IMG/VR virus record: IMGVR_UViG_3300009185_000001
Coordinates: 138,881 to 202,880 of that record
Direction: 5' to 3' (one strand)
Length of the DNA: 64,000 nt
DNA from: a virus
Taxonomy: Duplodnaviria; Caudoviricetes
In this document: positions 1 to 64,000 of the stretch, one piece after another
How the letters are laid out: each line of letters begins with the position of its first letter
How positions within the stretch are numbered: position 1 is the first letter of the stretch
Notes under the pieces: generated by a model
What the model was told of the DNA's origin: nothing
Database searches by the model: none
Seen by the model: only the letters and a program-made list of their open reading frames with translations
Translations under genes and position numbers: made by a program

Positions 1-345
1 CGTTTGTTGACTATTTGTTGTGAATTGATATCTAGTTGCCCTAGCATATCCCACATCTGGAGACACTCCAAAAGTTAAATTAGAATATGCAGCTTCTTTT
101 ATTGAAAATTCTATAATAGAAGAATTTGCTCCCTCTGAATTAGTTAAAGTTACATAAGCATATCGTTTTTCAGCTTTAATCGGAGTTCCTACTAGTTCTC
201 CTGTGTTTGTTATAGAAATTCCACTCGGAAGACCAACCGCAGACCATGTAAGCGGACTTGTTCCAGAATGAGAAATAAACGCTGAAAAATAACTTCCAAC
301 AGTTAAATTAAAAGATTGTTTAGGAGTTATGTTTGGAGCAGACAT
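1..345 (-). CDS. Ig-like (He_PIG-type) domain virion protein, truncated at window edge
   Basis: ATG at 345 (minus); translates MSAPNITPKQSF...WSAVGLPSGISITNTGELVGTP, the putative-Ig 'GLPxGLS..G.ISGTP' pattern. Confidence 0.6.
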   Translation of the reverse strand, partial: MSAPNITPKQSFNLTVGSYFSAFISHSGTSPLTWSAVGLPSGISITNTGELVGTPIKAEKRYAYVTLTNSEGANSSIIEFSIKEAAYSNLTFGVSPDVGYARATRYQFTTNSQQT

Positions 346-351
346 TTTTTT

Positions 352-2154
352 TTAAAAATCAACGGCTTTTATATATCCACTTGGTTCAACAACTTCTATT
401 CTAGAACCAATATTATTAATATTATTAAACACCGCATATTGATAAAATCCTAGCGTAACGTTTTGAGTATAAACCTTCGAATCTTGATTTGGGTATAAAT
501 CATTCCACAACAATATAGAAATTCCGTTTACAGAAGTATTTGTATCATATCTATAGGTATCAACATTTGCTACTCCATCTATATTTAATATATCAGATGT
601 TAATTTATATAAATCAATTATTTGTCCTAATTTAGAAACTTTGTGATTAAAATTATTTAAAAATAAAGTTCTAATATCATTAACAATAGCCGAAGAAGCT
701 CTTCTACTATTTTTATTTTTTGTTATTCTTAACTTAGAATTTGCTAAATCGTTTACACTTGATACACCATTAATAGGTTTTGCGTAAAAATCTAAATTCA
801 TATAAACAGGGTCCATAACAACAATTTTTGATGTTATTGTTTTATTTTCATTCAATCCATTTATAATTAATTCTTTCTGCGGAGGAGCTAAAAAATCTTG
901 TAATTCATTTTTTGGAACCGCATATACATATAAATTGTTAAAATTACAACTATTAGCAAATTTTATTTGATTTAATAAAATTTGATTTTCAAGCTGTGGA
1001 TCGTTTAATCCTATTTCATATAAATATTTTATATGACCTCTCATGTAATCATCATTGCTTATTACTTTAGAATCACATAAAATATTAAAATAATTTGCTT
1101 CTATAAAAGATTCATAGTCTCTATCGGTTACTAAACGATACTGAGATCTAAAGTTTTTTGGTGCATTCAATCGAATTGAATCTACATTTTCATAATCAGA
1201 ATATGAATTGGAAGGATATTCATTAGACAGTGAAATAAAACTTAACTGTTGAGTTGAGAGTTTTTCTTCATAATTAAAACTAATATCAGATATAATTTCA
1301 TTATATCGTACAGTATTGTATTGAACAAATTTTGAACCATTTAATCCATTTGGAGCAACACCAGCAGCATTTGGATTTATTTGTAGATAATAAACAGCAA
1401 CTTGATCACCCTCGTTTAATTTTTTTCCATTGATACCATCTCCAAATTGTATTTCATATCTAAGATTTTCATTAAACCTTGTTGTAAAAACATTTTCAGT
1501 TGCAGTATATAAAAATAAGTCTGAAACATTTGTCCATTCTTGCCATTTAATTGCATTTTTTGGTTTTACATATACAAAAATATTAAAATGGTCAATTTGT
1601 ATAGTAGTATCTAATGCCAAATAAAGAACCTCATTGTCTATTCCAGCTGCACTATATAGTGGATATTCTTGAAAAGTTCCTTGATAAAGCAAATAGTTAT
1701 TATTAACGTCTTCTATCTGTGAAGCAGCATCTACTAGCTTTGAAAATGCTATATCTTTATTTGTAGAAAATTGAGTTCCGCCTACATTGATATAACTATA
1801 TCTAGAGATGAAGTAGTTGCCCCTAGAAAGCCCGTCAGTGGCTCCTAAACCAAAAGGAATGTTCTGCCCTATGCGACCAACAGGTTTATAATTTAAAAGC
1901 TTTACGATTCTATTCATGTTCTCATAAATTTGAGATTCTGAAAACATACTTTCTGAGGAAGTTTTATTCAAATAATACAAAAGAGTTGTAAATGTATAAC
2001 TGATTATATCAATAAAACCTGATAGGTTAGATCCTTGATAATTTTGATCAGTAAAAACCTTTCCTTGATTTAATCGATTTACTATGATGTCTCTTATACT
2101 GACACCATCAAAAGCTACGTAGGAATTTTTATTGAAAGGAATTAAGTCACTCAT
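352..2154 (-). CDS. gp6: Baseplate wedge subunit, T4 gp6-like
   Basis: 600 aa; N-terminal FTDQNYQGSNLSGFIDII, YEIQFGDGINGK, ENVDSIRLNAP...VTDRDYE motifs typical of gp6; adjacent to gp25. Confidence 0.85.
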   Translation of the reverse strand: MSDLIPFNKNSYVAFDGVSIRDIIVNRLNQGKVFTDQNYQGSNLSGFIDIISYTFTTLLYYLNKTSSESMFSESQIYENMNRIVKLLNYKPVGRIGQNIPFGLGATDGLSRGNYFISRYSYINVGGTQFSTNKDIAFSKLVDAASQIEDVNNNYLLYQGTFQEYPLYSAAGIDNEVLYLALDTTIQIDHFNIFVYVKPKNAIKWQEWTNVSDLFLYTATENVFTTRFNENLRYEIQFGDGINGKKLNEGDQVAVYYLQINPNAAGVAPNGLNGSKFVQYNTVRYNEIISDISFNYEEKLSTQQLSFISLSNEYPSNSYSDYENVDSIRLNAPKNFRSQYRLVTDRDYESFIEANYFNILCDSKVISNDDYMRGHIKYLYEIGLNDPQLENQILLNQIKFANSCNFNNLYVYAVPKNELQDFLAPPQKELIINGLNENKTITSKIVVMDPVYMNLDFYAKPINGVSSVNDLANSKLRITKNKNSRRASSAIVNDIRTLFLNNFNHKVSKLGQIIDLYKLTSDILNIDGVANVDTYRYDTNTSVNGISILLWNDLYPNQDSKVYTQNVTLGFYQYAVFNNINNIGSRIEVVEPSGYIKAVDF

Positions 2155-2654
2155 AAAATGTTTATATTATTTGCTTGAAAGTTTATTTGAAATCTATCAA
2201 CCTTTCCAATATTTAATAGTTTATACACAAATAAAACATAATATTGATTTTCTTCGGGCATTGGCATTACTTGTACATTTTGCACTTCTATTCTAGGTTC
2301 TTGTGCAGCGGATTCTAATATATTATTACCAAGTATTTTTGCTTTGAATTCTGTTATTCCTTCAAACAAATATTGGTCTAAAGATCCACCAAAGTTAGGA
2401 CTTAATAATTTCTGTCCCTTTTTTGTTGTGAATATATTATAAAGAGAATTTCTTATTGCATTTGAATCATAATCAGCAACAATATCGTTACTTTCAACGG
2501 TGTTCAAACCATTTCCAACATTATTATTTATAATTAAGTCCAAGTGCAAATCAGTATATACATATTGATTTTCCTTTGTTTCCTTTGAAGGATAATTAGT
2601 AGGAGAATTTACTTCTCTTGGTTTTATAAGATTATCTATGTAAATAGCAGCCAT
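2151..2654 (-). CDS. gp25: Baseplate wedge subunit, T4 gp25-like (likely start 2654)
   Basis: AIRNSLYNIFTTKKGQKLLSPNFGGSL...LFE...EPRIEVQNV is the GPW/gp25 pattern. Confidence 0.85.
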   Translation of the reverse strand: MAAIYIDNLIKPREVNSPTNYPSKETKENQYVYTDLHLDLIINNNVGNGLNTVESNDIVADYDSNAIRNSLYNIFTTKKGQKLLSPNFGGSLDQYLFEGITEFKAKILGNNILESAAQEPRIEVQNVQVMPMPEENQYYVLFVYKLLNIGKVDRFQINFQANNINIL

Positions 2655-2660
2655 GTATGG

Positions 2661-2670
2661 TAAATATTTA
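2661..2670. promoter_or_regulatory. Palindromic TAAATATTTA, candidate bidirectional late promoter
   Basis: TAAATA on both strands between divergent ATGs at 2654 and 2690; same 10-mer at 4674-4683. Confidence 0.45.
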
Positions 2671-2689
2671 TGATAAAAACCCAATATAT

Positions 2690-3313
2690 ATGAGTAAAAA
2701 ATTTAATAAATTTGAAACTTTATGCGAAAAGGCATTTACACACCATTCTAATGGTGGATTTCGTACAAATACACCAGTAAAACTTAGACCCGAATTTTTT
2801 AATTCAGATTTCTACAAGACTCGTTACCAAACAGATTCTTTATTTGATACATGGCTGAGAGGATGTATTCAACAAAATCCTAATCTATTCTTTTTTATTC
2901 ATGACATCGCAGCAAACAGCACGAATGCAAGTGCTAAAGATGCAAACGACTTAGCAGGTTCTAATTACACCATCTTAACACTGAAAATGGATCCAAGAAC
3001 ATTGCAAGCACCTACGGAATATAATGAATTCTCGGTTCCGGGTGATTTTAATCTTATTGAGGTATTAGATTTTGGTATTAATCTTCCTCCTGTACAAGGA
3101 GTTCCTAATAAGTACGAAAACTACGAAGCATATACTCAAAGCAAACCTGTACCCGCAAATCCTGATGATTTTAAAGCATTAGGAAATCAACCAATGGATA
3201 ATAAACTTCCAGTGGCACATACAGCAATTCCTGCTTCTCCTGCTATTGCTAAAAAATATTTTACAGGTCCAACTCGCTCTAAAAAGAACGGCCCTAAGAA
3301 ATTAAAAAAATAA
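2690..3313 (+). CDS. Hypothetical protein (likely start 2690)
   Basis: Long ORF divergent from gp25; TAAATA late-type motif at 2661. Confidence 0.6.
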   Translation: MSKKFNKFETLCEKAFTHHSNGGFRTNTPVKLRPEFFNSDFYKTRYQTDSLFDTWLRGCIQQNPNLFFFIHDIAANSTNASAKDANDLAGSNYTILTLKMDPRTLQAPTEYNEFSVPGDFNLIEVLDFGINLPPVQGVPNKYENYEAYTQSKPVPANPDDFKALGNQPMDNKLPVAHTAIPASPAIAKKYFTGPTRSKKNGPKKLKK

Positions 3314-3314
3314 T

Positions 3315-4253
3315 TTAGATAGAAGCTTCGATTGCCAAAATGCAACAGAAGAAATTGATTTCGTGATCTAATACGAAATTATCTCTATACATATATTCTC
3401 CAAGATTTAAGAGAAACATTTTTTTGCATTTTTCATCAATATCTGTACAATCATATACATAATTAAACATATTGATCATAAGTTTCTGATAATCATTACC
3501 AAATAACTTTTCAGATTCGATTACAGTTTTTCTAATTTCCAAAGAAGACAATTTTGAAATTGCAAGTCCTTTAATTATAAAACTAAAAAGATCACAGACT
3601 TCATTTTTTTCTGGAAATATAAGAGTTCCTGTTACAGAAAACTTCTGAAGATCATTAACAATTCTCCTCATATCAGGATATCGTTCGGTTAAAAACTCCG
3701 ATAGCTTAACTTTCATTGTATCAGAATCAAATTTAATATTTTCTTTCTGTAAAATTTCTATACAACGCTGTCCACAGGATTTTAAGGTAGGTTGAAGCTT
3801 AAAGAGTACACACCTAGAACGAATGGGTTCGATTATTTTATTTATATAATTAGCAGTCAGAATGAATCGTGTAGTATCAACATATTCTTCCATGACATTA
3901 CGAAGCATTCGCAAAGAATCTCCTGTAAGACCGTCTGCCTCCTCTAATATTACTATCTTCCTCTTACTATCAATAGAACGTGTTTGTGCAAAACTAATGA
4001 CCTTGTTGCGAATAGTATCAACACCATTTTCATCAGATGCGTTAATATACAAGTACTGGCACTTGAGAAGATCATTTACAATTATCTTTGATAAGGTACT
4101 TTTACCCGTGCCCGGTGAACCATAAAACAACAAACTAGGAACATCATCCGTAATAGTTTTGAAGTGATCCTTTACTTCAGTATCTAAAAGAATTTCGTCT
4201 AATGTTTTTGGGCGGTATTTTTCAACCCAAAGATTGTTATAGTGATTAGTCAT
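3315..4253 (-). CDS. gp44: Sliding clamp loader large subunit (RFC/gp44-like AAA+)
   Basis: LWVEKYRPKTLDE, Walker A GSPGTGKS, YINASDE, SRC motif (IRSRC). Confidence 0.93.
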   Translation of the reverse strand: MTNHYNNLWVEKYRPKTLDEILLDTEVKDHFKTITDDVPSLLFYGSPGTGKSTLSKIIVNDLLKCQYLYINASDENGVDTIRNKVISFAQTRSIDSKRKIVILEEADGLTGDSLRMLRNVMEEYVDTTRFILTANYINKIIEPIRSRCVLFKLQPTLKSCGQRCIEILQKENIKFDSDTMKVKLSEFLTERYPDMRRIVNDLQKFSVTGTLIFPEKNEVCDLFSFIIKGLAISKLSSLEIRKTVIESEKLFGNDYQKLMINMFNYVYDCTDIDEKCKKMFLLNLGEYMYRDNFVLDHEINFFCCILAIEASI

Positions 4254-4254
4254 T

Positions 4255-4638
4255 TTATTTAAATTCTGGTTCTATTGTTAAAAGAGGTAGATAAACAATT
4301 TTTGCTATCTCATCTCCAGAATTCAATAAATAATCTCTGTCGGAAGAATTGTAAAGAAGAATTTTCAACTCGCCCCTAAAAGAATTATCAATGGATTTAA
4401 AAATTGGCTGTATTCCATATTCTTTTACTAAATTTTCAAGCGGTAGAATCAATCCCCATGCTCCCTTAACAAAGTCTTCAATAATAAGACCAGTATCTAT
4501 CAAAACACTCTTATGCTCTGCTATAATCTTGCAATCGATGGATTTTAAAATATAACCAGAATCGCTTTGATTATTTCGAAATGGAAGAACTGCATCTTCG
4601 TCACTTTTTGAGAATATTATTTTTGGAACTGTAAACAT
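4255..4638 (-). CDS. dUTPase-fold protein with degenerate catalytic motifs
   Basis: DAVLPFR..SDSGYIL, IDTGL, IDNSFRGELKILLYN, GDEIAKIV follow trimeric dUTPase layout; motifs 1, 2 and 5 are eroded or absent. Confidence 0.7.
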   Translation of the reverse strand: MFTVPKIIFSKSDEDAVLPFRNNQSDSGYILKSIDCKIIAEHKSVLIDTGLIIEDFVKGAWGLILPLENLVKEYGIQPIFKSIDNSFRGELKILLYNSSDRDYLLNSGDEIAKIVYLPLLTIEPEFK

Positions 4639-4696
4639 GATCTTATTATAGTGGAATACTTGGCTTATTCAACTAAATATTTAAAATATATATAAC

Positions 4697-5170
4697 ATGG
4701 ACCCTACTAATGATATAGATAATATTATCGATCAACTTCGTGTTGATGCTGTTCCAACAGTTTCCAATCCCGTAAAAAGAAACGAAATTCAAAATTTAAA
4801 TGATGAAAATGTAAGTGATTATGTTTACAAAAAAACAGCAGAAATCATAGAGGTTGGATTGGAATCCATATCAAATTTAAAAGATATTATAACTTCTGGA
4901 CAAGATCCAAAGGAAATAACAGCACTAGCCAGTTTAATCAGCGCAACAACCAAAGCTATTGATAACCTAAATAAAATCAATTTACAATCTAAACAACATA
5001 AAAACAATTTAGAGGTTGCAAAGATAGAAGGAAATACCGCCAAACAACTTGGAATTGGCAGTCAAACAAATAACATTGTTATTGCAACAAGAGATGAAAT
5101 CTTAAAAATTCAAGACAAAGAGCCTAAAAGACAAAAAATTGAATTGATTGAAGATAACTCTCAAGAATAA
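4697..5170 (+). CDS. gp16: Terminase small subunit, T4 gp16-like
   Basis: Helical core (GQDPKEITALASLISATTKAIDNLNK) and C-terminal TNNIVIATRDEILK resemble the gp16 'TNNLFVGST.EL.K' tail. Confidence 0.6.
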   Translation: MDPTNDIDNIIDQLRVDAVPTVSNPVKRNEIQNLNDENVSDYVYKKTAEIIEVGLESISNLKDIITSGQDPKEITALASLISATTKAIDNLNKINLQSKQHKNNLEVAKIEGNTAKQLGIGSQTNNIVIATRDEILKIQDKEPKRQKIELIEDNSQE

Positions 5171-5218
5171 TTTTAAAATTTTTTGAAATTTTAAAATACG
5201 TAAATTAAAAAAGTACAA

Positions 5219-5256
5219 AAAAATACCCATCCTCTTTCAAAGATGGGTAGATTTTT
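5219..5256 (-). terminator. Intrinsic terminator after gp23 (possibly bidirectional)
   Basis: TACCCATC/GATGGGTA stem flanked by an A-run and a T-run between convergent genes. Confidence 0.6.
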
Positions 5257-5271
5257 TTGTGAGGTTTACTC

Positions 5272-6744
5272 TTAGAGATATCGCGCAGTCTGGTTAGAAG
5301 CAAAGCCTTCTCCGAGACCCTTGACGATGATTACATGGTAGTACAGAGAAGCACCAAAGATGTAATCTACAACTCCGTAGCGAGTCATAAGACCGACGCG
5401 AGGTGAGAAGTCATTTGGGCCGACTGTACGCTGAATCATGACAGGGATATACGGACAATATACGATACCTGTATCGTAGTATTCTGTGCCTTTATAACCA
5501 AGCAATGCATATTCCAATGCGGTTTGTCTTTGACCTGTTAGATACTGAGCATCTGTACGTGTGTCGCGGTAAACAGTAAATCTTCCACCCAATGTTCCAA
5601 CTTTGGCAATGCCTGTTGGTTGTGTGTTGATATTTCCGTTTACTGGCATCCACGTAAACTCAGGGAGCATTTCAAGAATCGCGCAAACGCGAGGTGTAGC
5701 AATAATAAAATTGGCTGAACCACGGCGGTTACGGATAGCAATGCGGTTAGCTTCGACGATGACCTTGGAGTAGAAATCACGATTTCTTTCTCCGAGCCAA
5801 CGTGCGTCAGCTGACTGAGCGTACCAGAATGTGTATCCATTTGGGTTACCAGCATTAAGAGCGATTTGAATCATTCTGATGACCATTTCACGGTCGATCT
5901 CAGCCTGAATTTCATATGACATAGCATTTGTTAATTCAGAGTCGATATCGAGTCCGTTCATGTTCTTCAAGTCTTGCTCAAGTTCAACAGACCAGCGAGC
6001 GGCGAGGCGGCGTGTGCCAGCTTCAACGGCTGTTTTGCTGAATTCAACAGTAACTTGAGGAATGTTTCCAGTAAGTTCGAACTGGCTAAGGATAGCAGCA
6101 ACACCTTGATCAGTAGAAGCAACGCTGAAATCAGCATTGCCTGTGAGTGAGGCGGCACTAGTACCTGTAAAGCGAGTATCGAGATACTGATAGCCAAGTT
6201 CATTCGGACCAGCAACACGGGGAACCGTGTAGTTGGTTGGGTCGTTTGAATCTTTAAATGAACCAGAAGTTGTTGATCCGGTTGCATATCCATCGATTCC
6301 ATTTGAACCTAAGCTAGCATTCTCATAGCGGTAACGAAGGGCAAATGCAAGTCCGACTGGACCACTCATAGGCTGAACACCGACGATCTCGTTAGTGATA
6401 AGCTCTGGGAATGTACGTCTGATCATCGGTATAAGAACCTTTGGTAAACGTGCATCACCATTAGCATAACCATCATTCGAGTTAACTGATCCCGGAGGAG
6501 CATAGATACCACCGATAGTACTGCCAGAGCCGAAGGCTCCACCATTACCAGCGAAGTTTCCACCCTCTTCCAAGCACCAACGCTCTTGGTTTTCCATCAG
6601 CATAGCTGTGGTAACGCGAGCATGCTCGTCTTCAATTGGGCGGACTTTATCACTTGTGTAATTAAGTACCGGGGCCCATTTTTCGAGGAGTTGATTGGCA
6701 CGGGATTTGTCGATGTAACCGGGTGCGGGTTTTACATTATTCAT
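5272..6744 (-). CDS. gp23: Major capsid protein, T4 gp23-like
   Basis: LLEKWAPVL, IVGVQPMSGPVGLAFALR, RWSVELEQDLKNMNGLD, YCPYIP...F.PRVGLMTRYG. Confidence 0.97.
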   Translation of the reverse strand: MNNVKPAPGYIDKSRANQLLEKWAPVLNYTSDKVRPIEDEHARVTTAMLMENQERWCLEEGGNFAGNGGAFGSGSTIGGIYAPPGSVNSNDGYANGDARLPKVLIPMIRRTFPELITNEIVGVQPMSGPVGLAFALRYRYENASLGSNGIDGYATGSTTSGSFKDSNDPTNYTVPRVAGPNELGYQYLDTRFTGTSAASLTGNADFSVASTDQGVAAILSQFELTGNIPQVTVEFSKTAVEAGTRRLAARWSVELEQDLKNMNGLDIDSELTNAMSYEIQAEIDREMVIRMIQIALNAGNPNGYTFWYAQSADARWLGERNRDFYSKVIVEANRIAIRNRRGSANFIIATPRVCAILEMLPEFTWMPVNGNINTQPTGIAKVGTLGGRFTVYRDTRTDAQYLTGQRQTALEYALLGYKGTEYYDTGIVYCPYIPVMIQRTVGPNDFSPRVGLMTRYGVVDYIFGASLYYHVIIVKGLGEGFASNQTARYL

Positions 6745-6810
6745 TTGTTTATTTTTTCCTTTATGGATTTTAGCGTTCGAGAATGGCGGATTGCCTTCTC
6801 CACCTTGAAA

Positions 6811-7698
6811 TTATCTTATTTCCTTTAAAGCTGTGAGATATTTGTTAACTGGTGTGTTTTCAACAGTTGTAGACTCAGAGATTACTTTTGAAGCAGGAAC
6901 TCTAGCATCTTTAGAAACCGCAGTTTTTTTGGCTTCTTCTACTAAAGTTTTTGACGTTTCGCTTTCTTCTCTTTCAAACATCTCAACAACATATTTAAAG
7001 TTCTCCTCAATGTATGAGGTAGATTTGTCATTCAACAGATTTGAAATATAACCTTTTTTAGAGGCTGACATTCCTTTTGTTTTTTGTTCTAAAATTAATG
7101 AAGATTTTACAGTTTCAAATTTTTCTTGAAGATCAATATTTTCTTTGAAAGATTCATTCAATTGATTTTCTAATTTAGTAATCTTTGCTCTTCCTTCAGA
7201 AACGATTCTTTTAACATCGCTATTCAATGATGAAGGATCAAAGGCAATGATGCTTTTGATTTGCTCTAATTGTTTGATTGCTGTTTTATTAGAAACTGCT
7301 TCTTCTAATTGTGATTGTGGAATTGCTTTTGAAAGGTAAGCATCCATGAAGTTGCTGATTTCGTTAACAACTTTTTTGCTAAATTTTTCAGCCTTTTCAT
7401 TTAAGGCTTTGCGATAAAACCCAACAAGCTGTTCGAGTTTAATTGTATGGTTTTCGTTAATAGCAGATACAACCTTTTCAAGTTTTGAGGAATGATCAGT
7501 ATCAATCGCTTCTAAAAGTTTTTCTAATTTTAAAGCATGTTCGTCGTCTTGTTTGCTGAGAGCCTTTTCAACTTGCAATTCAAGTTGATCTTCGACCTTT
7601 TCACTAACAGCTGATTCAAACGCTTCAGCAATTGCGGAAGCAGCTTCTTCATTGAGAACGTTTGTATCAATATTTGAAATGATTGATGAGATATCCAT
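6811..7698 (-). CDS. gp22: Prohead core scaffolding protein, gp22-like
   Basis: Acidic coiled-coil 295 aa directly upstream of gp23; ends PVNKYLTALK. Confidence 0.8.
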   Translation of the reverse strand: MDISSIISNIDTNVLNEEAASAIAEAFESAVSEKVEDQLELQVEKALSKQDDEHALKLEKLLEAIDTDHSSKLEKVVSAINENHTIKLEQLVGFYRKALNEKAEKFSKKVVNEISNFMDAYLSKAIPQSQLEEAVSNKTAIKQLEQIKSIIAFDPSSLNSDVKRIVSEGRAKITKLENQLNESFKENIDLQEKFETVKSSLILEQKTKGMSASKKGYISNLLNDKSTSYIEENFKYVVEMFEREESETSKTLVEEAKKTAVSKDARVPASKVISESTTVENTPVNKYLTALKEIR

Positions 7699-7719
7699 AT
7701 TATATATTACTATTTACTC

Positions 7720-7995
7720 TTACTTCTTTCCTTTTTTATTATTTTTTTTCAACTGCTTAAAATCAGCACCTGTGATTTTATTTTTTGGTTTTGCAGCACT
7801 TGCAAGTTTTTTTTGAGCAGGAGATAATTTTTTCTCGGCAATTTTCTTGACGCGAGATTTTACTTTTTCAGTAACCACTTTATCTAAAGTTGTGTTAGCA
7901 TCAGAATAATTTTTTTCGCAGATTTGAGCTACCAATTTAGAAATTAAGTTTCGAATATTCATATTAATATTATTATTTATCCTAGTGCTATACAA
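7720..7995 (-). CDS. Small prohead core protein (gp67/gp68-like position)
   Basis: Between gp21 and gp22; helical N-terminus and basic tail. Confidence 0.45.
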   Translation of the reverse strand: MYSTRINNNINMNIRNLISKLVAQICEKNYSDANTTLDKVVTEKVKSRVKKIAEKKLSPAQKKLASAAKPKNKITGADFKQLKKNNKKGKK

Positions 7996-7996
7996 A

Positions 7997-9775
7997 TTAA
8001 AGTTTCTTTAATGAATTAATAAATTTAATTATTTCTTCAGTGAGATATTTATTGCCTTCTTTTGTGGGAATATTTGAAATGGCTTTTTCAAATCTGTCAT
8101 ATGCAGGAGCAAATTTACCATCTTCATTTAATATCCATTGTTTAGATTCTAGAATACCATTTACAAAAGCAGAAGGAACCGAAGGATCAGCAACAACGTC
8201 AACGGCAACAAGTCTAAAATCAGCAACACGATTAACACCGGATTTACTTTCTTCTAATCTGCCTAATGCACGACTAGAAACACCGAGCTTAACACCATCC
8301 ATGATCAATGAACGAACGATTTGTCCCATGGGAGTAGAAAGAACTTTTGATTTTCCTTCAAAAATATTGCCATTCTGTTTCAATTCTGTAACAACATGAC
8401 AAACTCTTTCAAGGTTTATTTCTGGAGAGTTACCAGTCCAAGAACACTTGCCATTGTCCATGCAATAAAAATTTTCATTTGGAACAGAAACACAATATAC
8501 TCTGTCATCAAAATCATTTACTTCTTCTATTTTTAAAAACCTATCATCCAAACAAACATATTCTGTTTTTGCTATATTTAATTGATATAAGGGAACTTTA
8601 TTTTCTGCTTTTATTATTCGATCTGCAAATTTATAATCTGCTTCGGTAATAATAGTTGTAATATTTCCACATCCGCCAGATTTAAGGAGAATTTCATTGA
8701 AATCTAACATTAATTGTTTTGATGTAGAAAAGATATTTCTGATTTCATATTCTCCAGCTTCTTGAATAACTGTAGAAAACCTACCATCACCTAAATTAAA
8801 CCAATATATCATTTCCTCTAAAAGAGGAGCAGAAATATTTTTAAATTGCTTTGGAATTTTTTTATTGTAACAATTAGTTCCAAAATTTTCTTTTAAAAAT
8901 TGAGAAAGTCTTAAATCTCTTAAAATAAATGTGGATGTTCCACTAGAAGATATATTTTCAGACCATTTCATTTCTTCTGGAAACTTGGAAAGAAGTTCTC
9001 TTATTTGAATTTTTATTTCTTCTTTTCTTTGTGTAATTCCAATCGTTGTTTCTCTGTGGGTTACGGTATAACCTTCTGCCAACCATATACCCAAAAATTG
9101 AACAAATGTTTTATAATCAATTTTAGAATCAATTTCTGGATTTATTAAATACTTTCCTTTTTTTAAAGTATTTTTAACTCCTTTTAAAATAAAAAAATCA
9201 GGAGTTTCAGCAAACCAGTTTCCTGTTTTTGGAATTCTGTGTTTATTGTATTTTGTTCTATTATTAAAAATTTCTTCGATTGTAACAAAAACAGGATTGT
9301 TATATCTATCAATTAAAAGAAGTCTGTGAGTAGGAGTAATAAGAGTGTTTATGTTTCTTCCATTTACTCTATACATTTTTCCTTTATATTCTTGATCTAT
9401 TTTTTTTGTTATTTGATTGAGTTCTATTTCTCTGGTTTTAGGATTTAAAGTATAAACCTTTTCAGTTTCAGATATTTCGGTTATATTCTTCCAACCATCT
9501 TCGCAAAGTATTGATGCTGATGATGTTATACAGGAAGGGTGATTCAATTCCCCGGTGGCTCTTTTTGTTACAATCATTTCGTCATTATAACGATTAACTT
9601 CTTTAACCATTTCTTCTAGTGGATAAACTCTTTTATTTTTATTGGCTTCATTAGCCATTAAAAATGGTCCTTGGATATGAAGGATTGAAGGAGTATTTCT
9701 ATTACGTTCCTCGATGAGGTACTGAACATCATAGGTTGGTTGTTCTACTAAAAGACTATAAGCATTTTTTGACAT
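7997..9775 (-). CDS. gp21: Prohead protease gp21 interrupted by an intein
   Basis: IQGPFLMANEANKNKRVYP, GELNHP...INLERVCH, LGVSSRALG, DVVADPS. Confidence 0.93.
   Translation of the reverse strand: MSKNAYSLLVEQPTYDVQYLIEERNRNTPSILHIQGPFLMANEANKNKRVYPLEEMVKEVNRYNDEMIVTKRATGELNHPSCITSSASILCEDGWKNITEISETEKVYTLNPKTREIELNQITKKIDQEYKGKMYRVNGRNINTLITPTHRLLLIDRYNNPVFVTIEEIFNNRTKYNKHRIPKTGNWFAETPDFFILKGVKNTLKKGKYLINPEIDSKIDYKTFVQFLGIWLAEGYTVTHRETTIGITQRKEEIKIQIRELLSKFPEEMKWSENISSSGTSTFILRDLRLSQFLKENFGTNCYNKKIPKQFKNISAPLLEEMIYWFNLGDGRFSTVIQEAGEYEIRNIFSTSKQLMLDFNEILLKSGGCGNITTIITEADYKFADRIIKAENKVPLYQLNIAKTEYVCLDDRFLKIEEVNDFDDRVYCVSVPNENFYCMDNGKCSWTGNSPEINLERVCHVVTELKQNGNIFEGKSKVLSTPMGQIVRSLIMDGVKLGVSSRALGRLEESKSGVNRVADFRLVAVDVVADPSVPSAFVNGILESKQWILNEDGKFAPAYDRFEKAISNIPTKEGNKYLTEEIIKFINSLKKL
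8429..9532 (-). mobile_element. Intein (368 aa) with LAGLIDADG homing endonuclease
   Basis: Starts C82 (CITSSASIL), ends ...SWTGN followed by Ser; LAGLIDADG-like FLGIWLAEG and FNLGDG; removal restores GELNHPS-SPEINL. Confidence 0.9.
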
Positions 9776-9848
9776 ATGTATTCTTTTTATATATTTATCG
9801 ATATTGCTATCAACTTTGTTATTTATATTTACACTGGAAGATCACTAT

Positions 9849-10313
9849 TCAAGCATTTATATGCTTTTCAGTTAAAATTAAAAACTGATATCCTTTATTT
9901 TTAGCATATTGTTCTGCTGCTTTCCATTTGGCTTGATTTACAGCCCATTGTGTATTTTCATAAATCATTGTTTTAACTTTTTTATTCTTAGTAGCCTCTG
10001 GTTTCATGGTTTGCTTGTGAGGTTTTATTTCTATTAATAATTTTTTTATTTCACCAGATCTGTCTTTAAGAGCAGCAACAAGATCCACGAAGTATCTATG
10101 AAGTTTTCCATCTAAGGGAGATTGATATGGAACAACAACACTTTCCGATCCCCATGTAATAACATTTAAATTATTATCAAACCAACGAAAAACCTTTAAT
10201 TCTAAAGAAGAACGATATATACAAGGAAGAGAACCTTTATACTTTTCTGGATTTAATATACTATAAATTCCTTGTATATAGTTGGAATTTTTTTTACCAA
10301 TTTTAGGTTTCAT
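9849..10313 (-). CDS. gp4: Head completion protein, T4 gp4-like (TnsA-type nuclease fold)
   Basis: NPEKYKG...YRSSLE...WGSESVVVPY...HRYFVD...IEIKP...NQAKWKAA. Confidence 0.9.
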   Translation of the reverse strand: MKPKIGKKNSNYIQGIYSILNPEKYKGSLPCIYRSSLELKVFRWFDNNLNVITWGSESVVVPYQSPLDGKLHRYFVDLVAALKDRSGEIKKLLIEIKPHKQTMKPEATKNKKVKTMIYENTQWAVNQAKWKAAEQYAKNKGYQFLILTEKHINA

Positions 10314-10315
10314 TT

Positions 10316-11203
10316 TTAACCGACAAAGAAGCGGATAGGATCTCTGTCAATAGTATCTTTGGTTATTTCTTCTTCTAAAGCAGCCTTTTCCTGAGTTCCT
10401 TGTGACATCAAATCACTATAGTTTAATGTTTGTCCTCCGAATAAGTTGGTTCCAGCAAATTTTCCTCTTGTATGACCAACGGCTATTTTTGTTAAAGCCA
10501 AAGTATATCTATAAACCCACAGTTGACCTACCAAGTATTTTAAAGGCTTTAGTATTTTACAACCCAGTAATCCAAAGTATGGGGTGCTGCTTTGTTGGGA
10601 TGGTTCTGGAATAATTTTTAAAATTTGAGAATCAGGATCAAATCTAAGATAAGGCGTCAGTGCCAATAACTTATCTCTTGTATCTAACCATGTTTTAAGT
10701 GCTTGCCAAGTAACTAAATCATAACCAACATTTCCAAGCAATTGACCGAAGTATGCTTGTTGAGCAATTGTATTTTCAATAGTAAAAAGGGTATTAACTC
10801 CTGTATTATTTCCTTCTGCAAATGAGAATACGTCTACAACTCTTCTATAATCATCTAAGTCATAATCATAACAAGCACTTAACGAAGGATTGGATGTATT
10901 TGAATTATACATGTCTGGAGTAATGTTCATCAACTTTCCAATCTCAAGACCAACTCCAGATTTATATAGATCGGATCTAAAAATTAAATATTCTTCTTCC
11001 AAACCTGCAAATTTCGTGAAATATTCGATTGCAATATCAATCATTTCATAGATTTGCTCACTACTAATTTCTATTTGAATTAAAGGTTCGCCCAAGCTTC
11101 TACGAACTCTTTGTGCCAAAAGATCATAGCTTTTAATTTGAGTATTAAAAGTTGTACCGCCATGAAAAGAATTAGGTAAAACTGGTTGTGATGGATAAGG
11201 CAT
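10316..11203 (-). CDS. gp13: Neck protein, gp13-like
   Basis: RSLGEPLIQIEIS.EQI; C-terminal KFAGTNLFGGQTLN. Confidence 0.8.
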   Translation of the reverse strand: MPYPSQPVLPNSFHGGTTFNTQIKSYDLLAQRVRRSLGEPLIQIEISSEQIYEMIDIAIEYFTKFAGLEEEYLIFRSDLYKSGVGLEIGKLMNITPDMYNSNTSNPSLSACYDYDLDDYRRVVDVFSFAEGNNTGVNTLFTIENTIAQQAYFGQLLGNVGYDLVTWQALKTWLDTRDKLLALTPYLRFDPDSQILKIIPEPSQQSSTPYFGLLGCKILKPLKYLVGQLWVYRYTLALTKIAVGHTRGKFAGTNLFGGQTLNYSDLMSQGTQEKAALEEEITKDTIDRDPIRFFVG

Positions 11204-11217
11204 ATATAATATACTTA

Positions 11218-11985
11218 TTACAATGCTGTCGTAATTAACTGTCCTGAATTATCTACGGTAATTCTCCATCTATTGTTATTCGGTGATCTTAATATCACGC
11301 CTTTGTTAAAGTCCGTTACTTCTATGTCTTCTGTTATACTAGCATTACCCACAACATTTAAAGCTTCTGTAGGACTGTCTGTATTGATTCCAACCTTGTT
11401 TGATCCTACATATAAAGAAATTGTTTCTTGATTGTTATTAATTTCTAAATTATTGGTTACATATAAACTTCCCGTAGAACTTAAATTATTTACATATGTA
11501 AAATTTTCCGCATGACTTGTTAGATTAGAACCTAAAGTAAAAACATTTTCGTGTTGAATTAAATTATTTGTACCCGCAGCATTAAAAGAATTGTTAGAAT
11601 CTAATAAAATTTTATTATTATATCCTGCACCTATAAATGAAAAATTACTTTGAATTTCATTCTCTTCTCCATTTGTTATTGTAGATGCCGCACCGGAAAC
11701 TTTATTATTTATGCCATTAAAAACTGATGAAAATATTTCATCAGCTATATTATTTCCATATTGAAATGAATATGAACTTAGATTCTGATTAAATGTAAAT
11801 AAATTATGCTCAGAATTTAAAAAAGAAATTAGAGACTCGTTTTCATCATTAATTTTTTTAAAAAATATCTTACCATCAGCAAGATTCAGTGCCAATTCAC
11901 CCAATTCTAATGCAGATAAATCAGGTGTTCTATTGGAAATTGTTGATCTTTTAAATTTTATGATACTTTCGCCTAGAGATGGCAT
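11218..11985 (-). CDS. Fibre-type protein with Mtd_N-like N-terminal domain
   Basis: IIKFKRSTISNRTPDLSALELGELALNLADGKIFFK; VGINTDSPTEALNVVGN fibre repeat. Confidence 0.55.
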   Translation of the reverse strand: MPSLGESIIKFKRSTISNRTPDLSALELGELALNLADGKIFFKKINDENESLISFLNSEHNLFTFNQNLSSYSFQYGNNIADEIFSSVFNGINNKVSGAASTITNGEENEIQSNFSFIGAGYNNKILLDSNNSFNAAGTNNLIQHENVFTLGSNLTSHAENFTYVNNLSSTGSLYVTNNLEINNNQETISLYVGSNKVGINTDSPTEALNVVGNASITEDIEVTDFNKGVILRSPNNNRWRITVDNSGQLITTAL

Positions 11986-12269
11986 AATATATCACATATT
12001 TAGTAAAAAAATTGATTTTTTCAATGCTAAAATTCTTCTGCGGCTGAAAGACTTGGAATATTTGATCCGATATATAGAGTTTTATTGGTTTCGTTAAATG
12101 CCAATTCACCTTTATTAAGCATTGGTGGTGGTCCTGCTTCTCCACTAACTCTTCTTTTAATTAAAATTGTGCTGTATATTCTTTGTTCTTCCATGACTAT
12201 ACTTATACAAAAAAATAAGGAGTATGCGATTAAACATACTCCTTATTTTATATATTTTTTTAAAAAAAA

Positions 12270-12365
12270 TTATTTCTTTTTGTTCGCCCCTTTTTTGGAA
12301 GATTTAGAACCTTCTTTTTTTGGCTTTTTAACTTCTTTTTTGTGAGCGTTATTTCCTTTGGCCAT
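12270..12365 (-). CDS. 31-aa Lys-rich peptide (not in ORF track)
   Basis: MAKGNNAHKKEVKKPKKEGSKSSKKGANKKK*; fills the gap after a terminator-like hairpin. Confidence 0.5.
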   Translation of the reverse strand: MAKGNNAHKKEVKKPKKEGSKSSKKGANKKK

Positions 12366-12385
12366 GATTTTTTCTTTCTATTTTT

Positions 12386-12419
12386 AAAATCCCTGCACTG
12401 GGTTAGGACCAATGCAGGG
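12386..12419 (-). terminator. Intrinsic terminator, near copy of 13159-13193
   Basis: CCCTGCA/TGCAGGG stem with AAAA on the + strand 5' side (U-tract on minus strand). Confidence 0.6.
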
Positions 12420-12438
12420 TCTTATTTAATCGTTTATA

Positions 12439-13116
12439 TTATCCAACAAATTTAACTTTGCCGTAGAATTTAGCTTTACCTTGGATCTTGGTAAGTGTGT
12501 TTAAAGTAGGTGTTGTACCTAATTCCAGCCCAGTTCCATTGTTGTAGAGTTCGGCGACTTCTGCATCGCTCAATGCTCTGTTCCAGATACCAACTGCGTC
12601 GATTTGACCGTTGAAGTAATTAATATTGCTTCCGCTACCAATAAAAAATTGGTCAACAGTTGCTAAAGTAGATTGAGAAGTTTGAATCAAAGAACCATTA
12701 ATATAAAGGCTCATGTTTGCACCTTCAGTTTTAAAGCAAACGTGATACCAATTATTTGTAGAAACAACCCCTTCGTTGCTTGACATTTGTGGGTAAGTGT
12801 AGTCATTCAACCAAACTTGTCCGTTAGGTTGAATTGCTAAATTTACAGTAGGTGTTGGATAGTTACGAATTCCGAAGAGAGTAGATTCTCCGTCTATAGA
12901 ATTTGAATTAAACCAGAGCGAAACTGTAGCGGAATTAGAAAAAGGAATTTGGAAATTCCCATCCATTTCATTTGTTCCATCAAACACAGCAGCATTTCCA
13001 ATTTTGCCAGAAGCAAAAGAGACATTGCCGTTGTTGGTGAGGGTGCGGTTGTTGCCGGAGGAGTCGTTTGTATTGTCTAGCTTATAAAAAGCCAATAAGT
13101 TGTTTGTAAGTGCCAT
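12439..13116 (-). CDS. LamG/concanavalin-A-like domain protein
   Basis: LLAFYKLDN, GKIGNAAVFDG, TVSLWF, WYHV, FNGQIDAVGIWNRALSDAEV. Confidence 0.85.
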   Translation of the reverse strand: MALTNNLLAFYKLDNTNDSSGNNRTLTNNGNVSFASGKIGNAAVFDGTNEMDGNFQIPFSNSATVSLWFNSNSIDGESTLFGIRNYPTPTVNLAIQPNGQVWLNDYTYPQMSSNEGVVSTNNWYHVCFKTEGANMSLYINGSLIQTSQSTLATVDQFFIGSGSNINYFNGQIDAVGIWNRALSDAEVAELYNNGTGLELGTTPTLNTLTKIQGKAKFYGKVKFVG

Positions 13117-13158
13117 AATATTTTGTTTTTTTCTATTTGTTTTTTAATTGTTTTTTTT

Positions 13159-13193
13159 AAAACCCCTGCACTGGGTTAGAACCAATGCAGGGG
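13159..13193 (-). terminator. Intrinsic terminator
   Basis: CCCCTGCA/TGCAGGGG stem with A-run on the + strand. Confidence 0.6.
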
Positions 13194-13218
13194 CTTAAGT
13201 TTGATTTATTCTAATTTT

Positions 13219-15654
13219 TTAGAATGATCCACCGTCAAGAACAGAAATCATGTAATCTACATAATTTTTTGTTGTTGCGTCAGTACCTTCTACTGGTTCA
13301 CCTACGGATTTCAATGTGCGATTTCCGATAGCAAGTTTGCCTGTCTCACCCCAACTTAAAACTAAACCTTCGCCGTTAGTTCTATATATTGCACTTTCTT
13401 CAAGACTGAGCGTATTAGCCCAAGCATTTGATGAAATCATACCAGATGAAACTGTAATATCTTCTCCGTTGTTATTTACTTCAAGTCTTGATCCTGAAAT
13501 TTTAATATTTCCAACTACTTCGAGTGCTTCGGTAGGAGCTTCGGTATTAATACCTACAACACCATCACCAACAAACAATGAGGTTGATGCACCGCCACCA
13601 GAGATTTCTAAACCACCAGTAGCAGAGATAGTACCTTCAACTGTAACGTCACCAACAACTGTACCACCAGTGCGTTTGTCGAGGTAGTTACCTTCGATGT
13701 CGCTAACGCGAGTATCAAGAGCACCTTCGGCAGCTGTTGCGCGACTTGCTTCAGACGCAAGATCAACAGTAAGAACGCCTTCAGCAGCTGTTGCGCGACT
13801 TACTTCAGATGCAAGATCAGCAGTAAGAACGCCTTCAGCGGCAGTAGCGCGAGCAACTTCGTCAGCTAATGCAGAAGAAGCGGCATTTGCTAATGAGGTA
13901 ATAGCACCATTAATATCATTATCAGCATTTTGGAAAGCTGAAACGATTTCTGTTAAGGAATCAAGCGCAGCAGGGTCAACATTACTGAGAACGTTGTCAA
14001 TTTGTGATTGAAGACCACTAACTTGTGAATCAACTGATGATGACAAGCTTGCGATTGTTGTATTAAGAGTACCAACTTCTGAGGTGATTCTTGAATCAAG
14101 AATACCATCAGCTTCAATTAAAGCATCTATGTTGCCGTTTACATATGCTGTAATATCAGCTGAAACGGAAGCAACGGTTGAGTTTAATGTAGCAACTTCT
14201 GAAGCAATTGAGCTTTCGAGAGCAGCAACTTCTGAATCAATTTTAGAATCAAGAGTAGCTGAAACGGAAGCAACAGTTGAGTTCAATGTTGAAACTTCTG
14301 ATGCAATTGCTGTCTCAAGGTCTGAAACTTCTGAAGCAATTGATGCTTCAAGAGTAGCAACTTCTGAGTCGATTTTAGAATCAAGTGTTGAAGAAACAGA
14401 TTGAACAGTTGTATTCAATGTTGAAACTTCTGATGCAATTGAGCTTTCAAGTGTTGAAACCTCTGAGTTAATTTTAGAATCAAGAGCGGCTGAAACAGAA
14501 GCTAATTGTGTTGAAGCACTGTTTGCAAGGCTTGTGATTGTATTATTGAGATCACCATCAGCAGCTTGGAAAGCACTTACAATTTCAGTAAGCGAGTCAA
14601 GGGCAGCAGGATCGACATTACTAAGAACATTGTCAACACGGGTGTTAACAGCGGCTAAGTCTGAAGCAAGAATTGAAGAAACAGATTGAACAGTTGTATT
14701 CAATGTTGAAACTTCTGAAGCAATTGCGCTTTCAAGATCAGCAACTTCTGAGTCAATTTTAGAATCAAGAGTAGCAGAAGCAGATGCCATTGCTGTGCTT
14801 AAAGCACCTTCAGCGGCAGTTGCACGGCTAACTTCAGCAGCTAGATCAGAAGTAAGAACTCCTTCAGCAGCAGTAGCACGACTAACTTCAGCAGCTAAGT
14901 CTGAAGAAAGAGCGGCTGAAACTGAAGCAACTGTTGAATTTAAAGTTGAAACTTCTGAAGCAATTGCGCTTTCAAGACCAGCAACTTCTGAGTCAATTTT
15001 TGAATCAAGAGTTGAAGAAACTGAAGCAACAGTTGTGTTTAAAGTTGAAACAGAGCTATCAATTTTTGAATCAAGAGCGGCTTCAACGGCCATAGCACGG
15101 CTAACCTCATCAGAGAGGGCTTGTGCAGAATCTGCTTCGAAGGCGTCTAACTCTGATTGCAAAGAACCAGAAATTGATGACATTGTTGAGTTAACATTGT
15201 TAAGAGTATTAACAAGGTTTGATGCAAAGTTTTCGTCATCACCTAAAGCAGCAGCCAACTCGTTAAGAGTATTGAGTGCTTCTGGAGCCATGTCGATGAC
15301 AGCAGCGATTTGTGAATCGATTTTGGCATCAAGAGTGCTTGAGACTGAAGCAACAGTGCTATTTAAAGCAGCAACTTCACTATCAACTTTAGCGTCTAAA
15401 GTTCCGATTTGTGAACTAAGGTCAGATGAGATAGAACCAACAAGAGTGTTAGTAGCAAATTCACCAGTACCCCCGATAGGTATTACACCATTTTCTGAAC
15501 CATAGTATAATACTGAGTTTACTTCGTTGAATGCCAATTCACCACCAGAAAGAGATGCAGGAGCACCCGCTTCACCAGTAGTACGGCGTTTAATAAGGAT
15601 TGTGTTAATGTTTGACATATTTTTTTTTTTGTATAAAAGACCGCAAAGCGGCAT
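13219..15654 (-). CDS. Long coiled-coil fibre protein with Mtd_N-like head and internal repeats
   Basis: ILIKRRTTG..GAPASLSGGELAFNE; repeated DSKIDSEV..LE..IASEVSTLN and EVSRATAAEG units; ends LDGGSF. Confidence 0.7.
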   Translation of the reverse strand: MPLCGLLYKKKNMSNINTILIKRRTTGEAGAPASLSGGELAFNEVNSVLYYGSENGVIPIGGTGEFATNTLVGSISSDLSSQIGTLDAKVDSEVAALNSTVASVSSTLDAKIDSQIAAVIDMAPEALNTLNELAAALGDDENFASNLVNTLNNVNSTMSSISGSLQSELDAFEADSAQALSDEVSRAMAVEAALDSKIDSSVSTLNTTVASVSSTLDSKIDSEVAGLESAIASEVSTLNSTVASVSAALSSDLAAEVSRATAAEGVLTSDLAAEVSRATAAEGALSTAMASASATLDSKIDSEVADLESAIASEVSTLNTTVQSVSSILASDLAAVNTRVDNVLSNVDPAALDSLTEIVSAFQAADGDLNNTITSLANSASTQLASVSAALDSKINSEVSTLESSIASEVSTLNTTVQSVSSTLDSKIDSEVATLEASIASEVSDLETAIASEVSTLNSTVASVSATLDSKIDSEVAALESSIASEVATLNSTVASVSADITAYVNGNIDALIEADGILDSRITSEVGTLNTTIASLSSSVDSQVSGLQSQIDNVLSNVDPAALDSLTEIVSAFQNADNDINGAITSLANAASSALADEVARATAAEGVLTADLASEVSRATAAEGVLTVDLASEASRATAAEGALDTRVSDIEGNYLDKRTGGTVVGDVTVEGTISATGGLEISGGGASTSLFVGDGVVGINTEAPTEALEVVGNIKISGSRLEVNNNGEDITVSSGMISSNAWANTLSLEESAIYRTNGEGLVLSWGETGKLAIGNRTLKSVGEPVEGTDATTKNYVDYMISVLDGGSF

Positions 15655-15696
15655 TAATACTTATCCTAATCGATATGCCAATATTTTATTTTTTTT

Positions 15697-16026
15697 TTAA
15701 AAAGTTCCACCATCAACAATCGGAGTCATATTTTCATATGCTTTTTCCCAATTTGCTGAAAGTCTATCCTGTACGGTATTAACCTCATGAAACGTTTCTT
15801 GCCAATTTGCAGTCAATAATCCAACATGACTTAACATTTCTTTGTGTTCTGGATTTAAATACATCGCAGAATTTGATATAATATTAGTAGAAGCAACATC
15901 AAATTTTTCGTAATTATTTTGAATAGAATTTAATAATTTATAATAATGTAAAATATTAGGACTGCTATTGTCTATTATAACAGTAACATTATTTGATGTT
16001 TGTTCTATTGTTAATTTTTCACTCAT
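15697..16026 (-). CDS. Hypothetical virion-associated protein
   Basis: Likely start MSEKLTIEQ overlapping the upstream stop; ends VDGGTF like the neighbouring fibre. Confidence 0.5.
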   Translation of the reverse strand: MSEKLTIEQTSNNVTVIIDNSSPNILHYYKLLNSIQNNYEKFDVASTNIISNSAMYLNPEHKEMLSHVGLLTANWQETFHEVNTVQDRLSANWEKAYENMTPIVDGGTF

Positions 16027-16376
16027 CTTGTAGTTGTTGCAAGAATTTCCCATTCTCCCTTTAGATATGTTTTTATATATGCATTTGGTAAAATCGGAAA
16101 TGTAACTTGTAAATCATAATTATATCTTCCGACAGGTATATCTACTGTTCTTGGAGGTATAGATATAATTCCACTTAAAGGTTCTATAATTACTATAGTA
16201 TCATCTATAGTTGAAAATTCTATAAATGCAGGAGAAGCAACACTATTTACAGATCGAACCTGAAGAGCTATATTACAATCTGTTAAATCTATGGGCAATC
16301 CTTGAGATAAAATAGTTATTGAAGAAACACCGTCCCAAGTGTCTCCGCTTATATGAGATGGAAAATCGTATGTCAT
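16023..16376 (-). CDS. Hypothetical Ig-like/BppU-N-like protein
   Basis: GDTW..., PIDLT, YNYDLQV, TYLKGEW pattern. Confidence 0.45.
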   Translation of the reverse strand: MTYDFPSHISGDTWDGVSSITILSQGLPIDLTDCNIALQVRSVNSVASPAFIEFSTIDDTIVIIEPLSGIISIPPRTVDIPVGRYNYDLQVTFPILPNAYIKTYLKGEWEILATTTR

Positions 16377-16382
16377 AATTTA

Positions 16383-18266
16383 TTATGCAGGTGTAGGAGC
16401 TTCTGTTGGAGCAGCACTAGCAGCAGGAGCAGGAGCAGGAGCAGCACCTGCTTCTCCAGCGGCAGCTTCAGGAGTAGCTTCTGGACCACCTCCACCACCG
16501 CCTCCACCACCAAATTCAGGAATAGAAGAGGATGATACACCACCACCACCTCCAAATCCTCCACCACCGCCTCCTTCAACTCCGCTAGCGGCATTTTCAG
16601 CAGCTTCGATATGTTCTCTCCAATTTGGACCATTACCTTCGATTTGAGAAAGTTCCCATTTAAGAGCAGCTTCCTTTTTCTTCCATTCCATATTTTCTCC
16701 AATTTTTTCATCGGAAAATCCAAGATAATGTCTTTGAGCAAAAATATTTGAAATTCCCTCATTTTGACTCATATCAGAGAAATTTTTTAATTTCAATTCA
16801 AGAAGTTGTTGCTGTCTGATTGCAAAAAAGTTTGAAGGAGGAGTAAAACTTAAACTAAACTGAGATTCGTGCAATTTGTATTCTTTCCACCATCCCCTGA
16901 GTTTTAAATGAGTTATAAAAGCATCTTTAAGACCCGCTGAAATTTGATTTTGCAGTCTAACTATCATTTTTGCAAATTTTAATTCCTCTTTTAATATTTC
17001 AGATCCATCTCTAAATGGTTCATTTGGATTTAAACGAGATACAGGAACACCAAGGCTCTTATATAATTTGTTAACAAAGTACATAAGATCATCGAGTTGG
17101 CCTAAATTTGCACCACCCTGCATTAATTCAACATCGGAACCAACTTCTCCGTTTCTTTTTGCAAACCAATAGGCATCTAGCATGGATTGTGGATTGTAGA
17201 TATTTCCAGCACCGGGTGAGCTAGTATTGGAGTTATACGTCTGTTTGCTCCAATGTTGTTGCATCAATTGTTTTAAATATCCTTCTGCTTTTGCAGGAGG
17301 CATATTACCCACGTCAATCTTAAATTTAAGACGTTCGGGTGCTCTTACCATTCGATAAATAATAATAGAATCTTCTAGAAGAGAAAGTTGTTTATACGAT
17401 CTTCGACAATTTTCTATATATGGAATACGAATAGACTGGTCTTCATTCCATGATCCTGAATGAATATAGGTAATCTGATTTCCCTGTAGTGTGACTATTT
17501 GTTGTTGTAAAGCATTTATGGAACTAGTATTGCTTTGAATTTGAGAAAGTGGAGCAGATGGATCATTGGTTAGACTAATTGGTTTTTGGAAAACAAAGTT
17601 TTCTATGACATTATTTTGAATATTGTCATAGATGGGATTTATCAACTCTCCGGGAATACTAAGAACCCCAATAATTCCCTTGTCTCTATTTTCTTCGTGA
17701 ATTACATTTTCAAAGAACAATTCACCTTCGACTAACAATCTGCGAGCATACATCCATCCCTTATGCTCCAAGTCATAAATATTAATAAATTTTGTAAATT
17801 CTTTTAATAATTCATTCTTTTCTTCTTGTCCTAAGTTCGAGTATGAAGAAAAGTCTAAATGAGTTATTTTTCCATTTTCATCCTTTACAATAACTTCATC
17901 ACAGATTTCATTCAAAGCATCGGAGATTTCAGCATATGCCGCCATTCTACGATATTCTGCCAATCTACGAATTTTATCAGCATCAACATTTGCATAGATG
18001 TATTTGTGATAAGCATGATCAGAAACAAATGAACCGGGATTGTAGTAGTCTCCAAATTCATTACGCATAAACGGTCCAGTAAGAACCGATTGTTGCATTA
18101 TTTTTAATTCTTGTCTCTTTGACAAACGATCAAATAATTGATATTTAGGATTTCCAACATCAGCAGTAACAGCAGTAGCTACATATGGTAGTCTCTGCAA
18201 TAATTGAGAAACAAAATTTCTACTGGTGTCTGGTATTCTATTAGAATTTGATGTGATATCTGCCAT
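16383..18266 (-). CDS. gp20: Portal protein, T4 gp20-like
   Basis: IRRLAEYRRMA, EDSIIIYRMVRAPERLKFKIDVGNMP, SMLDAYWFAKR, LYKSLGVPVSRL; Gly/Ala/Pro-rich tail. Confidence 0.95.
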   Translation of the reverse strand: MADITSNSNRIPDTSRNFVSQLLQRLPYVATAVTADVGNPKYQLFDRLSKRQELKIMQQSVLTGPFMRNEFGDYYNPGSFVSDHAYHKYIYANVDADKIRRLAEYRRMAAYAEISDALNEICDEVIVKDENGKITHLDFSSYSNLGQEEKNELLKEFTKFINIYDLEHKGWMYARRLLVEGELFFENVIHEENRDKGIIGVLSIPGELINPIYDNIQNNVIENFVFQKPISLTNDPSAPLSQIQSNTSSINALQQQIVTLQGNQITYIHSGSWNEDQSIRIPYIENCRRSYKQLSLLEDSIIIYRMVRAPERLKFKIDVGNMPPAKAEGYLKQLMQQHWSKQTYNSNTSSPGAGNIYNPQSMLDAYWFAKRNGEVGSDVELMQGGANLGQLDDLMYFVNKLYKSLGVPVSRLNPNEPFRDGSEILKEELKFAKMIVRLQNQISAGLKDAFITHLKLRGWWKEYKLHESQFSLSFTPPSNFFAIRQQQLLELKLKNFSDMSQNEGISNIFAQRHYLGFSDEKIGENMEWKKKEAALKWELSQIEGNGPNWREHIEAAENAASGVEGGGGGGFGGGGGVSSSSIPEFGGGGGGGGGPEATPEAAAGEAGAAPAPAPAASAAPTEAPTPA

Positions 18267-18315
18267 AATAACGTATTATATTCTATTTATAGTAAAAAGT
18301 CTAGTAATCAAATTA

Positions 18316-19113
18316 TTAAACACCATCATATCCCAAAAATTCGCTCAATTCTGTTAGAATATAATAATAGTCTTCGGTTATGATACCATTTAATAATTGT
18401 GTAGGAAGATCTTTTAAAGAAATTATTTCACAATTTTCAGCATCAATTATAGCATATGGTAAAAATCCATCAACTTGGTTTATATACGGTTCATCAGTAT
18501 TAAAAACATTAACACTTATAATTCCTAATGTATTTGTTTCGTTTCTTACTATAAATGAAACATTAAATGTTTTTGTATCTGGATTATATGTTATTTTAGG
18601 ATTTTCTATTGTTAATACTTCTGGATTCCAATTTTCAGATGAAAGAAATTTTATTATAACATTATCAATCAATAATGTTTTTATCAATCCTGTAGAACAA
18701 TCAAAAACTTTAAATAGAAAAACAAAACTAAATGAATTTAAAGGAATTGTAGGATCAAGGAAATAATATAAATCAGTAAAAAATACTTTATTTTTCTTTT
18801 CATCAAACCAATAATCAACAGTTGTTGTTTTTCTTATATTGAAAAGATTTATTTGATTAAATGGTTTTATCGTATCATTGTTTATATAAAATTTTTCAAA
18901 AATACAACCATTTAAGGTTTCAACAAAAATTGTATCATAAAATACGTCAAACCTATTTATTTTATTTGCTGTTAATTCATTAAAAAATGAAGAATTTATT
19001 TCTTGATATTTAAAATATATAGAAGATAAAACATTATAAGAAGGCTCTACGCTGTTTTTTAAATCTCTAAGCCAAAGCTCGCCTGAAGTTTGTTTGTTAT
19101 AATATATACTCAT
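18316..19113 (-). CDS. Hypothetical protein
   Basis: 265-aa ORF in the structural operon. Confidence 0.6.
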   Translation of the reverse strand: MSIYYNKQTSGELWLRDLKNSVEPSYNVLSSIYFKYQEINSSFFNELTANKINRFDVFYDTIFVETLNGCIFEKFYINNDTIKPFNQINLFNIRKTTTVDYWFDEKKNKVFFTDLYYFLDPTIPLNSFSFVFLFKVFDCSTGLIKTLLIDNVIIKFLSSENWNPEVLTIENPKITYNPDTKTFNVSFIVRNETNTLGIISVNVFNTDEPYINQVDGFLPYAIIDAENCEIISLKDLPTQLLNGIITEDYYYILTELSEFLGYDGV

Positions 19114-19787
19114 TGGTACTCTCCTTCATATACAGTCATATCAGGACTTCCATCGTCAGGATTTGGACTAGCAGCAACTGGATTAATAAGGATAATATCC
19201 GTTCCGGTTTCTGCACTATTTACTAATTCATTTTCAAAAGGAGCAAGTAGTTTATAAGGACGATAATGATCTTTTATAGGAACAAACATAATTGGTTCTG
19301 GAGGTCTTGGTTTCCAGTTTACAGAAACGGGTATAAGATAATTCGGAGTTATACTTTCAAAAATATATAAAATATCATTATTAGGACCAAACATTCTAGA
19401 TCCGACCAAATGAAGTTCGCTAAAATAGTTAGAACACAATGTTTGAGATAACGTATCAATTCCTTCTAATTTTGGAACACTCAAATCTAGAGAAAAACTA
19501 TAAGAATCATATGAAGAAGTTCCTAATTTATATATGTATGTTTTTACATTAAATGCTTTAGTAAATTCTCCCGTAAGATAATAAACATTTGTGCTAATAT
19601 TTTTTAGAGGATTATTATCGGGTGATAATAAATCATGTATAATATTACCATCACCAAAATCATAGGTTATTTTATAAACCTTTGAACTTACTGAAATGCC
19701 AGAAGGAATCAGCGTTAATGTATATGGAGACGTTCCTGTAATTAAAGGACTAAAACTATTAAGATATACCTTCTGACTATTATTCAT
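19110..19787 (-). CDS. Hypothetical protein with PKD-like segment
   Basis: KITYDFGDG motif; overlaps the downstream start by 4 nt. Confidence 0.55.
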   Translation of the reverse strand: MNNSQKVYLNSFSPLITGTSPYTLTLIPSGISVSSKVYKITYDFGDGNIIHDLLSPDNNPLKNISTNVYYLTGEFTKAFNVKTYIYKLGTSSYDSYSFSLDLSVPKLEGIDTLSQTLCSNYFSELHLVGSRMFGPNNDILYIFESITPNYLIPVSVNWKPRPPEPIMFVPIKDHYRPYKLLAPFENELVNSAETGTDIILINPVAASPNPDDGSPDMTVYEGEYQ

Positions 19788-19824
19788 TAATAATATTTAA
19801 TGAAAAGTGTTAAAATTCCAACTA

Positions 19825-22800
19825 TTATAATAATTTTCTAGCAATTATATAACTACCTGCTAGAGGAACACAGGATATACCACCACCCGCAGTACCTAAA
19901 GCAAATTGCCAATTTAAAGTACCACCAACCGTTCCCGACCTTATATGCATTCTTCTTCTAACAAACCATGTGTTAGCAGTGTTACTACTTGGAGTTGTTA
20001 AATTTGTTGGAGTACTAGTATTATCAGCACCAACTCCTGCATATGTAATAGCAGTAGGAGTTCCGGTAGCAGTGAACCATGCATCATCTATCATAAAATA
20101 GTTAAATTTTAAACTTCCGTCACCAGTAAATTGATATTTAACACCCCCTAATCCTGTAGTTGTTAATATAGCAATAGCAACAACTTCATAATTTGTATTA
20201 GCATCTAAGGACACTCCATTTACTATATTTGCTAAAGTTATAGTTGCATTTGAACCTCCCAATGTGCTTCCTTTTATTAAATTTCCATATCTAGTATCGC
20301 CTAAACCTCCAGTAATTACAGAACTATCACCAAGATATGTTTGATTAGGAGCAGTTACACTTGGACTGTTTACTACTGTTACATTAGAAGCTGTATTATT
20401 ACCGATTGTCGTTGTTACTGCACCAGTACCAGTATTGATGTTGGTTGTACGAGCAGTTGTTGAGTTAATGTCAACCTGACCAGTTGTTGTCAAACCATAT
20501 GTGCTTGCAGCAGCAGTTACTACTCCTGTACTGTTTCCGATAGTTAGAGTATTAGCAGCAGTATTTGCTATTGTAGTATTTCCTGCTATTGTTGTTGTAC
20601 CATTGATTGCAACTGTTCCTGCTGCATTTCCAATAGTAGTTGTTACAGCACCAGTACCCGTATTAATATTGGTCGCTGCTGCCGTTCCATTATTAATATT
20701 GAGTGCTCTTCCTGTAGTTGTATTAATGCCTATAGTACTTGCAGTTGTAATTGTTAAAGTACTTGCTTCTAAATCTGCTGTGCCAGTTTGATTTCCAACC
20801 ACAAGAGTATTTCCTGCGGTATCTGCTATTGTCGTGTTTCCTGCTATTGTTGTTGTTCCGTTTATAGCAACTGTTCCTGCATTTCCAATCGTAGTTGTTA
20901 CAGCACCAGTACCAGTATTAATATTTGTAGTTCTTCCTGTAGTTCCATTTATTGTAAATGTACTTGCAGTTGTAATTGATCCGGTATTTCCATTTAATGT
21001 AAGAGTTCCTGAAGAATTTCCGATACTAACCGTTCCAGTAGTTGTTCCTGTTCCGATATTAGTGTTGGTTGTGGTTCCTGAATCGTTGTTAATTCCAATA
21101 GGAGCACCTTTTGCATTAATTACTGCGGAGTTATTACCAATTCTTACTGTTCCGGTAGATCCATTGATATTTATTTCAGTATCTTTAAATGATGCTGTGG
21201 TATTTCCATCATTTATTTTAACATAACCTGCAACATTTACATTGGTTCCATTGGCATTGGAATTTCCAATATTAACATTTGTTAATGTTGTATTATTTGA
21301 ATTGATGTATGTGCTTCCACTTCCATCATAATTAATTCTAGTATCTCCACCTGCTATAATCGCACCAAATGCAGATCCATAGGCAGACAATGCTGTTGTT
21401 CCATTACTATCACCAAAAATTGCTAGTTTAGCGGTTGGTGTAGCATGATTTATGCCCACATTACCATTTGATAATATGGTAACTTTTTGGGTATTGTTAG
21501 TAACAATATCAAATGGAACAGAATTTTCTGTGCCTATATATGGATTAGAAGCATTTGTACCAAAAGTACCAATTGTAATTTTATTTGTTGTTCCATCATA
21601 TATTCTAACTTGTGGTTGACCATTAGCTTCACTTGCTGTATTAGCTTTAACAATATTAAAGGGAGCAGTAGGCGTATTAACTCCAACACCAACCCAACCA
21701 TTAGTAGCACCATCAACAATTAATGACGCTTTAGAATGAGGAACATCAATGTCTTGATCAAAACATTGTAATATAGGATATGCTCCAGTTTGTATAATTG
21801 TAGTAGCAGCATCAGTTCCTTTGTTGTTTACTACAAGAGAACTAGTTATTTGAACTTTAGTATCAAGATAAGAAAATGTTCCTAGTGCTGAAAGATCTCC
21901 TGTTATAGTTGTGTTTCCATCGATTCTAACATCTCCATTAACATCAAGAACTACTTGTGATGCTTGTTGAGGATAATATGGCTGTGGTACTTTATAAATT
22001 CCTACTCTACTATTGAATACGTTTATTCCACCACCACCAGTAGAAAGAGAAATCATCGGACTATGAAAGGATGCCCCTACATTTCCCCCTTCGGCTTTAA
22101 TACCTGTTAATGCACCATAGGCAGATAATGCAACATTATTAGAATATGCACCAACACCCATTGTATTTCCATATGAATTAACACCCCAATTGGAAGAATA
22201 AGCATCCAATCCAATGTTTTTACCATAAGCACTTAATGCTCTAAATGGGCTATAAAATTCTCCACCGACAAATCCACCGAATGCTGATATGCCTCTTGAG
22301 GACGAATAAACATCTAAACCAATCTGTCCACCATAAGCAGACAATGCTCTTATGGGACTATAAAATTCTCCACCAATTCTTCCGCCAAAAGCAGATATGG
22401 CCCTTGTAGGAGAATAAACATCCAATCCTATTTCTCCACCCCAAGCACTTAATGCTCTTACAGGACTATAAAATTCTCCACTAATAAATCCACCATAAGA
22501 AGATATGCCTCTCGAAGAAGAATACACATCTAAACCAATTTGTCCACCATAAGCAGACAATGCTCTTATGGGACTATAAAATTCTCCAGCGATTCTTCCA
22601 CCAAATGCTGATATTGCTCTTGTAGGAGAATAAACATCCAATCCTATCTGTCCACCCCAAGCAGATATGGCTCTCATAGGGGAAAGGGCTTCTATTGCAA
22701 TTTTAGGAGCATTTGCAGAAATACCAATTGATTTTGTACTGATAACCTCAAGACCTAAATATCCTTCACTATGTATATATGCTCCGCGAGTTCCTGCATA

Positions 22801-23007
22801 TGCACACAAAGCTGTATTATCAGTATATAAAAATGCTGCAAATGAACTTAAAGGACAAGTAGCACTTAAAGCACCTTTTAAAACAAATTCCCCAAGAAAG
22901 GGTTGTTGTTGGCTGGCTATTGGATCATGCGATGCATCAGGATTTGTGTCATTACCATATGTATGGTGATTACGTCTATGCCATTTTGAATGAAAACGAT
23001 TACTCAT
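19825..23007 (-). CDS. Tail fibre/spike-like protein with 18-aa tandem repeats
   Basis: About 10 repeats SPxRAxSAxGGxxGx(DV/EF)Y; VGVGVNTPTAP and VGINHATPTAKL fibre motifs; T/N/G-rich beta-solenoid-like region. Confidence 0.7.
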   Translation of the reverse strand: MSNRFHSKWHRRNHHTYGNDTNPDASHDPIASQQQPFLGEFVLKGALSATCPLSSFAAFLYTDNTALCAYAGTRGAYIHSEGYLGLEVISTKSIGISANAPKIAIEALSPMRAISAWGGQIGLDVYSPTRAISAFGGRIAGEFYSPIRALSAYGGQIGLDVYSSSRGISSYGGFISGEFYSPVRALSAWGGEIGLDVYSPTRAISAFGGRIGGEFYSPIRALSAYGGQIGLDVYSSSRGISAFGGFVGGEFYSPFRALSAYGKNIGLDAYSSNWGVNSYGNTMGVGAYSNNVALSAYGALTGIKAEGGNVGASFHSPMISLSTGGGGINVFNSRVGIYKVPQPYYPQQASQVVLDVNGDVRIDGNTTITGDLSALGTFSYLDTKVQITSSLVVNNKGTDAATTIIQTGAYPILQCFDQDIDVPHSKASLIVDGATNGWVGVGVNTPTAPFNIVKANTASEANGQPQVRIYDGTTNKITIGTFGTNASNPYIGTENSVPFDIVTNNTQKVTILSNGNVGINHATPTAKLAIFGDSNGTTALSAYGSAFGAIIAGGDTRINYDGSGSTYINSNNTTLTNVNIGNSNANGTNVNVAGYVKINDGNTTASFKDTEININGSTGTVRIGNNSAVINAKGAPIGINNDSGTTTNTNIGTGTTTGTVSIGNSSGTLTLNGNTGSITTASTFTINGTTGRTTNINTGTGAVTTTIGNAGTVAINGTTTIAGNTTIADTAGNTLVVGNQTGTADLEASTLTITTASTIGINTTTGRALNINNGTAAATNINTGTGAVTTTIGNAAGTVAINGTTTIAGNTTIANTAANTLTIGNSTGVVTAAASTYGLTTTGQVDINSTTARTTNINTGTGAVTTTIGNNTASNVTVVNSPSVTAPNQTYLGDSSVITGGLGDTRYGNLIKGSTLGGSNATITLANIVNGVSLDANTNYEVVAIAILTTTGLGGVKYQFTGDGSLKFNYFMIDDAWFTATGTPTAITYAGVGADNTSTPTNLTTPSSNTANTWFVRRRMHIRSGTVGGTLNWQFALGTAGGGISCVPLAGSYIIARKLL

Positions 23008-23068
23008 ATTTTTTAGTCTCTGTTGTTAGCAGGAACCGTTCATTTCTGAAGGTTACTATTATCAATAT

Positions 23069-26000
23069 TTATACTGGAGGAATAACTTTATTACAACATT
23101 CTGAAGTAGCAGATCCCCATGTTTTACTCGGAGCATAGGATATTGGGAAACTATTTTCAAGCTCTGCATATGTTATAGGATTTATGTTACATATACGTAT
23201 TGCAGGAAAGGTTAATTTATAACAAGACATTGCCTTCCAAGACCAACAGAATACATCATTACATCCATTACTGGAATTATTTGATTGCACGTTATAATCA
23301 ACTATATTTAAAAACAAGTTTAAATCATTTAAAGCACTGCACAATTTAGACAATTCTCTATTCATTACTTGTGGTGTATGTAATTCATTTACACCAACAC
23401 CTAATGTTTCACACTCTATTGTTCCATCAAAATAAGGCAAGTCATTTACATCAACAGGAACAGATGCAAAATATTTTACTATATTCGTAGAAGTTTGTTC
23501 GGTGGCTAATACTAATTTGTAATTTAATGAACTTCTAAGGGTTTTAATATTTTGAGCCATTCGTATTAAACATCTATTATAATTGGTATCTGATGCTAAT
23601 TCATCCCTATCTATTAATAATTGATCCCTAGACCAATACTGACTAGGCAATCCTTCTCCAACTTTATATACTTCTAAAACGTCTTGAAGTTTTATTATAC
23701 ATTTCTCGGTCAATAATAATATAGAACGATTTTTATCCTTTTTAGCACCAACAAAAACAAGATTTGCTGGAAGATCAAGTTGTGATATAAAGTAACCGGA
23801 AGCAGAATATTTGTAAACATCTGTCGAAGTAACTGCATATATAAAATCGCCTACTTCATCAAATATAATTTTAATAATATTTGAAGTAATATTATTTATT
23901 TTAAATTTTGAAACATAAGAAGAACTAAATGAATCAAATATGTATATAGTTTTTGTTTCTGTTAATACATATAATAATTCAAATTCTGGATGAACTGCTA
24001 TGCTTATCGGTCTTTCATCAAAAAACTCATCGGCTTCATATGTATAAACCCAATTTAAATCGGTGTTATATCTTTTAACACAGCGATTGTTAAAATCCAA
24101 TACATACAGATTTTGTCTTTCATATGCCAATTCGGATGGAGAATTAAATTTATTAGTGTCTTTTTTAGAACCTAATCCCCCAACATTTAATGTATAATTT
24201 AATGTAGATTGCGTATTGAATTCTAAATCAAATCTATAAACTCTATTTTTTGGAGGGTCTGCTATATATGCTATGGTTCCGGTTTCATCTACCTCTAATG
24301 AAATTGGATTTAAGAAAATAGTATTTAATGAATCTGCTCCATCTAATTGTATTTCAGAAGAAATATTATCGGAAGATAAACATCTGAATAAGTTTCCATC
24401 CAATACATAAATGCGATTATTAACTTCTATAGCATCTTTTATTTTTGTAAAATAAGAAATTCCAGAAGAAACTGCTAATTCCGGATTATAATAAAATTCG
24501 GTTCCAAAATCTCTTGTATACCATCTTATTCCACTACTTAAATTAAAGGGATTACTACCCAACCAACCAAAAAATATTGTTGGTGAATTAGTATTTATTG
24601 TTTGTAAATTTGATGCCAAATAATCCAAATTATCTTGTATTCTACCTATTGAGGTATTGAATATATCAGAATCTCCCCATTCATTTGGTTGAATGAAAAC
24701 TCCTTCGTTTGTATAGGGAAGTGTTAAAACAGCTTCTTCTACAAATCTTAATGAGTTTGGATCATATGTTTGCCAATTATTTTTTACAAAAATTGGATTT
24801 GGATGTTCATACATTTTTAATGATCCATCATTATATAATGCACTATAAGAAATATAATATGTACCAGAATTTTTATATGAATAAAATAAAGAAGAATCGA
24901 ATGCGGTAATTCTATCAGAATCGTACTCACCAAAATTTACCATATATGCAATTATAGATATATTACCTGTAGAATCCGGTGTATCAAATTGTAGGAATAA
25001 ATCTTGTCCAGTAAGAACATATGCAGTTGATATAAAAATTTCTGGACTTGCAGCACTGCTGCTTGATATTAACGTTTTAGTTGGTGAAATAGAAGTTGTT
25101 ATTTGAGTAACAGTACTCCATAAATCTCTAGAACCTGTATAAGCATTATCTGGATAGTTATTAAAGGTTGATGAAAATATTTTTTTATCTATATTTGAAG
25201 AAGCATGTAAAAAAAGAGTATTCTTCTTGGTTCCCGATACTGTGAGTTCATTGGCAGGATCTCCTATTACTAATTCAAATACATCAAAACTTCCTGTTGT
25301 TGCTGGAATTTCTCTATTAACCGACCAAAAATATGTTGAAAGGGTATATGTTATTGTTCCATTGACTATTTCTACGGGAGAATTTGGAATGCTTGTGCTT
25401 ATACTTTGATATACTGATATAACACGATCATTATCAATATCTATAGCAGTTGTATCTACCATATATGTTGTTGTTATATCTGTGTAAGGAATCAATTTTA
25501 AATTTTTTTGCAATCTATTTGCACTATTATTATCAGATTTTGCGGTTATATTAAATGTATATGTATTTAAATTTAAACCACTTGGCATTTTATAATATAT
25601 TCCATTATTTTCTGGAAATAATTCATCATTAAATGCTGTTAATGTTATAGGCAATCCAGATGATGAATACATTTCAGTTGCATATGGAATATTTGTTAAT
25701 GTATAATAAGAAGAAAATTTTTCTAATTTTGTATTAAGATTTTCTCCGGTATAATATCTAAAATCATTCAGATATGATTTATTTGCAGATAGATAATATC
25801 CTTGGCTATTTGATTTTTTATTTCCATATGCAGTATTAGATGGTATTTGTGTATAGTTATTTTGATCAGAAAGCGTTAGATACTTTCCATTTTTCCAAAA
25901 GAATTCTGGAATTGTTAAAAACTGTAATGATTTATTAAATTCGGATGAATCTAAAATATTCACTACAGTATTTGCCTGAACATTATGTGCGCTTGTCCAG

Positions 26001-28756
26001 CCGGGCACAATGGCATTTAAAGCACTTAAGCTTATTATGGTTTTAGAAACATTTGATATATTAACATTTATAGGATTGTTTCCATATGTTAATGTATTAA
26101 CATTATTATTACTAGATACATTCCAAACAATTGTAGAATTTATATATGTTGGAATAACATCACCCAAAGAAGAAAATGTATAACTATTTGTTGCATTATT
26201 TGGTCTAGTAATTATATATTTTTTATCTCTTGTATTTGAAATTTCAGATGAAAGTTTTTGAAATGCTGTATAATATCCTAAGAAATTAGTATTAAAAATA
26301 GAAGGAGCAGGAAAATCATCAACATCAAATATATAACTTCCTTCTATCAATCCAGATTGAGTATCTATAGAAGCAACAATTCTAACGGTATTTATATTTG
26401 GAGTTTTAGTATTATATGGAGGAGTTACTTCTACTTTTATACTACTTAAAATAGTAGTTCCTAAGTCATATCCATATGAATATGTATTTAAAGATGGATA
26501 TAAATAAGCATTTATAGGAATTGTTTCATAATCAATATCATTATTATATGACCAAATCCAATTCAATTGAGTATCTGATGGTAGATTATACTGTCTTCCT
26601 TTATATGGAACTGCACATGTTAAATAAACACTTCTAGTTTCATTTAAATTGTTTATACCATAGGGTGCTCCAACTAATAATCTTTCTTCCGCAAAATAAT
26701 TAAAAAGTGCAGAATTTGAACTAAGGTTAGTAACTTCGTTATATTTCTGAGAAGATAAATTTATTACTGTTGTTTGCGGACCATATCCAGAAACAACTAC
26801 AGACCAAGTATTAAAACCAAAAGGAACAGCACTAAATGCAGGTATATTTTGAATAAAATTGCCGTCTATGTCTACTGAATTTATAGTAACAGAATTATTT
26901 TCTGGAGTAAAAAACCAAGATATATAAGAATCTCTAAGATCTCTTGTAGGCCAAGAACTTGTTGATATTAAAAAAGATCCATCAACTTCCATATAATCTT
27001 CGGTTTCATATATCTTAGAAAGAAATATTGGCTGACCGCCATTATATGGTAATTCACCTATTGCCAAACGTATTCTGGTTGCTTCGTATGCATCAATATA
27101 TCCAGCAATCGTACATAAAGATGGTCTCAAACTGAAATCTAATTCTCCATGAGTTGTTATTGGATATGTAATTAAAAATGAATTTGCAGAAGAAGCAGGA
27201 ATCCAACCAGAATCTACCAATGAATATGGAATGTCTAAATTATTTCCATAAAAACAATAAAGAGAAGATAGAAATACGCTATTAGAAGGAACCAATGGAG
27301 AAAATTTAATATAATCCGAACTTGATCCATACCACAAATCATAGCTAATAAAATTAAAATCCGAGGCTATGAATGAAGAAACAGTTACAGATGATGTATA
27401 ATTTTTACCAGATGTATATTTTTCAGAAACCGAAGAACATTTTAAATAAAATGTTAAATTCGCAGTTTCCATCAAACCAGTAATATTAGGTTCTGCGGAA
27501 CCAGTTAAAGATGCTTTGTAGGAATAATAATGAGGAGGATATTTTGTAGTCCAATCTATACTCTGAGAATTGGTTGTCGCAAGAGGAACTCCTAATTGTG
27601 CTCCTGTTGTGGAAATAAAAGTATCTTGCCAAAACTCATTGCTAAATTTCATCGCAGGACAATCTGCTATGTAGCTAACCGAAATAGAAGTATCGGGAAT
27701 TCCGGTTACAAGATTTATTATAGAAGTCGAGGTATTTAAAGATCCGTTATTAAAATATGAAAAATTACTATTATATAAATCAAAGACACCACTCAACACA
27801 CAATATCTAACATCTCCAAGATCTATGTCCGCAGTATCATTTTTAATCTGTACCAATTGAAATGCTTGTTTATTGGCTGGTGTTTGTGGAGTAATTATAC
27901 AAGAGGATTTTAACGTAGGAGATAGTCCTAAATTTTCATCTGGTCTTTGTTGTCCAAGGGAATACAGAGAAACGTTTCCTTGTGCATCAGATTCATAATA
28001 TTTTACATTATAAGTTATGTATGTTGTATCGGGCCTTATTCTAGAAGTTGATGTAGAATTTACAGGCGAAGGTTCTAATACTGTAGAATAAAATGTAGGA
28101 TTGTATGAATCGGTAAAAGTTATAAGCGGAAGACCTACTCTAGTACGAGAAGCACAAAGATTATAAACAATTGAATAGTTTGCATCTGATATAAGAGAAG
28201 TGGTTACTGGAGTTTTTTTTAAAAAATTTATATTTCCACTTGCAGCATCTAAATCGGTAGTAGATCCTAAATAATACGTTGCAGCTGTACTTAATAAAAC
28301 AGTTTGAGTGTTTAATCTCCAATTATTTCCATCTTTTATGGGTTTGGCAGTAGGTTTTAAAAAAAGTCTTTTTGGGTATAATAAATATGAGTAATATCTT
28401 TCACCAATTTGCTTTCCCGGAGCAATGTCTATACTCAATGAATTTAAAGTATTTCCAATATCAAATGCTCTTCTTTCAGCAGAAACATTCCAAACTAAAA
28501 GCGTATTACTTGTAGTATCTAATTCCAACAATCCCTGACTATAAAAGGTTGGAACAGAATTCAAATAATCATATTTTCCATAATTAGAAGGTAATCCATT
28601 CAAAGGAACCGTTTGATTATTCACAAATCTAAATGAATTATCAGCGGGTATAGAAGCTAATGCTGGATTTATTAACTGTCCTGCAATAGATATTTTATAC
28701 ACTTCATTCGGCCAAGTACCGGATTCGGTTATGTAATATGCCTGATTTGATGCCAT
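23069..28756 (-). CDS. Giant virion protein (1895 aa) with C-terminal NHL/beta-propeller-like region
   Basis: AYIADPPKNRV, FNSPSELAY, LYVLDFNNRCVKRY near the C-terminus; PKD-like VNFGE. Confidence 0.65.
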   Translation of the reverse strand: MASNQAYYITESGTWPNEVYKISIAGQLINPALASIPADNSFRFVNNQTVPLNGLPSNYGKYDYLNSVPTFYSQGLLELDTTSNTLLVWNVSAERRAFDIGNTLNSLSIDIAPGKQIGERYYSYLLYPKRLFLKPTAKPIKDGNNWRLNTQTVLLSTAATYYLGSTTDLDAASGNINFLKKTPVTTSLISDANYSIVYNLCASRTRVGLPLITFTDSYNPTFYSTVLEPSPVNSTSTSRIRPDTTYITYNVKYYESDAQGNVSLYSLGQQRPDENLGLSPTLKSSCIITPQTPANKQAFQLVQIKNDTADIDLGDVRYCVLSGVFDLYNSNFSYFNNGSLNTSTSIINLVTGIPDTSISVSYIADCPAMKFSNEFWQDTFISTTGAQLGVPLATTNSQSIDWTTKYPPHYYSYKASLTGSAEPNITGLMETANLTFYLKCSSVSEKYTSGKNYTSSVTVSSFIASDFNFISYDLWYGSSSDYIKFSPLVPSNSVFLSSLYCFYGNNLDIPYSLVDSGWIPASSANSFLITYPITTHGELDFSLRPSLCTIAGYIDAYEATRIRLAIGELPYNGGQPIFLSKIYETEDYMEVDGSFLISTSSWPTRDLRDSYISWFFTPENNSVTINSVDIDGNFIQNIPAFSAVPFGFNTWSVVVSGYGPQTTVINLSSQKYNEVTNLSSNSALFNYFAEERLLVGAPYGINNLNETRSVYLTCAVPYKGRQYNLPSDTQLNWIWSYNNDIDYETIPINAYLYPSLNTYSYGYDLGTTILSSIKVEVTPPYNTKTPNINTVRIVASIDTQSGLIEGSYIFDVDDFPAPSIFNTNFLGYYTAFQKLSSEISNTRDKKYIITRPNNATNSYTFSSLGDVIPTYINSTIVWNVSSNNNVNTLTYGNNPINVNISNVSKTIISLSALNAIVPGWTSAHNVQANTVVNILDSSEFNKSLQFLTIPEFFWKNGKYLTLSDQNNYTQIPSNTAYGNKKSNSQGYYLSANKSYLNDFRYYTGENLNTKLEKFSSYYTLTNIPYATEMYSSSGLPITLTAFNDELFPENNGIYYKMPSGLNLNTYTFNITAKSDNNSANRLQKNLKLIPYTDITTTYMVDTTAIDIDNDRVISVYQSISTSIPNSPVEIVNGTITYTLSTYFWSVNREIPATTGSFDVFELVIGDPANELTVSGTKKNTLFLHASSNIDKKIFSSTFNNYPDNAYTGSRDLWSTVTQITTSISPTKTLISSSSAASPEIFISTAYVLTGQDLFLQFDTPDSTGNISIIAYMVNFGEYDSDRITAFDSSLFYSYKNSGTYYISYSALYNDGSLKMYEHPNPIFVKNNWQTYDPNSLRFVEEAVLTLPYTNEGVFIQPNEWGDSDIFNTSIGRIQDNLDYLASNLQTINTNSPTIFFGWLGSNPFNLSSGIRWYTRDFGTEFYYNPELAVSSGISYFTKIKDAIEVNNRIYVLDGNLFRCLSSDNISSEIQLDGADSLNTIFLNPISLEVDETGTIAYIADPPKNRVYRFDLEFNTQSTLNYTLNVGGLGSKKDTNKFNSPSELAYERQNLYVLDFNNRCVKRYNTDLNWVYTYEADEFFDERPISIAVHPEFELLYVLTETKTIYIFDSFSSSYVSKFKINNITSNIIKIIFDEVGDFIYAVTSTDVYKYSASGYFISQLDLPANLVFVGAKKDKNRSILLLTEKCIIKLQDVLEVYKVGEGLPSQYWSRDQLLIDRDELASDTNYNRCLIRMAQNIKTLRSSLNYKLVLATEQTSTNIVKYFASVPVDVNDLPYFDGTIECETLGVGVNELHTPQVMNRELSKLCSALNDLNLFLNIVDYNVQSNNSSNGCNDVFCWSWKAMSCYKLTFPAIRICNINPITYAELENSFPISYAPSKTWGSATSECCNKVIPPV

Positions 28757-28808
28757 GTTATCTAATATTTAGACAGAACATCTAAAAATAAAGTTTTTAA
28801 ACATCATC

Positions 28809-28988
28809 TTATTCCTCATTTGGAATAAGACCAGTTGCATATTTTTCTGATATAAATTCGTTTTGTGGTGTTGTCGTTTTTGTAGTTACTAAACAATCAT
28901 TAGGATCATCGGTAGAAACTAAAAAACTTCCTCTAATAACGGATCTTCCCTTAGTATATGAATTAAGTTTTATTATATTTGACATTTT
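28809..28988 (-). CDS. Small hypothetical protein
   Basis: MSNIIKLNSYTKG... ORF between large genes. Confidence 0.4.
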   Translation of the reverse strand, partial: KMSNIIKLNSYTKGRSVIRGSFLVSTDDPNDCLVTTKTTTPQNEFISEKYATGLIPNEE

Positions 28989-28995
28989 ATTATAT

Positions 28996-29907
28996 TTATG
29001 AAACAATAAGATAATCTTTTAAATCTATAGAATATGATATAGAAGGATTCAATGGCTTAGTATTTAAATCAGAACTATATATTTTTAAAACTCCATTTAT
29101 ATAGTCTACCCAATTATAGATATATTTATTGGTTCCTGTTGTGCCACACAAATCAAATGATGGTGTAAATGTTATTAATGAGCTTGAGACACTTCCATTT
29201 ACATCTATTTCTATGTGATTATTGTTAGGATCAAAATAATTTTGATAAGAATCATATCCAACAGCTATACTATCAGGAATTCCATCGTATGCCAGTCCAC
29301 CACCATAACCACCCGCAATGTTGGAATAACTTTGTAAAATAAATGTGATGCCATCAGCCCTGCTGCCTCCACCCATTGAAAATACATAGTAACAAGACCA
29401 ATTTAATAAATTTGAATTGCTATCTATAAAATATAAAGGATTTTTATAAAAAATATTTCCGGTTTGGTTTCCTCCTGCTTCTGTAAATCTAATAGAATTT
29501 CCTATTTTTGTTGCATTGTTTAAATAATTAGAGGTATTTAAAACATCTGAATGACTTAAAGAATTTAAGGAAGAATTCCATGTTACATTGTGTAGCCAAT
29601 GCTCATTAGTTGAAGCTCCAGTAGATCCACCAAATCCCATATAAAAAGAATTTTTGCCTATTATTGGAGGATTAATTGTATTAATACATTTAATCGGTGG
29701 AAGCGGAACGTCTAAAGAAGGATTTGGAGGACGATTTCCAACAATACCATCTATGCTTGTAGAATAAGTCGAAGGGCTGCTGGAAACTATATATGGATTT
29801 CCATGACCTAAATCACAACCACAATCTGATGTAGTAGTGACTGGTTCATTTTGAGTTTTTGAAACTGTTATATCATATGATTTTCCAAATCCAATGTAAT
29901 TTACCAT
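28996..29907 (-). CDS. L-type (legume) lectin domain protein
   Basis: YMGFGGSTGA, ADGITF, GGYGGGLAY, AVGYDSYQN...NNHIEID; own TATAAATA promoter at 29917-29924. Confidence 0.7.
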   Translation of the reverse strand: MVNYIGFGKSYDITVSKTQNEPVTTTSDCGCDLGHGNPYIVSSSPSTYSTSIDGIVGNRPPNPSLDVPLPPIKCINTINPPIIGKNSFYMGFGGSTGASTNEHWLHNVTWNSSLNSLSHSDVLNTSNYLNNATKIGNSIRFTEAGGNQTGNIFYKNPLYFIDSNSNLLNWSCYYVFSMGGGSRADGITFILQSYSNIAGGYGGGLAYDGIPDSIAVGYDSYQNYFDPNNNHIEIDVNGSVSSSLITFTPSFDLCGTTGTNKYIYNWVDYINGVLKIYSSDLNTKPLNPSISYSIDLKDYLIVS

Positions 29908-30134
29908 ACTATGTAATATTTATAGTTACATGCTTAGTAAATTTGTATTTATTTTAAAGTTTGACCCTGCCAACATATTTCGTATATTATATTCAGTATA
30001 TTACATTTACTATATTATATTTAAATATTATCTTTCCTATATTATATTGATGCATATTATATTTGGTATTTTATATTTGTATATTATATTTCGTATATTA
30101 TATTTACTATATTATGTTTACTATATTAAAACAG

Positions 30135-30419
30135 CTTTATGTTATCACGATAGTTCTTTATCTATCGTTTCTAACTATTCCTAGTTAGATCAGACTATAT
30201 CTTCACTCTATTTTTTTTATAAAAGAGTGTCAGGCGTTCTTGGGAAGAATTACTGTCCGTTTTGGACTCGCTTCCTAGTCGTTGCACCTTCAAATGCATT
30301 CCTGCATATGCTTGGTTCAGGATTGTCCGTTCTGGAGTTTCCCTGAGTTAACCTGATATGGGCCTATTTTTATGTCAAAGAGCTATTTCCATTAAAGGAA
30401 TTGTTTATACTTATTTATT
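30135..30419 (-). ncRNA. Group I intron/ribozyme core (3' end uncertain)
   Basis: On the minus strand in order: P AACUCAGGGAAA, Q AAUCCUGAACCAAG, R GAAGGUGCAACGACUA, S AAGAUAUAGUCUGA; P3 UCAGG/CCUGA, P8 CACUCU/AGAGUG, P9 CUAACUA/UAGUUAG; P1 with U.G pair at 30420. Confidence 0.85.
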
Positions 30420-30430
30420 ATATACAATTT

Positions 30431-33400
30431 TTAATTGCAACCGTAAATATTATATTTAGTATCACTTGAATACCAACCAGCAGGAGTCAATAAATTACCA
30501 GAATTATCATACGTTCCTCTTTTTCTCCATCCAAAAAATTCAAATGCAAATGTATATATTCCAACAATTAATGAAATTAAATTATTTGTTTGAAGAATTT
30601 CTACTAAATTTAAATTATTTGTGGAATTTCCGGATTGGCTTTGATTTATTATATTTCCAAATTGATCAATTTCTATCGTAACTGTTATGAAACATGCTTT
30701 ATGCCTGCTAAAACCTTCTTCGGGTGTAGATTCTAAAGAATCATAACTATAAATTAACGTTCCATTATTTGTGCAATTATCTGTTGATGGAGGAGTCGGT
30801 GGATCGGTTGCTAATGGTGCGGTTGCCGTTAGCTTTGAATAAGGATCTTTAAACAAACCATAATCATTTCCATATATATCATTCTTCCAATCGGTCATTG
30901 TTCCTTTGTTTACAAGAAGTTCTTTTATTCTATTTTCATAAGAAGATGCTAAAACTTCTCTTCTTAATGTTATTGGATATTTTTCCGCGTAATCCCATGT
31001 AGATGGTAAAGGAAATTTCCAAAAATCAAAATCATCATTTTGTCTACAAAGACCTAAATTATTTCTTTTAATTATTTCGTATTTAGATTGATAAGGAGTA
31101 AATTTTTGATTGTTTAATGTATCTGTTATTCTACCAGCAGCATCCGAAGAACTATAAGATTCCATCATCCAGCGATTATCAATGTCAGTAATCATGGAAG
31201 GAGAGTATTGATCTTTTTTTGTCAACCCTCTCTGTCTTCCGCTAAATTTATTTGTATTTAGAAACAATCTTTCTGCACTTATACTGTCTATAAATGTAAG
31301 AGTATCCTTACTAACTTCCATGGAATATCCTCTTCCTCTCCAATATGAAACTCCTAGATTTTCAGGAAGCATATATTCTCCTAATTGCTTTTCTGATTTA
31401 GCTAAAGATGGTAATGAAATAGTGGCTACTGTAGGATAGAACACATTATTCATGTTTGCATACGGATGAAAAGCTTCTACAGCAACCGCAGTATTAAAAA
31501 CCGCAAAGGTATTTAAACACTTGTTTCTTAGATAAAAATCTTGTGTGTATGTAAAAGCATTACGAGCATAATAGTTATACTTGGTTGGTATAAACGAAGA
31601 ATAGCTTTCTAGTATAATATCACTTGGTTCCTCTGAACTATAGGCAATTAAATCTAAAGTATTACCGTTTCTAAAAATGTCTTGTAAATTTGAAAAATCT
31701 TTATAAAATACTATTTTATTCCATTGATAAGAAGATAGCAAAACATTTAAAGTTAAAGGTTGTGTCCATAATAAATTTGTAATCCCTCTTCTTTGATATG
31801 TCATGAAACTTCCATTGGATAGTGTCATATAAGATATTTCTGGTTGATGAACAGGTAGATATCCATCTATAAATCTTACTTGACCACCGAAGTACATTAA
31901 TTGTTTTTCAAAGTGTTGATCTAAATTTTCTTCTGGTTTTGTATATGATTTAGCCCAAAATGGTTTTCCCCCATATCCTAAACCAACTCCAGTAAGTTGA
32001 AACGAATTTGTAGAATAGTCCCATCCATTCAATTTCATATTTATTGTAAATGATATTGAAGGAGTAGTAAAAGAAGTATTATTTGATCCTTCATAGGAAA
32101 CTTCTGATCTGTGTATGTAAGTCAAATAATCACCAGAACGCAATACCATATCAGAAATATCGTTTGTTGCAATCCATTCTCCAAAAGTATTTCTAATTGC
32201 TTTATACCAAGTCGGTACAATCGATAGTTTAGAATAACTAAACAATGAAGCCAGATATTGAATAAAATTATTTAAATTTCCTTCTCCATCATACAAATAT
32301 TTTTGTAAATTAAAGTACCCATTTCTACTAGCAATTTGTTGCATATTTTCATTGAAATATGTATTAGGACCAATATCTACCGCATATATTTGTGTTCCTT
32401 TGTTTTTTAATTCAAGAGAATATGGAACGGCACTTCCAACATTTATTGTTTCATAACCATCGCTCAATATGATTATATTCTTTATAGCATTACTTCTTGG
32501 TACGTTTCTATTTGTTTTAAATTCTGCCTTTTTCTGAATAATTGCATTTAAAGAATTACAAATTTCAAAAAGACTGTCTGGTTCATTATTATCATATATT
32601 GTAGTATTTAAAATATAATCTGAAAGATACAGTGCATTGTATATGTCAGTCTGAGCAGTGTCTTTTATTGATTGTGATAAAATATCCTGAATAGCAAAAT
32701 TAATTACATTCAAATCATTAGTTAAATAAGTGGCAACTAAAGCATTTTCATTGAAAGAAATTATTGAAATCTGTACATTTACATTTCCATTGATTAAGCT
32801 AGAAGCAAATTCTTTAACTATTTCTATTGTTTTTTGTATGTCTTTGTTTTGTGAATAGCTTTTATCTATGACTATTGATATGTCAAAAACATTATCAGAA
32901 GTATTTGTGGTTATTCCTCTAATGTTTTTATATGGATAATTTACTATTAAATAAGGAGATGCATTATTTTCTTGCTCTGTTGTGCTTGCTACTAAATCAC
33001 TTCTGAAAGATGTTCTATAATATGTATATCTTCTTCCAGTTTTTAAAACCATTCTAGAACCATTTCCTGTTTTCCAAATACCACTACCCCAACCAACTTG
33101 TTTATCTCCAAATATTTCATCTAATTTATAATAAGAAAATTGAGGACTTTGTAAAGGATTTAAACCTCTTGTATCCAACCAAGTATTAAAAGCAAAATCG
33201 GCTCCTAACCCCTGTGGATCAGCAAATAAATAATCTGCCATTCCGTTATAATCAGTTACCACTTCTCCTGAATGTCCTATTGGAGAATATTTTGTAGATT
33301 TACATCTACACTTTGTCCATGCAGGTTTAGCATCAAATGGATCCGGATTTTGATAGTTTTGATTTGTATAATAATTATGAGGAGAACGTTTTACATACGG

Positions 33401-35350
33401 ACAATCCGCAGAGTGTTCCCTATAAAAGAAAACATCATCCGCTATAGTATCCTCATCCATCCAAACAAACGAAACTTTTTGCTTTGGATTTATTTTAGCA
33501 CATAATCCTCCCTGAACGACACCATCTATATGAGAAGCACAGTATATAGCATTGGTATCATATATAGAAATAGGATTCCCTCCATCTCTATTTAATAATT
33601 GAATAGACCCTGCTCCTAGCCATGCGGCTTCAATCGGATCTTCTGTTTTTGTATTTAATTTATATATTAAATCCGCATTATTAAAAGAATTTCCTGCAAC
33701 AGCACCCGTCATTATTTTCGTAGCATCTACTTCAGAAAGATTAATCGGTAAGCAAGTATCATCTAAAACAGTAATTGGAAGATTTTCATTTAAGGCATCA
33801 TATTTTAAAATAGGCCATGCAATATCATTGGTTCCCTCTGATATAGGAAGGTCTGTCTTTTCAAATTTATATAAATATGCTTGTTCTGTTTCACCAGAAA
33901 GAGCATCGCTATATGTAGGATTTATTCCAGATCCAAAAGATCTTTTTGTCAACGTATCGGCTTCATCTGAAAATTTTTCTGAAAATGCATTGCTATAAAC
34001 TAAATTCGAATCATTTATGTATATAGGAGAGGCAGCAGAGTTTGGAAGAGTATTTGTATAATATTGAGTTAGAATTTCTTTCTTTTGCTCATCCAATAGC
34101 TTTAAGTATAAAAAATAATCATCATCGTTTAAACTATATCCATCCCAAAGACTTCCTTTTGATGTCAATTTAAATCCAGGATACGGATATATAAATTCTC
34201 TCGATGTTTGTGCATTAATCGTAAACTGCATTTTATCTTCTGCTTTTATTATATTCGGACCTTTAAGCCATGCACCCTCAAGATTTCCTGATTTGTCTGT
34301 AAAAAATAAATCAGAATTAGTATAATCATCACCACCCGCTGCACCAGATTTTACAAACGAGGAATCATTAATAAGAATTGGATTGTATACATTATTAAAA
34401 ACCGTTTCATCAACAATTCTGTCACCAGAAGGCCAGTAGAACCAATTATTTCCTTGCTCTAAATCTATATTCATAGTGAAATCTGGTTGATTTATTTCAC
34501 TTGCCCTAATTGCCGTTAACCCATATACAGTTTCACCTAAATATTGTTGTGTTGCAATAATTTCATTATATATTAAATTGCTTGCATTGGCAGACAATGC
34601 AGCAGTTGAAAGAGTAGGAATTTCTAAAAGATATTGATTAAATAATCTAGACAATGGAGTATCCGCAACTCTTGAAAGATATCTAGTCGAAAGCAATTCC
34701 AACACTTCGTTTTCTTCTAAACCTTGAAATGGTATTTCATTAACAACCTGTTCTAAATCAACATACTGATTTATTGAAATAGAAGGATCAGAGTCATGAT
34801 AATTCTGAGAATCGTGCAATTCTTCTAATTCTACGAAAAAATTTCCACTAACTGATGAAAGATCAGGAAAATAATTTGATAAAGAAGATATAGGAACCTG
34901 TGTAATATAATTCTCGTCTTTAGTAAATCCTTTTAAAATATATTCATACATCAATGCTTCTAGTCCCATGTTAGAACCTGCCAGATTATAACGAAGCTTT
35001 GCATTTTTTACAGACTCTCTTTTATATGATAATACTTTGCAAACTTCCTTTAGCTTTTTAACGAAATATGGAATTGCAAATATTAATTCTTCATCATTTT
35101 TATAATCCAAATCTGCTAGAAATAAATCTTTTTCTTGCGTACCAAAAAGAAAATTTAAATCTTTTAATAATTGTATGTAATTTTCTTTAATAGCATTGCT
35201 ATTATTAGAAGTTAATAAAGTATTACTCCTATACCATTCGCGTAAATATTCTGAATAATATTCCTGTGCGGTATCTGGTTTTAAATTTTTCTGATACTTC
35301 AACCAAGTAGGATAAGTTAAAGGAGATACTGTATTTAATGGTGCTGACAT
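30431..35350 (-). CDS. Giant protein (1639 aa) with von Willebrand A domain
   Basis: ISIVIDKSYS, QISIISFNE, TDIYNAL, IIILSDGYE, IYAVDIG form a VWA/MIDAS pattern. Confidence 0.75.
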   Translation of the reverse strand: MSAPLNTVSPLTYPTWLKYQKNLKPDTAQEYYSEYLREWYRSNTLLTSNNSNAIKENYIQLLKDLNFLFGTQEKDLFLADLDYKNDEELIFAIPYFVKKLKEVCKVLSYKRESVKNAKLRYNLAGSNMGLEALMYEYILKGFTKDENYITQVPISSLSNYFPDLSSVSGNFFVELEELHDSQNYHDSDPSISINQYVDLEQVVNEIPFQGLEENEVLELLSTRYLSRVADTPLSRLFNQYLLEIPTLSTAALSANASNLIYNEIIATQQYLGETVYGLTAIRASEINQPDFTMNIDLEQGNNWFYWPSGDRIVDETVFNNVYNPILINDSSFVKSGAAGGDDYTNSDLFFTDKSGNLEGAWLKGPNIIKAEDKMQFTINAQTSREFIYPYPGFKLTSKGSLWDGYSLNDDDYFLYLKLLDEQKKEILTQYYTNTLPNSAASPIYINDSNLVYSNAFSEKFSDEADTLTKRSFGSGINPTYSDALSGETEQAYLYKFEKTDLPISEGTNDIAWPILKYDALNENLPITVLDDTCLPINLSEVDATKIMTGAVAGNSFNNADLIYKLNTKTEDPIEAAWLGAGSIQLLNRDGGNPISIYDTNAIYCASHIDGVVQGGLCAKINPKQKVSFVWMDEDTIADDVFFYREHSADCPYVKRSPHNYYTNQNYQNPDPFDAKPAWTKCRCKSTKYSPIGHSGEVVTDYNGMADYLFADPQGLGADFAFNTWLDTRGLNPLQSPQFSYYKLDEIFGDKQVGWGSGIWKTGNGSRMVLKTGRRYTYYRTSFRSDLVASTTEQENNASPYLIVNYPYKNIRGITTNTSDNVFDISIVIDKSYSQNKDIQKTIEIVKEFASSLINGNVNVQISIISFNENALVATYLTNDLNVINFAIQDILSQSIKDTAQTDIYNALYLSDYILNTTIYDNNEPDSLFEICNSLNAIIQKKAEFKTNRNVPRSNAIKNIIILSDGYETINVGSAVPYSLELKNKGTQIYAVDIGPNTYFNENMQQIASRNGYFNLQKYLYDGEGNLNNFIQYLASLFSYSKLSIVPTWYKAIRNTFGEWIATNDISDMVLRSGDYLTYIHRSEVSYEGSNNTSFTTPSISFTINMKLNGWDYSTNSFQLTGVGLGYGGKPFWAKSYTKPEENLDQHFEKQLMYFGGQVRFIDGYLPVHQPEISYMTLSNGSFMTYQRRGITNLLWTQPLTLNVLLSSYQWNKIVFYKDFSNLQDIFRNGNTLDLIAYSSEEPSDIILESYSSFIPTKYNYYARNAFTYTQDFYLRNKCLNTFAVFNTAVAVEAFHPYANMNNVFYPTVATISLPSLAKSEKQLGEYMLPENLGVSYWRGRGYSMEVSKDTLTFIDSISAERLFLNTNKFSGRQRGLTKKDQYSPSMITDIDNRWMMESYSSSDAAGRITDTLNNQKFTPYQSKYEIIKRNNLGLCRQNDDFDFWKFPLPSTWDYAEKYPITLRREVLASSYENRIKELLVNKGTMTDWKNDIYGNDYGLFKDPYSKLTATAPLATDPPTPPSTDNCTNNGTLIYSYDSLESTPEEGFSRHKACFITVTIEIDQFGNIINQSQSGNSTNNLNLVEILQTNNLISLIVGIYTFAFEFFGWRKRGTYDNSGNLLTPAGWYSSDTKYNIYGCN

Positions 35351-35404
35351 TTATAATATTTAGATTGAAAGATAATAATTTCAGCGAATAAGTACAAATA
35401 TAAC

Positions 35405-35596
35405 ATGGACACATTCACTTCAGACTATTCTTCTAATATTCCAACTGGAATAACTTCTAATCTTGTTAAAAGCGTTTCAAGAACCGTTAAAAAACCTATT
35501 AAGGTTTTAGAATATTCTTCCAAACATAAACAGGAAATAAAAAATATACAAAATATTTTATTAAAACTTGCGGAAATGTTATCAAAAGTAGATTGA
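35405..35596 (+). CDS. Small hypothetical protein
   Basis: 63-aa ORF divergent from the VWA gene. Confidence 0.4.
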   Translation: MDTFTSDYSSNIPTGITSNLVKSVSRTVKKPIKVLEYSSKHKQEIKNIQNILLKLAEMLSKVD

Positions 35597-35626
35597 CATT
35601 TATATTTTTTGCTGTATCTTTGAGGG

Positions 35627-36373
35627 ATGGGTAAAGTAATAGAGTTTATAGCAAACACAAAAGAAATGTTGGAGGTTATTGAAAAACCATATCCAGCAAT
35701 AACAAAACTTCCTGATTGGATTAGTAATACTCCTTCGTATATCAATTGTAAAAAATCTGTGGATGAATTTGGTGATCCTACCAGCACCATTAAAAAATGT
35801 CTACCCGTAGTAGATGCTATGACTGCGGGATATCATATTCCACTTCATTGCGATGTTTGGGTAGAAAATGCAGGACCAAGTGATATTAATATAAAATGGT
35901 CTTGGGATACCCTACAAGTAATTGATATGCAGAAGCAAGAACAAATGCAAACATATCCCGTTCCAGAAGGATTTTATCCTACATCATTTAAATTTATAAA
36001 TCCTTGGATTGTAAAGACTCCTGCGGGGTGGTCTTGTTTGTTTACACATCCACTCCACTATGATGATCTTCCATATAAATGCCTTCCAGCAATTGTAGAT
36101 ACCGATAAGCATCCAATTCCTGTTAATTTTTTATTCTTTTTAAATAAAAATTTTTCCGGATTGATAGAAAAGGGAACACCGATGATACAAGTCATTCCAT
36201 TTAAACGAGAAGATTTTAAATCTCAATTTTCATTTGATACAGGAAGCTTTAAGCAAAAATGGGAAAAGGCTCATCAAGTATTTTTTGATAGATATAAAAG
36301 ATTTTTCAGATCTCCCAAGAAATATGAACAAGGGGATATTAAAAATTGTCCGTTTGCATTTTTACATAAATAA
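35627..36373 (+). CDS. Conserved phage hypothetical protein (possible dUTPase-like beta fold)
   Basis: TIKKCLPVVDAMTAGY, FINPW.VKTP.GWSCLF, AIVDTD, KGTPMIQVIPFKR; TTGACA promoter at 35595. Confidence 0.55.
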   Translation: MGKVIEFIANTKEMLEVIEKPYPAITKLPDWISNTPSYINCKKSVDEFGDPTSTIKKCLPVVDAMTAGYHIPLHCDVWVENAGPSDINIKWSWDTLQVIDMQKQEQMQTYPVPEGFYPTSFKFINPWIVKTPAGWSCLFTHPLHYDDLPYKCLPAIVDTDKHPIPVNFLFFLNKNFSGLIEKGTPMIQVIPFKREDFKSQFSFDTGSFKQKWEKAHQVFFDRYKRFFRSPKKYEQGDIKNCPFAFLHK

Positions 36374-36385
36374 CTAAATATTAAT

Positions 36386-36580
36386 ATGAACCTAACATTA
36401 ACACATAAAACTGAGTTTAAACCCAATTCAAGCTTCATGGAGCGTGAATCTTTGATCAATACCGAAACTCTTAAGATAATGGATACTCTTAGACAAAAAG
36501 GGTTCTATCCACTGGAACATACAGTTACAAACAAAAACGATAAGACAGCAACGATCACAGTTGCTTATAGAGCACAATAA
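36386..36580 (+). CDS. Small hypothetical protein
   Basis: TAAATA motif at 36374 just upstream. Confidence 0.5.
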   Translation: MNLTLTHKTEFKPNSSFMERESLINTETLKIMDTLRQKGFYPLEHTVTNKNDKTATITVAYRAQ

Positions 36581-36712
36581 ATGAGTGCAGGAAAGGGAGA
36601 TAAACCTAGAAGTTGCTTTTCAAAGCAGTTTAAAGATAACTATGATTCTATAAAATGGAAGAGCAAAGAATCAGAACATAATCAAAATAATAAAACCAGC
36701 AAGAAAAAATAA
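36581..36712 (+). CDS. 43-aa basic protein (not in ORF track)
   Basis: MSAGKGDKPRSCFSKQFKDNYDSIKWK...; ATG abuts the upstream stop. Confidence 0.55.
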   Translation: MSAGKGDKPRSCFSKQFKDNYDSIKWKSKESEHNQNNKTSKKK

Positions 36713-37245
36713 TTTTCAATGTTAAAAGATTTTATTTATACTATAAAGTTTTTCTTTTGGTATGTTTTTTTTATAATAAAGAAACTTCCGACATTGACAT
36801 ACCTGTTCTTGTATAAAGAATATCTTTATATTAGAGTAATGTTTTTAGAAATTTTTAAATAATCATGTACAAAATTAAATATAAAATCGCAGAGTTTATT
36901 GTTAATATTCAATTGTTTTTCAGTAAGAAATATTCTTATCAATATTATCAGAATTTGTATCTTTTGGAAGACATAGTGAAAGAAGGATATATAGAAAAAA
37001 TTTCTAAACAAACAAAAACCGATTGGACTAATTTTTACAATTAGGTAAAAACAGGTACAAAGTTGATCTAAAAAGTACTTTAAAATAGGAAAAAAGTTCC
37101 TAAAACTGGCATAAAACTTGCTATAGGTACATATTTTTTTCAATTTTTTAAAACCACTTTTGTTTATAATCAGGGACTTATATAATTTAATATAAAATTG
37201 AATTAAAATAAGAGACTTTTCTTTGTTTTAAATATAAATAGATAT

Positions 37246-37524
37246 ATGAAATTTGATTTACTTGTAGAAAGTTTGCTAAACGAAGCCGCTCGTTGTAAGG
37301 GTCCAACTAAAAAAACCCAATCTGACCGAAAGGGTAAGAAATACATGCAGTGTGTAAAAAATCCAAAAGGCAAGGGATATAAAAGAGTTCATTTTGGACA
37401 AGCAGGAGTAAAGGTAACAGGAAAGTCTGGAAACACAAAACGAAAAAAATCATTTCGTGCAAGACACAAATGCTCCACTGCAAAACCGGGCACGGCCAAA
37501 TATTTAAGTTGTAAAAATTGGTAG
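37246..37524 (+). CDS. Small basic Cys-containing protein with likely processed N-terminus
   Basis: TATAAATA at 37233-37240; MKFDLLVESLLNE|A leader; KRKKSFRARHKC...YLSCKNW. Confidence 0.7.
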   Translation: MKFDLLVESLLNEAARCKGPTKKTQSDRKGKKYMQCVKNPKGKGYKRVHFGQAGVKVTGKSGNTKRKKSFRARHKCSTAKPGTAKYLSCKNW

Positions 37525-37554
37525 GTTAAAAATGAATGAAAACAAAAAGGCTTA

Positions 37555-38237
37555 TAAAAGAAGAAATTCTTCATATAAAAAACCGTTTAAATGCTATAAG
37601 CCTGAAATGTGAGAGTTCAAGCGATATATGTAGTTTTTTTGATTATGAAATAAGCCCTAAATTGAAAAAAGCATGTAATTCCGACTCTAGTTTTTTAGAT
37701 TATTATGCTACTTCCAAATCACTTTTAGAAATTTTTGGCCAGCTTGCAGTCCTTCGACCAGAAAAATCATATGTTTTAGATGTAATGCAAAATGTTGAAA
37801 AAAGATTAGATGATATTATAGAAAATAATGTAGAAAGAAATTATCTTATGAATTATTCTTTATTTTTTAATTATATTTTATCTCGTAGAATTTTGTATAG
37901 TCTAGATACATTAATGAATAGTGATAAATTTAAAGAAACTTTTTTAAATATAGAAAAAATAGAAAAAATGATTACTCCAAGAAATTTTGACAGTTTTAAA
38001 ACAATTATGTGGTATAATTTGTTGATATTATTTGGTATTTATGATGATAAAGATCCTGCTGGTTCTTTCAAAAAATCTGTTGAAAACTTTTTAACTTGTT
38101 TAGAATCTTTCGGTCCTTCTATTCAAAATAATACAAGGGATTATTATAAAATGCTCAGAAATGAAGAGGAATACCACATACCACCTGATAAAAAAGAATT
38201 GTATAAAAGACATGATGGTAATGATGATATGTTTTAA
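37555..38237 (+). CDS. Hypothetical protein
   Basis: Long ORF, MKTKRLIKEE start. Confidence 0.55.
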
Positions 38238-38281
38238 AATTTTTTAATTGACATACTACGTTTTTATTATATCATATTGTT

Positions 38282-39157
38282 ATGAGCAAAGTATTAATTT
38301 TAGGAAAAGGTTTCGTTGGTAACTATTTAAACAAACGACTGTCGGTTAAAAATAAACTTCACATCTCTAAAAAAGATGTGGACTACTCTGATTATAATAC
38401 ATTTTTTAATTTCTTAAAAAAGCATAAATATCCAGCACCAGAAGAACAAAGAATTGAGCATGTTATAAACTGTTCTGGATATACGGGATCTCCAAACGTA
38501 GATGCCTGTGAAGATAACAAAGAATCTTGTTATCACTACAATGTAACAATTCCATTATACATCACAGAAGCATGTAATCGTTTAAGCATTCCAATAACAC
38601 ATATCGGAAGTGGATGTATATATGATGGGTATGAAAAATTTTATAGCGAAGAAGACATTCCGAACTTTGGAGCAGATTGTCATTATTCTTCGTTTTACTC
38701 AAAGACAAAAGATGCCTTTGAAAAACTTTCTGCTCGCTTTGATAGGTCTGTGTTGAGAATTAGGATGCCATTCTGCGAAGAAGTTAATCCTAAAAATTAT
38801 ATAAACAAACTCCTCAATTATGATACTTTGATATCTAAACCAAATTCATTAACATCTTTATATGATTTGAGTTTATTTGTTAATAAGTTTATATCAAGCG
38901 GATTAAGTGGAGTTTATAATATTGTAAATGATGGATCCATCGACTCCATAGAAATTACAAGAATTCTTAAGACACATGGAGTTGATAATCCTAATTGGAA
39001 ATTCGTTTCAATTAAAGATTTATCAACTAAAACACAAAGAAGTAACTGTATTCTCTCTACAGAAAAAATTGAAAAGAATTTTGGAAAGCTTCCAAATGTC
39101 ACAGAAAGCCTAGAATGGGCAGTAAAATATTTTGCGGAAAATTTAAAAAAACAATGA
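38282..39157 (+). CDS. NAD-dependent sugar epimerase/reductase (RmlD / NRS-ER-like)
   Basis: LILGKGFVG, INCSGYTGSPNVDACE, GSGCIYDG, catalytic YSKTK. Confidence 0.85.
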   Translation: MSKVLILGKGFVGNYLNKRLSVKNKLHISKKDVDYSDYNTFFNFLKKHKYPAPEEQRIEHVINCSGYTGSPNVDACEDNKESCYHYNVTIPLYITEACNRLSIPITHIGSGCIYDGYEKFYSEEDIPNFGADCHYSSFYSKTKDAFEKLSARFDRSVLRIRMPFCEEVNPKNYINKLLNYDTLISKPNSLTSLYDLSLFVNKFISSGLSGVYNIVNDGSIDSIEITRILKTHGVDNPNWKFVSIKDLSTKTQRSNCILSTEKIEKNFGKLPNVTESLEWAVKYFAENLKKQ

Positions 39158-39483
39158 AATTTAACAATCTTTTTAAAAAATATCTGAAAGAAACTCAATT
39201 AGAATTTGATTTCAAATATCCCTCGAAAGAAGAAAAATCAGAAGAGAAGAAAAAACTTCCAGAACCTTCCTTGAAGGATAAGTCTTTGTCAGATTCAAAA
39301 TTAAGAACCTTCACCGTATTTTGGGATAGAAATACATATGAAACAACTGCCATTTCAAGGCAAGAAGCAATTTCTCATATTGCTGCTAGATTGTCAAAAG
39401 GGTCAACCAAACCTATCGGAGTTCTAAAAAATGAAATGGCAAATTCATTAGTAAGAGACGAAAAGTGGAATGTAAAATATTAA
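39154..39483 (+). CDS. Hypothetical protein
   Basis: MKFNNLFKKYLKE|T leader. Confidence 0.55.
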   Translation: MKFNNLFKKYLKETQLEFDFKYPSKEEKSEEKKKLPEPSLKDKSLSDSKLRTFTVFWDRNTYETTAISRQEAISHIAARLSKGSTKPIGVLKNEMANSLVRDEKWNVKY

Positions 39484-39528
39484 AAGATTTTTCTTGATAT
39501 TTCCAGAAATATCTCATACAGTAAATCC

Positions 39529-39672
39529 ATGTTCACATTCATGGTAATTGCCACTTCAGAAGAAGAACCGTTTCTAGTAGAAGCAAACACTCAAGAAGAA
39601 GCACAGACAAAAGCATTAGAACTCTTGGGCTGGCACGTAATCAAAACAGAAGATGATTCAGAATCTGAATAA
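39529..39672 (+). CDS. 47-aa acidic protein (not in ORF track), leaderless
   Basis: TTGATA-N17-TACAGT promoter 6 nt before ATG; MFTFMVIATSEEEPF... Confidence 0.55.
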   Translation: MFTFMVIATSEEEPFLVEANTQEEAQTKALELLGWHVIKTEDDSESE

Positions 39673-39715
39673 GATTTTTATTGACAGTAACAAAACCTTT
39701 TAATACTATATAAAA

Positions 39716-40075
39716 ATGCCAAGAGGTAGACCAAGAAAAAACATTTCTACAAAGAATCTAATTGATAAAAGTATTGTGGGTGTACGCAAGAAACGTACCA
39801 AGTCTATTGTTCCAAGTATTGTGAAAAGACCAGTGGAAGAATTGACTACTAAAGAACGCGAAGAAAGAGAAAAATGGTTGGATAGCTTCTTGCCCAAGAT
39901 TGATCTCAATAAGAAAACTGTTGTCCTTGATTTGAATAAGAATGTAGAAGCATGTAAAGAACATACCAAAGGTGCTTGCGTTCGCCCTGACATATATCTA
40001 GACTATGGATGTAATCACTGCTCGCTATTTGAGAATTGTGCATGTCGCCTAAAAAAAGTTAAAAAAAATTATTGA
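39716..40075 (+). CDS. Basic protein with Cys cluster
   Basis: MPRGRPRK (AT-hook-like) and C..C...C..C...C.C tail. Confidence 0.6.
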   Translation: MPRGRPRKNISTKNLIDKSIVGVRKKRTKSIVPSIVKRPVEELTTKEREEREKWLDSFLPKIDLNKKTVVLDLNKNVEACKEHTKGACVRPDIYLDYGCNHCSLFENCACRLKKVKKNY

Positions 40076-40100
40076 CTTTACCGGAAATTTGAAATATAGT
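40072..40100 (+). promoter_or_regulatory. sigma70-type promoter driving the RNA island
   Basis: TTGACT-ttaccggaaatttgaaa(17)-TATAGT. Confidence 0.7.
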
Positions 40101-40136
40101 CCTATACATGATTTCGAATGACAAAGCTTGGTTGGT

Positions 40137-40262
40137 AAATAATAAGAGTTTCTGTGGTGGTTACTCTTATTATTTCGGAAGTCCTACCTTCTGTGGTGGT
40201 AGGTAGGACTTCCTTAAATTTGTGAGTTGGTTCCCGATGAGCCAATGGGACTGGGAATACTC
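40137..40262 (+). ncRNA. Candidate sRNA: two perfect 13-bp hairpins with an identical loop motif plus possible pseudoknot
   Basis: AAATAATAAGAGT/ACTCTTATTATTT and GGAAGTCCTACCT/AGGTAGGACTTCC, both carrying TTCTGTGGTGGT. Confidence 0.6.
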
Positions 40263-40634
40263 GGTCGAAACCAAAATCGGAAATTGATATTTGACATTTT
40301 AATTTTTTGGTAGATAGAGTAGTAATACCTATCCCTGTGGACTCGAAAGAGGAGTGATATCTGAAAAGAAGCGTTTCGAGAGTATTCGCACTCACTTACC
40401 AAATAATATTTTAAACCCGCCATGCCTCTGCTTGCAAGAGTAGTTTCTGAAGGCCAAGGCAACTAAGCAAGTCATGCATAATTTGGCGGGTGTTTTTATC
40501 AAGCGCAGATGCTATTTAAAAAGCTCTACCGCGACAGATGACAATGCAATGTTTCCGGAAACAACATTTAATCTGTAGGGAACTTCTCCTTAATAATCAA
40601 AAAAGAATGAGAAGTCTTGGTAATAAATTTAAAT

Positions 40635-40721
40635 GGGTTACTATACCGTTAAAGAGGCGGTCCAGACTGTAAATCTGGCGTGTTCTGCACTCACTAGGAG
40701 CATTACCTAGGTAGCCCACCA
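40635..40721 (+). tRNA. tRNA-Tyr(GUA), type II, non-canonical T loop
   Basis: GGGTTAC/GTAGCCC acceptor, CCAGA-CTGTAAA-TCTGG, variable arm, CTAGG-AGCATTA-CCTAG, encoded ACCA. Confidence 0.8.
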
Positions 40722-41135
40722 TTTTAATATAGAAAGAATAGATAGTGTTAGTAATAAATTTTGACTGGGATGTTGGTCTAGAAAATCATCATCTAAGGAG
40801 TGGAACTGGACGTGGAGAACTGGTAATTAGTAGGGACACAATTCATATAAGCCCTACATCCTATTTATAGGTACGGAGATGACCGTGAATTGCGTTTCAC
40901 AGGATAGAGAAATCTATAACCCCTTTAGCTTTAAAAAGCACACCAGTTTATTTTTGATAAGTCGGACGGGGAATGTGTGCTGTGCATTCTTAAAAAGCTC
41001 ACCGTTGCAGACGTATCACCAGACCCGATTAGGCAGGGGGTAACAAGTAACCTTCGTCCAACGTGTTAAAAACACGGTAGCCAATGAAGAGCTTTCTGGA
41101 ATTGATATTTAAAATTATATTGTAAATAGTTTATA

Positions 41136-41208
41136 TGCGGGTTACAGTTCTGGCGAACTGAGGGGTTTCATAAGCCTCTTTAGGTGGATTCGATTTCCAC
41201 ACCCGCAA
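41136..41208 (+). tRNA. tRNA-Met/Ile2 (CAU)
   Basis: TGCGGGT/ACCCGCA acceptor, loop TTCATAA, GTGGA-TTCGATT-TCCAC; no encoded CCA. Confidence 0.85.
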
Positions 41209-41216
41209 TTTTTAAT

Positions 41217-41349
41217 TCCTCATTAGACGAATTGGTAAAGTCACGGGACTGTGGGAGAAGCAGGTTAGCGTAATATGAGTTCGATTCTCATAACTCCAAG
41301 TCTAATCCCGCGCAGCAATGCATTCTTCGTTCAAGTCGAAGATGAGGAG
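41217..41349 (+). tRNA. tRNA-Ser(GCU)-like with ~50-nt insertion in the anticodon
   Basis: TCCTCAT/ATGAGGA acceptor, G73, D arm GAC/GTC, CGGGA/TCCCG anticodon stem, GCA-GCAA-TGC variable arm, CTTCG-TTCAAGT-CGAAG. Confidence 0.75.
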
Positions 41350-41513
41350 CATTTTAGAATAGATAAAAAGGTTCTCGATGATCCAGATAAAAAAAATCGA
41401 AAATACTTCTTGACCTTTTCAGAAAAAATTGTTAGAGTATTTGAAGATTAGTAAAGGTTATCTGAACCTTGTAAAAAAATCAGAAAAGATTTTTGATAGA
41501 ATAGAATTTATAT

Positions 41514-41856
41514 GGTCGAGTGGTGGAATGGCAGACACAACGGACTTAGAGAAATTTGAGCTTTGATTGGGAAACCTTTCAAATGTAACTTGTCAAATTC
41601 GGTGAAGGGTTTAAACTCCTAATACCGAGCCAAGCATCGAAAGATGAAGGTGTAGAGACTTGACGGCAAGAACCTAAAGCGAAAGCAATGGTTAAGGTAA
41701 AGTCCAGACTACAAACAGATTGAGAAAAGTAAATCCCGAAAGGATTGAACAGAGCGGTAAATACGCTGACTGACGAATCTGGTAACGAAAGTTATAGTAG
41801 TAAGAAAATCCGTTGCCAGTAATGGCGTGAGGATTCGAGTTCCTCCTCGACTACCA
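41514..41856 (+). tRNA. tRNA-Leu(UAA) split by a group I intron
   Basis: Exons 41514-41547 (…ACGGACTT) and 41805-41856 (AAAATCCGT…CTCGACTACCA) join to give a type II cloverleaf with loop CUUAAAA. Confidence 0.92.
41548..41804 (+). ncRNA. Group I intron (trnL-UAA / IC3-type position), 257 nt, no ORF
   Basis: P AAATTCGGTGAA, Q AATACCGAGCCAAG, R GGTGTAGAGACT, S AAGGTAAAGTCC; follows U34; ends in G; ACTAC/GTAGT P9.0. Confidence 0.92.
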
Positions 41857-41864
41857 ATTTAAAA

Positions 41865-41958
41865 GCAAGGTTAGTGTAACTGGAAGCACCGACAGACTTA
41901 TAATCTGTGTATCCTAGATTTGGATCGAGCGTGGGTTCAATTCCCACACCTTGCACCA
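41865..41958 (+). tRNA. tRNA-Ile(UAU)-like with long variable arm
   Basis: GCAAGGT/ACCTTGC, ACAGA-CTTATAA-TCTGT, 22-nt extra arm (ATCC/GGAT), GTGGG-TTCAATT-CCCAC, ACCA. Confidence 0.75.
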
Positions 41959-41981
41959 TTTTGTAAGTAGTTGATTTAGAT

Positions 41982-42053
41982 AGGGGTGAAGCATATTGGT
42001 CATGCGCTCTGCTCATAACGGAAGGAAAGTGGGTTCGATCCCCATCGCCCCTA
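41982..42053 (+). tRNA. tRNA-Met(CAU), elongator-like
   Basis: AGGGGTG/CGCCCCT, loop CTCATAA, GTGGG-TTCGATC-CCCAT. Confidence 0.85.
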
Positions 42054-42065
42054 CATTTTTCATAA

Positions 42066-42150
42066 GCACTTGTAACTCAACGCTCTTCTAAAGCGTCCTT
42101 TAACGAGTAATTGGATATAAGGTCTGTTGGTTCGAATCCAACCAAGTGCG
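42066..42150 (+). tRNA. Atypical tRNA-Arg(UCU)-like RNA with rearranged D/anticodon region
   Basis: Perfect acceptor GCACTTG/CAAGTGC, T arm GTTGG-TTCGAAT-CCAAC and anticodon arm ACGCT-CTTCTAA-AGCGT; D elements out of order. Confidence 0.7.
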
Positions 42151-42324
42151 CTTAATAAACAAAATACAGGTTCAAATCTCATTTCAATACAATGCCCCAC
42201 AAAAAACCCAAACCCTCCCACAAAGAAATTCTAAAATATCTGGAATTTCTTTCCTCAATCAAAAAAGTAAAGCCTTCTAAAACTCTCTTGACACCCAAGA
42301 AAAACTAACATACCATCTAACATC

Positions 42325-42633
42325 ATGGATATACTAAGAATCCTCCCAAAGGGAGAAAACATTGAAAACATAATAGAATCATTTAGAAGTACTTTAATCA
42401 ATTCTAAATGTGAACATTCTGCCAAGGTGTCGGTTTTCGTAGTAACAAAAGAAAAGTTTGAAAGGTCATGGAATTTAATATATCCAAACAATGAAGATGC
42501 CTTGTTGGAATCCTTGAAGAAAGAATATTTGGAATTGATTAACCAGAGACGAGTAACCGTAACAGTGGCAGAGGAAGAGAATTATTTTTTAAAAAACATT
42601 AAAAAAAATATTGACGAGAACGATATTTTTTAA
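42325..42633 (+). CDS. Hypothetical protein
   Basis: 102-aa ORF. Confidence 0.5.
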   Translation: MDILRILPKGENIENIIESFRSTLINSKCEHSAKVSVFVVTKEKFERSWNLIYPNNEDALLESLKKEYLELINQRRVTVTVAEEENYFLKNIKKNIDENDIF

Positions 42634-42645
42634 TACATTCAAATT

Positions 42646-42810
42646 ATGGAAGAAAACTACATCAAACTAATAAGCAAATACGGAAATCAAAAAGTGGAAT
42701 TCACAATTGATCCCGACATTGACATGACAGTAATGGTATCAACTCTGGAATGCTTCTTGAAAGCTATTGGATACCAATTCAATACACTGGAGGAATGGAT
42801 TAACGAATAA
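42646..42810 (+). CDS. 54-aa protein (not in ORF track)
   Basis: MEENYIKLISKYGNQKVEF...; fills the gap between co-oriented ORFs. Confidence 0.5.
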   Translation: MEENYIKLISKYGNQKVEFTIDPDIDMTVMVSTLECFLKAIGYQFNTLEEWINE

Positions 42811-42811
42811 T

Positions 42812-43170
42812 ATGAAACTAAAAGACATTGAAATACCAGATGGGCCAGTACTGGCAATTTTAGGATTTGGCTGCATATATTTTGGTGCTTGTTTGTTGGG
42901 CCTGACAATGACAATCGTCAAAGCAATTGCACTATACTTCTTTAACTATACTATTACAATCGGAGGAATACCACTATGAAAAGTAATGATATGCTTTTTA
43001 CCGGATTCGGATTAATTCTATTTGGAATCGGACTTCTTCTTATCAGTCCCTTCCTCTTGATATGGTCGGTGAATGGATTGTTTGGATTGACAATTCCTTT
43101 CACATGGACAAATTGGTTCTATGCCTTCATCATTATTATGTTGCTCCGAGGAAGTATTAGTAGCAAGTGA
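42812..43170 (+). CDS. Two small overlapping membrane proteins (42812-42979, 42976-43170)
   Basis: Hydrophobic helices; ATGA overlap. Confidence 0.55.
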
Positions 43171-43172
43171 TT

Positions 43173-43460
43173 ATGAATTACGATAAAGTTGATACTAAAA
43201 AGGCAAATGGAACTTCCTTTCAGGGAAAGATTAAAACAAACTTCTATAGGTTGGAAGAAGTATTCGGAGAACCCTTGTATCCAAATAGCGGAGACGGAAA
43301 GGTTATCTGTGAATGGGTATTGGAATTTGAAGACGAAACAATTGCAACGATCTATTGTTGGAAAGTTTCATCAATTCCTGTAGAAGAATATGATTGGCAC
43401 ATTGGCGGACATTCACAAAAAGCAGTTGAATATATTAAAACCTGTTTGAAAGAAAATTAA
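43173..43460 (+). CDS. Conserved phage hypothetical protein
   Basis: GTSFQG...FGEP...DGKVICEW...ATIYCWK...WHIGG. Confidence 0.6.
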   Translation: MNYDKVDTKKANGTSFQGKIKTNFYRLEEVFGEPLYPNSGDGKVICEWVLEFEDETIATIYCWKVSSIPVEEYDWHIGGHSQKAVEYIKTCLKEN

Positions 43461-43462
43461 TA

Positions 43463-43702
43463 ATGAATACAAAACAATATAGAATCAGTCTGGATAACCA
43501 AAAGAACTTCATTCTCAATACCTGCCCGATTGATGAACTAACAGAAGGATTCATCAGGGATGTTGTCATTGCATATAGGCTCCGACATATTAACCTGTTG
43601 AAGGCTCTGGAACATTTCTCAAAGAAAGATATAGAACAGGTTCTAGAAGCAATGGCGAATCTTAATCATACTATTGAAGAATTTATCAAAGAAGAAGATT
43701 AA
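43463..43702 (+). CDS. Hypothetical protein
   Basis: 79-aa ORF. Confidence 0.5.
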   Translation: MNTKQYRISLDNQKNFILNTCPIDELTEGFIRDVVIAYRLRHINLLKALEHFSKKDIEQVLEAMANLNHTIEEFIKEED

Positions 43703-43730
43703 AGAAGTATAAGTAATTTACAATTCAAAT

Positions 43731-44429
43731 ATGAAAACCAAAGATCAAATATTATTAGAAGATTTATATATATCTATATATAACGAAAACAATCAACAGG
43801 ATGCATTAGCAAAACTTTCTCCGCACTTACAACAAATTGCTAATGATCTTTTATCATATCTTTCAAAGGGAGCAAGAAAGGCTAGTTTTTATTACCGATC
43901 TAAAATAAGCGGAAGAGAAGGAAAATATTACGTGGATCTTGGAGTTGATTATGGAACTGCAAAAAGAGAAAGCCATGAAACCATAAGAAACTATATCGAC
44001 ATGCTAAAGGAAAGCGATCCGGAAAATCCGGATATAGCAGTTGGAGAAAAAATTTTAAATCCATCAGAATCCACAAGAAAACCTTCGGTAGATAGAAAAA
44101 TAAATCTTGGACATGGAATATCAATTCAAGATACTGTAAAAGAACCAGAAGTATATCGCCTATATATCTATGCATATGCTCAAAATGACATAGAAAAGGA
44201 TGAAGAGGGAAAGGCCATAAAAAACTTTGAAGGCAATTATGTTCGATCTTCTGCGGGAAAGGTAGATGAAGTTATTCCTGCATCAAAACCAAAATCTTTC
44301 AGCAGTGCAGAACAACTTAATTATAAATTAAAAACAAAACTTTCTAGATTTCGAAGATTCATTCTCGATCCGGAAAACATTTCAGGAATTACATACAAAG
44401 GCGGAATAATAGAATTCCAAAATCAATAA
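43731..44429 (+). CDS. MKTKD-tag family protein; paralog of 61106-61645
   Basis: MKTKDQILLEDLY leader; TATAAGTA at 43708. Confidence 0.7.
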   Translation: MKTKDQILLEDLYISIYNENNQQDALAKLSPHLQQIANDLLSYLSKGARKASFYYRSKISGREGKYYVDLGVDYGTAKRESHETIRNYIDMLKESDPENPDIAVGEKILNPSESTRKPSVDRKINLGHGISIQDTVKEPEVYRLYIYAYAQNDIEKDEEGKAIKNFEGNYVRSSAGKVDEVIPASKPKSFSSAEQLNYKLKTKLSRFRRFILDPENISGITYKGGIIEFQNQ

Positions 44430-44495
44430 TAAAAAGAAATTTTAAATAAAGTTTTTTTTTATATTTTGGCATACCGTGATATAAATATTATTATT

Positions 44496-44840
44496 ATGAA
44501 AACAAAAGATACAATACTATTAGAGAAAGCCTATAAAAAAGTTTTGAAGGAAGCCGAAGTAGGATCTTATGGAGAACGTATGAATGCACAGGGAACACTT
44601 TCTAATGCTAATCCTGCGGAAGTTTATGCAAAATTTGAAGAACTTACAGATAACTTTTACGCCAGTTTAAAAAAGGTAAAAACCCTTTTAGATAGTGAGG
44701 TTTGGAAAAAATTAGCGAACAATGGAGGGTTTAATGATATTTTGGATCATGAAGAGGGTGACGATTATGGTTCAGGTTCACATCCATTCGATTTTGACGA
44801 CTGGGTAAGCCAAGTTGACGTTAAAGGTTATTATTTCTAA
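44496..44840 (+). CDS. MKTKD-tag family protein (start 44496)
   Basis: TATAAATA at 44480-44487; MKTKDTILLEKAYKKVLKE. Confidence 0.7.
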   Translation: MKTKDTILLEKAYKKVLKEAEVGSYGERMNAQGTLSNANPAEVYAKFEELTDNFYASLKKVKTLLDSEVWKKLANNGGFNDILDHEEGDDYGSGSHPFDFDDWVSQVDVKGYYF

Positions 44841-44863
44841 GTTGTAAATATTTTATTTTAAAT

Positions 44864-44904
44864 TAATACCACACCTTGTAAAAATACAACAGGGTGTGGT
44901 ATTA
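44864..44904. terminator. Hairpin between convergent genes
   Basis: TAATACCACACC/GGTGTGGTATTA stem. Confidence 0.5.
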
Positions 44905-44910
44905 TAGCAT

Positions 44911-45663
44911 TTAAATAAAAGTAAAATATTCTTTAAATTTAATACTACTAATTCCCTCTTCGTATTTGTGTAGAGGTTCTTTCATAAGTTCTTTATCCTC
45001 TTGTTCCTCTTTTAATTTATAAGTCAAATTCAAAAGTTCTTTGCTACTTTTAATCCTTCCAAATTCTTGCGGAGATATTATTTCAATGTTTGGATTTAAT
45101 TGCTTTAAGGTTTTAATTATATTAACATACTTCTGACTATTACTCGGCGGGGGCGTACCCCTTCCAATCCATTCTTGATTGGTTGTCTTGGGAACACTGG
45201 CAAAGACAACCTCGGCAGTATTAAAATCCATAATACCTTCATCATAATGAAGAGATTCATCATATCCATTGAAGTCTTTATCAATGCCATGCAATCTTTC
45301 GTCCTTCAATCGCGGACTTGTTGCAATTCGAGAACCATCTGGAAGTTGCTTGGTATATGCATCAAAGTCATATAATTCTTTTATTTTACCAAATCCAACT
45401 ATTATTATACTATTGTTTTCGTCTCTATATACCGAATTGCTTCTTATGGTTGAAACACAGATTTCAGCCTTTTTTCCGATTTGTTTCAAATTAACCAAAT
45501 CATTTGCATTCTCTTCTGTCCAATAAAAGGAATGGATGAATATTCCATGATACAGACGATTATATTCCTCTGCCTTTTTTTGGCCTACTTTCATCATGTT
45601 TGAATTCGGTTGAATGTTTTCTTTATAAAGATTTTCTAAAAATACTTGATCTTTTCCGCGCAT
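44911..45663 (-). CDS. MKTKD-tag family protein, possible ADP-ribosyltransferase fold
   Basis: MRGKDQVFLENLY leader; TATAAATA at 45670-45677; FIH...CVST...YDE order. Confidence 0.55.
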   Translation of the reverse strand: MRGKDQVFLENLYKENIQPNSNMMKVGQKKAEEYNRLYHGIFIHSFYWTEENANDLVNLKQIGKKAEICVSTIRSNSVYRDENNSIIIVGFGKIKELYDFDAYTKQLPDGSRIATSPRLKDERLHGIDKDFNGYDESLHYDEGIMDFNTAEVVFASVPKTTNQEWIGRGTPPPSNSQKYVNIIKTLKQLNPNIEIISPQEFGRIKSSKELLNLTYKLKEEQEDKELMKEPLHKYEEGISSIKFKEYFTFI

Positions 45664-45687
45664 ATGATATATTTATAAAAAAAAGTT

Positions 45688-46563
45688 ATGGAACAATTAG
45701 ATTTTTTTGTAAAGTTGGAAGAGAAGAAACCAATTTGTCGTGTTTGTGGTAATGATTTTGAAAAAACTAGAAGATGGCAAAAATATTGTTCTAAAAGTTG
45801 TAAACACAGAAAGTTGAGAATTAAAAAAAAACTATCTAATTTTGTAAAATTAGAAGAAAATAAACCAATTTGTTCTATTTGTGGGAATAGTTTTGAAAAA
45901 ACTAAACATAATAAAATATACTGTTCTAAAAGTTGTAAACATAGACAGGGGTGGATTAAAAACAAAAAAACAAAATCTATATCTAATAAAAAATATCGTT
46001 TAATTAATAAGAAAAAAATAAAAGAAAGAAGAATAGAAACATCTAAAATATATAGAGAGAAAAATAAAGAAGAAATAAAAAAAAAGCAATTAGAATTTTA
46101 TAAAAAAAATAAAAAACGTCTGTGTGAGATTCAAAAAGAATATCGTAAAAATAACAAAAATTCTATATCAGAAACTAAAAAATTATATAGAAAAAATAAT
46201 AGAACAAAAATAAATCAAAATTTAAAGGAAAAATATTGTACTGATTTTTCCTTTAAACTTTCACAAATTTTAAGAAAAAGATTAAGAAACGGATTACGAG
46301 CACAAAAAACAACAAAAACAAATAAAACAGTTGATTTAATAGGATGCTCCTTTGATTTTGTTAAAATTCATTTAGAAAAACAATTCAAAGAAGGAATGAC
46401 ATGGGAGAATCATGGTTTATATGGATGGCACATTGATCATATTATACCTTGTGCATCTTTTGATCTAACAGACCCTGAACAACAAAAGAAATGCTTTCAC
46501 TACACAAACCTTCAACCCCTATGGGCAGCAGAGAATATGTCCAAAGGAGCAAAGATATTATAA
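45688..46563 (+). CDS. Free-standing HNH endonuclease with N-terminal Cys repeats
   Basis: Two C..C...KYCSKSCK units; MTWENHG..GWHIDHIIPCASF...FHYTNLQPLWA.EN.SKG. Confidence 0.8.
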   Translation: MEQLDFFVKLEEKKPICRVCGNDFEKTRRWQKYCSKSCKHRKLRIKKKLSNFVKLEENKPICSICGNSFEKTKHNKIYCSKSCKHRQGWIKNKKTKSISNKKYRLINKKKIKERRIETSKIYREKNKEEIKKKQLEFYKKNKKRLCEIQKEYRKNNKNSISETKKLYRKNNRTKINQNLKEKYCTDFSFKLSQILRKRLRNGLRAQKTTKTNKTVDLIGCSFDFVKIHLEKQFKEGMTWENHGLYGWHIDHIIPCASFDLTDPEQQKKCFHYTNLQPLWAAENMSKGAKIL

Positions 46564-46938
46564 ACCAAATGATCGGTAGTTTGTTTCTATGAAATTAATA
46601 AAATTTTGAATATTTGTATTATCAAAATCTTTTATATTCTCGACATTTTGTAGCATACTCATCAAATTATTAAGAGTCTGCTTTAATTCATTATTATTAT
46701 TAAAACTTTCAAATCTTCCACTATTAGCCATGTCCTGTAAAATTCTAAAAAAGTGATTAAATAAATCCCCTTCTCTAGAACTCCCTAAGTTTTTTGATTT
46801 GATTTCATTTAATATGGGTTCTAAAACATCCATAAGTTCCATAAACAATCTTTGAAGATCTTGAATACCACTTCCATAAAAATTTTCAAAAACTTTTTCG
46901 TAGGCTTGTTCTAATAATATAGTATCGTTTGTTTTCAT
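46558..46938 (-). CDS. MKTKD-tag family protein
   Basis: MKTNDTILLEQAYEKV; TATAAATA at 46947-46954. Confidence 0.7.
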   Translation of the reverse strand: MKTNDTILLEQAYEKVFENFYGSGIQDLQRLFMELMDVLEPILNEIKSKNLGSSREGDLFNHFFRILQDMANSGRFESFNNNNELKQTLNNLMSMLQNVENIKDFDNTNIQNFINFIETNYRSFGL

Positions 46939-46987
46939 ATTTTATATATTTATATTAAAAATAACCAAATTCCTCTTATTCTTTATA

Positions 46988-47542
46988 TTAATCTAAAGGA
47001 GCATTCGGTTTATCTTTAAAATAAGAAGCCATGCCCTTACTTCTATTTGCCAACATATCAATGTATCTTTCAACATTGTATATTGTTTCCTCATCCTCAA
47101 TCGGCCCTGTAATAATATCATTAGGACGAATATCCAAACCACCCCTATAAGAACCCTCTTCCCCTTCTGAATTATAAATTTTATACTTAATTCCGGTTCT
47201 GGTATCAACATCATTAGTAGCAGGTGCTATTTCCTTCTGACCCATATCCCTTTGCTCATCCTCTACAAATATTTTACCCGCAGATAAGTCTGCAATTTTA
47301 TATAACCTTGGATTATATCCATCTTGTTTAGAATGAATATACCAAGAACCTTCTTTTAAATTTTCATTCTCAATAGCATCATAAAAATTTTGCTTCGGTA
47401 AGGAAGATACATTATCTCCCAATGCTTTTTTCAAAGGAGAACTAAAATCTGCACCCTTAAAGAATTCTTCAGAAGTTGAATTATCTTTCCCAAGAACCTT
47501 TTCATAGGCTTGCTCTAATAGTATTGTATCTTTTGTTCTCAT
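46988..47542 (-). CDS. MKTKD-tag family protein
   Basis: MRTKDTILLEQAYEKV; TATAAATA at 47551-47558. Confidence 0.7.
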   Translation of the reverse strand: MRTKDTILLEQAYEKVLGKDNSTSEEFFKGADFSSPLKKALGDNVSSLPKQNFYDAIENENLKEGSWYIHSKQDGYNPRLYKIADLSAGKIFVEDEQRDMGQKEIAPATNDVDTRTGIKYKIYNSEGEEGSYRGGLDIRPNDIITGPIEDEETIYNVERYIDMLANRSKGMASYFKDKPNAPLD

Positions 47543-47619
47543 ATTTTATATATTTATATTAAAAATAACCAAATTCCTCTTATTCTTCATATAAGATATA
47601 AGAAGTATTGGGGAAAGCT

Positions 47620-47745
47620 TTTGAAGATTAAGAAAATTTTTGAAGACTTTTTTATATTAAGAAAACTTTTGAAGATTACGGAGAATTTTGAAGATTAAGA
47701 AAACTTTTGAAGATTAGGGAGAATTTTGAAGACTTTTTTATATTA
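47620..47745. repeat. Degenerate ~19-bp tandem repeats (TTTGAAGAYT core)
   Basis: About 6 copies of ttt(t)gaaga(tt/ct) in non-coding DNA. Confidence 0.6.
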
Positions 47746-48126
47746 CACTCGGTTTTTTTTAAAAATTTTGCAAAAAAAATTTTACCAGAAATTTTTAAAA
47801 ATGTCAAGAATAATCTTCAAAATCTTTAACTCTTTAATATCCAAAATTTTACACAATATTCCCAATACTCCCAAGCCTTCCCAAGTATCCCCCAAGGGGT
47901 ATAGGGGGTATAAGATTCTTAATATTATATCAAATAGGGTATAGTGTTTTTATATCAACCTCTGTTTTAATAGAACATGGTGTAGCATTACAGCAGGATT
48001 TAAAATGACATTAGGTGTTGATGCAGGTTTCTAGCATTTGTAATATTAAGCATATTAGTATAAATTTCCTCTAGGGGGAAAATTACTAATTGATATATAA
48101 TATTAAGAATACTTCCCAATGCTTTT

Positions 48127-48420
48127 TAATATTACCGGAAATTTCTCCTAGGGGGAAAATTGAATATTACTGGAAATTTCTCCTAGGGGATTTTTAATAT
48201 TACTGGAAATAATATTATGAAGAATTTTTAATATTACTGGGAATATTATTATGGGAAATTTTTAATATTACTGGGAATAATATTACGAAGAATTTTTAAT
48301 ATTACTGGAAATTTCTCCTAGGGGGATTTTTAATATTACTGGAAATTTCTTCTAGGGAATTATTGATAATATTAGGAAGGGTATTGGGGGAGGGATGATT
48401 GAGTATTACTGGGAATTTTT
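48127..48420. repeat. ~34-bp tandem repeats, TAATATTACTGG(G)AA core; candidate iterons
   Basis: Unit starts at 48127, 48162, 48195, 48229, 48263, 48297, 48331, 48367, 48401. Confidence 0.75.
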
Positions 48421-48757
48421 GAGGATTTTTGATATTATTTTTATTGGGAAAATTTTTTTTGGTGTGAGTATGATTGTGCATATATTTATGCGTATATGAT
48501 GGGGGAGGGGAGGGGTAGGCAGATTTTGCCTATCAAAAGTTTTTGGAGGTGTCGAAAAATAAAAATTTGACACCTCCAAAACTTTGAAATTTTTGATGCG
48601 GAAATTTTTGCCTATCAAAAGTTTTTGGAGGTGTCGAAAAATAAAAATTTGACACCTCCAAAACTTTCCATGCTGTGGTTGCTCTCCCAAACTTTTTTTC
48701 ATGTTTCCAAAAATAGTTCTTGCTTTTACCAGAAATAAAAACTATTCTATTTGCCTT

Positions 48758-50725
48758 ATGAAATTGCAAACCGCCACAACAACAATCGAACAAATCGGAA
48801 ACATATCACAAGAGGCTCAATTCACGATGAAGACATCGAGAAAAGCCTTTCAGATTCTTTCTGACTTGTATAGTGATAAACCCCTCGCAATCGTTCGTGA
48901 ACTTGGAGCAAATGCCAAGGACGCAATGGTTGCTGCTGGTAAAGGAGATCAACCATTCCATGTTAAACTTCCCAATGCTCTGGAGCCTTGGATTGTTATT
49001 GAAGATATGGGAACTGGTATTTCCCATGAAGACATATACAATGTCTATACGAAATACTTTGAATCTACCAAGTCAGAATCAAATGATTTTGTGGGATGCC
49101 TCGGCTTGGGCAGCAAAAGCCCTTTCTGCTACTCGGATAACTTTTTGATCACTTCTACCCACCAAGGAGTCAAACGCATCTACAATGCCTTTTTCAGCCA
49201 AACTGGAACTCCTGCCATTTCTTTGATGTCCACAGAGAATACAGATCAAGGCAATGGATTGGCAATTCAAATTCCTGTTAAGCTCGCAGATGTTGTCACC
49301 TTCTGCAATGCGGTTGCAAAAGCCTTTCGCTTCTTCAAGATCAAGCCTTCTATTAGTGGTGGGACTATTGATTGGAAGATCAACAAGATTATGTTTGAGG
49401 GTGAAGGATGGGAAGCTCACGAAGGTTTCACCTATGGGGAATGCTATGCAATCATGGGTGGCGTTACCTATCCTGTGGATCGTTACAAACTTTCACATGA
49501 GGCTCAAAACTTTTGTGCCAAGGGTGGAGTTGTCATGTATTTTGAGATCGGAGAATTGGATGTAACTCCTTCCCGCGAATCTCTTTCTTATGACGATGCA
49601 ACAATCAAATCACTTGAAAGCAAATTTGCCTTTATCAAGAAAGATTTTGAGGAAAAGCTGACCAATACTATCGAAGGCAAATCAAACCTTCTGGATGCAC
49701 TTCGTTCACATTGGAATCTTTCTCACACCTTTGCTCATCTTACTACCAATTTTGACAATGTGAAATGGAGGGGCATTGAGCTTTCAAATCCTGCTCAACT
49801 CATTTCAAAAATATCAAAGGGTGATGTTATGACTCATTCCTTTACAAAGTATTCTCGTTCCAAGTATCGGGAATCGGTTTTTGTTTCGATTGATACAAAA
49901 GCCAAGTGGTATGTCGATGACCTTGCAAAAGGAACAACAGCAAGGGTTAAACAACACCTTCGCAGCAACAACGACGATATGCTTTGCGTATTCAGCAAAG
50001 AAACATTCGATACTCTTGTCAATCATAAGGATGTAAACTATCGCTTCGATGCTTCGATGTTCATTCCAACTTCTACCCTGCCCAAGGTTGTCAATACTCC
50101 CAAGGGTGGAACGAGGACTCCCAAGGTTGGTTTCAATGTTTATACCTTTGGAACATCTTGGCACTCCCGATGGGATTCTGAAACCTTCAACCCTGCCAAT
50201 GCTCCCAAATACTATATCGTAAAAGAGGGAAGCACATGGGATATTTCAATCAAAACAAACTTTGGAAAAATCAGCGGAAAGTCTGACTTGCGTTCTTTGC
50301 TTGGATATTTGAATCTCAAGGAATCTGATATTGTCATGGTATCCCCTCAAAACGAAAAGCATCTTGCCCCATTCTCAAAGAATATCAAAGATGCTGCCAA
50401 TGATATTAAAATTGACTTGGATGAAGATACGATTGCAACCGCACAGCATTATGCTAATGATACTTATCAAGATATTAAAAAGCATCCCACATTCAAGAAA
50501 CTGAAACAAGATTCTGATTTTGTGGTGTTTGTGAACAAAGTCTGTGCGGCTCATAATAGTGTGAAGAAATATAAAAACCTTTTGGGAATGTTTACTATGT
50601 CAAAGGGAAAGCCAGCAGTCCTTGATTCCCAATGCCCTATCACAAATCTTGTGTCAAAGCGTATGGGAAGATATGGATGGGAAGCAGAAGACATTCTAAC
50701 CATCCTCGAAAATTTCCAAAAATAA
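48758..50725 (+). CDS. rIIA: rIIA-like protein (HSP90/GHKL ATPase domain); true start likely 48758
   Basis: AFQILSDLYSDKPLAIVRELGANAKDA, DMGTGIS, YFESTK, GCLGLGSKSPFCYSD. Confidence 0.9.
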   Translation: MKLQTATTTIEQIGNISQEAQFTMKTSRKAFQILSDLYSDKPLAIVRELGANAKDAMVAAGKGDQPFHVKLPNALEPWIVIEDMGTGISHEDIYNVYTKYFESTKSESNDFVGCLGLGSKSPFCYSDNFLITSTHQGVKRIYNAFFSQTGTPAISLMSTENTDQGNGLAIQIPVKLADVVTFCNAVAKAFRFFKIKPSISGGTIDWKINKIMFEGEGWEAHEGFTYGECYAIMGGVTYPVDRYKLSHEAQNFCAKGGVVMYFEIGELDVTPSRESLSYDDATIKSLESKFAFIKKDFEEKLTNTIEGKSNLLDALRSHWNLSHTFAHLTTNFDNVKWRGIELSNPAQLISKISKGDVMTHSFTKYSRSKYRESVFVSIDTKAKWYVDDLAKGTTARVKQHLRSNNDDMLCVFSKETFDTLVNHKDVNYRFDASMFIPTSTLPKVVNTPKGGTRTPKVGFNVYTFGTSWHSRWDSETFNPANAPKYYIVKEGSTWDISIKTNFGKISGKSDLRSLLGYLNLKESDIVMVSPQNEKHLAPFSKNIKDAANDIKIDLDEDTIATAQHYANDTYQDIKKHPTFKKLKQDSDFVVFVNKVCAAHNSVKKYKNLLGMFTMSKGKPAVLDSQCPITNLVSKRMGRYGWEAEDILTILENFQK

Positions 50726-50767
50726 ATCTTGCAATTACCAGAAATAATCTCTACTATTATCAGCCTT

Positions 50768-51814
50768 ATGAACACTACAAACAATGCAGTCACAATCACA
50801 GGAACAGGAAAAATCGCAGCGGTCGTCAATGGCAGACCATACTCGATTGCTTCTGATCATCCAAACTACAATCAAATCATTGGGGCTATCAAATCCCAAG
50901 ACTGGACTTCGTTCGTAACTCTTGCCGATGTTACAAGCCAAGTGAAACAATACACGACAACCGATGGAGTTGAGATCGTGGATGGAGCAGTCATCTATAA
51001 GGGTGAAGCAATTCACAATACTCTCACCAATCGAATCGTGAAGTTCATGGGTGAAGGTCTGCCCTTCCAACCCCTCGTAAGGTTCTTGGAAAATCTGATG
51101 AACAATCCAAGCAAGCGAGCAGTGGATGAACTCTACACATTCTTGGAAGTCGGGGAACTTCCAATCACAGAGGATGGATGCTTTCTGGCATACAAGAATG
51201 TTCGTGCGGATTACATGGACATTCATTCGGGAACATTCAGCAACAAGATTGGTGATGTTTGCGAAATGCCTCGCAATCGGGTTTGCGATGATAGCGAACG
51301 CACTTGCTCTGCGGGTCTTCACTTCTGTTCAATCGCATACCTTCCCCACTTCTCCGATAGTGATGGAGGACATACAATGATTGTGAAGATCAATCCTGCG
51401 GATGTTGTTTCAATTCCAAAGGATTACAACAATACTAAAGGTCGGGCTTGCAAGTATGAAGTCATTGCAGAATACACCGAGGATTGGCGTTCCAAGCTCA
51501 ACAAAGGTGAAAGCGGATGGGATGCAGGTCTTTACACTTCTGATGGTGAAGACTATGAGCTTGATGAACTCGATGAGCTTGACGAAAATGAAAACGAAAA
51601 CGATTGCACCTACTCTCATCCAGATTGCGATGATTACCATTGCTTCTGCGAGGACAAGGATTATGGTTACAAACCCAATGGTCACAAGTTCCACAATGTT
51701 CGTGGAGCCGATGGAAAGTTTGTAAAGAAAGAAGAAGAAGGTTTAGGTAAGGTGGTTGGTGGATTGGTGAAGGCATTCAGCGATGCTCTCAACAAAGCAG
51801 GATATATTCACTAA
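50768..51814 (+). CDS. rIIB: rIIB-like protein; true start likely 50768
   Basis: FLENLMNNPSKRAVDELYTFL, LPITEDGCFLAYK, MPRNRV.DD, CSAGLHFCS, VKINPADVVSIPKDY. Confidence 0.92.
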   Translation: MNTTNNAVTITGTGKIAAVVNGRPYSIASDHPNYNQIIGAIKSQDWTSFVTLADVTSQVKQYTTTDGVEIVDGAVIYKGEAIHNTLTNRIVKFMGEGLPFQPLVRFLENLMNNPSKRAVDELYTFLEVGELPITEDGCFLAYKNVRADYMDIHSGTFSNKIGDVCEMPRNRVCDDSERTCSAGLHFCSIAYLPHFSDSDGGHTMIVKINPADVVSIPKDYNNTKGRACKYEVIAEYTEDWRSKLNKGESGWDAGLYTSDGEDYELDELDELDENENENDCTYSHPDCDDYHCFCEDKDYGYKPNGHKFHNVRGADGKFVKKEEEGLGKVVGGLVKAFSDALNKAGYIH

Positions 51815-51830
51815 TCGTTTCATAGGGAAA

Positions 51831-51864
51831 AATCCCCACTCTCAAAAGGAGTGGGGATTTTTTT
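51831..51864 (+). terminator. Intrinsic terminator
   Basis: AATCCCCACTC/GAGTGGGGATT plus T7. Confidence 0.85.
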
Positions 51865-52045
51865 GTGCCTTGAAAAGTTTACCATTTCAAAAAACCCTTC
51901 CCGTAAAACTTTTTTGGAGGTGTCGAAAAATAAAAATTTGACACCTCCAAAACTTTCCGCACTGGATGAGTGCTGCGGTTGCGTTTTTCAAACCATCGAA
52001 AAAAGTTCTTGACCTTACCAGAAATTTCTGAGAGAATTATTGTCT

Positions 52046-52600
52046 ATGAAATCTTATATGCAACAAATCAGCGACTTTGGTAGAGTAGTATCAGAGTATG
52101 ATGAGAATAAGCATATCCTTTCAAAAACAAAATCAATAAACGAAAAGGTAGATGCTCTGTGCAAAGCCATTGAGTATCTTAAACAAAGAGAAGAAGAAGA
52201 ATACGAAGAAGACGAAGAAGACGAAGAAGACGAAGAAGACGAAGAAGAAACACCATCAATAACATCAAGAATAATCAAATCTATGAAAATGCCTGTAATA
52301 ATAGTAGTAGCCGCACATCTGGCAGTGATCGGAGGAATAATGATTACTTCATCAAATTCCGCAAAAGCCAAGCAAATTTCTTCTGATAAAAAAGCATTGG
52401 AAGAATCATATAGTTATGCGAGTGTCGAAGACAAAGGAGAAAACGATTGGCCTAAACCAAAATTCCATGTAGTAACTTCCAAGGATACTTTTTATGGATT
52501 GGTAAAAAAGTATAAAGTCGATGCCAATAAATTCAAAGAAATAAACAAAATCAAAGACATCAATGTTCTGATTGATGGTAAAAAGCTAATCATACCATGA
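52046..52600 (+). CDS. Membrane-anchored protein with acidic tract and C-terminal LysM domain
   Basis: (EED)n tract, TM helix PVIIVVAAHLAVIGGIMI, HVVTSKDTFYGLVKKY...NKIKDINVLIDGKKLIIP. Confidence 0.75.
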   Translation: MKSYMQQISDFGRVVSEYDENKHILSKTKSINEKVDALCKAIEYLKQREEEEYEEDEEDEEDEEDEEETPSITSRIIKSMKMPVIIVVAAHLAVIGGIMITSSNSAKAKQISSDKKALEESYSYASVEDKGENDWPKPKFHVVTSKDTFYGLVKKYKVDANKFKEINKIKDINVLIDGKKLIIP

Positions 52601-52840
52601 CACTCCAAGAAGTTCGCCAACGCAAGAAAGAGAGTAAGAAGACTTTAAGACATTTCTGGACAGCAGTATGCTTGGGAAATATTATATTACTCACAATGCT
52701 TGCGATTATTTCCTATAATCTTTGAAAAATAGTTCTTGACTTTACCAGAAATTTCTGGAATAATATCGCCTCAATCAAACCACAACGAGCAAAGGAACGG
52801 ATGTTCTATCTTGCAAACTATCAACCCTAAAACAAATCAA

Positions 52841-53143
52841 ATGAAATATAAAACCTTCCCATTCACCATCACTATTGACGATGGTTTCAACGAACCTAAA
52901 AATTTCAAAATGGAATTTGATGGTAGTGTTAGTATGCTCGATCTCATCAAAACCTTGGAAGAAAAATTCCAAGCTAAACCATCCATCGAGGAACTTCTTT
53001 CAGAAGCTATGGAACTGGCGAGCAAATCAATCACGCTTGCGGAGGATTATAGTGAATCCGAAAAGGTGAAATGCCTCGCAAAGAAGTTTGAAGAACTGGA
53101 ATGCAAAGTATGGGATATGGAAGAATCTATCTCCCAAAAATAG
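52841..53143 (+). CDS. Hypothetical protein (likely start MKYKTF)
   Basis: ORF downstream of the promoter at 52736. Confidence 0.5.
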   Translation: MKYKTFPFTITIDDGFNEPKNFKMEFDGSVSMLDLIKTLEEKFQAKPSIEELLSEAMELASKSITLAEDYSESEKVKCLAKKFEELECKVWDMEESISQK

Positions 53144-53180
53144 TAAAATCAACCAACAAAAAAAACAAACCAAAAACCAA

Positions 53181-53645
53181 ATGAAAACTAATATGTCATT
53201 CACAGGAGATTTAGGACACAATCCTAAAATCATTGAAAAGTATAATCGAATTGCAAAAAGATTCGATGTAACCGAACTTCCAATCCTTTTAGAATCTTGG
53301 ATGGACGAAACCGATATGCACGATTTCGCAACTCATCTGGAAAATAGATACTATGCTAATTTCAATGAGTATGTGATCGAATACAACATTCGTTCTCTCT
53401 GTGGAACGAAAGCATATTCAGCAGTCATCATCGACAAGAAAGAGTTTGGATCAGATTTCGAGGATATGGTTTCTTACCACATAGCCCATGAGGTGAAAGA
53501 AGATGGTTCTGTATATTATCTGGAACACGACTTGGAAGGAAGACGAGCAGATAAAGGGAATCAAAATGTTTTATATGATCGTGCATGGGTTCGATCACCC
53601 AAGGAAGGAAAAGAATTTCTTCGATACCTTGAGGCAAATCTTTAA
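53181..53645 (+). CDS. Hypothetical protein (likely start MKTNMS)
   Basis: A/C-rich leader precedes the ATG. Confidence 0.5.
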   Translation: MKTNMSFTGDLGHNPKIIEKYNRIAKRFDVTELPILLESWMDETDMHDFATHLENRYYANFNEYVIEYNIRSLCGTKAYSAVIIDKKEFGSDFEDMVSYHIAHEVKEDGSVYYLEHDLEGRRADKGNQNVLYDRAWVRSPKEGKEFLRYLEANL

Positions 53646-53748
53646 AATAATTCTTGACATATTTTCAAGAATAAAAGAATATATCGACTTCATTGATGGT
53701 AAAACATCATATATAACCAAAACAAAAACCAAATAGAAAGAAAAGCAA

Positions 53749-54225
53749 ATGCCAAACCATTGCAACAACCAACTCACACTCGCAAGCGGAGAAGACCTTT
53801 TGAGTGTATTGAATCCCTACATAACATTAAAGGGAGATGACATTATCGGATGCCAAGAATACCACTTCGATTTCAACAAGATCATTCCAGAACCAAAACC
53901 AGAAGTAGAAGACTGGTATGGATGGAGAGTAGAAAATTGGGGAACGAAATGGGAAGGATATGAGGGTCGATTCAATCAGGATCAATCCGAATTCTCATTT
54001 TGCACAGCATGGAGTCCTCCACTTCCAATCATAAAGAAACTCGCAGAAATTACTGGACAGACTTTTGTTCTTGGGTATATTGAAGAAGGAATGTTCTTCT
54101 GTGGAAAATATACAGCAGGACGAGAATTTGACCATGATGAGTATTACGATGACATCAAAGCAGCACCACAGGAACTTCAAGATGAACTCGGATATGAGGA
54201 ATGGGAAGAAGTAGAAACAGAATAA
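53749..54225 (+). CDS. DUF1281/YubB ferredoxin-like family protein
   Basis: MPNHC.N.L, FDFNKIIPEP, WYGWRVENWGTKW, F.TAWSPP. Confidence 0.75.
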   Translation: MPNHCNNQLTLASGEDLLSVLNPYITLKGDDIIGCQEYHFDFNKIIPEPKPEVEDWYGWRVENWGTKWEGYEGRFNQDQSEFSFCTAWSPPLPIIKKLAEITGQTFVLGYIEEGMFFCGKYTAGREFDHDEYYDDIKAAPQELQDELGYEEWEEVETE

Positions 54226-54260
54226 CCAACCAACCAACCAACCAACCAAACAAACAATAC

Positions 54261-55661
54261 TATGAAATTCACAAGAACAGAATATGTAAGGCGTTATCCA
54301 GAAATGAACAAGATGCGGAAGAATGATCCAATACAATTCAGCGTTTTATTCAATGAGTGGGTTAGAAAAAATAAAAAATAAAAACAACCAACCAATAAAA
54401 ACCAAATGAGAAAAATATATGTAGATGTAAAAGTTCGATTGATTATGAACCTTGAAGAAGGAGTATCGGTCGATGATGCAATCAGCGAAATGGATTATGT
54501 TTTTAATCTTGAAAATGAACATGGAGAGATGGTGGATACAGAGATAATGGATTACAATGTGGAGGATTCAAAATGAAAACAATTACATTGACAGAAGCGC
54601 ATCGAATCCTTGAAGATGCAAGTGCCATAATCATTGACAATGATGTTGTGCTGTATCCATCATTGTCAGAATTGAAAGAAGACGATACAAACGAGTTCAT
54701 GTATCTATCATGGGGTTATGAAGGAGAAGGTTATAGTCTCAGATTTGAAGAGTGGAGAAACCAAGAAGTAGAAGTTGTAGGTTCTTCAATGTTTCTTTAT
54801 GCAAAAGGAGACAGTGACCATACCCAAATTACAATCCTAATAACAAAAGAATTAGAATAATATGAACATCAACAAACTCATCAAACGACTCGAAAAGATT
54901 AAAGACTTGGGAGTCAAAGAAGTAAGTGTAATCGACTGCAACTGGAACGACTGGGACATTGAAACAATCGAACCAGATACAAGCGGAGGATTCGCAATGA
55001 TTCAAATCTCACAATCAGAATCATTCGGACAAGATGAAGAGGATAGTGAAATCTATCCAGAAGAAATTGAAGATTAAAAATATGAAAATACTAACAGACA
55101 ACCGATACATTGGAACCCTCGAACGAAAAATTGCAGTAACCCTAAACCAAAATCTAATTCCCGATGAAGAAGGAAAATACCTTTCTATGGCAAAATCTAT
55201 GGATGCTTTGACAGAAGAAATTTCTCGATCCGTCCGCAGGTTTCAGAATGAAAGTATTCCAGAGAGTATCTGATGAAGGTTAAACCTCAACTATATCAAA
55301 CTGCTGTGTCAAATCAACTTAAAAAGAAAATGACAATAGTCATGGAAGGCGGACTCATTCAAGATATTGTAAAGGAAAATATCTCAGATGTTCTAATAGA
55401 AGTCCACGACTATGATGTTGATGGTATTGATCCCTCAACGCTTAAAAAAGATAACAACAACAAACAATTCCACAAAACAACCTTAGATTGATATGTCAAG
55501 CAAAGAAGCCAAAATTATTGCATTCGCCCTTCAACATCTTCTGATTGATTGGAACGATAACATTGAAAACCAACTCGATGATATTGCAATCGACAAGGAC
55601 ATTGAATACCTCCAAAAGAAATACGAAGGCAAAAGCCAAACATACATAGCACACGAACTCT
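54261..55661 (+). CDS. Run of seven tightly packed small ORFs (54261, 54406, 54573, 54862, 55082, 55273, 55493)
   Basis: Abutting or overlapping starts and stops; acidic small proteins with no recognised family. Confidence 0.5.
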
Positions 55662-56635
55662 AATAGTGTTTTTATAGAACAGCGTGTCAGAATGTAACAT
55701 AGTGTTACATTGCAACAAAAAATCAAACACTTTATTTTTTTTCACACGCACATACGTAACGCATACGTGAGAGGACTTGACAAATTTTTTTCCAGAGGTA
55801 TGTATATTAAGAATACTTCTTAAATTATGAATTCTTCAGAATATATTAAGAATATATAATTATATATTAGTAAATTAACAATTCTTTATAATATTAACAA
55901 TATATAAAATATATAATAATATTAAGAAAATATAATAATACTAAGAATAGGCAAGATGGAAAGTAATTTAGGAAAAGAATTTGATTTGACCTTTGACGGA
56001 ATATTAGATAGGTGGGTAGTCATTGGAATCTTTGAAGAGAATAATGACTATCAATACATCATTCAAAACAAAAAGGAAGATTGTAAAATTATTAACAAAG
56101 AAGAAATAGAATAAACCACATACAAAAAATAAATAGGGATTTCCCCAAGAGATTAAAAACTCTTGGGGTTTTTTTATGCGTATGGAATGGTTTTTTATAT
56201 TTATACGCATAAATTTAGGTAGGCAAAATTTGCCCACTCCTGCAAGTTTTTGGAGGTATTAAAAAATAAAAATTTGACACCTCCAAAAACCTCAAAGCCC
56301 ATTGACGGAAAATTTTCAAGTTTTGGAGGTGTCAAAAAATAAAAATTTGACACCTCCAAAACTTTCCAGTTCGGCGTTTAAAAATAAAAATTATTCTTGC
56401 TTTTATCAGAAAAAAATTATAGTCTTCTCAACCTTATGAAAAATCTATTCTCATTCCTATTCCCTGCAAAGAAACCTTCATTGCTTGCCTTGAGCATTGC
56501 CACCTTCACGAATGAAAGCCACCTTTCCCAAATTTTCCGACAAGGGAGAATATGGGAATACTCTATAAAATAATTTTCCCGATTGGAAAAATAATTCTTG
56601 CTATTACCAGAAATATCTGAGAAACTATCTGCCTT

Positions 56636-57313
56636 ATGAAGCTACTATCCACCACAAACACGAAAATCAAAAAGGGCGAAAAATTCGGATGGACTACCTT
56701 CGGGCTTTCCCTCGCTCCTGCAAACCTTTCAGGCAAACAGCTTTGCCCTCATCGCAGCAAAGGCTGTGAATTGGCTTGTCTCAACACCGCTGGCATGGGT
56801 GTCTTTTCAAATGTTCAAGAGGCTCGTATCGCCAAATCAAAATATCTGATTGAGGAAAAAAATTCTTTTGTTGCTCAACTGAAAAAAGAATTGATTGCTG
56901 CCGAAAAGAAATCCAAGAAACTTGGCATGAAAATTGCGGTTCGTTTGAATGTCCTTTCCGATCTTCCGTGGTATAACATGATTGAGATGTCTGAATATCC
57001 TAACATCCAATTTTATGATTATACTCCAAATGTTTCACGCATGATTCAATTCTTGCGTGGGGAATTGCCAGAAAATTATCACCTCACTTTTTCCCGTAAA
57101 GAAAATAATCAAAGCAAAGTCGAATTGATTGCTTCTATGGGGGGAAACATTGCTGCCGTATTTGATACGCTTCCTGATACCTATCTTGGAAAGAAAGTTA
57201 TTGATGGGGATGAAACCGATCTCCGCTTCATGGATGATAAGAATGTCATTGTCGGATTGAAAGCAAAAGGAAAAGGAAAGAAAGATACTTCGGGCTTCGT
57301 GATTAAAGCCTAA
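56636..57313 (+). CDS. GP88-like phage protein
   Basis: LSLAPA...LCP.RS.GC..ACL..AG.G, VRLNVLSDLPW, FYDYT, NYHLTFS, DGDETDLRF. Confidence 0.7.
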   Translation: MKLLSTTNTKIKKGEKFGWTTFGLSLAPANLSGKQLCPHRSKGCELACLNTAGMGVFSNVQEARIAKSKYLIEEKNSFVAQLKKELIAAEKKSKKLGMKIAVRLNVLSDLPWYNMIEMSEYPNIQFYDYTPNVSRMIQFLRGELPENYHLTFSRKENNQSKVELIASMGGNIAAVFDTLPDTYLGKKVIDGDETDLRFMDDKNVIVGLKAKGKGKKDTSGFVIKA

Positions 57314-57330
57314 AAACTTTCCTCCATAAA

Positions 57331-57365
57331 AACTCCACACTCTGAAAGGGGTGTGGAGTTTTTTT
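57331..57365 (+). terminator. Intrinsic terminator
   Basis: AACTCCACAC/GTGTGGAGTT plus T-run. Confidence 0.85.
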
Positions 57366-57735
57366 ATATCTTGGCACGATCCTTGCTTGTAAGCAAAATC
57401 TGTGCCAACTATAAAATCTCCTCCCCCGTGAAACTTTTTTTGGAGGTGTCAAAAAATAAAAATTTGACACCTCCAAAAAACCCCTATCGCTGGGGTGTTC
57501 ACCTGCCTATTACTTTTTGAAAATTGGTTATGTTTTCCTCCTATGAAAACTCGAATCACTCTGCATCTTCGTTGTATGATCAATAATCCTAAGAATTGGA
57601 AATTCTATGCCAAGGGAATCCTTCGTGAATTCCATGAAGTCTTTCTCACCTTCATGGATTGCTTCTGAAACTATTTTTCCAATTAGAAAAAAAGTTCTTG
57701 ACTTTACCAGAAATATCTGAGAAACTTTCTGCCTT

Positions 57736-58146
57736 ATGAAACTTAAATTCCAATACACCGATGGAGGACGCTCACTCGCTGGCTACTCAGGAAAGACTGG
57801 GGATTGCGTAGTTCGTGCGCTTGCACTTGCCACAGGCTCATCATATATGAATATGTATCAGTTCGTCAATGCAACCTCAAAGGCATTTGAATCTCATCGC
57901 AGAGTCAAATCCAATAATGTTCATGGAGTATATGAAGCATCCGTTCGCGGAATTATGAGGGTCATGAAATTCAAGTGGACGGCAAAGAAAGTCGGAGCTA
58001 TGCTAAAAATTCCAACAAAGGGAAGTTATATCGTTTCCATCCAAGGTCATGTTTGCGCTGTCGTCAATGGAATTATCTTGGACACTCACAATTCCCTCAC
58101 CCCCGACAATCTTCGTTACTCCTACGGATACTGGAAAGTAAAGTAA
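57736..58146 (+). CDS. Conserved phage hypothetical protein, leaderless
   Basis: GDCVVRALA.A.G..Y, YIVSIQGHV.AV.NG...DT. Confidence 0.6.
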   Translation: MKLKFQYTDGGRSLAGYSGKTGDCVVRALALATGSSYMNMYQFVNATSKAFESHRRVKSNNVHGVYEASVRGIMRVMKFKWTAKKVGAMLKIPTKGSYIVSIQGHVCAVVNGIILDTHNSLTPDNLRYSYGYWKVK

Positions 58147-58153
58147 AAATCTT

Positions 58154-58387
58154 ATGAACACACTAACAGACAAAACAAAACCTTGGGGAAAAATAACCTT
58201 TATCCATCACAAGACAGGCAAAGAACATTCTTTCTATTCATGCGTAAATAAACTATCAAATAGCCGCTTGTCTGCATTTGATAATGAAGCTCCTTCTATC
58301 GGAGACAACATGGCATGGGTAAAAAGCGTTTTTAGAAAAATCAATGGAAAGTGCAAAGTTTTATCATTTGAGGGAAACATAAAATAA
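58154..58387 (+). CDS. Hypothetical protein
   Basis: 77-aa ORF. Confidence 0.5.
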   Translation: MNTLTDKTKPWGKITFIHHKTGKEHSFYSCVNKLSNSRLSAFDNEAPSIGDNMAWVKSVFRKINGKCKVLSFEGNIK

Positions 58388-58560
58388 AAACATTAACCAC
58401 ACTCCTCGCTACTATCACAGATACTAATATGAAATACCTAAACGACTCTCTAACCTTTGCAATCTTTATGGCTGTGTTCTTCTATTCCATGATGGGACTT
58501 ATCCTTGCTCTTGGAAAGTTTGTAGAGACTCACGGACTATAAGCAAACATCGTTCCTCAG

Positions 58561-58596
58561 AATCCCATCACTCGAAAGGGTGGTGGGATTTTTTTT
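58561..58596 (+). terminator. Intrinsic terminator (identical copy at 60851-60887)
   Basis: AATCCCATCAC..GTGGTGGGATT plus T-run. Confidence 0.85.
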
Positions 58597-58834
58597 GTTC
58601 AACAATATTCAAGTTCAACCTTTTTTTGGAGGTGTTAAAAACTAAAAAATTGACACCTCCAAAAACCCTCGCCCCTGCCCTCGTTGGCGTGTCGCCAAAA
58701 CTTGGCACAGGATATGCTTCTGAAATTATTTTCCCGATTCTAAAAATAATTCTTGCTATTACCAGAAATTCCAATTACTATTTTAAACATGATGAACAAT
58801 TCATCATACCTAACAACAAACCAAATATAATACT

Positions 58835-59869
58835 ATGGCATCAGGAATCACACTCGTAGATCGCATTTACTCCGTCGAAGGCACAGAATGGCACAGAATG
58901 GCTATTCCAAAAGCAAAAATCCTTCGGGAAGAAATCAAAGACATTCTTTGGCCTATCATTCAATCTCCTGCAATGATCCAAGTGGATGGCAACAATATCG
59001 AACTCCCAAACTATAAAGTCCTCTGTGCAGACATGCGTGGACTTCGGGATGACTTGGAAACCGAAATCGTTCCTCTCCATATTCCAAAGTCGGGTTATCA
59101 AGTCATTGACAATCCCCAAGTATGGGAAGTCATGGAGAAGGCACTGAAAGACTTGGATGCTACTATCACAAGCGTCGGAACTTTGGAGGGTGGTAAAAAG
59201 TTTTTTATCTCCTGCGTCATTGGTGACTCAGAAATGGTCATCAATAAAGATAAATTCAAGTTTTATATCAACTTCGTCACTTCCCATGATGGGACTATCA
59301 CGATGTTTGTTTATGACTCTTCCATGCGGATTGTCTGCATGAATACTCTTCGCTGGTCAATGCAAAAGGCAGGAGAAATGGGTTTCCGAATCATGCACAC
59401 TAAGAATGCTTCTCTGGCATTGGAGAATCTTCCTCAACTTGTGAATGCAATTCTCACAGGTCGTTCGGACTTGAAACAAGTCATGGAATACCTCTATAAC
59501 CACAAGTGCGATAAGAATGATGCGCTTGCGATGGCAGCAGGATACTTTGTGGAAACTACTGGAAACAAAGAACTCACCACAAGGTCATGGAAAGCAGCAG
59601 AGCAAATCGGAGGACTCTTTTATTGCGGAATCGAGTGCAATGGGGAGACTCTTTATGACTTGGCAAACGCCGCTACCGAATACTGGACAACAGGACTCGG
59701 AACAGGAATGAAAGGAACCTCACAAAGCGCAAGGCTTTACAAGTCTGCAATGGGTGGAGCAGCAGAACATAAAGAGCAGTTTATCGGAATGCTCTCGGAT
59801 GAGACTCAGCGGACGATCATGCTGGATAAGGGTCGTTCAGCAGTCAAGACTGCCCTTGCGAACGCATAA
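58835..59869 (+). CDS. DUF932 family phage/plasmid protein
   Basis: WH.M, YQVIDN.Q, SVGTLEGGKKFF, TSHDGT, RIVCMNTL, RIMHTKNA. Confidence 0.8.
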   Translation: MASGITLVDRIYSVEGTEWHRMAIPKAKILREEIKDILWPIIQSPAMIQVDGNNIELPNYKVLCADMRGLRDDLETEIVPLHIPKSGYQVIDNPQVWEVMEKALKDLDATITSVGTLEGGKKFFISCVIGDSEMVINKDKFKFYINFVTSHDGTITMFVYDSSMRIVCMNTLRWSMQKAGEMGFRIMHTKNASLALENLPQLVNAILTGRSDLKQVMEYLYNHKCDKNDALAMAAGYFVETTGNKELTTRSWKAAEQIGGLFYCGIECNGETLYDLANAATEYWTTGLGTGMKGTSQSARLYKSAMGGAAEHKEQFIGMLSDETQRTIMLDKGRSAVKTALANA

Positions 59870-59889
59870 GGGAATAACCTCATAAGAAG

Positions 59890-59920
59890 ACCCCACTCTC
59901 AAAAGAGGGTGGGGTTTTTT
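59890..59920 (+). terminator. Intrinsic terminator
   Basis: ACCCCAC/GTGGGGT stem plus T-run. Confidence 0.85.
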
Positions 59921-60125
59921 TATCAATGCGTGTTGAAATGTAACATGGTGTCGCATTACAGCAAGAATTCTACCCATGCGTTTTAAGTCATAGAAAAAAC
60001 TGCGGATATGTATCATTTATATCATTTGAATTTTTTCTTGTAAAAAGTTATTGCAATTACCAGAAATTATTGCTATACTATTTGCTCAATAAAATTCCAT
60101 ACTCAACCAACCAAAAATCCCTAAC

Positions 60126-60311
60126 ATGAAAGAAAACACCGCACTCATCCTCACCGATAAAAAGACCAATAACATTGCTCATATTATCGTCTGCAAAGAT
60201 GAAGAAGAAATAAGCAAATACATAATGAAGGACGATCCCAAGATCAACTATCAAATCGTCCCAAACTGGAATATCGTTTGCAAAGCAGTTGAAAAGTTTC
60301 AAATCAAATAA
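60126..60311 (+). CDS. Small hypothetical protein
   Basis: Downstream of the promoter at 60051. Confidence 0.5.
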   Translation: MKENTALILTDKKTNNIAHIIVCKDEEEISKYIMKDDPKINYQIVPNWNIVCKAVEKFQIK

Positions 60312-60662
60312 TAACCCCAAACCAATAACACCATTGCTATGAAATACTATCCTTAAAAATTTTAATCAATAGTCAAAAACTAAACAAACACCCCATAGGC
60401 AGATTTTGCCTATGGGGTTTTTTATGCGTATAAAAGTTAAGATAGGCAAAAATTGCCCATAGGCAAAAATTGCCTACCTCGGCGGAATTCCTGAAGTTTT
60501 TGGAGGTGTTAAAAACTAAAAAATTGACACCTCCAAAACCTTTGCCCCCTGCCCTCGTTGGCGTGTCGCCAAAATTTGGCATGGTTTGTGCTTCAAATTA
60601 TTTTACCGATTAGAAAAATAGTTCTTGCAATTACCAGAAATAAATTATACTCTATCTGCCTT

Positions 60663-60836
60663 ATGAAATCAAAAGTCATCACCTACGCAGAGTTTGAGAG
60701 AATTGCTGAAAAATTCCCCAAATGCCCCAAGGCAGAATTTCAAGCCTCCATCGAAGAATACTTCGTGGTTGAGTGGGAGGATGGGAAAAATTATCCCTCG
60801 CGCTTGGTTCACTATTTCAAGCCAATATTCGGTTGA
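60663..60836 (+). CDS. 57-aa protein, leaderless single-gene unit
   Basis: Promoter -10 TACTCT 9 nt before ATG; terminator follows. Confidence 0.6.
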   Translation: MKSKVITYAEFERIAEKFPKCPKAEFQASIEEYFVVEWEDGKNYPSRLVHYFKPIFG

Positions 60837-61105
60837 TTAAAAAATCAATCAATCCCATCACTCGAAAGGGTGGTGGGATTTTTTTTTGTCCAAAAATATC
60901 CGAGGGGACAGGGAGAGTTTTGGAGGTGTTAAAAACTAAAAAATTGACACCTCCAAAACCTCCGTCCCCTCCGCTCGTGCGTGAACTGCGGTTAGAATTA
61001 TTTTTCGGAATTCAAAAATAATTCTTGCTATTACCAGAAATAAATGCGATACTTCTTGGCGTGATGAATGAATCATCACAAAACCAAAATCAAAAATAGC
61101 CAAAT

Positions 61106-61645
61106 ATGAACATCAAAATCAGCGCAATCGACAGCCTCCGCGAGGCCACTAAAAGGGGATGCAAGTTTATGACATTCCTCTACACCAGCAAGGGAACAGG
61201 AGAAACCTCCAAGTATCAGATCAACTTCGGTATCAGCAACAAGTCCGCTTGCGAACATGACCGAGAAGCACTTCTTGCCTATGTCCCTCAATCAGAGCTT
61301 GAGGAAACCGCTAAAGCGGAATTGCTCAAGTCCCTCACCGAGACAATCGAAGAGGGTGTCAGCAAGTCCTACACGCAAGCCGATACATATGACTACATCG
61401 GCAAGGGCATCCGTCAGCATAAAGAGACTGGGGAAATCTACATTGACGGCTTCATTCAGTCCAAGGAACAGGTTGAGCCTCCGACCAATCCAAAGAAACC
61501 AGTCAACAGCCGACCCCTCACGCTTGCCAAGAATGCAATCAAAGAGACTTGCAACTTCAAGCGTAACAAGTTCGGCAGCTTCATTCTCAACCCCTCCAAT
61601 ATCGGCGGCATCGTTGTCTGTGGGGATGTCGTAGAGATTCACTAA
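61106..61645 (+). CDS. Hypothetical protein; untagged paralog of 43731-44429
   Basis: Shared F.Y.SK..G...KY....G and FIL.P.NI.GI blocks. Confidence 0.7.
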   Translation: MNIKISAIDSLREATKRGCKFMTFLYTSKGTGETSKYQINFGISNKSACEHDREALLAYVPQSELEETAKAELLKSLTETIEEGVSKSYTQADTYDYIGKGIRQHKETGEIYIDGFIQSKEQVEPPTNPKKPVNSRPLTLAKNAIKETCNFKRNKFGSFILNPSNIGGIVVCGDVVEIH

Positions 61646-61661
61646 AGCACAACGCTCAACC

Positions 61662-61693
61662 AACCCCACTCTTGAAAGAGGGTGGGGTTTTTT
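61662..61693 (+). terminator. Intrinsic terminator
   Basis: AACCCCAC/GTGGGGTT plus T-run. Confidence 0.85.
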
Positions 61694-61999
61694 GTTGCAC
61701 TTAATTAACTATTTAATTAACTATTTAATTAACTATTAACTATCACTTAATTAACACTTAATTAAGGTAGGCAAAAATTGCCTACCTCGGCGGAACTGCG
61801 GAAGTTTTTGGAGGTGTTAAAAACTAAAAAATTGACACCTCCAAAAACCTTTGCCCCCTGCGCGGGTGCGCGAACCTTGGCATGGTTTGTGTTTCAAACT
61901 ATTTTCCCGATTAGAAAAATAGTTCTTGCAATTACCAGAAATATGAATTACTATTTTAACCATGATGAACAACAATCATCATATCTAACAATAACCACT

Positions 62000-62266
62000 A
62001 TGCTAATGCAAACACCAAAGGTAGGGGATCTTGTCCTCTACAGATTCCAAGGAACACGAACTGACATTCCATTCCGAGTCACGCAGGTCGATGAGGCTAA
62101 GGGAACTATCGTGGCTTATGACGAGGCCACAGGGGGTTACGGCTCCGAAACTCATGGGTTCGATATGTGCGAGAAGGGATTGACCAACTTCCCCACGGAC
62201 AAGGCATCTCAAGACCTTGTCTGGAAGAAACTTCGGGCTTACGCGAAACGCGCAGGAGCGATTTAA
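62000..62266 (+). CDS. Small SH3/KOW-like hypothetical protein (likely start 62000)
   Basis: TPKVGDLVLY...FRVTQVD...GTI. Confidence 0.5.
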   Translation: MLMQTPKVGDLVLYRFQGTRTDIPFRVTQVDEAKGTIVAYDEATGGYGSETHGFDMCEKGLTNFPTDKASQDLVWKKLRAYAKRAGAI

Positions 62267-62281
62267 CTCCTCGACCCCACC

Positions 62282-62315
62282 AAACCCTATCCTCGAAAGA
62301 GGGTAGGGTTTTTTT
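62282..62315 (+). terminator. Intrinsic terminator (identical copy at 63121-63153)
   Basis: AACCCTATC/GGTAGGGTT plus T-run. Confidence 0.85.
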
Positions 62316-62553
62316 GTATCTTGGCACGATCCTTGCTTGTAAGCAAAATCTGTGCCAACTATAAAATCTCCTCCCCCGTGAAACTTTTTTTGGAGGTGTC
62401 AAAAAATAAAAATTTGACACCTCCAAAAACTTCCGCCCCCTGCCCTCGTTGGCGTGTCGCCAAAACTTGGCACAGGATATGCTTCAAATTATTTTTCGGA
62501 ATTCAAAAATAATTCTTGCTATTACCAGAAATAAATGCGATACTATTTGTCCT

Positions 62554-63096
62554 ATGGTAAAAAATCCACCAGTCAGTATCGTCCTAACAAATAACGGCGA
62601 TCTCATCGCCACCAACGAAATCAAAGAGGGGGAAGTCCTAAAGCTAACAATTACGGAATACCCTGTCATTCGCGTTCCAGAAAAATTCCTATACGATCAT
62701 ATGATAGGTAGAGAATGTCCTTCTCCATTCATCGTGAGAGAAACCAAACAGCACTATTTCATTGCCGCTATCGACTGTGATGGCTGGAGGGATTTAGTGA
62801 GTGATGCAGAGTTCTACACTGATCCCTATGGCCCTGACGCTGAATACCTCCACGGCATCAAGAAGTCTGCAAAGGCTACTCTGAAGGCAATGAGTGCAGT
62901 TACTCCGGTGACGCTTGAGCGAACCTACAAGATCGAGATGTTCGCCCATCACATCCCTGCGTGGGGATGGTTTGAGTTTGCCTTGGACAAGATTACTCCT
63001 CTTGTTCCGTTCCTTACCAGAAAATCAGCGAGAGAGTATATCAAGGATCGAAGCCTCGAAGGAAACGGCTTCGACTTCCGAGTAGTACCTTGCTGA
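62554..63096 (+). CDS. Hypothetical protein, leaderless (start 62554)
   Basis: -10 GATACT 9 nt before ATG. Confidence 0.55.
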   Translation: MVKNPPVSIVLTNNGDLIATNEIKEGEVLKLTITEYPVIRVPEKFLYDHMIGRECPSPFIVRETKQHYFIAAIDCDGWRDLVSDAEFYTDPYGPDAEYLHGIKKSAKATLKAMSAVTPVTLERTYKIEMFAHHIPAWGWFEFALDKITPLVPFLTRKSAREYIKDRSLEGNGFDFRVVPC

Positions 63097-63621
63097 TAGC
63101 CGTCCGGTCTCGACCCCACCAAACCCTATCCTCGAAAGAGGGTAGGGTTTTTTTGTAGCAGTCTGCAATAACGTAACACTCTGCTACACCATCACACTTA
63201 ATTAACTATTAACTATAATTTAATTGAGACTTAATTAACTATTAACTATAATTTAATTGAGACTTAATTAAATACTCCCTCCGGTTTTTGGAGGTGTTGA
63301 AAAATAAAAGTTTGACACCTCCAAAAACTCGTTTCTTTACAAAACTGATTTGATATAAAATGCGGTAATGAAACAAACATAGTATTAACCGAGGGTGGCT
63401 GTTAAAAAATCTTAATAGACAATTTAAAAGGGATGGGGGTAGGGGAGGCAATGCCCCTCCCCTACCCCCTATATAATCCTCCCAATCTTCCCAATATAAA
63501 CAAGGTTCCTGCTAATCCTCTTAATATCAACAATTTTTGTATAATATTCGTAATATCCTTAATATTAATAATATAATAAAAAATCCCCCTGCGAAGCCTT
63601 TATTTAAGAGGGGTTCTTACT

Positions 63622-63894
63622 ATGCACAAAATAAGTATTAGTATTATGCCACGCAAGAAGACAGATTGGAATAGTAGGATAAAACCTACTAATGACGATA
63701 AACCCATTAAGAAAAAGAATCAGGGGTTTACTGTTAAAAAAGTATTGATTGAAGAAGTATTAGATGAAAGTGGCGAAGTATTGGAAGATACTGTTATGCG
63801 ATTTTCATTTGATGGGATATTGATATATCTGAGTATAGCGGATTCTATTAAAATGAATGTGGAATTAGGAAAGCTTTTAAATTTTAAGAAGTAG
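63622..63894 (+). CDS. Hypothetical protein
   Basis: 90-aa ORF; may start at MPRKK. Confidence 0.45.
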   Translation: MHKISISIMPRKKTDWNSRIKPTNDDKPIKKKNQGFTVKKVLIEEVLDESGEVLEDTVMRFSFDGILIYLSIADSIKMNVELGKLLNFKK

Positions 63895-64000
63895 TTATTG
63901 TTCTATTATTTGTTCTATTTTACGAGTATTAAATAATTCGTCCAGTCTTTCCATTGGGTATAATTTGTCTTTTGGAAGATAGTAGTTATTAATATTCAGA

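Follow-up and report, generated by a model that had tools for sequence, protein, structure and literature searches.

The window analyzed here, a stretch of 64,000 nucleotides, comprises positions 138881-202880 of a 202,880-bp virus record that has direct terminal repeats and a G+C content of ~32%. Its minus strand holds a block of virion genes encoding, in order, a 121-aa ORF, a 1639-aa protein with a VWA domain, a 303-aa legume-lectin protein, a 1895-aa protein, a 1060-aa protein, the portal, and a tail-fibre-like protein, and a ribozyme lies between the VWA and lectin genes. The features surrounding this ribozyme are as follows.

30431..35350, minus strand: gene of the 1639-aa structural protein, with a VWA domain at residues 823-914 (Pfam PF00092, 1.3e-11)
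30443..30811, minus strand: C-terminal domain of the VWA protein, residues ~1514-1636 (42% identity, E 1e-29, to the end of the L145 protein)
30395..30430, minus strand: A/T-rich stretch, probably a decayed ORF tail, of 12 in-frame codons from TAA 30433-30431 to UAA 30394-30392
29959..30821, minus strand: 863-nt cassette absent from the closest relative, L003/L023, the flanks being 95% identical
29964..30134, minus strand: 171-nt spacer between the terminal G of the ribozyme and the guide target, the piece predicted to be circularized
29975-30128, minus strand: A/U-rich tandem array of 11 copies of a 14-nt unit, detected by TRF and unique in the genome
29917..29924, minus strand: TATAAATA, resembling a T4 late promoter, 9 nt before the lectin ATG
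28996..29907, minus strand: gene of the 303-aa legume-lectin-domain protein (Pfam PF00139, 2.2e-21), free-standing

No terminator-like site was found between the VWA and lectin genes. The sequence TATAAATA is enriched ten-fold near gene starts, with 13 of its 45 genomic sites at most 60 nt upstream of ORF starts versus 3% expected. It stands 6-9 nt before many ATG codons (e.g., at window positions 29924, 44480, 45677, 46954, and 47558), a placement that implies late transcripts almost without a leader. The contigs of four sequencing runs contained no joint across the element. Those from the one metatranscriptome holding this phage were of low depth and limited to 29399-29886 and 30438-30588, in the flanking genes, and an apparent "skip" in one DNA run proved to be the intron of another organism.

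The cassette lies at a variable site. Blastn homology to L003 ends at 30822 and restarts at 29958, and between these points L003 has 2250 nt of other sequence, consisting of a different C-terminal module and two extra genes, followed by the same free-standing lectin gene. The C terminus of the VWA protein (window 30822-30858 and the equivalent positions in L003, L005, and L008) is a module-swapping hot spot with four variants: the window protein ends in the domain listed above, the L003 protein in a Pro/Thr-repeat linker and another domain ahead of its two extra genes, the L005 protein ends abruptly and its gene overlaps the lectin gene, and in L008 the VWA and lectin parts are directly fused in a protein of 1747 aa.

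Identity of the ribozyme and its relation to the flanking genes

Rfam family RF00028 (Intron_gpI) matches the minus strand at 30418..30171 with 84.4 bits (cut-off 50; E 6e-22) over the full model, positions 1-253, a score comparable to the 81-91 bits of relatives within real genes. This 84-bit match was missed when the whole 64-kb window was scanned at the Rfam gathering threshold and was recovered by a search of a short stretch, the filters being lossy with A/T-rich flanks. Since all the helices (P3, P4, P5, P6/P6a, P7, P7.1/7.2, P8, P9, and P9.1) can be read from the sequence and the fold is far more stable than those of shuffled sequences (minimum free energy z-score of -5.05), the complete group I core on the minus strand that the initial annotation described is borne out. 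The parts of the element are as follows.

30394..30135, minus strand: complete ORF-less subgroup-IA group I ribozyme
30365..30394, minus strand: 5' leader (UAA...GCUCUUUGACAU...A)
30360..30364, minus strand: guide G-GCCC, 4 nt before P3
30148..30356, minus strand: ribozyme core from P3 to P9.1, by the Rfam alignment
30356-51 / 30235-30, minus strand: P3
30280-76 / 30197-93, minus strand: P7
30275-30243, minus strand: 37-nt P7.1/P7.2 insert, with GGAAG/CUUCC and GUCC/GGAC and with compensated pairs in relatives
30188-30171, minus strand: P9
30167-30148, minus strand: P9.1
30135..30147, minus strand: 3' tail UGAUAACAUAAAG, closing with the terminal G (omega-G), G30135

The core, checked pair by pair, runs from P3 to P9 and includes the P7 guanosine-binding helix and J8/7, with GACUA/UAGUC and AAGAUAUAGUC the same as in relatives. 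The initial annotation had left the subclass to a covariance-model search; the model gave the match to RF00028, and the extra P7.1/P7.2 helices between P7 and P3' assign the element to subgroup IA. Decay of the core was considered and rejected, for the window copy deviates at 11 of 94 conserved columns versus 15 in the functional psbA intron; one private change, from G to A at the end of P4, gives C.A where the other copies have C-G or U.G. No Rfam family other than Intron_gpI matched the element, no riboswitch family, including the c-di-GMP-II aptamer, matched anywhere in 29800-30600 at E<=10, and transposase genes of the IStron type were not found, there being no ORF of at least 60 aa on the ribozyme strand between 30431 and 29907.

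Both ends of the element can be placed by comparison. The tail AACA-N4/5-G is found in DES1, Vi06, L016, L021, L022, and L072, in which the frame of exon 2 proves the splice site, and all the copies that follow a stop codon have UAACA-N3-5-G. Because the tail in the window (AACAUAAAG, then C) matches that of relatives with a frame-proven 3' splice site, the 3' end is placed by homology at G30135. At the other end, the leader is common to L145, L154, L155, L158, L160, L161, L163, L164, L168, L170, and L141 and has the form UAA-AU-rich-GAUCUUUGA(C/U)A...A in all the copies. It is followed by the guide GGCCC, which is invariant in the nine-copy alignment and precedes (A/U)UA and P3 throughout. 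The position of G-GCCC is that of the proven guides in Vi06, L014, L016, L017, and L021, and the guides of these relatives are G/C-rich 6-7-mers, 4-7 nt before P3, that pair with the adjacent exon. In the window, UAA 30394-30392 aligns with the stop codon of relatives and forms the first three bases of the conserved element; in relatives, the conserved leader begins within ~8-12 nt of the stop. By this alignment, 30430-30395 would be a decayed tail of the VWA ORF.

This tail also holds the P1 of the initial annotation, UAUAU/GUAUA, with a 5' splice site at 30420/30419. We abandon this helix, because 95% of dinucleotide shuffles of the 5' flank give a U.G-containing P1 of at least 5 bp and the stretch is absent from homologous loci. 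No upstream partner for the guide G-GCCC was found nearby, and the homologous loci likewise have none. Upstream, A/U helices aside, a possible partner is offered only by GGUU sites, which fall within conserved Gly codons and would form 4 bp (GGUU/GGCC, closing a 74-nt loop); every upstream P1, including UAUAU/GUAUA, is at chance level. The pairing that is expected of an intron, between the guide and the adjacent 5' exon with a U.G at the splice site, is missing here. P1 helices called automatically across the family were noisy and have been excluded as evidence.

Judged by the sequences on either side, the element interrupts no gene, in agreement with the initial annotation: the VWA ORF ends at the natural end of a domain, an exon 2 is lacking, and the lectin gene is free-standing with the same start in relatives (MVNYIGFG, identical in L003/L007, which have no intron). 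A profile search found 41 representative proteins that carry the C-terminal domain, nearly always 0-3 residues before the protein end, and the VWA ORF is complete because this domain is normally the extreme end of its carriers. The domain had at first appeared to be an orphan module, since a word-based protein search and tblastn against phages were empty, a view overturned by the exhaustive profile search. No exon 2 was found downstream of the 3' end, where all the minus frames are closed within 8 codons; the stops noticed earlier in this stretch are real, and it is there that the 14-nt x 11 array lies. Nor were tRNA halves found on the flanks, as had been noted before.

The possibility that an intron joins the VWA and lectin genes was rejected. 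The lectin frame is closed by TAA 29922-29920, and the 51 nt before the lectin ATG are conserved in L003, which lacks the intron. We also looked at relatives for a continuous VWA-lectin ORF, as the initial annotation had proposed: L008 has one, as a fusion without an intron, and in L003 the lectin gene is free-standing. The same annotation had named restoration of a reading frame by splicing as evidence against its view, and no continuous VWA-lectin frame is restored in the window.

A canonical intron in this phage has obvious exons, as shown by a second group I intron that serves as a control, in contrast to the element after the VWA stop codon.

41548-41804, plus strand: second group I intron, 257 nt (Rfam, 50.5 bits), within tRNA-Leu(UAA) at 41514-41856, between U34 and A35

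ARAGORN missed this tRNA gene with the intron in place and, after in silico splicing, reported a clean 86-nt type II tRNA-Leu(UAA). A tRNA-Ile(UAU) call at window 41865-41958 (plus strand; 94 nt) has an insertion of ~19 nt at the variable region, which is unusual for a tRNA of this kind.

Taken together, the element has the fold of a group I ribozyme, but of the features that define an intron it lacks two: a P1 upstream and a gene that it interrupts.

Conservation after the stop codon in other phages

The ribozyme stands right after the stop codon of genes ending in this C-terminal domain in the window and in 10 further metagenomic phage loci, from freshwater and marine samples. L145 is a distant homolog of the whole locus, with an upstream protein of 26-28% identity over its length, rising to 42% in the C-terminal domain, and with a homolog of the 1895-aa protein downstream; its ribozyme lies 7 nt after the stop and is 82% identical in nucleotides over 210 nt, and the flanking DNA is unalignable. 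The other copies are as follows.

L154: ribozyme directly after the stop, 90.5 bits
L155: ribozyme directly after the stop, 74.2 bits
L158: ribozyme directly after the stop, 85.2 bits
L164 (marine): ribozyme directly after the stop, 89 bits
L161: ribozyme directly after the stop, 47 bits for a copy truncated where the contig ends
L160, L163, L168/169, and L170/171: ribozyme directly after the stop, by sequence

Three carriers of the domain (L162, L165/166, and L167) have no ribozyme. One of these, L167:1939-1975 (plus strand), ends in a tail much like that of the window protein (...GWYSSDTKYDVYRV, then the stop) and has a hairpin with GGGGUUC 19 nt after the stop; it may be an empty site. Several searches for close copies, with exact DNA patterns among viral contigs or with the domain among metagenome contigs, returned none or L145 only.

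The pairing pattern has been maintained through sequence change. Compared with L145, 40 pairs are identical, 8 are compensated, and none has a one-sided change. Among nine copies, RNAalifold shows that 20 of 45 pairs have undergone compensatory change; these lie in P3, P4, P6a, P7.1, P8, and P9. Because of these compensatory changes, and since there is no excess divergence at conserved columns, the RNA fold is under selection at its position after the stop codon, and this selection is purifying. The initial annotation had offered, as one possibility, an intron stranded after the loss of its exons, which is disfavored because the post-stop position is kept in 11 loci and compensatory changes are abundant. 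It had also named a core both catalytically dead and unconserved as a contrary outcome, and as regards conservation this outcome is contradicted by the 20 of 45 compensated pairs in nine copies. These findings show that the copies form a conserved family of post-stop-codon ribozymes that is tied to one C-terminal domain and had gone unnoted. That the element is a subgroup-IA group I ribozyme, that it interrupts no gene, and that it is conserved is, as a whole, something of which we are highly confident.

Wider relatives (L072, L136, and the L133 group) are also found at the 3' ends of ORFs. The L072 intron (5565-5245, minus strand) starts at the stop codon and has no clear exon 2. The L5 loop of its P5 holds a tmRNA-like tRNA domain at L072:5423-5488 (minus strand), with 66 nt comprising an acceptor, a T arm, and CCA (Rfam RF00023, 49.8 bits) and an mRNA-like part of 4 nt. 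In L133 and seven further contigs (L033, L061, L080, L093, L111, L124, and L128), a related group I intron lies two codons before the stop (...CSRLFK, then the stop), and splicing by the U.G rule would do no more than exchange the last residues for a tail of 6 codons.

Reversed order of the splice site and the predicted guide target

A sequence that could pair with the guide lies downstream of the ribozyme rather than upstream (the arrow marks the predicted site of cleavage or splicing).

29960..29969, minus strand: guide target in CAGGGUCAAA, with GGGU↓C at 29967-29963 and a predicted cleavage or 5'-splice-like site after U29964

The 10-mer CAGGGUCAAA is identical in the window and L145, the spacers of which are otherwise unrelated. 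A downstream GGGU[CU] is present in all nine loci that have downstream sequence, with CA next in eight of them, and the first base after the terminal G is C in 9/9 loci and pairs with the first G of the guide. The distance from the terminal G to the GGGU motif varies from 15 to 171 nt, and L155 carries the same AAUAUAAUAUACGA array as the window between the 3' end of its ribozyme and its GGGU. In the order of these elements, the 3' splice site comes before the putative guide target in 9/9 loci; the corresponding P1 is without covariation since both guide and target are invariant. In the 150 nt upstream, GGGU occurs in none of five AT-rich or mixed loci, and L158 has two. Shuffling gave P values for GGGUY of 0.02-0.41 per locus (0.021 in the window), with a product of 1.6e-7 for loci that are not all independent; the signal is weak in spacers of normal G+C content, with P of 0.08-0.41 per locus, and some loci are related. 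GGGUCA was also considered as a promoter element of the next gene and rejected, since the motif is missing before the same lectin gene in the intron-less L003 and is present in L141, where no gene follows on the same strand.

Read from the sequence, the predicted P1 would have U29964 in a wobble pair with G30363, GGG paired with CCC, and C29963 paired with G30364. A 7-bp P10 in the canonical register is predicted as well, with C30134-G30364 followed by UGUUUU (30133-28) paired with AAAAUA (30370-65); beyond the C-G pair, P10 is short in most relatives (1-4 bp). A 9-bp helix of the minimum free energy fold, 30389-30381 / 30136-30128, was discarded: it arises in 4.6% of shuffles, relatives do not keep it, and the P10 register with G30364 takes its place. 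A further pairing, UUUGAC (30379-30374) with GUCAAA (29965-29960), is found in the window copy and L145, is partial in L158 and L164, and is absent from L154, L155, and L141.

These elements suggest a reaction on the late polycistronic RNA. The guide G-GCCC (30364-30360) would pair with GGGU↓C (29967-29963), a site that comes 171 nt after the 3' splice site G30135↓C30134, and free guanosine would attack after U29964, severing the transcript 56 nt before the lectin ATG; in four loci of similar layout, the predicted cleavage site is 51-58 nt from the start codon. The new 3'-OH of GGGU would then attack the 3' splice site and be joined to C30134, so that the 171 nt with the A/U-rich 14-mer array would be freed as a small circle and the VWA mRNA would be left ending in the folded ribozyme. 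Both the circle and the cut are predicted from the fact that the guide specifies joining of GGGU-3'OH to C30134, a base that precedes GGGU on this RNA. The RNA processing or circularization suggested by the initial annotation would fit this conserved reversed order. One point against it is that the strands of P1 would be linked only through the whole ribozyme. Chemically, such a mechanism is plausible by analogy with its precedents, which are the ND5-717 intron, the permuted group II ribozymes, and engineered precursors with the whole group I core at one end (PMC11417360). We regard GTP-dependent cleavage and back-splicing in reversed order as a serious possibility that still falls somewhat short of an even chance. 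More tentatively, the copies may constitute a natural family of back-splicing phage group I ribozymes that, placed behind a gene ending in a fibre-tip-like domain, cut the late operon RNA and free a noncoding circle of 15-171 nt, and the circle of the window phage and L155 could be a decoy for an RNA-binding factor. If so, this circle would string together copies of an A/U-rich 14-mer and resist exonucleases.

Tandem copies bear on the origin of the downstream motif. Pairs of related group I ribozymes in tandem occur at L141:5455-5975 (plus strand) and L168:2128-2572 (plus strand) and in seven other IMG/VR contigs of the L140 group, following a 228-aa or 208-aa ORF, with a 15-nt piece between them that has the conserved ends C...GGGGU. 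In L141 and L168, the motif is directly followed by the second ribozyme, with the guide GCCC, of which GGGU↓CA could be the ordinary 5' splice site. GGGUCA in single-copy loci might descend from such a tandem pair.

This possibility belongs to a different reading, in which the element is a conventional self-splicing intron in 3' untranslated or intercistronic RNA, its P1 being weak or noncanonical and its 5' splice site falling at the stop codon or a little ahead of it. Candidate sites would be GGUU 30442-30439 with GGCC (74-nt loop; the tail ...YGCN-stop would become ...YGSVLI-stop) or an A/U-only helix, excision would only shorten the spacer, and GGGUCA would be a vestige, left from the 5' splice site that served a second tandem copy, now lost. 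There is precedent for a group II intron within a 3' UTR (PMC2504315), and the wider relatives near ORF ends fit this reading: the L133 group has its intron two codons ahead of the stop, L072 has UUGCUU/GGGCAA 9 nt ahead of it, and L136 has GGCU/GGCC. So do L141 and L168, in which the second ribozyme of the tandem has GGGU↓CA upstream of its own guide and a 47-nt P1 loop homologous to the leader. However, no upstream P1 exceeds chance. The GGUU sites fall in conserved Gly-Trp or Gly-Cys codons, and the residues that follow are conserved as protein and so are not spliced out. In relatives, the base before the UAA of the element is A and not U. For an intron in untranslated RNA there is no evident reason to go on splicing, and still this fold has been strongly conserved; a vestige would not be expected to persist, together with its CA, across loci with proteins that are 27% identical. 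On balance, we consider a conventional intron unlikely.

We judge just as unlikely a module for processing and stabilizing the 3' end without ligation. It would only cleave, either hydrolyzing the RNA at G30135↓C30134 or directing guanosine to GGGU↓C, and so detach the VWA mRNA from the RNA downstream and give it a folded, nuclease-resistant 3' end. Hydrolysis at the 3' splice site by group I ribozymes requires no P1, which counts for such a module. Its constant place directly after a stop codon, the lack of a terminator between the VWA and lectin genes, and the late-promoter-like TATAAATA of the lectin gene itself agree with it too. It leaves unexplained, however, the C at position +1, the P10 pairing, and the downstream guide target, and by sequence alone it looks the same as back-splicing.

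A selfish or hitchhiking DNA element without a role as RNA, moving with the domain cassette (by homing through a trans-acting endonuclease, with co-conversion) or serving as a recombination handle for modules of the receptor-binding type, is quite improbable: the strain-specific 863-nt cassette sits at a swapping hot spot (L003, L005, L008, and the window all diverge after residue ~1500), the domain is 42% identical to that of L145 versus 27% for the rest of the protein, as co-conversion would predict, and ORF-less phage introns mobilized in trans are known (PMC3984707), but mobility as DNA selects no RNA helices, yet 20 of 45 pairs are compensated and none is changed on one side only versus L145, and no endonuclease gene was seen beside the element in the window.

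Relation to known group I and group II ribozymes

Group I introns are thought to be kept intact because their host gene needs their excision (PMC3984707). The post-stop family breaks with this logic, since it lies outside the reading frame, where there is nothing to repair, and its fold is conserved nonetheless. Because the fold is conserved outside any frame, in freshwater and marine phages alike, something besides gene repair must select the RNA.

The closest known ribozymes are the subgroup-IA introns of phages, found in the T7-like DNA polymerase gene of Salmonella phage Vi06, the split ORF of Xanthomonas phage DES1, terminase genes of Vibrio phages, and psbA of Synechococcus phage S-CBWM1. 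They have the same core (81-91 bits), with identity as high as 97.7% in the P3-P5 segment, the same P7, P7.1/7.2 insert, and AACA-N4-G tail, and the guide right before P3. These introns, however, interrupt essential ORFs, their P1 is a G/C-rich helix of 6-8 bp with the adjacent 5' exon and a loop of 4-14 nt, and exon 2 continues in frame, whereas the window element starts at a stop codon and has no upstream P1 and no exon 2.

With regard to the order of the splice sites, the coral ND5-717 group I intron back-splices (PMC6545197). Like the reaction that we propose, it combines a natural group I ribozyme with splice sites in reverse order on the precursor and yields a circular RNA containing exon sequence. 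The coral intron, however, is giant and still interrupts ND5, and its permutation arises as the circular genome around it is transcribed, whereas in the window the order is built into a linear phage operon, with a small and whole ribozyme and a noncoding piece between the sites.

Ribozymes acting in untranslated RNA are represented by a c-di-GMP-controlled group I ribozyme in a 5' UTR of Clostridioides difficile (PMC3984707). It resembles the window element as a group I ribozyme of untranslated RNA concerned with the processing of mRNA rather than with repair of a frame. It differs in that it has an upstream riboswitch aptamer and the conventional order and creates a ribosome-binding site, whereas the window element has no aptamer and its predicted site is 56 nt from the next start codon. 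The lariat-capping ribozyme GIR1 of twin-ribozyme introns, which is derived from group I, has no 5' exon and cuts on its own 3' side, thereby forming the 5' end of the downstream mRNA. Its core is rearranged and catalyzes branching, unlike the window element, which has a canonical core and a terminal G.

Finally, bacteria have circularly permuted group II ribozymes, which are natural, have reversed splice sites, contain no ORF, and produce noncoding circles of 15-86 nt (Roth et al. 2021, PMC8637638). The reversed splice sites and short noncoding circle that are predicted here, without an ORF, are of the same kind. The ribozyme class and chemistry are different, and the group II domains are themselves permuted, whereas in the window the domains keep their canonical order and only the 5'-exon strand of P1 is displaced. 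If the proposed reaction takes place, this would be the first phage-encoded ribozyme to make small circular RNAs or to process an operon transcript, and natural designs of this kind would be of practical interest for the production of circular RNA. Should the reversed order work, the family would be to group I what the circularly permuted ribozymes are to group II.

What the first reader, a model, noticed from the sequence alone, without database searches (positions are those of the whole stretch)
40137..40213. Twin perfect 13-bp hairpins with unrelated stems but the same exposed 12-mer TTCTGTGGTGGT
Seen: hairpin 1 (40137-40175, AT-rich stem) and hairpin 2 (40177-40213, GC-rich stem) are 1 nt apart and lie about 30 nt downstream of a strong promoter. 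The stems share no sequence, but the loop motif is identical. Established: repeated single-stranded motifs on stable stems are the design of protein-sponge RNAs (CsrB/RsmZ) and seed-presenting sRNAs or RNA antitoxins. Inference: a phage sRNA that titrates a host RNA-binding or defence protein, or pairs with ACCACCACAGAA-containing targets.
Basis: partly seen in the sequence, partly recalled or inferred. Interest (0 to 1): 0.72.

Follow-up and report, generated by a model that had tools for sequence, protein, structure and literature searches.

The report
Twin same-loop hairpins in phage RNA leader
A freshwater T4-like phage carries two perfect RNA hairpins with unrelated stems but one identical exposed loop, inserted in one narrow phage lineage ahead of a widely conserved small structured RNA; the element is real and seems to be transcribed, but its partner and function are unknown.

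Summary
Hairpin 1 (40137-40175) and hairpin 2 (40177-40213) each have a perfect 13-bp stem. They are 1 nt apart, and both expose UCUGUGGUGGU. They lie about 30 nt after the predicted start of a strong sigma-70 promoter (40072-40100). The motif occurs nowhere else in the 203-kb genome.

The context is new. The pair is a roughly 99-nt insertion, flanked by a TTGGTT duplication, in the 5' leader of a conserved pseudoknotted small RNA (40225-40284). That RNA heads the tRNA/ncRNA island of a freshwater T4-like myophage. About 60 other phage contigs carry the same core RNA about 12 nt after their promoter. Only this phage's own lineage has the twin hairpins.

Contigs from two lake RNA libraries (different studies) cover hairpins and core together. 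The hairpin region diverges four times less than the adjacent gene.

No Rfam family matches. No complementary target exists in the phage. No bacterial homologue was found.

Best reading (about 0.4): an RNA-level module that shows one loop motif twice to a loop-specific partner, more likely a dimeric protein than an RNA. The sponge or seed function is untested.

The scan has noted a similar same-loop multi-hairpin design in another lake jumbo phage (a lead only).

The parts
40072..40100 (+). Sigma-70 type early promoter TTGACT-17-TATAGT, preceded by an A-rich tract; predicted start about 40106-40108
   Evidence: 10 of 12 matches; sequence. The homologous promoter in L008 and the consensus promoters in about 60 relatives sit in the same position relative to the core RNA.
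40107..40136 (+). 5' leader, ending in the first copy of TTGGTT (40128-40133); homologous to the short leader of L008
   Evidence: In L008 the leader runs straight from ATGATT... into TTGGTTC of the core.
40137..40175 (+). Hairpin 1: 13-bp AT-rich perfect stem, 13-nt loop holding UCUGUGGUGGU between a U.U pair
40176..40176 (+). Single unpaired C between the two hairpins
40177..40213 (+). Hairpin 2: 13-bp GC-richer perfect stem, 11-nt loop UCUGUGGUGGU
   Evidence: The L003/L098 strain has A40186G, which turns an A-U pair into G.U on the + strand RNA.
40214..40226 (+). Linker (TTAAATTTGTGAG) between hairpin 2 and the core; the end of the roughly 99-nt insertion, followed by the second TTGGTT (40227-40232)
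   Evidence: TTGGTT lies on both sides of the inserted segment.
40225..40284 (+). Conserved core small RNA: stem TTGG(TTC)/(GAG)CCAA (40227-40245); its loop CCGAT (40234-40238) pairs with ATCGG (40276-40280); covarying hairpin 40249-40266; A-rich joiner 40267-40275
   Evidence: Twenty-five distinct versions of the inner hairpin all fold at the same place. L008 has TCGAT together with ATCGA, a compensatory change.
40285..40320 (+). AU-rich spacer with a TTGACA box before the next RNA module; RNA contig X10 ends here (40292)

Best explanation
The twin hairpins are a functional RNA module added to the 5' leader of a conserved small structured RNA in one lineage of freshwater T4-like phages. They are transcribed from the early promoter at 40072-40100 together with the core RNA, as one unit of roughly 185 nt (about 40107-40292). 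They fold into two very stable, independent stem-loops. The stems are deliberately unlike each other, which prevents cross-pairing and recombination. Each hairpin presents the same single-stranded 11-mer UCUGUGGUGGU. The motif is read by a loop-specific partner supplied in trans, most likely a protein that binds two sites at once (a dimer). The equal 13-bp stems and 1-nt joint would let the two helices stack into a roughly 26-bp rod with the same loop at each end. The effect is then either on this transcript and the ncRNA/tRNA operon behind it (stability, processing or read-through), or on the partner itself (sequestration). Shown: the anatomy, uniqueness, insertion status, conservation among strains, and presence in RNA libraries. 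Inferred: that a partner exists, that it is a protein, and what the consequence is.
For: Two perfect 13-bp stems with no shared sequence around an identical 11-mer, 1 nt apart, cannot be a duplication or chance. Both hairpins have pair probabilities near 1 in the full transcript. The element lies downstream of a strong promoter and upstream of a structured RNA proven by covariation, so the + strand is an RNA-coding context. RNA-library contigs from two studies cover it: X10 at 40126-40292 with no differences, X15 at 40095-40332. No RNA contig was laid over 40024-40077, just upstream of the predicted start. Between the window and strain L003/L098, the adjacent gene differs at 21 of 360 positions, but promoter + leader + hairpins differ at only 2 of 138. 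DNA contig X2 has 18 differences in the gene and none from 40128 to 40572. The loops are invariant in all four haplotypes seen, and one stem change is A-U to G.U.
Against: No partner is identified. The module is absent from every more distant relative that has the same core RNA (L008 and about 60 contigs), so it is dispensable for the core's function. There are too few diverged copies to show covariation or loop conservation with any power. One strain (X15) has T40174C, which makes an A.C mismatch near the base of hairpin 1 on the + strand. RNA contigs cannot show strand or ends, and an RNA library can contain DNA. Low divergence could also reflect recent recombination of the whole ncRNA cassette, which clearly happens here: L030 has the same core behind a different promoter.
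Confidence: 0.4

Rival explanations
1. Seed-presenting sRNA. The two loops base-pair with a complementary ACCACCACAGA-like site in a host (or phage) RNA, as repeated loop motifs do in CcsR/cuckoo RNAs or at the docking sites of phage P1 C4 antisense RNA.
For: The motif is exposed twice on stable stems. The scan has noted this logic in other phages (leads only).
Against: No complement of 7 nt or more lies in the ncRNA island. The best genome-wide site is a 10-mer at genome position 99374, which is about what chance gives. Complement 6-mers are not enriched around gene starts. Loops of 11-13 nt are long for a kissing interaction. Host RNAs could not be searched.
Confidence: 0.12
2. Cis-acting modifier of RNA polymerase, comparable to HK022 put RNA. 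The nascent two-hairpin RNA binds the elongating polymerase just after the promoter and makes it resistant to pausing, Rho and hairpin terminators across the 3.5-kb untranslated, highly structured ncRNA/tRNA array.
For: The gross anatomy matches put: about 70-77 nt, two stem-loops, a single nucleotide at the fork, and a position just downstream of an early promoter (put features from PMC9378689; anatomy). The downstream array is untranslated and structured.
Against: Put stems are irregular, with bulges, a triplex and non-canonical pairs that make the polymerase contacts. Here both stems are perfect, and the conserved feature is the loop. Relatives transcribe the same kind of array without the module. 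There is no sequence similarity and no Rfam match.
Confidence: 0.1
3. An insertion without a trans partner: a remnant of a small mobile or recombination-derived insert (TTGGTT on both sides), or a purely structural 5' block that slows RNA decay. On this view the identity of the loops is historical.
For: It is a lineage-specific roughly 99-nt insertion flanked by a 6-nt direct repeat. It is absent from L008 and all other core-bearing loci. Empty-site relatives exist with an identical core.
Against: There is a single copy in the genome, and none elsewhere in viral, metagenome or bacterial collections outside this lineage. There are no terminal inverted repeats. Unrelated perfect stems of equal length around an identical loop are not what duplication or drift produces. 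The region is more conserved than the neighbouring gene.
Confidence: 0.2
4. A DNA-level site: two direct copies of TTCTGTGGTGGT 39 bp apart, each in a cruciform-capable palindrome, bound by a DNA-binding or nicking protein (regulation, recombination or replication).
Against: Nothing requires unrelated inverted repeats for a duplex-DNA site. The context is an RNA gene array, and the region is present in RNA libraries. No endonuclease or recombinase gene lies beside it.
Confidence: 0.07
5. A 32-codon gene (40108-40206) that starts at the transcript's first AUG and encodes a peptide with two FCGG motifs. The 12-mer repeats in frame, 13 codons apart.
For: The frame is open from an ATG at the predicted transcription start, and both 12-mers are read as F-C-G-G.
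Against: All three substitutions seen among strains (40127, 40174, 40186) are non-synonymous (codon positions worked out). There is no ribosome-binding site and no Pfam match. Coding does not explain two perfect 13-bp palindromes.
Confidence: 0.03

Closest known systems
CsrB/RsmZ-type protein-sponge RNAs
   Same: One short single-stranded motif is shown repeatedly in the loops of separate hairpins whose stems differ.
   Different: Those loops carry GGA (ANGGA) for CsrA/RsmE, usually in many copies on short stems. Here there are two copies of UCUGUGGUGGU without GGA, on 13-bp stems, attached to another structured RNA. No Rfam match.
Cuckoo / CcsR (alpha-r14) sRNAs and similar seed-in-loop sRNAs
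   Same: Tandem hairpins each present the same loop motif, used as a pairing seed.
   Different: Their motif is C-rich (an anti-Shine-Dalgarno type) and conserved across many genomes. This one is G/U-rich, has no detectable complementary target in the phage, and is confined to one lineage.
HK022 put RNA (putL/putR)
   Same: About 70 nt, two stem-loops meeting at a single nucleotide, placed just after an early phage promoter, ahead of a long transcription unit.
   Different: Put stems are irregular, and those irregularities bind the polymerase zinc-binding domain; the loops are not the shared feature. Put belongs to lambdoid phages. Here the stems are perfect, the loops are identical, and the phage is T4-like.
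Lambda nut boxB / N-type antitermination hairpins
   Same: A promoter-proximal RNA hairpin whose loop is read by a small basic protein. A small basic protein gene (39716-40075) lies immediately upstream here.
   Different: BoxB is a 5-bp stem with a 5-nt GNRA-like loop next to boxA. None of that is present. The upstream protein also occurs in L008, which lacks the hairpins.
Three same-loop hairpins noted by this scan in another lake jumbo phage (e1-5370427)
   Same: Consecutive perfect hairpins with different stems and one identical loop, in an uncultured freshwater large phage.
   Different: A different loop (9 nt), a different location, and reportedly conserved in many phages and complementary to their early ribosome-site tag. 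The analogous test here was negative. That note is an unchecked lead.

Membership tests
CsrB/RsmZ sponge RNAs | Multiple GGA / ANGGA motifs in loops or single-stranded stretches | tested here: not met
   The loops read UUCUGUGGUGGUU and UCUGUGGUGGU; there is no GGA.
CsrB/RsmZ sponge RNAs | Match to the Rfam covariance models of the family | tested here: not met
   No such hit at gathering score or at E up to 10 on the 216-nt region.
HK022 put RNA | About 70-nt RNA of two stem-loops joined at a single nucleotide, just downstream of an early promoter | tested here: met
   77 nt, two stem-loops, C40176 between them, about 30 nt after the predicted start (put description).
HK022 put RNA | Irregular stems (bulges, non-canonical pairs, a short triplex) that form the interface with the polymerase beta' zinc-binding domain | tested here: not met
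   Both stems are 13/13 perfect Watson-Crick pairs with no bulge (feature from PMC9378689).
HK022 put RNA | Suppresses terminators downstream without protein factors | not testable with these tools
   This needs an in vitro transcription or reporter assay.
Lambda-type nut site | boxA plus a boxB hairpin (5-bp stem, 5-nt GNRA-like loop) | tested here: not met
   Stems are 13 bp and loops 11-13 nt; there is no boxA-like sequence in 40107-40226.
Cuckoo/CcsR seed-in-loop sRNAs | C-rich anti-Shine-Dalgarno loop motif with complementary sites at target ribosome-binding regions | tested here: not met
   The loop is G/U-rich. Complement 6-mers are not enriched in the -45..+15 region of 297 phage ORF starts.
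Miniature mobile element (MITE / IS200-605-type palindromic element) | Multiple copies, terminal inverted repeats or matching end hairpins, target duplication | tested here: not met
   There is a single copy in the genome and none outside the lineage. The hairpin stems are unlike each other. Only a 6-nt flanking direct repeat (TTGGTT) is present.
Any Rfam 15 family | Covariance-model match | tested here: not met
   The best hit on 40095-40310 is rhtB at 25 bits against a gathering score of 55, and it is driven only by the hairpin 2 stem.

The most novel reading that the evidence does not exclude
The two equal 13-bp helices stack into a pseudo-two-fold-symmetric dumbbell that shows the same G/U-rich loop at both ends. 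This would act as a decoy or recruiter for a homodimeric host factor (a defence or RNA-processing protein). Alternatively, through the overlapping UGGU units in each loop, it could capture the ACCA 3' ends of uncharged tRNAs in the way a T-box bulge does. Either would be a previously undescribed type of phage RNA effector bolted onto a conserved small RNA.
Probability: 0.07. Interest if true: 0.8.

Novelty: new variant of a known kind. Interest (0 to 1): 0.42.

Why it matters
If the loops do recruit or sequester a specific factor, this would be a compact natural example of bivalent RNA display in an environmental T4-like phage. It would also give a handle on the unexplored ncRNA islands of freshwater jumbo phages. 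Because the module is an add-on to a widespread conserved RNA, natural with/without pairs already exist for comparison. As it stands, it is a well-defined but lineage-restricted element of unknown function. The conserved pseudoknotted core RNA beside it may be the more general discovery.

Tried and rejected
- **Phage records:** a megablast of 39000-43000 found nothing. The distant search hit only the group I intron and tRNA parts.
- **Twin-motif scan of viral contigs:** this gave one true relative (L003). The other three hits were Thr-rich coding repeats read on the other strand.
- **Single-hairpin scans:** only L003 for hairpin 1. For hairpin 2, only unrelated coding hits (a CPFCGG zinc-finger type).
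- **Protein-anchored metagenome scan:** using the upstream 119-aa protein, this found no relative.
- **Bacterial and archaeal genome scan:** the twin 11-mer gave 112 stretches. A check for hairpin context left only L150 (a coding tandem duplication in a glycosyltransferase-like gene) and L164 (a Leptolinea non-coding region where the motif and its near-complement alternate like an attenuator). I judged both coincidental.
- **Anti-Shine-Dalgarno decoy idea:** the loop pairs with the 16S 3' tail at -8.4 kcal/mol, against -17.3 for a canonical site, and only through the GGUGGUU end of hairpin 1. This is weak.
- **tRNA 3'-end pairing:** ACCA alone gives -3.4 kcal/mol. The only CCACCA in the island is at 40716, which is chance level.
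- **MFE closing helix:** the helix between leader TTGGTT and AACCAA (40267-40272) is not conserved in L003.
- **Strand inference from substitutions:** one change favours the + strand (G.U) and one favours the - strand, so there is no verdict.
- **Pfam and PHROGs on neighbouring small proteins:** nothing informative, apart from a sub-threshold AT-hook hit on the upstream protein.
- **RNA-contig cover gaps and contig depths:** these cannot rank expression or define RNA ends.

Full report
**Observation.** The sequence shows two adjacent perfect hairpins.
- Hairpin 1 pairs 40137-40149 with 40163-40175. The stem is 13/13 and AT-rich, and the 13-nt loop is 40150-40162.
- Hairpin 2 pairs 40177-40189 with 40201-40213. 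The stem is 13/13 and GC-richer, and the 11-nt loop is 40190-40200.
- Only C40176 separates them.
- The 12-mer TTCTGTGGTGGT is at 40150-40161 and 40189-40200. In hairpin 2 its first T is the closing pair.
- The strictly exposed common element is therefore UCUGUGGUGGU. In hairpin 1 it is bracketed by a U.U mismatch.

A sigma-70 type promoter (TTGACT-17-TATAGT, 40072-40100, behind an A-rich tract) puts the likely start at about 40106-40108, some 30 nt before hairpin 1.

Folding supports the structure.
- The 201-nt region folds with z = -4.45.
- Every one of the 26 pairs has probability 0.77-1.0 in the predicted transcript.
- The hairpins alone fold at -13.1 and -23.3 kcal/mol.

Chance does not explain this.
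- The 12-mer with up to one mismatch is found twice, against 0.17 expected.
- The 11-mer occurs only at these two places in the 202,880-bp genome.
- Perfect hairpins of 13 bp or more are expected 0.2 times per window, but 18 are seen.
- Among all perfect hairpins of 11 bp or more in the genome, no other pair is adjacent and shares a loop on different stems.

**What genome this is.** The window is the last 64 kb of a 202,880-bp virus record with terminal repeats and 32% G+C. It encodes rIIA, a T4-type major head protein and a portal protein, so it is a T4-like myophage. Sequencing runs that hold the stretch are freshwater or lake metagenomes.

The hairpins open a roughly 3.6-kb stretch (40100-43700) with no credible genes. 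This stretch holds tRNAs, one tRNA interrupted by a group I intron, and several other structured modules.

**What lies next to the hairpins.** Thirteen nucleotides after hairpin 2 begins a small RNA that is conserved far beyond this phage. Its layout, starting at 40225, is:
- AG, then the stem TTGGTTC ... GAGCCAA around the loop CCGAT;
- a short hairpin;
- an A-rich joiner;
- ATCGG, ending at 40280.

A pattern taken from its first 20 nt found it in 22 viral contigs and about 40 of 90 metagenome hits. The remaining metagenome hits were coding look-alikes that lack the 3' part.

Evidence that this core is a real structured RNA:
- The inner hairpin has 25 distinct sequences that all fold at the same place into 5-7 bp stems (nearly all 6-7), with at least six unrelated stem versions.
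- The loop CCGAT can pair with the downstream ATCGG. The one lineage with TCGAT has ATCGA (L008, L045, L107), which is a compensatory change supporting a pseudoknot.
- The first 20 nt were fixed by my search pattern, so their invariance is not evidence.
- No Rfam family matches the core or the hairpins.

**The hairpins are a lineage-specific insertion.** In every other core-bearing contig, the core starts about 12 nt after the -10 box of a consensus early promoter. Only the window, L003/L007 and L098 have the twin hairpins. L003/L007 and L098 are the same strain from two metagenomes.

- **L008:** it shares the upstream 119-aa gene at 76% identity and the same promoter-leader. Its leader runs from ATGATT straight into TTGGTTC of the core.
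- **The window:** TTGGTT appears before the insert (40128-40133) and again at the start of the core (40227-40232). The module therefore looks like an insertion of about 99 nt with a 6-nt flanking repeat.
- **L030/L068/L085:** they have a core and downstream sequence identical to L003, but behind a different promoter and without hairpins. Promoter-leader units and RNA modules are evidently reshuffled in this island.

**Expression and conservation.** Two lake RNA libraries from different studies contain contigs over the element.
- X10 covers 40126-40292 with no differences.
- X15 covers 40095-40332 with three differences.
- No RNA contig was laid over 40024-40077, just upstream of the predicted start.
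- The X10 contig ends in the AU-rich spacer after the core.

Contigs cannot give strand or ends, and RNA libraries may contain DNA. This is supportive evidence, not proof.

Between the window and L003/L098, divergence by region is as follows:

| Region | Differences | Percent |
|---|---|---|
| Upstream 119-aa gene | 21 of 360 | 5.8% |
| Promoter + leader + hairpins | 2 of 138 | 1.4% |

DNA contig X2 has 18 differences in the gene and none from 40128 to 40572. Four haplotypes are seen and both loops are invariant in all. The stem changes are:
- A40186G (L003), which changes A-U to G.U on the + strand RNA;
- T40174C (X15), which makes an A.C mismatch two pairs from the base of hairpin 1.

These two changes point to opposite strands, so they give no strand verdict. 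The sample is too shallow for covariation.

**Search for a partner.** Nothing in the phage is complementary to the loop beyond chance.
- There is no 7-mer complement in the island.
- Genome-wide, the best site is a single 10-mer at genome position 99374, in the 3' end of a gene.
- The complement is not enriched near 297 ORF starts.

The motif with hairpin context is absent from one genome each of about 185,000 bacterial and archaeal species; the two candidates were coincidences. Neighbouring proteins give no RNA-binding annotation. The basic, Cys-rich 119-aa protein just upstream has a sub-threshold AT-hook hit and also occurs in L008 without the hairpins.

**Mechanism.** Two features need explaining: an identical loop on unrelated stems, and two stems of exactly equal length joined by one nucleotide.
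- Duplication followed by drift cannot give unrelated perfect stems around an unchanged loop in a lineage this young.
- Selection for two independent presentations of one motif can. Unlike stems prevent cross-pairing and deletion.
- Equal stems with a 1-nt joint would allow coaxial stacking into a 26-bp rod with the same loop at both ends. Such an object has two-fold pseudo-symmetry and suits a dimeric binder. This last point is inference.

I therefore favour an RNA-level bivalent display module read by a trans factor, protein more likely than RNA (confidence about 0.4). It would act either on the transcript it heads or on the factor.

Rivals:

| Rival | Confidence | Main point |
|---|---|---|
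| Seed-pairing sRNA | 0.12 | No target found in the phage; the host is untested |
| Put-like modifier of RNA polymerase | 0.10 | Gross anatomy matches the description in PMC9378689; put depends on irregular stems, and relatives manage without the module |
| Insertion with no partner, or a simple stabiliser | 0.20 | Flanking repeat and dispensability favour it; single copy, design and conservation argue against |
| DNA-level site | 0.07 | See the rival entry |
| 32-codon FCGG x2 gene | 0.03 | All three strain substitutions are non-synonymous; no ribosome site |

**Comparison with known systems.**
- In design it resembles Csr/Rsm sponges and cuckoo/CcsR seed-in-loop sRNAs, but it fails their defining motifs.
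- In position and outline it resembles HK022 put, but it fails the irregular-stem feature.
- It is not a nut site, not a mobile-element family member, and not in Rfam.
- The scan's notes list a similar three-hairpin, one-loop element in another lake jumbo phage, read there as complementary to early ribosome-site tags. I used that as a lead, and the analogous test was negative here.

**Verdict.** This is a real, non-random, probably transcribed RNA element that is new as a sequence family but follows a known design principle. It is restricted to one phage lineage and its partner is unknown. Interest is moderate. The neighbouring conserved pseudoknotted RNA is more widespread and deserves its own follow-up.

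Noticed in passing
window 40225-40284 (and L008-L118 loci): A conserved small RNA of about 60 nt sits directly after early promoters in about 60 freshwater and marine phage contigs. It has a stem TTGGTTC/GARCCAA whose loop CCGAT pairs with a downstream ATCGG (pseudoknot; TCGAT/ATCGA in one lineage), a strongly covarying inner hairpin, and an A-rich joiner. The topology recalls small pseudoknot riboswitches, but there is no Rfam match.
   Followed up: partly
window 41368-41402; L008 3990-4040: A stripped-down second copy of the core motif (GGTTCTCGATGATCC ... A-run ... ATCGA), without the inner hairpin, lies just before another promoter-like site (41410-41438).
   Followed up: no
L008 3420-3500, L010, L028; window 41708-41770: A segment of about 60 nt (starting TTGAGAAAAGTAAATCCC...) is inserted into the loop of the core's inner hairpin in three phages. 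It is nearly identical to a segment inside the group I intron of the window's split tRNA, so it looks like a portable structured module.
   Followed up: no
window 48541-63328: About ten copies of a 41-47-nt perfect hairpin (TTTTGGAGGTGTC - A-rich loop - GACACCTCCAAAA) lie in the rIIA/early-gene region. The 5' arm is a perfect Shine-Dalgarno sequence, the 3' arm is its anti-SD-like complement, and the loop/3' arm junction reads TTGACA. This resembles the PeSL-type early promoter-stem-loop cassettes of T4-type phages.
   Followed up: no
window 41506-41857: A tRNA gene is interrupted by a group I intron (Rfam Intron_gpI, 50.5 bits, at 41538-41724). ARAGORN does not call this tRNA.
   Followed up: no
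window 40108-40206: A 32-codon open frame starts at the first AUG of the predicted transcript and reads both loop motifs as F-C-G-G in the same frame. It is probably incidental.
   Followed up: partly
window 40416-40491: A sub-threshold match to the abiF RNA motif (28.1 bits, gathering score 37) falls within the next ncRNA module. The same module (GACCCGCCATGCCTCT...) follows the core in several other phages.
   Followed up: no
L164 2805-2875 (Leptolinea MAG): The same 12-mer occurs twice in a non-coding region with its near-complement between the copies, giving mutually exclusive hairpins like an attenuator. It is unrelated to the phage element as far as I can tell.
   Followed up: no
L008 4190-4625: An HNH endonuclease-like ORF is inserted in the tRNA/ncRNA island of the relative. 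This fits with the heavy module shuffling seen in this region.
   Followed up: no

What the first reader, a model, noticed from the sequence alone, without database searches (positions are those of the whole stretch)
40763..40948. ~185-nt multi-hairpin RNA between tRNA-Tyr and tRNA-Met
Seen: ACTGG/CCAGT closure enclosing GTAGGG/CCCTAC, CCTA/TAGG, CGG/CCG, GTGAA/TTCAC, ATAGA-GAAA-TCTAT and GCTTT/AAAGC. Established: large ornate ncRNAs such as GOLLD and ROOL are typically found beside tRNA clusters in phages. Inference: this, possibly together with the next element, is such an RNA or a new class. I cannot assign it by eye.
Basis: partly seen in the sequence, partly recalled or inferred. Interest (0 to 1): 0.6.

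Follow-up and report, generated by a model that had tools for sequence, protein, structure and literature searches.

The report
Remodelled phage mimic of ribosomal RNA
Among its tRNA genes this uncultured T4-like phage encodes a 184-base RNA whose two ends fold like the piece of 23S ribosomal RNA that binds protein uL11 and meets translation factors, but in this phage lineage the two loops that factors touch have been rebuilt; I found no description of this RNA family, and its function is untested.

Summary
The element is real, and its boundaries are right (40764-40947), but it is not GOLLD or ROOL. The sequence alone folds no better than shuffles (z -0.6); comparison with relatives settles it. 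Its ends reproduce the 23S rRNA GTPase-associated centre (E. coli 1051-1108) as a self-closed unit. A 122-nt helical insert and a UUUR linker sit between U1090 and G1091. I recovered 59 distinct phage sequences with this layout (inserts 25-365 nt, mostly beside tRNA genes, strongly covarying). Sisters with the same insert match E. coli at 44/58 core positions. This copy belongs to an 11-sequence sub-lineage that lost G1071/C1072 (kept in 47/47 others) and replaced the A1095 loop, yet kept the three-way junction and most of the uL11-contact face. It is still more conserved than neighbouring proteins. Best guess (0.45): a stable RNA that binds host uL11 off the ribosome, with the factor-facing tip altered. 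The downstream element is a separate RNA. No Rfam family or open-access paper describes the family. Expression and binding are untested.

The parts
40764..40947 (+). Whole RNA: self-closed mimic of the 23S rRNA GTPase-associated centre with a 122-nt insert
   Evidence: Family parse; boundaries from modular gain and loss; single copy in the genome
40764..40769 (+). 5' strand of the H42-like closing stem (1051-1055) and G1056, facing A1103
   Evidence: Pairs with 40943-40947; family pairs 1049-1054 covary, MI 0.9-1.2, 0/2000 permutations
40770..40792 (+). H43 equivalent (1057-1081); loop two bases shorter, G1071/C1072 absent, C1064-G1074 changed to U-A; this copy also has G1063-U1075 and a C1065/A1073 mismatch
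40793..40801 (+). C1082-UAA-G1086 turn and G1087-A1088-G1089-U1090
   Evidence: 1082/1086 covaries U-A (31) / C-G (13) in the family; 1084-85 and 1087-90 invariant (partly selected by the search patterns)
40802..40923 (+). Insert domain between U1090 and G1091: short closing helix (GG/CC), inner helix 40817-28 with 40888-97 holding three hairpins (40830-57, 40860-71, 40872-87), then hairpin 40904-17
   Evidence: RNAalifold and pair counts (99.3% of cells paired, 6 pairs with two-sided change over the whole RNA); found only in this sub-lineage and its intact sisters
40924..40927 (+). UUUR linker that follows the insert in every member
   Evidence: UUUG 41, UUUA 5, UCUG 1 among 47 intact members; UUUA in all 11 of this lineage
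40928..40939 (+). Top of H44 (G1091-C1100, C1092-G1099) with the 6-nt GUAAUA-type loop replaced by 8 nt that can form two more pairs and a UAAA loop
   Evidence: U-A in 5, U-G in 6
40940..40947 (+). 3' strand: A1101, C1102, A1103 and the H42 partner strand
   Evidence: A1101 is universal in the family and was found in only 17 stretches of real rRNA in GTDB with the pattern used
40635..40721 (+). Upstream tRNA-Tyr(GTA), non-canonical elbow (context)
   Evidence: ARAGORN at lowered threshold, flagged possible pseudogene
40956..41100 (+). Separate conserved non-coding RNA, not part of this one (context)
   Evidence: Occurs independently in at least nine loci; no Rfam hit
40291..40320 (+). Nearest upstream sigma-70-like promoter (another at 40072-40100); likely start of a polycistronic tRNA/ncRNA transcript (inference)
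   Evidence: count of sites not clearly above chance (9 against 5.4 +/- 1.9)

Best explanation
Identity (about 0.95, shown by comparison): a free-standing phage RNA whose ends form a self-closed copy of the H42-H43-H44 junction of 23S rRNA, carrying a helical expansion between U1090 and G1091. This copy is a remodelled sub-type. Mechanism (inferred, not shown): (1) it is co-transcribed with the tRNA cluster and trimmed at its U-rich flanks to a stable ~185-nt RNA; (2) it folds the three-way junction using U1060-A1088, C1082-G1086 and the UAA turn; (3) it binds the C-terminal domain of host uL11 off the ribosome, acting as a sponge or scaffold that alters how many ribosomes carry uL11 or how uL11-dependent factors such as RelA act during infection; (4) in this lineage the two loop tips that meet factors and thiostrepton in rRNA (the 1067 and 1095 loops) and the G1071/C1072 triples that staple them were given up together, so the RNA keeps the protein-binding face but no longer imitates the factor-docking surface.
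For: 59 distinct phage sequences share the layout. Closing stem, H43 pairs, 1082-1086 and the insert's closing helix covary. Sister L096 core is 44/58 identical to E. coli 1051-1108, 0/1000 shuffles, and Rfam's LSU model matches its whole span (E 0.018). A model built only from this lineage and its sisters finds distant members at E 1e-11 to 2e-3. Of 17 nucleotides listed as the L11-CTD interface (PMC1802607), 12 equal E. coli here; 1076 and 1082 are family variants, and 1065 and 1075 are rRNA-like in the other 10 lineage members. The RNA is 84-92% identical to relatives whose shared proteins have medians of 56-74% amino-acid identity, with compensatory changes inside the remodelled group. The phage encodes no uL11, uL10, bL12 or RelA/SpoT domain, so a partner would be a host protein. 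37 of 58 members lie within 500 nt of a tRNA or tmRNA gene on the same strand.
Against: uL11 binding needs the tertiary fold (PMC6239185), and the lost G1071/C1072 contacts are part of it (PMC2952862), so this variant may not bind uL11. Nearest-neighbour energies favour closures by two internal ACTGG copies by 6-8 kcal/mol over the family fold (tertiary contacts are not scored). The window copy alone is only borderline similar to 23S (30-56 of 1000 shuffles). The 11 remodelled sequences probably reflect one event, and their tree is unresolved. Conservation in the core is inflated by pattern-based retrieval.
Confidence: 0.45

Rival explanations
1. Scaffold for cargo: the rRNA-derived junction is only a stable fold that closes and presents the insert, and the insert does the work. 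This lineage could therefore drop the rRNA-specific tips.
For: The insert is nearly invariant here, including a 16-nt loop with a 7-nt complement (CAAUUCA/UGAAUUG) elsewhere in the insert. Function evidently survives loss of the tips. Some members carry a second insert in H43.
Against: Inserts of different members are unrelated and as short as 25 nt, while 47 members keep the full uL11/factor surface.
Confidence: 0.2
2. Decoy for something that attacks or reads the ribosomal GTPase centre (an anti-phage ribonuclease or modifying toxin, RelA, or a translational GTPase). The rebuilt loops are a change of bait or an escape form.
For: Intact members keep both loops and the stapling bases. They sit among tRNA and tmRNA genes, which phages use to offset attack on translation (own knowledge).
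Against: This copy lacks precisely the loops such factors contact. No sarcin-ricin loop motif is present in its insert.
Confidence: 0.15
3. Relic: a decaying copy of the family that has lost its function.
For: Two otherwise invariant bases are lost. The window copy has extra weakenings (C1065/A1073, G1063-U1075, 2-bp insert closure). Close phages L081 and L083 lack the RNA. L231 shows a similar deletion with no recognisable 3' block.
Against: The remodelled form is shared by at least 11 sequences from divergent phages, is better conserved than their proteins, and keeps pairing through two-sided changes. Recent horizontal spread could mimic part of this.
Confidence: 0.08
4. The insert is an intron removed to give a contiguous ~60-nt rRNA-like RNA.
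For: Fixed insertion point after a U, usually ending in G. The same cluster holds a group I intron and an interrupted tRNA at 41217-41349.
Against: The last base is A in this lineage and in 5 of 47 others. Inserts go down to 25 nt and carry no group I core. No insert-free copy turned up among 50,697 phage records: the contiguous matches are annotated 23S genes or small unannotated records, and the one full phage record I checked is real 23S. A1101 looks like an adaptation to the new junction.
Confidence: 0.07
5. GOLLD/ROOL-type large ornate RNA together with its neighbours, or chance hairpins.
For: Location in a tRNA cluster; z-score unremarkable.
Against: No Rfam match; neighbours assort independently; covarying homologs exist.
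Confidence: 0.02

Closest known systems
GTPase-associated centre of 23S rRNA (H42 top, H43, H44; E. coli 1051-1108; the 58-60-nt uL11/thiostrepton fragment)
   Same: Three-way junction order, G1055-C1104, R1056/A1103, H43 stem, U1060/A1088, 1082/1086 covariation, UAA turn, G1087-C1102, G1091-C1100, C1092-G1099.
   Different: Free-standing and self-closed; 122-nt insert plus UUUR linker at 1090/1091; A1101; in this copy no G1071/C1072 and a rebuilt 1095 loop; no kink-turn 42.
rplJL leader (L10_leader), an mRNA mimic of the L10(L12)4 site
   Same: Imitates the same rRNA region and keeps an unpaired UAA (PMC4538822, PMC3616713).
   Different: The leader is cis-acting, upstream of rplJ and needs a kink-turn. 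This RNA has none, lies among tRNA genes and copies the uL11 side.
GOLLD and ROOL RNAs
   Same: Phage-encoded, near tRNA islands, function unknown (PMC12286853).
   Different: Many GOLLD members exceed 800 nt and ROOL has multiple pseudoknots; no model match; no rRNA-derived core described for them in the passages read.
Small stable non-tRNA RNAs of phage tRNA clusters (T4 species 1 and 2; phage YrlA Y RNAs) - own knowledge
   Same: Size class, position and probable co-processing with tRNAs.
   Different: No Rfam match to any such family; Y RNAs imitate tRNA, this imitates rRNA.

Membership tests
GOLLD / ROOL | Match to the Rfam covariance model | tested here: not met
   No hit at gathering score or E<=10
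GOLLD / ROOL | Single RNA of several hundred nt | tested here: not met
   184 nt; neighbours assort independently
RNase P RNA, tmRNA, 6S, SRP, Y RNA | Match to the Rfam model or ARAGORN call | tested here: not met
Phage GTPase-centre mimic family (undescribed; this scan) | 5' block like 23S 1055-1090 and 3' block like 1091-1104, closed by its own stem | tested here: met
Phage GTPase-centre mimic family (undescribed; this scan) | Helical insert starting G after U1090, ending C, followed by UUUR | tested here: met
   122 nt, GG/CC closure, UUUA
Phage GTPase-centre mimic family (undescribed; this scan) | G1071, C1072 and a 6-nt GU-type H44 loop | tested here: not met
   47/47 intact members have them; 0/11 of this lineage
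23S rRNA GTPase-associated centre | Junction core: U1060/A1088, 1082/1086, A1084-A1085, G1087-C1102 | tested here: met
23S rRNA GTPase-associated centre | H43-H44 triples through G1071 and C1072 | tested here: not met
   Bases absent; role from PMC2952862
23S rRNA GTPase-associated centre | Thiostrepton/factor surface formed by the A1067 and A1095 loops | tested here: not met
   A1067 kept in a shorter loop; 1095 loop replaced
23S rRNA GTPase-associated centre | Binds uL11 | not testable with these tools
   12 of 17 interface bases equal E. coli; binding not measured
23S rRNA gene or fragment (contamination) | Flanking rRNA sequence | tested here: not met
   Insert and flanks show no significant rRNA similarity; complete phage genome with Gp23
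L10 leader | Kink-turn below the UAA loop | tested here: not met
   No GA on the outer strands; loose precondition met by 6 of 59 members
L10 leader | Upstream of rplJ | tested here: not met
   No L10 gene in the genome
Group I intron (the insert) | Catalytic core and terminal G | tested here: not met
   No Rfam hit; ends in A; no core motifs
Sarcin-ricin loop mimic (the insert) | AGUA-C-GNRA-G-GA motif | tested here: not met
   No match within 2 mismatches; the look-alike varies at the key A

The most novel reading that the evidence does not exclude
Phages encode a class of trans-acting RNAs that imitate a functional centre of the ribosome to titrate or redirect host uL11 and its dependent factors. 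This lineage is a natural separation-of-function allele that keeps the protein-binding junction and has rebuilt the factor-facing loops for a different partner.
Probability: 0.35. Interest if true: 0.88.

Novelty: categorically new. Interest (0 to 1): 0.7.

Why it matters
Mimicry of rRNA is known from cis-acting leaders of ribosomal-protein mRNAs. I found no description of a free-standing viral RNA gene that copies a ribosomal functional centre. The family is widespread and unannotated in cultured phages (Pseudomonas pf16, Aeromonas 4_4572, Serratia BF, Xanthomonas XacN1), so it can be tested now. This copy adds a natural experiment: same insert, intact tips in L090/L096/L102/L104 and rebuilt tips here. 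Comparing them separates uL11 binding, factor docking and insert function. The paired loss of the 1071/1072 bases and the 1095 loop also suggests that intact members really form the rRNA tertiary fold. The novelty class refers to the family and rests on Rfam 15 and an open-access library only.

Tried and rejected
Rfam at gathering score and E<=10: nothing on the element. BLAST of the window region against cultured phages: no homolog. A 16-nt hairpin pattern gave only chance hits. One long RNA closed by UCUAGAAA/UUUCUGGA with the next element (an MFE): rejected by independent assortment. Sarcin-ricin or 16S mimicry in the insert: rejected. tRNA-like reading (ARAGORN tRNA-Val over L094/L105): a long-intron artefact. 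A trans-pairing patch for cleaved host 23S: unlikely, because the closing stem varies freely and pairs with itself. TTAAAAAGCWC three times in the window (0.26 expected): the 40516 copy is not conserved in relatives and the 40931 copy often reads AAAAGGC, so I do not treat it as a shared motif. Tree of inserts: unresolved. Nine literature searches on the family and related terms found no description (among them).

Full report
Setting. The window is part of a complete 202,880-nt, 32% GC phage genome with direct terminal repeats and a T4-type Gp23 capsid gene. The stretch lies in a non-coding tract on the + strand, after a divergent tRNA-Tyr (40635-40721) and before a second RNA and tRNA-Met (41136-41208).

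Observation. The single sequence is not unusual: z -0.62, and 10 helices against 7.3 +/- 1.3 in shuffles. Rfam finds nothing on it, GOLLD and ROOL included. The case therefore rests on homologs.

Homologs and boundaries. Pattern scans of IMG/VR found close copies. L096 and L102 carry this element followed directly by a tRNA. Nine other loci carry the downstream element (about 40956-41100) without it. Close phages found through a neighbouring protein lack the element, so it is a module that comes and goes.

What it is. Four sisters with the same middle part (L090, L096, L102, L104) have a complete H43 loop at the 5' end; the three that are full length (L090, L096, L102) also have an rRNA-like H44 loop at the 3' end. 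With the middle removed, L096 is 44/58 identical to E. coli 1051-1108, and no shuffle of 1000 reaches its score. Its only BLAST hits in 5,426 E. coli genomes are 23S genes (weak, E 2), and Rfam's bacterial LSU model matches its whole span at E 0.018. The window copy alone gives the same register but only borderline significance.

The family. Scans with the 5' block and, separately, the 3' block gave 59 distinct sequences with one layout: a closing stem, 23S-like 1055-1090, an insert of 25-365 nt that opens with G and closes with C, a UUUR linker, 23S-like 1091-1104, and the closing strand. Among 47 intact members, pairs 1049-1054 with 1105-1110 covary (MI 0.9-1.2), as do 1058-1080, 1062-1076, 1082-1086 (U-A 31, C-G 13) and insert pairs 2-4 (MI 0.9-1.4); none of 2000 permutations reached these values. 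Relatedness was not corrected for, and the patterns inflate conservation inside the blocks. 37 of 58 lie within 500 nt of a tRNA or tmRNA gene, all on the same strand. Members occur unannotated in cultured phages pf16, 4_4572, BF and XacN1. Several members have a second insert in H43 near 1077 but keep the H43 loop. A covariance model built only from this lineage and its sisters retrieves distant members at E 1e-11 to 2e-3 and finds one copy in the window.

What is special here. The window and ten other sequences form a remodelled group. G1071 and C1072, present in 47 of 47 intact members, are deleted. C1064-G1074 has become U-A. The 6-nt H44 loop is replaced by 8 nt that can add two pairs under a UAAA loop. 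In rRNA, G1071 and C1072 staple H43 to H44 (PMC2952862), and the A1067 and A1095 loops form the thiostrepton pocket (PMC1802607). A scan for 5' blocks with a shortened H43 returned only this group and one unrelated sequence pair, L231/L232, with the same two-base loss and no recognisable 3' block. The junction is intact: G1056/A1103, U1060/A1088, C1082/G1086, the UAA turn, G1087-C1102, U1090-A1101. Twelve of the 17 listed uL11-CTD interface bases equal E. coli; 1076 and 1082 are family variants; 1064, 1065 and 1075 are real departures, the last two unique to this copy. The remodelled RNA is still constrained: 84-92% identity to relatives (most figures include the downstream RNA) whose shared proteins have medians of 56-74%, and 99.3% of cells pair in the proposed structure with six two-sided changes (related sequences can beat these shuffles).

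The insert. It is shared only by this group and its intact sisters. MFE and RNAalifold agree on an inner helix holding three hairpins, plus a GNRA-capped hairpin. GTAGGG/CCCTAC and ATAGA/TCTAT have compensatory support. A 7-bp pseudoknot from the 16-nt loop is possible but invariant, so undecided. The insert has no sarcin-ricin motif and no rRNA similarity.

How it probably works. Shown: identity, layout, constraint, absence of phage uL11, uL10, bL12 or RelA genes. Inferred: co-transcription from upstream promoters, trimming to a stable RNA, and binding of host uL11 through the retained face, as a sponge or scaffold, without the factor-docking tip (0.45). L10(L12)4 binding is less likely, because it needs a kink-turn (PMC4538822, PMC3616713) that is absent. 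The main doubt is that uL11 binding needs the tertiary fold (PMC6239185), which this variant may have loosened; energy models also prefer rival closures by 6-8 kcal/mol. Rivals: scaffold for the insert (0.2), decoy for a ribosome-targeting factor (0.15), relic (0.08), intron (0.07), GOLLD/ROOL or chance (0.02). Expression could not be checked.

Comparison and novelty. It works like the rRNA GTPase centre but is not an rRNA fragment, an L10 leader, GOLLD, ROOL or a group I intron. Rfam 15 and the searchable literature hold no description; subscription journals were not searched. This scan has noted the family on other DNA 42 times; a word search for a degenerate form found no note. I class the family as categorically new on present evidence and this copy as its remodelled sub-type. 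Interest 0.7.

Noticed in passing
window 40956-41100: Separate conserved non-coding RNA with no Rfam hit; occurs without the GTPase-centre mimic in at least nine loci and directly precedes tmRNA in many relatives.
   Followed up: partly
window 40225-40306 and 40412-40633: Further conserved non-coding modules shared with related phages at 72-95% identity; no Rfam family at gathering score.
   Followed up: no
window 41538-41724 and beyond: Group I intron in tRNA-Leu(UAA). The segment 41706-41778 also occurs in L081 (6437-6496) and L090, apparently free-standing in L081.
   Followed up: no
window 41217-41349: tRNA with a ~50-nt insert in the anticodon loop; L083 has the uninterrupted gene.
   Followed up: no
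window 42066-42150: Atypical tRNA-Arg(UCU)-like gene with an abnormal D arm.
   Followed up: no
window 40137-40213: Two perfect hairpins with the same loop sequence.
   Followed up: no
L231:2573-2776 (-), L232: Independent family-like 5' block with the same two-base loss at 1071-1072 and no recognisable 3' block, in a 209-kb contig.
   Followed up: partly
L172, L186, L192, L227: Family members with a second helical insert in H43 near position 1077 while the H43 loop stays intact.
   Followed up: partly
L142:4452-4608, L145, L175, L222: Inserts that share an AACUGGUAA motif with this window's insert although otherwise unalignable.
   Followed up: no
L081:6520-6710 and L083:5480-5640: Other unannotated structured-looking RNAs occupy this cluster position in close phages.
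   Followed up: no
L250 (MZ092003.1, about 83670-84510): The Paenibacillus phage Pd_22F record holds about 850 nt of real 23S rRNA, probably host contamination.
   Followed up: partly

Follow-up and report, generated by a model that had tools for sequence, protein, structure and literature searches.

A phage tRNA gene, probably tRNA-Asn(GUU), split within its anticodon by a conserved mini-tRNA insert that may be removed by proteins

The second tRNA gene in the tRNA cluster of a freshwater phage is interrupted within its anticodon by a 50-nt insert which itself has the shape of a miniature tRNA. The gene occupies positions 41217 to 41349 (+) of the window, i.e. the 64-kb stretch of DNA analysed here, which is the final part of a 202,880-bp IMG/VR phage genome with direct terminal repeats. 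That the insert, placed in the favoured register at 41253 to 41302 (+), is a real and conserved intron-like element in an intact tRNA gene is a conclusion which can be held with little doubt. At 50 nt it is too small for self-splicing, such that the phage probably cuts and rejoins the tRNA by means of proteins. In this regard, the proposal of the first-pass annotation, that a protein-processed mini-intron here makes use of its own tRNA elbow, appears plausible on comparative grounds, and its assignment of the gene to tRNA-Ser is probably wrong.

The tRNA cluster spans window positions 41136 to 42150. It opens with a tRNA-Met(CAU) at 41136..41208 (+; ARAGORN), which ends 8 nt 5' of the split tRNA and with which the latter probably shares one transcript; a promoter-like site, by consensus match only, lies at 41102-41130. 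After the split tRNA follow a tRNA-Leu(UAA) with a 257-nt intron, a tRNA(UAU) whose extra arm is long, another tRNA-Met and, last of those listed, a tRNA(UCU) lacking a D-arm. The intron of the tRNA-Leu is a group I intron and lies 200 nt downstream of the split tRNA, and close by on the upstream side is a strongly expressed, ORF-free stretch of about 1 kb. The split gene is found by ARAGORN with the -i option, as 41217-41350 with a 50-nt intron and the anticodon Arg(UCU); it is absent from the default ARAGORN output, in which the intron option is not used, and from an Rfam scan at the gathering score. Exact-pattern searches of the viral contigs with the 3' half of the insert and with the 5' exon gave 0 matches, from which it follows that this collection holds no close relative of the split gene. 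Similarly, no viral contig encodes a relative of the downstream ORF (42325-42630), and the upstream ORF has two, on contigs L006 and L007, the former of which stops short of the tRNAs while the latter holds another tRNA in the slot. In blastn searches of both exons against phage records the best match of the 5' half was a tRNA-Asn, at E=1, the others being D-arms of tRNA-Glu.

The 5' exon (41217..41252, +) comprises the 5' strand of the acceptor stem, the D-arm, the 5' strand of the anticodon stem and the loop nucleotides C32, U33, G34 and U35. Its definition draws on the ARAGORN -i call, on alignment with the homologous genes of two contigs, L224 and L231, and, for the boundary, on a family rule described below. 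The 3' exon (41303..41349, +) supplies U36, A37 and A38, the 3' strand of the anticodon stem, the variable region, the T-arm, the 3' strand of the acceptor stem and G73, and does not encode CCA. Together they give an acceptor stem TCCTCAT/ATGAGGA followed by G73, a D-arm GAC(G)...GTC, an anticodon stem CGGGA/TCCCG, a variable region of 14 nt with a 3-bp stem, and a T-arm CTTCG-TTCAAGT-CGAAG. All of the stems described in the first-pass annotation are indeed present, and its picture of a tRNA split by a 50-nt anticodon insert is also that of the ARAGORN -i call.

The insert itself would run from position +1 to position 76 of a tRNA-like fold that has no anticodon arm. Its acceptor-like 5' strand, GGGAGAA (41253..41259, +), places G1 opposite A72, pairs as GGAG/CTCC and includes two A-A oppositions, leaving an acceptor stem of just four Watson-Crick pairs. 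There follow a D-like hairpin, GC-AGGTTA-GC (41260..41269, +), which bears the GG of a D-loop and is assigned from the sequence and from family comparison; a T-arm, ATGAG-TTCGATT-CTCAT (41275..41291, +), the stem of which reaches 6 bp if T41274-A41292 is added; and the acceptor-like 3' strand AACTCCA with the discriminator equivalent A41299 and GTC at 74-76 (41292..41302, +). The MFE fold of the isolated insert is this same mini-tRNA, at -9.5 kcal/mol, with GGAG/CUCC, the GC-closed hairpin and a 6-bp T-stem, in agreement with the elbow shape initially perceived. The energy is ordinary, since 31% of shuffles are equally stable, and the case therefore rests on comparison and not on thermodynamics.

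The comparison reveals a family of mini-tRNAs, of which viral and metagenome contigs contain no fewer than 30 structured copies. The search pattern consisted of the D-like hairpin of the insert and its T-loop at a spacing too small to hold an anticodon arm. In the viral contigs all 16 matches to it are structured, with a paired T-stem and a closing stem which differs in sequence, and at least about ten structured copies stand among the metagenome matches listed; in prokaryote genomes (bacteria and archaea, 596 Gb) there are 53 matches, 0 of them structured. All of the prokaryote-genome matches and most of the listed metagenome matches are chance occurrences of the 17-18-base pattern, in coding DNA and without stems. 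A variant hairpin, GCAGGTTTGC, occurs at 8 further places in the viral contigs. The family as modelled (R1) is defined by an acceptor-like stem of 6-7 positions abutting a 2-bp D-like hairpin (GC-AGGTTA-GC), a linker of 5-6 nt, a T-stem of 5 bp and a TTCGATT loop. When 25 copies were realigned with the R1 covariance model, 91.4% of cells were paired, shuffles reaching 59.6% and slid controls 33-42%, and compensatory changes were present in 12 of the 14 base pairs. The hairpin and the T-loop are set by the search pattern and the closing stem and T-stem are free of it; it is these two free helices that covary. The insert of the split tRNA scores 49.3 bits with R1, being itself one of the training sequences, and the inserts of L224 and L231, both outside the training set, score 25.9 and 28.3 bits, respectively (E ~1e-6 to 1e-7). 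Judged by this covariation, the mini-tRNA inserts are a conserved, structured RNA family, and the elbow is a conserved shape within it.

So far the family is seen only in phage and metagenome contigs. Most of its copies, at least 20, are free-standing: some, like L022, are within tRNA clusters, others form arrays, as in the L009 record with its roughly ten minihelices, some are placed 14 nt upstream of small hydrophobic ORFs, and some closely precede ribosome-binding sites. A search of the source phage with R1 gives a single copy of the element. By blastn the insert has only weak T-arm matches in cultured-phage records (Otagovirus phages and Lak-A2; E 0.4-5), and at these sites ARAGORN finds no tRNA.

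Six copies lie in the anticodon loops of tRNAs, namely that of the split tRNA and those on contigs L008, L020, L093, L224 and L231. Homologous inserts do therefore exist in other phage tRNAs, whose absence had at first been named as grounds for giving up the idea of an intron. For the comparison of boundaries the D-like hairpin served as the anchor and the 7 nt preceding it were taken as the acceptor 5' strand. Aligned in this way, five of the six inserts have the four loop nucleotides CUNN, no more and no fewer, ahead of position +1, and in the same five the discriminator (N73) and 3 nt are followed by UAA before the anticodon stem. If +1 to 76 is removed, the loop returns to 7 nt, with U33 and a purine at 37, in the split tRNA, L008, L093, L224 and L231, the exception being L020, which is off by 1 nt. 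The copy in L093 has a literal A-CCA tail, and its tRNA, the 3' half of which matches annotated phage tRNA-Lys genes, has a Lys anticodon (UUU) only in the +1-to-76 register. For L008 the rule and ARAGORN agree on CAU, and the outer tRNA has a mixture of Thr, Lys and Met matches by blastn against phage records. The 3' layout of the insert is common to L224 (A+GAG), L231 (A+AAG), L008 (A+AAG) and L093 (A+CCA). Six cases underlie the rule, and for three of them the 5' side is set by the search pattern itself (CTGT plus 7 nt); L224 and L231 are so set, with no such constraint on their 3' side or on which tRNA they interrupt. From five of six cases, then, the boundaries of the inserts in the family are inferred to be mini-tRNA +1 and 76. 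Applied to the split tRNA, the rule places the intron at 41253-41302, between the anticodon nucleotides U35 and U36, with a loop CUGUUAA and the anticodon GUU.

The identity of the outer tRNA depends on this register. Four excision registers, UCU, GCU, GUU and GUG, had been listed correctly in the first-pass annotation, and the sequence of the gene by itself makes no choice among them. The inserts of L224 and L231 are homologous to that of the split tRNA, reading CUGU, then GGGA...CCA-A-NNN, then UAA; they share its G1-A72 and A7-A66 oppositions, and pair 5-68 covaries as G-C, A-U and U-A across the three genes. Their outer tRNAs are of class I, with U1-A72 and G73, that of L231 being called Asn(gtt) by ARAGORN, and in the +1-to-76 register all three intron-bearing genes read GUU. 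Moreover, the split tRNA (UCCUCAU...G73) and E. coli asnT (UCCUCUG...G73) are equal in the first five acceptor pairs and G73, the loop CUGUUAA is that of asnT, and a megaphage tRNA-Asn starts UCCUCAG. Among the tRNAs of the loci compared, U1 is found in 4 of 7 Asn and in 0 of 5 Ser. In addition, contig L007, whose upstream protein is 76% identical, has an ordinary tRNA-Asn(GUU) in the slot, before a conserved spacer and promoter.

The feature that does not accord with tRNA-Asn is the variable region, which at 14 nt departs from the class I loop of 4-5 nt (5 nt in L224, L231 and asnT). It was because of this region and G73 that the gene was initially taken as a type II tRNA-Ser(GCU), with an intron at 41252-41301, between nucleotides 34 and 35, removed by proteins. 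The 14-nt region with its 3-bp stem, together with G73, does fit the Ser rule, although the arm is short for Ser, and SerRS reads the long arm without reading the anticodon, such that a Ser identity could still be what these features mean. Folding does not separate the two, since both spliced forms give a clean cloverleaf by MFE, with the exon joint predicted as GGGACTGT followed by TAATCCCG in the Asn register and as GGGACTG followed by CTAATCCCG in the Ser register. However, the neighbouring tRNA(UAU) is also long-armed, so that a long arm is no mark of Ser, Leu or Tyr in this phage. The acceptor, with U1-A72 and C2-G71, is not the G1-C72/G2-C71 Ser type and is unlike both the tRNA-Ser(UGA) of the same phage, which starts GGAUGAU, and all five Ser tRNAs compared. 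Finally, the Ser register applied to L224 and L231 would give GGU (Thr), despite their Asn-like bodies. In that register the insert of the split tRNA becomes an 8-position stem (U-A, G.A, GGAG/CUCC...) with a 2-nt 3' overhang; RNase III-like boundaries, i.e. an 8-bp stem with such an overhang, coincide with the GCU register and are contradicted by the homologues. The U1-A72/G73 acceptor, the alignment with L224 and L231 and the boundary rule all favour GUU and 41253-41302. A tRNA-Asn(GUU) with this insert is thus the probable identity, tRNA-Ser is unlikely, a Ser(GCU) intron removed by proteins likewise, and the remaining probability belongs to another identity or to no function.

When the nested structures of the intron-bearing Asn genes, three in number, are compared, 97.8% of cells are paired, and both sides have changed in 18 of the 31 pairs, 14 of these being in the four helices of the outer tRNA. 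Since the outer helices are kept despite the changes, the split tRNA gene does not appear to be decaying. The argument would be weaker for three separate insertions of recent date, in which case the element would have to choose an intact tRNA-Asn and one exact position in it. As for transcripts, contigs of three lake metatranscriptomes and of one metagenome were compared over 41000-42200. The metatranscriptome contigs at the locus begin at about 41443, immediately after a promoter-like site at 41410-41438, and none of them spans 41123-41368; a joint of 41547 to 41805 is present in three metatranscriptomes, from which the group I intron of the neighbouring tRNA-Leu is seen to be spliced.

An explanation without splicing would hold either that a mobile mini-tRNA, inserted cleanly into the anticodon loop, has inactivated the tRNA, or that the locus works unspliced, as a source of a mini-tRNA and two tRNA halves set free by RNase P and 3' processing or as a tRNA look-alike or decoy. 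It draws on the prevalence of the module in free-standing form, in some cases in arrays and in others before ribosome-binding sites, which argues for a function of its own, and on the near-identical inserts in the two different tRNAs of L008 and L020, which suggest mobility; a search for further copies of that insert found none beyond these two. The compensatory changes that preserve the outer tRNA helices in three diverged intron-bearing genes speak against it, as does the residual loop, which in all but one of the six cases measures exactly 7 nt and has U33 and A37; a dead gene would not keep the two together. We consider this explanation improbable, if still deserving of some weight. Far less probable is catalysis by RNA, whether by a self-cleaving insert or by trans splicing through the neighbouring group I intron or a large non-coding RNA upstream. 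The presence of a spliced group I intron 200 nt away and of the strongly expressed 1-kb stretch lacking ORFs gives it some appeal, and the UCU register would end the 5' exon in U and the insert in G, which is also the pattern of group I introns. That register is nevertheless contradicted by the homologues, no such neighbours are known for the inserts of L008, L020, L093, L224 and L231, and the conserved parts of the insert are features of a tRNA and contain no catalytic core. Moreover, no self-cleaving ribozyme family is matched at E<=10, hammerhead, twister, pistol, hatchet and hairpin ribozymes being absent from 40500-43000 by cmscan with E up to 10. As regards a group I intron in the insert itself, its 50 nt fall far below the 200 nt or so that a P3-P9 core takes as a minimum, and Rfam gives no match at E<=10; Rfam also missed the true group I intron next door, which makes size the decisive argument, and the initial judgement that the insert is too short for a group I or II intron is upheld.

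A splicing of the archaeal or eukaryal type, in which an EndA-type endonuclease cuts a bulge-helix-bulge and RtcB joins the ends, would agree with the small size and the anticodon-loop location of what would be a protein-dependent intron, and RtcB could come from the host. No bulge-helix-bulge can be drawn, however, as had been noted from the outset: at neither splice site is there a 3-nt bulge, 4-bp helix and 3-nt bulge. The insert is at 35/36 and not at 37/38, and the phage genome was found to contain neither the splicing endonuclease tRNA_int_endo (PF01974) nor RtcB (PF01139). EndA is not known from bacteria, and this type of splicing can hardly be credited for the split tRNA.

With regard to the protein route, the first-pass annotation had looked to RtcB or Rnl ligases and to tRNA endonucleases, and of RtcB, the splicing endonuclease and the Rnl ligases it is only the last that are found in the phage. 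One is a homologue of T4 Rnl1 (PF09511, 48 bits; PDB 2C5U, E 5e-10; phrog_562, E 2e-40), an enzyme whose role in T4 is the sealing of nicks in anticodon loops; hmmscan against Pfam gave it no family, unlike the genome profile search, PHROGs and PDB. Its gene, at C1:42388-43485 of the phage genome on the minus strand, adjoins that of a metallophosphoesterase. A second RNA ligase, encoded at C1:11545-12558, belongs to the Rnl2 family. A CCA-adding enzyme and RNase III were not found in the phage genome, and Rnl1 was not found on the contigs of L008, L020, L093, L224 and L231, which are 4-7% fragments, too small for this absence to carry any weight.

Boundaries at +1 and 76 point to a pathway of tRNA-end enzymes. 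In such a pathway the elbow of the insert would be recognised by the tRNA end-processing machinery of the cell. RNase P would cleave 5' of G41253, leaving the 5' exon with a 3'-OH, and a 3' tRNA endonuclease would cut hydrolytically after C41302, leaving the 3' exon with a 5'-phosphate. The tRNA halves would be held together by the base pairs of the outer cloverleaf until joined by an ATP-dependent RNA ligase, for which the Rnl1 homologue and the Rnl2-like enzyme are candidates. It is consistent with this pathway that the ends of the insert coincide with mature tRNA ends, and that its conserved parts, i.e. the GG of the D-like loop, TTCGATT and the coaxial acceptor/T stack, are the features which tRNA-processing enzymes read. 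RNase P is able to cleave minimal substrates made of an acceptor stem and T-arm. For the YrlA RNA of M. smegmatis, cleavage by RNase P at an internal tRNA-like module was shown both in vivo and in vitro, and the 7-bp acceptor stem of the module was named as what determines it (PMC4201824). The acceptor stem of the present insert is weak (four Watson-Crick pairs, G1-A72 and two A-A oppositions), such that its recognition by RNase P is not assured. The 3' side is more demanding, as the predicted cut is 3 nt past the point, directly after N73, at which canonical RNase Z cleaves. RNase P and RNase Z alone would leave a 10-nt loop; the 3' cut would hence need an unusual or unknown nuclease. Splicing of the split tRNA by proteins of some kind is, on the available sequences, somewhat favoured, and the complete explanation, i.e. 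a tRNA-Asn(GUU) whose mini-tRNA insert is removed by tRNA-end enzymes and a ligase, is evenly balanced between being right and wrong. The particular combination of RNase P, a 3' tRNase and an Rnl-type ligase is put forward tentatively, as a route about which doubt outweighs belief.

The only published description found of tRNA-shaped introns in phages is that of Devoto et al. 2019 (PMC6784885). In the Lak megaphages described there, the tRNA introns are termed 'enigmatic'; of one it is said that it 'itself may encode a tRNA', and neither an Rfam match nor a mechanism is given (PMC6784885). Like the insert at 41253-41302, they are short, non-ribozyme, tRNA-like elements splitting the anticodon loop of a phage tRNA (PMC6784885). 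They are longer, at 79-114 nt against 50 nt here (PMC6784885, Table S6), and have a 5' hairpin leader and, in the case of tRNA-Thr, a full tRNA-like module that includes an anticodon arm (PMC6784885), whereas the present insert has neither leader nor anticodon arm. From Table S6 as read here, the Lak introns are at position 36/37 and end at N73 or N73+1, in contrast to 35/36 and a span of +1 to 76 in the split tRNA (PMC6784885). This difference in geometry means that one mechanism may not fit all. The insert at 41253-41302 is a compact variant of a scarcely described kind of intron.

Elements of the proposed route have counterparts elsewhere. T4 tRNA repair employs the ligase family that is shared with this phage (the PDB 2C5U match), and its substrate, an anticodon-loop nick in a folded tRNA, is like the substrate proposed here. 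In T4, breaks made by PrrC in the anticodon loop are sealed by Rnl1 with Pnkp. These breaks are damage by a host nuclease, with cyclic-phosphate and 5'-OH ends which need healing, whereas in the split tRNA the break would be a programmed one, and enzymes of the RNase P type, if they make it, would leave 3'-OH and 5'-P ends from the start. Embedded tRNA-like modules also act as processing signals in other RNAs, for example in the mascRNA of MALAT1 and in the tRNA-miRNA precursors of MHV68. Among bacterial and phage Y RNAs, YrlA contains an embedded elbow of acceptor, D and T elements which is cut by RNase P and has no decoding function (PMC4201824). In YrlA, mascRNA and MHV68 the flanks remain unjoined, whereas here the flanks are tRNA halves needing ligation. 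Group I introns in the tRNAs of bacteria and phages share with the insert the kind of host gene and the anticodon location, and both are mobile, but they are self-splicing and of 200 nt or more, as compared with 50 nt and no catalytic core. The bulge-helix-bulge introns, removed by EndA/TSEN with RtcB or Trl1, are likewise short, protein-dependent introns of tRNAs; they differ from the insert in their motif, in their position, in relying on enzymes absent from the phage, and in belonging to another domain of life.

In bacteria and their viruses, the removal of tRNA introns is attributed solely to self-splicing. The presence of a conserved insert that is not self-splicing, in tRNA genes under structural selection, implies protein-dependent splicing in the bacterial world. 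It is conceivable, if at present rather less than probable, that phages have a third kind of tRNA splicing, in which a mini-tRNA intron is removed by tRNA-end enzymes and the exons are joined by a ligase of Rnl1 or Rnl2 type, so far known only from repair, with neither a ribozyme nor a bulge-helix-bulge endonuclease. The span of +1 to 76 and the literal CCA in L093 also suggest how such introns may have originated, i.e. by ligation of a mature mini-tRNA into a broken anticodon loop followed by copying into DNA. The introns are also tied to a wider, so far undescribed family of free-standing phage mini-tRNAs. For annotation, the consequence is that standard bacterial tRNA finders overlook such genes and that intron-aware finders choose arbitrary registers. 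The +1-to-76 rule turns the published observation of an 'enigmatic intron' into a concrete hypothesis which can be put to test at the bench. If the hypothesis is true, phage RNA ligases would gain a housekeeping role beside that of repair, and the maturation of a phage tRNA would depend on an enzyme of the phage itself.

Mini-tRNAs also occur as free-standing units in other phage genomes. In a 67-kb phage contig (L203, from the record of L009), a tandem array of ~10 acceptor-plus-T-arm minihelices or mini-tRNAs, each 42-50 nt long and only some with a D-like hairpin, spans about 1050-2710 of the locus (C1:58451-60109 in genome coordinates). At two further loci, L021 (4264-4473) and L023 (1767-1965), a hairpin is followed directly by a free-standing mini-tRNA and, 14 nt on, by the start of a hydrophobic ORF of 45-49 residues, a layout shared by L024, L037, L048 and L086. 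Placed there, the mini-tRNA may serve an mRNA leader as a processing signal of the RNase P type. An RNA resembling a tRNA lies unannotated in the 93.2-kb genome of Pseudomonas phage PE09 (L196:1440-1560), where ARAGORN makes no call; it has the acceptor CACTAGG/CCTAGTG and exactly the T-arm of the 50-nt insert in the interrupted tRNA of the window (ATGAG-TTCGATT-CTCAT), although its middle part is odd.

Within the window, the tRNA(UAU) at 41865-41958 (Rfam tRNA, 51 bits) has A73, an encoded CCA and a variable arm of ~21 nt. This arm and the 14 nt in the variable region of the interrupted tRNA suggest an expansion of class I variable loops by this phage. The tRNA(UCU) at 42066-42150 (Rfam tRNA, 35.5 bits) has no normal D-arm, and a D-loop-like string sits in a 27-nt region 3' of its anticodon arm.

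Upstream of the tRNA cluster lies ~1 kb with no credible ORF (40100-41120), in which TTAAAAAGC motifs are repeated and hairpins are numerous. The sole Rfam hint in this region is a sub-threshold abiF RNA at 40416-40491 (28 bits vs a cut-off of 37), and RNA contigs from two metatranscriptomes reach a depth of up to ~300 at 41000-41081. Beyond the window, at C1:42388-44516 in the genome of the phage, a T4 Rnl1 homologue adjoins a calcineurin-like metallophosphoesterase, which, by analogy with bacterial Pnkp-type RNA repair, may be its end-healing partner.

The tRNA-Leu(UAA) gene at 41514-41856 has a 257-nt group I intron that is removed in RNA, the joint 41547->41805 being present in contigs from three metatranscriptome runs; one of these contigs continues as far as the tRNA that follows. 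For this intron, an Rfam search finds no group I match even at E<=10. In the related phage locus L007 (6437-6496 and 7190-7696), tRNA-Leu(UAA) lacks the intron and is preceded by an HNH endonuclease ORF, and ~1 kb upstream lies a 60-nt fragment with 93% identity to the group I intron, pointing to gain or loss of the intron in this lineage.
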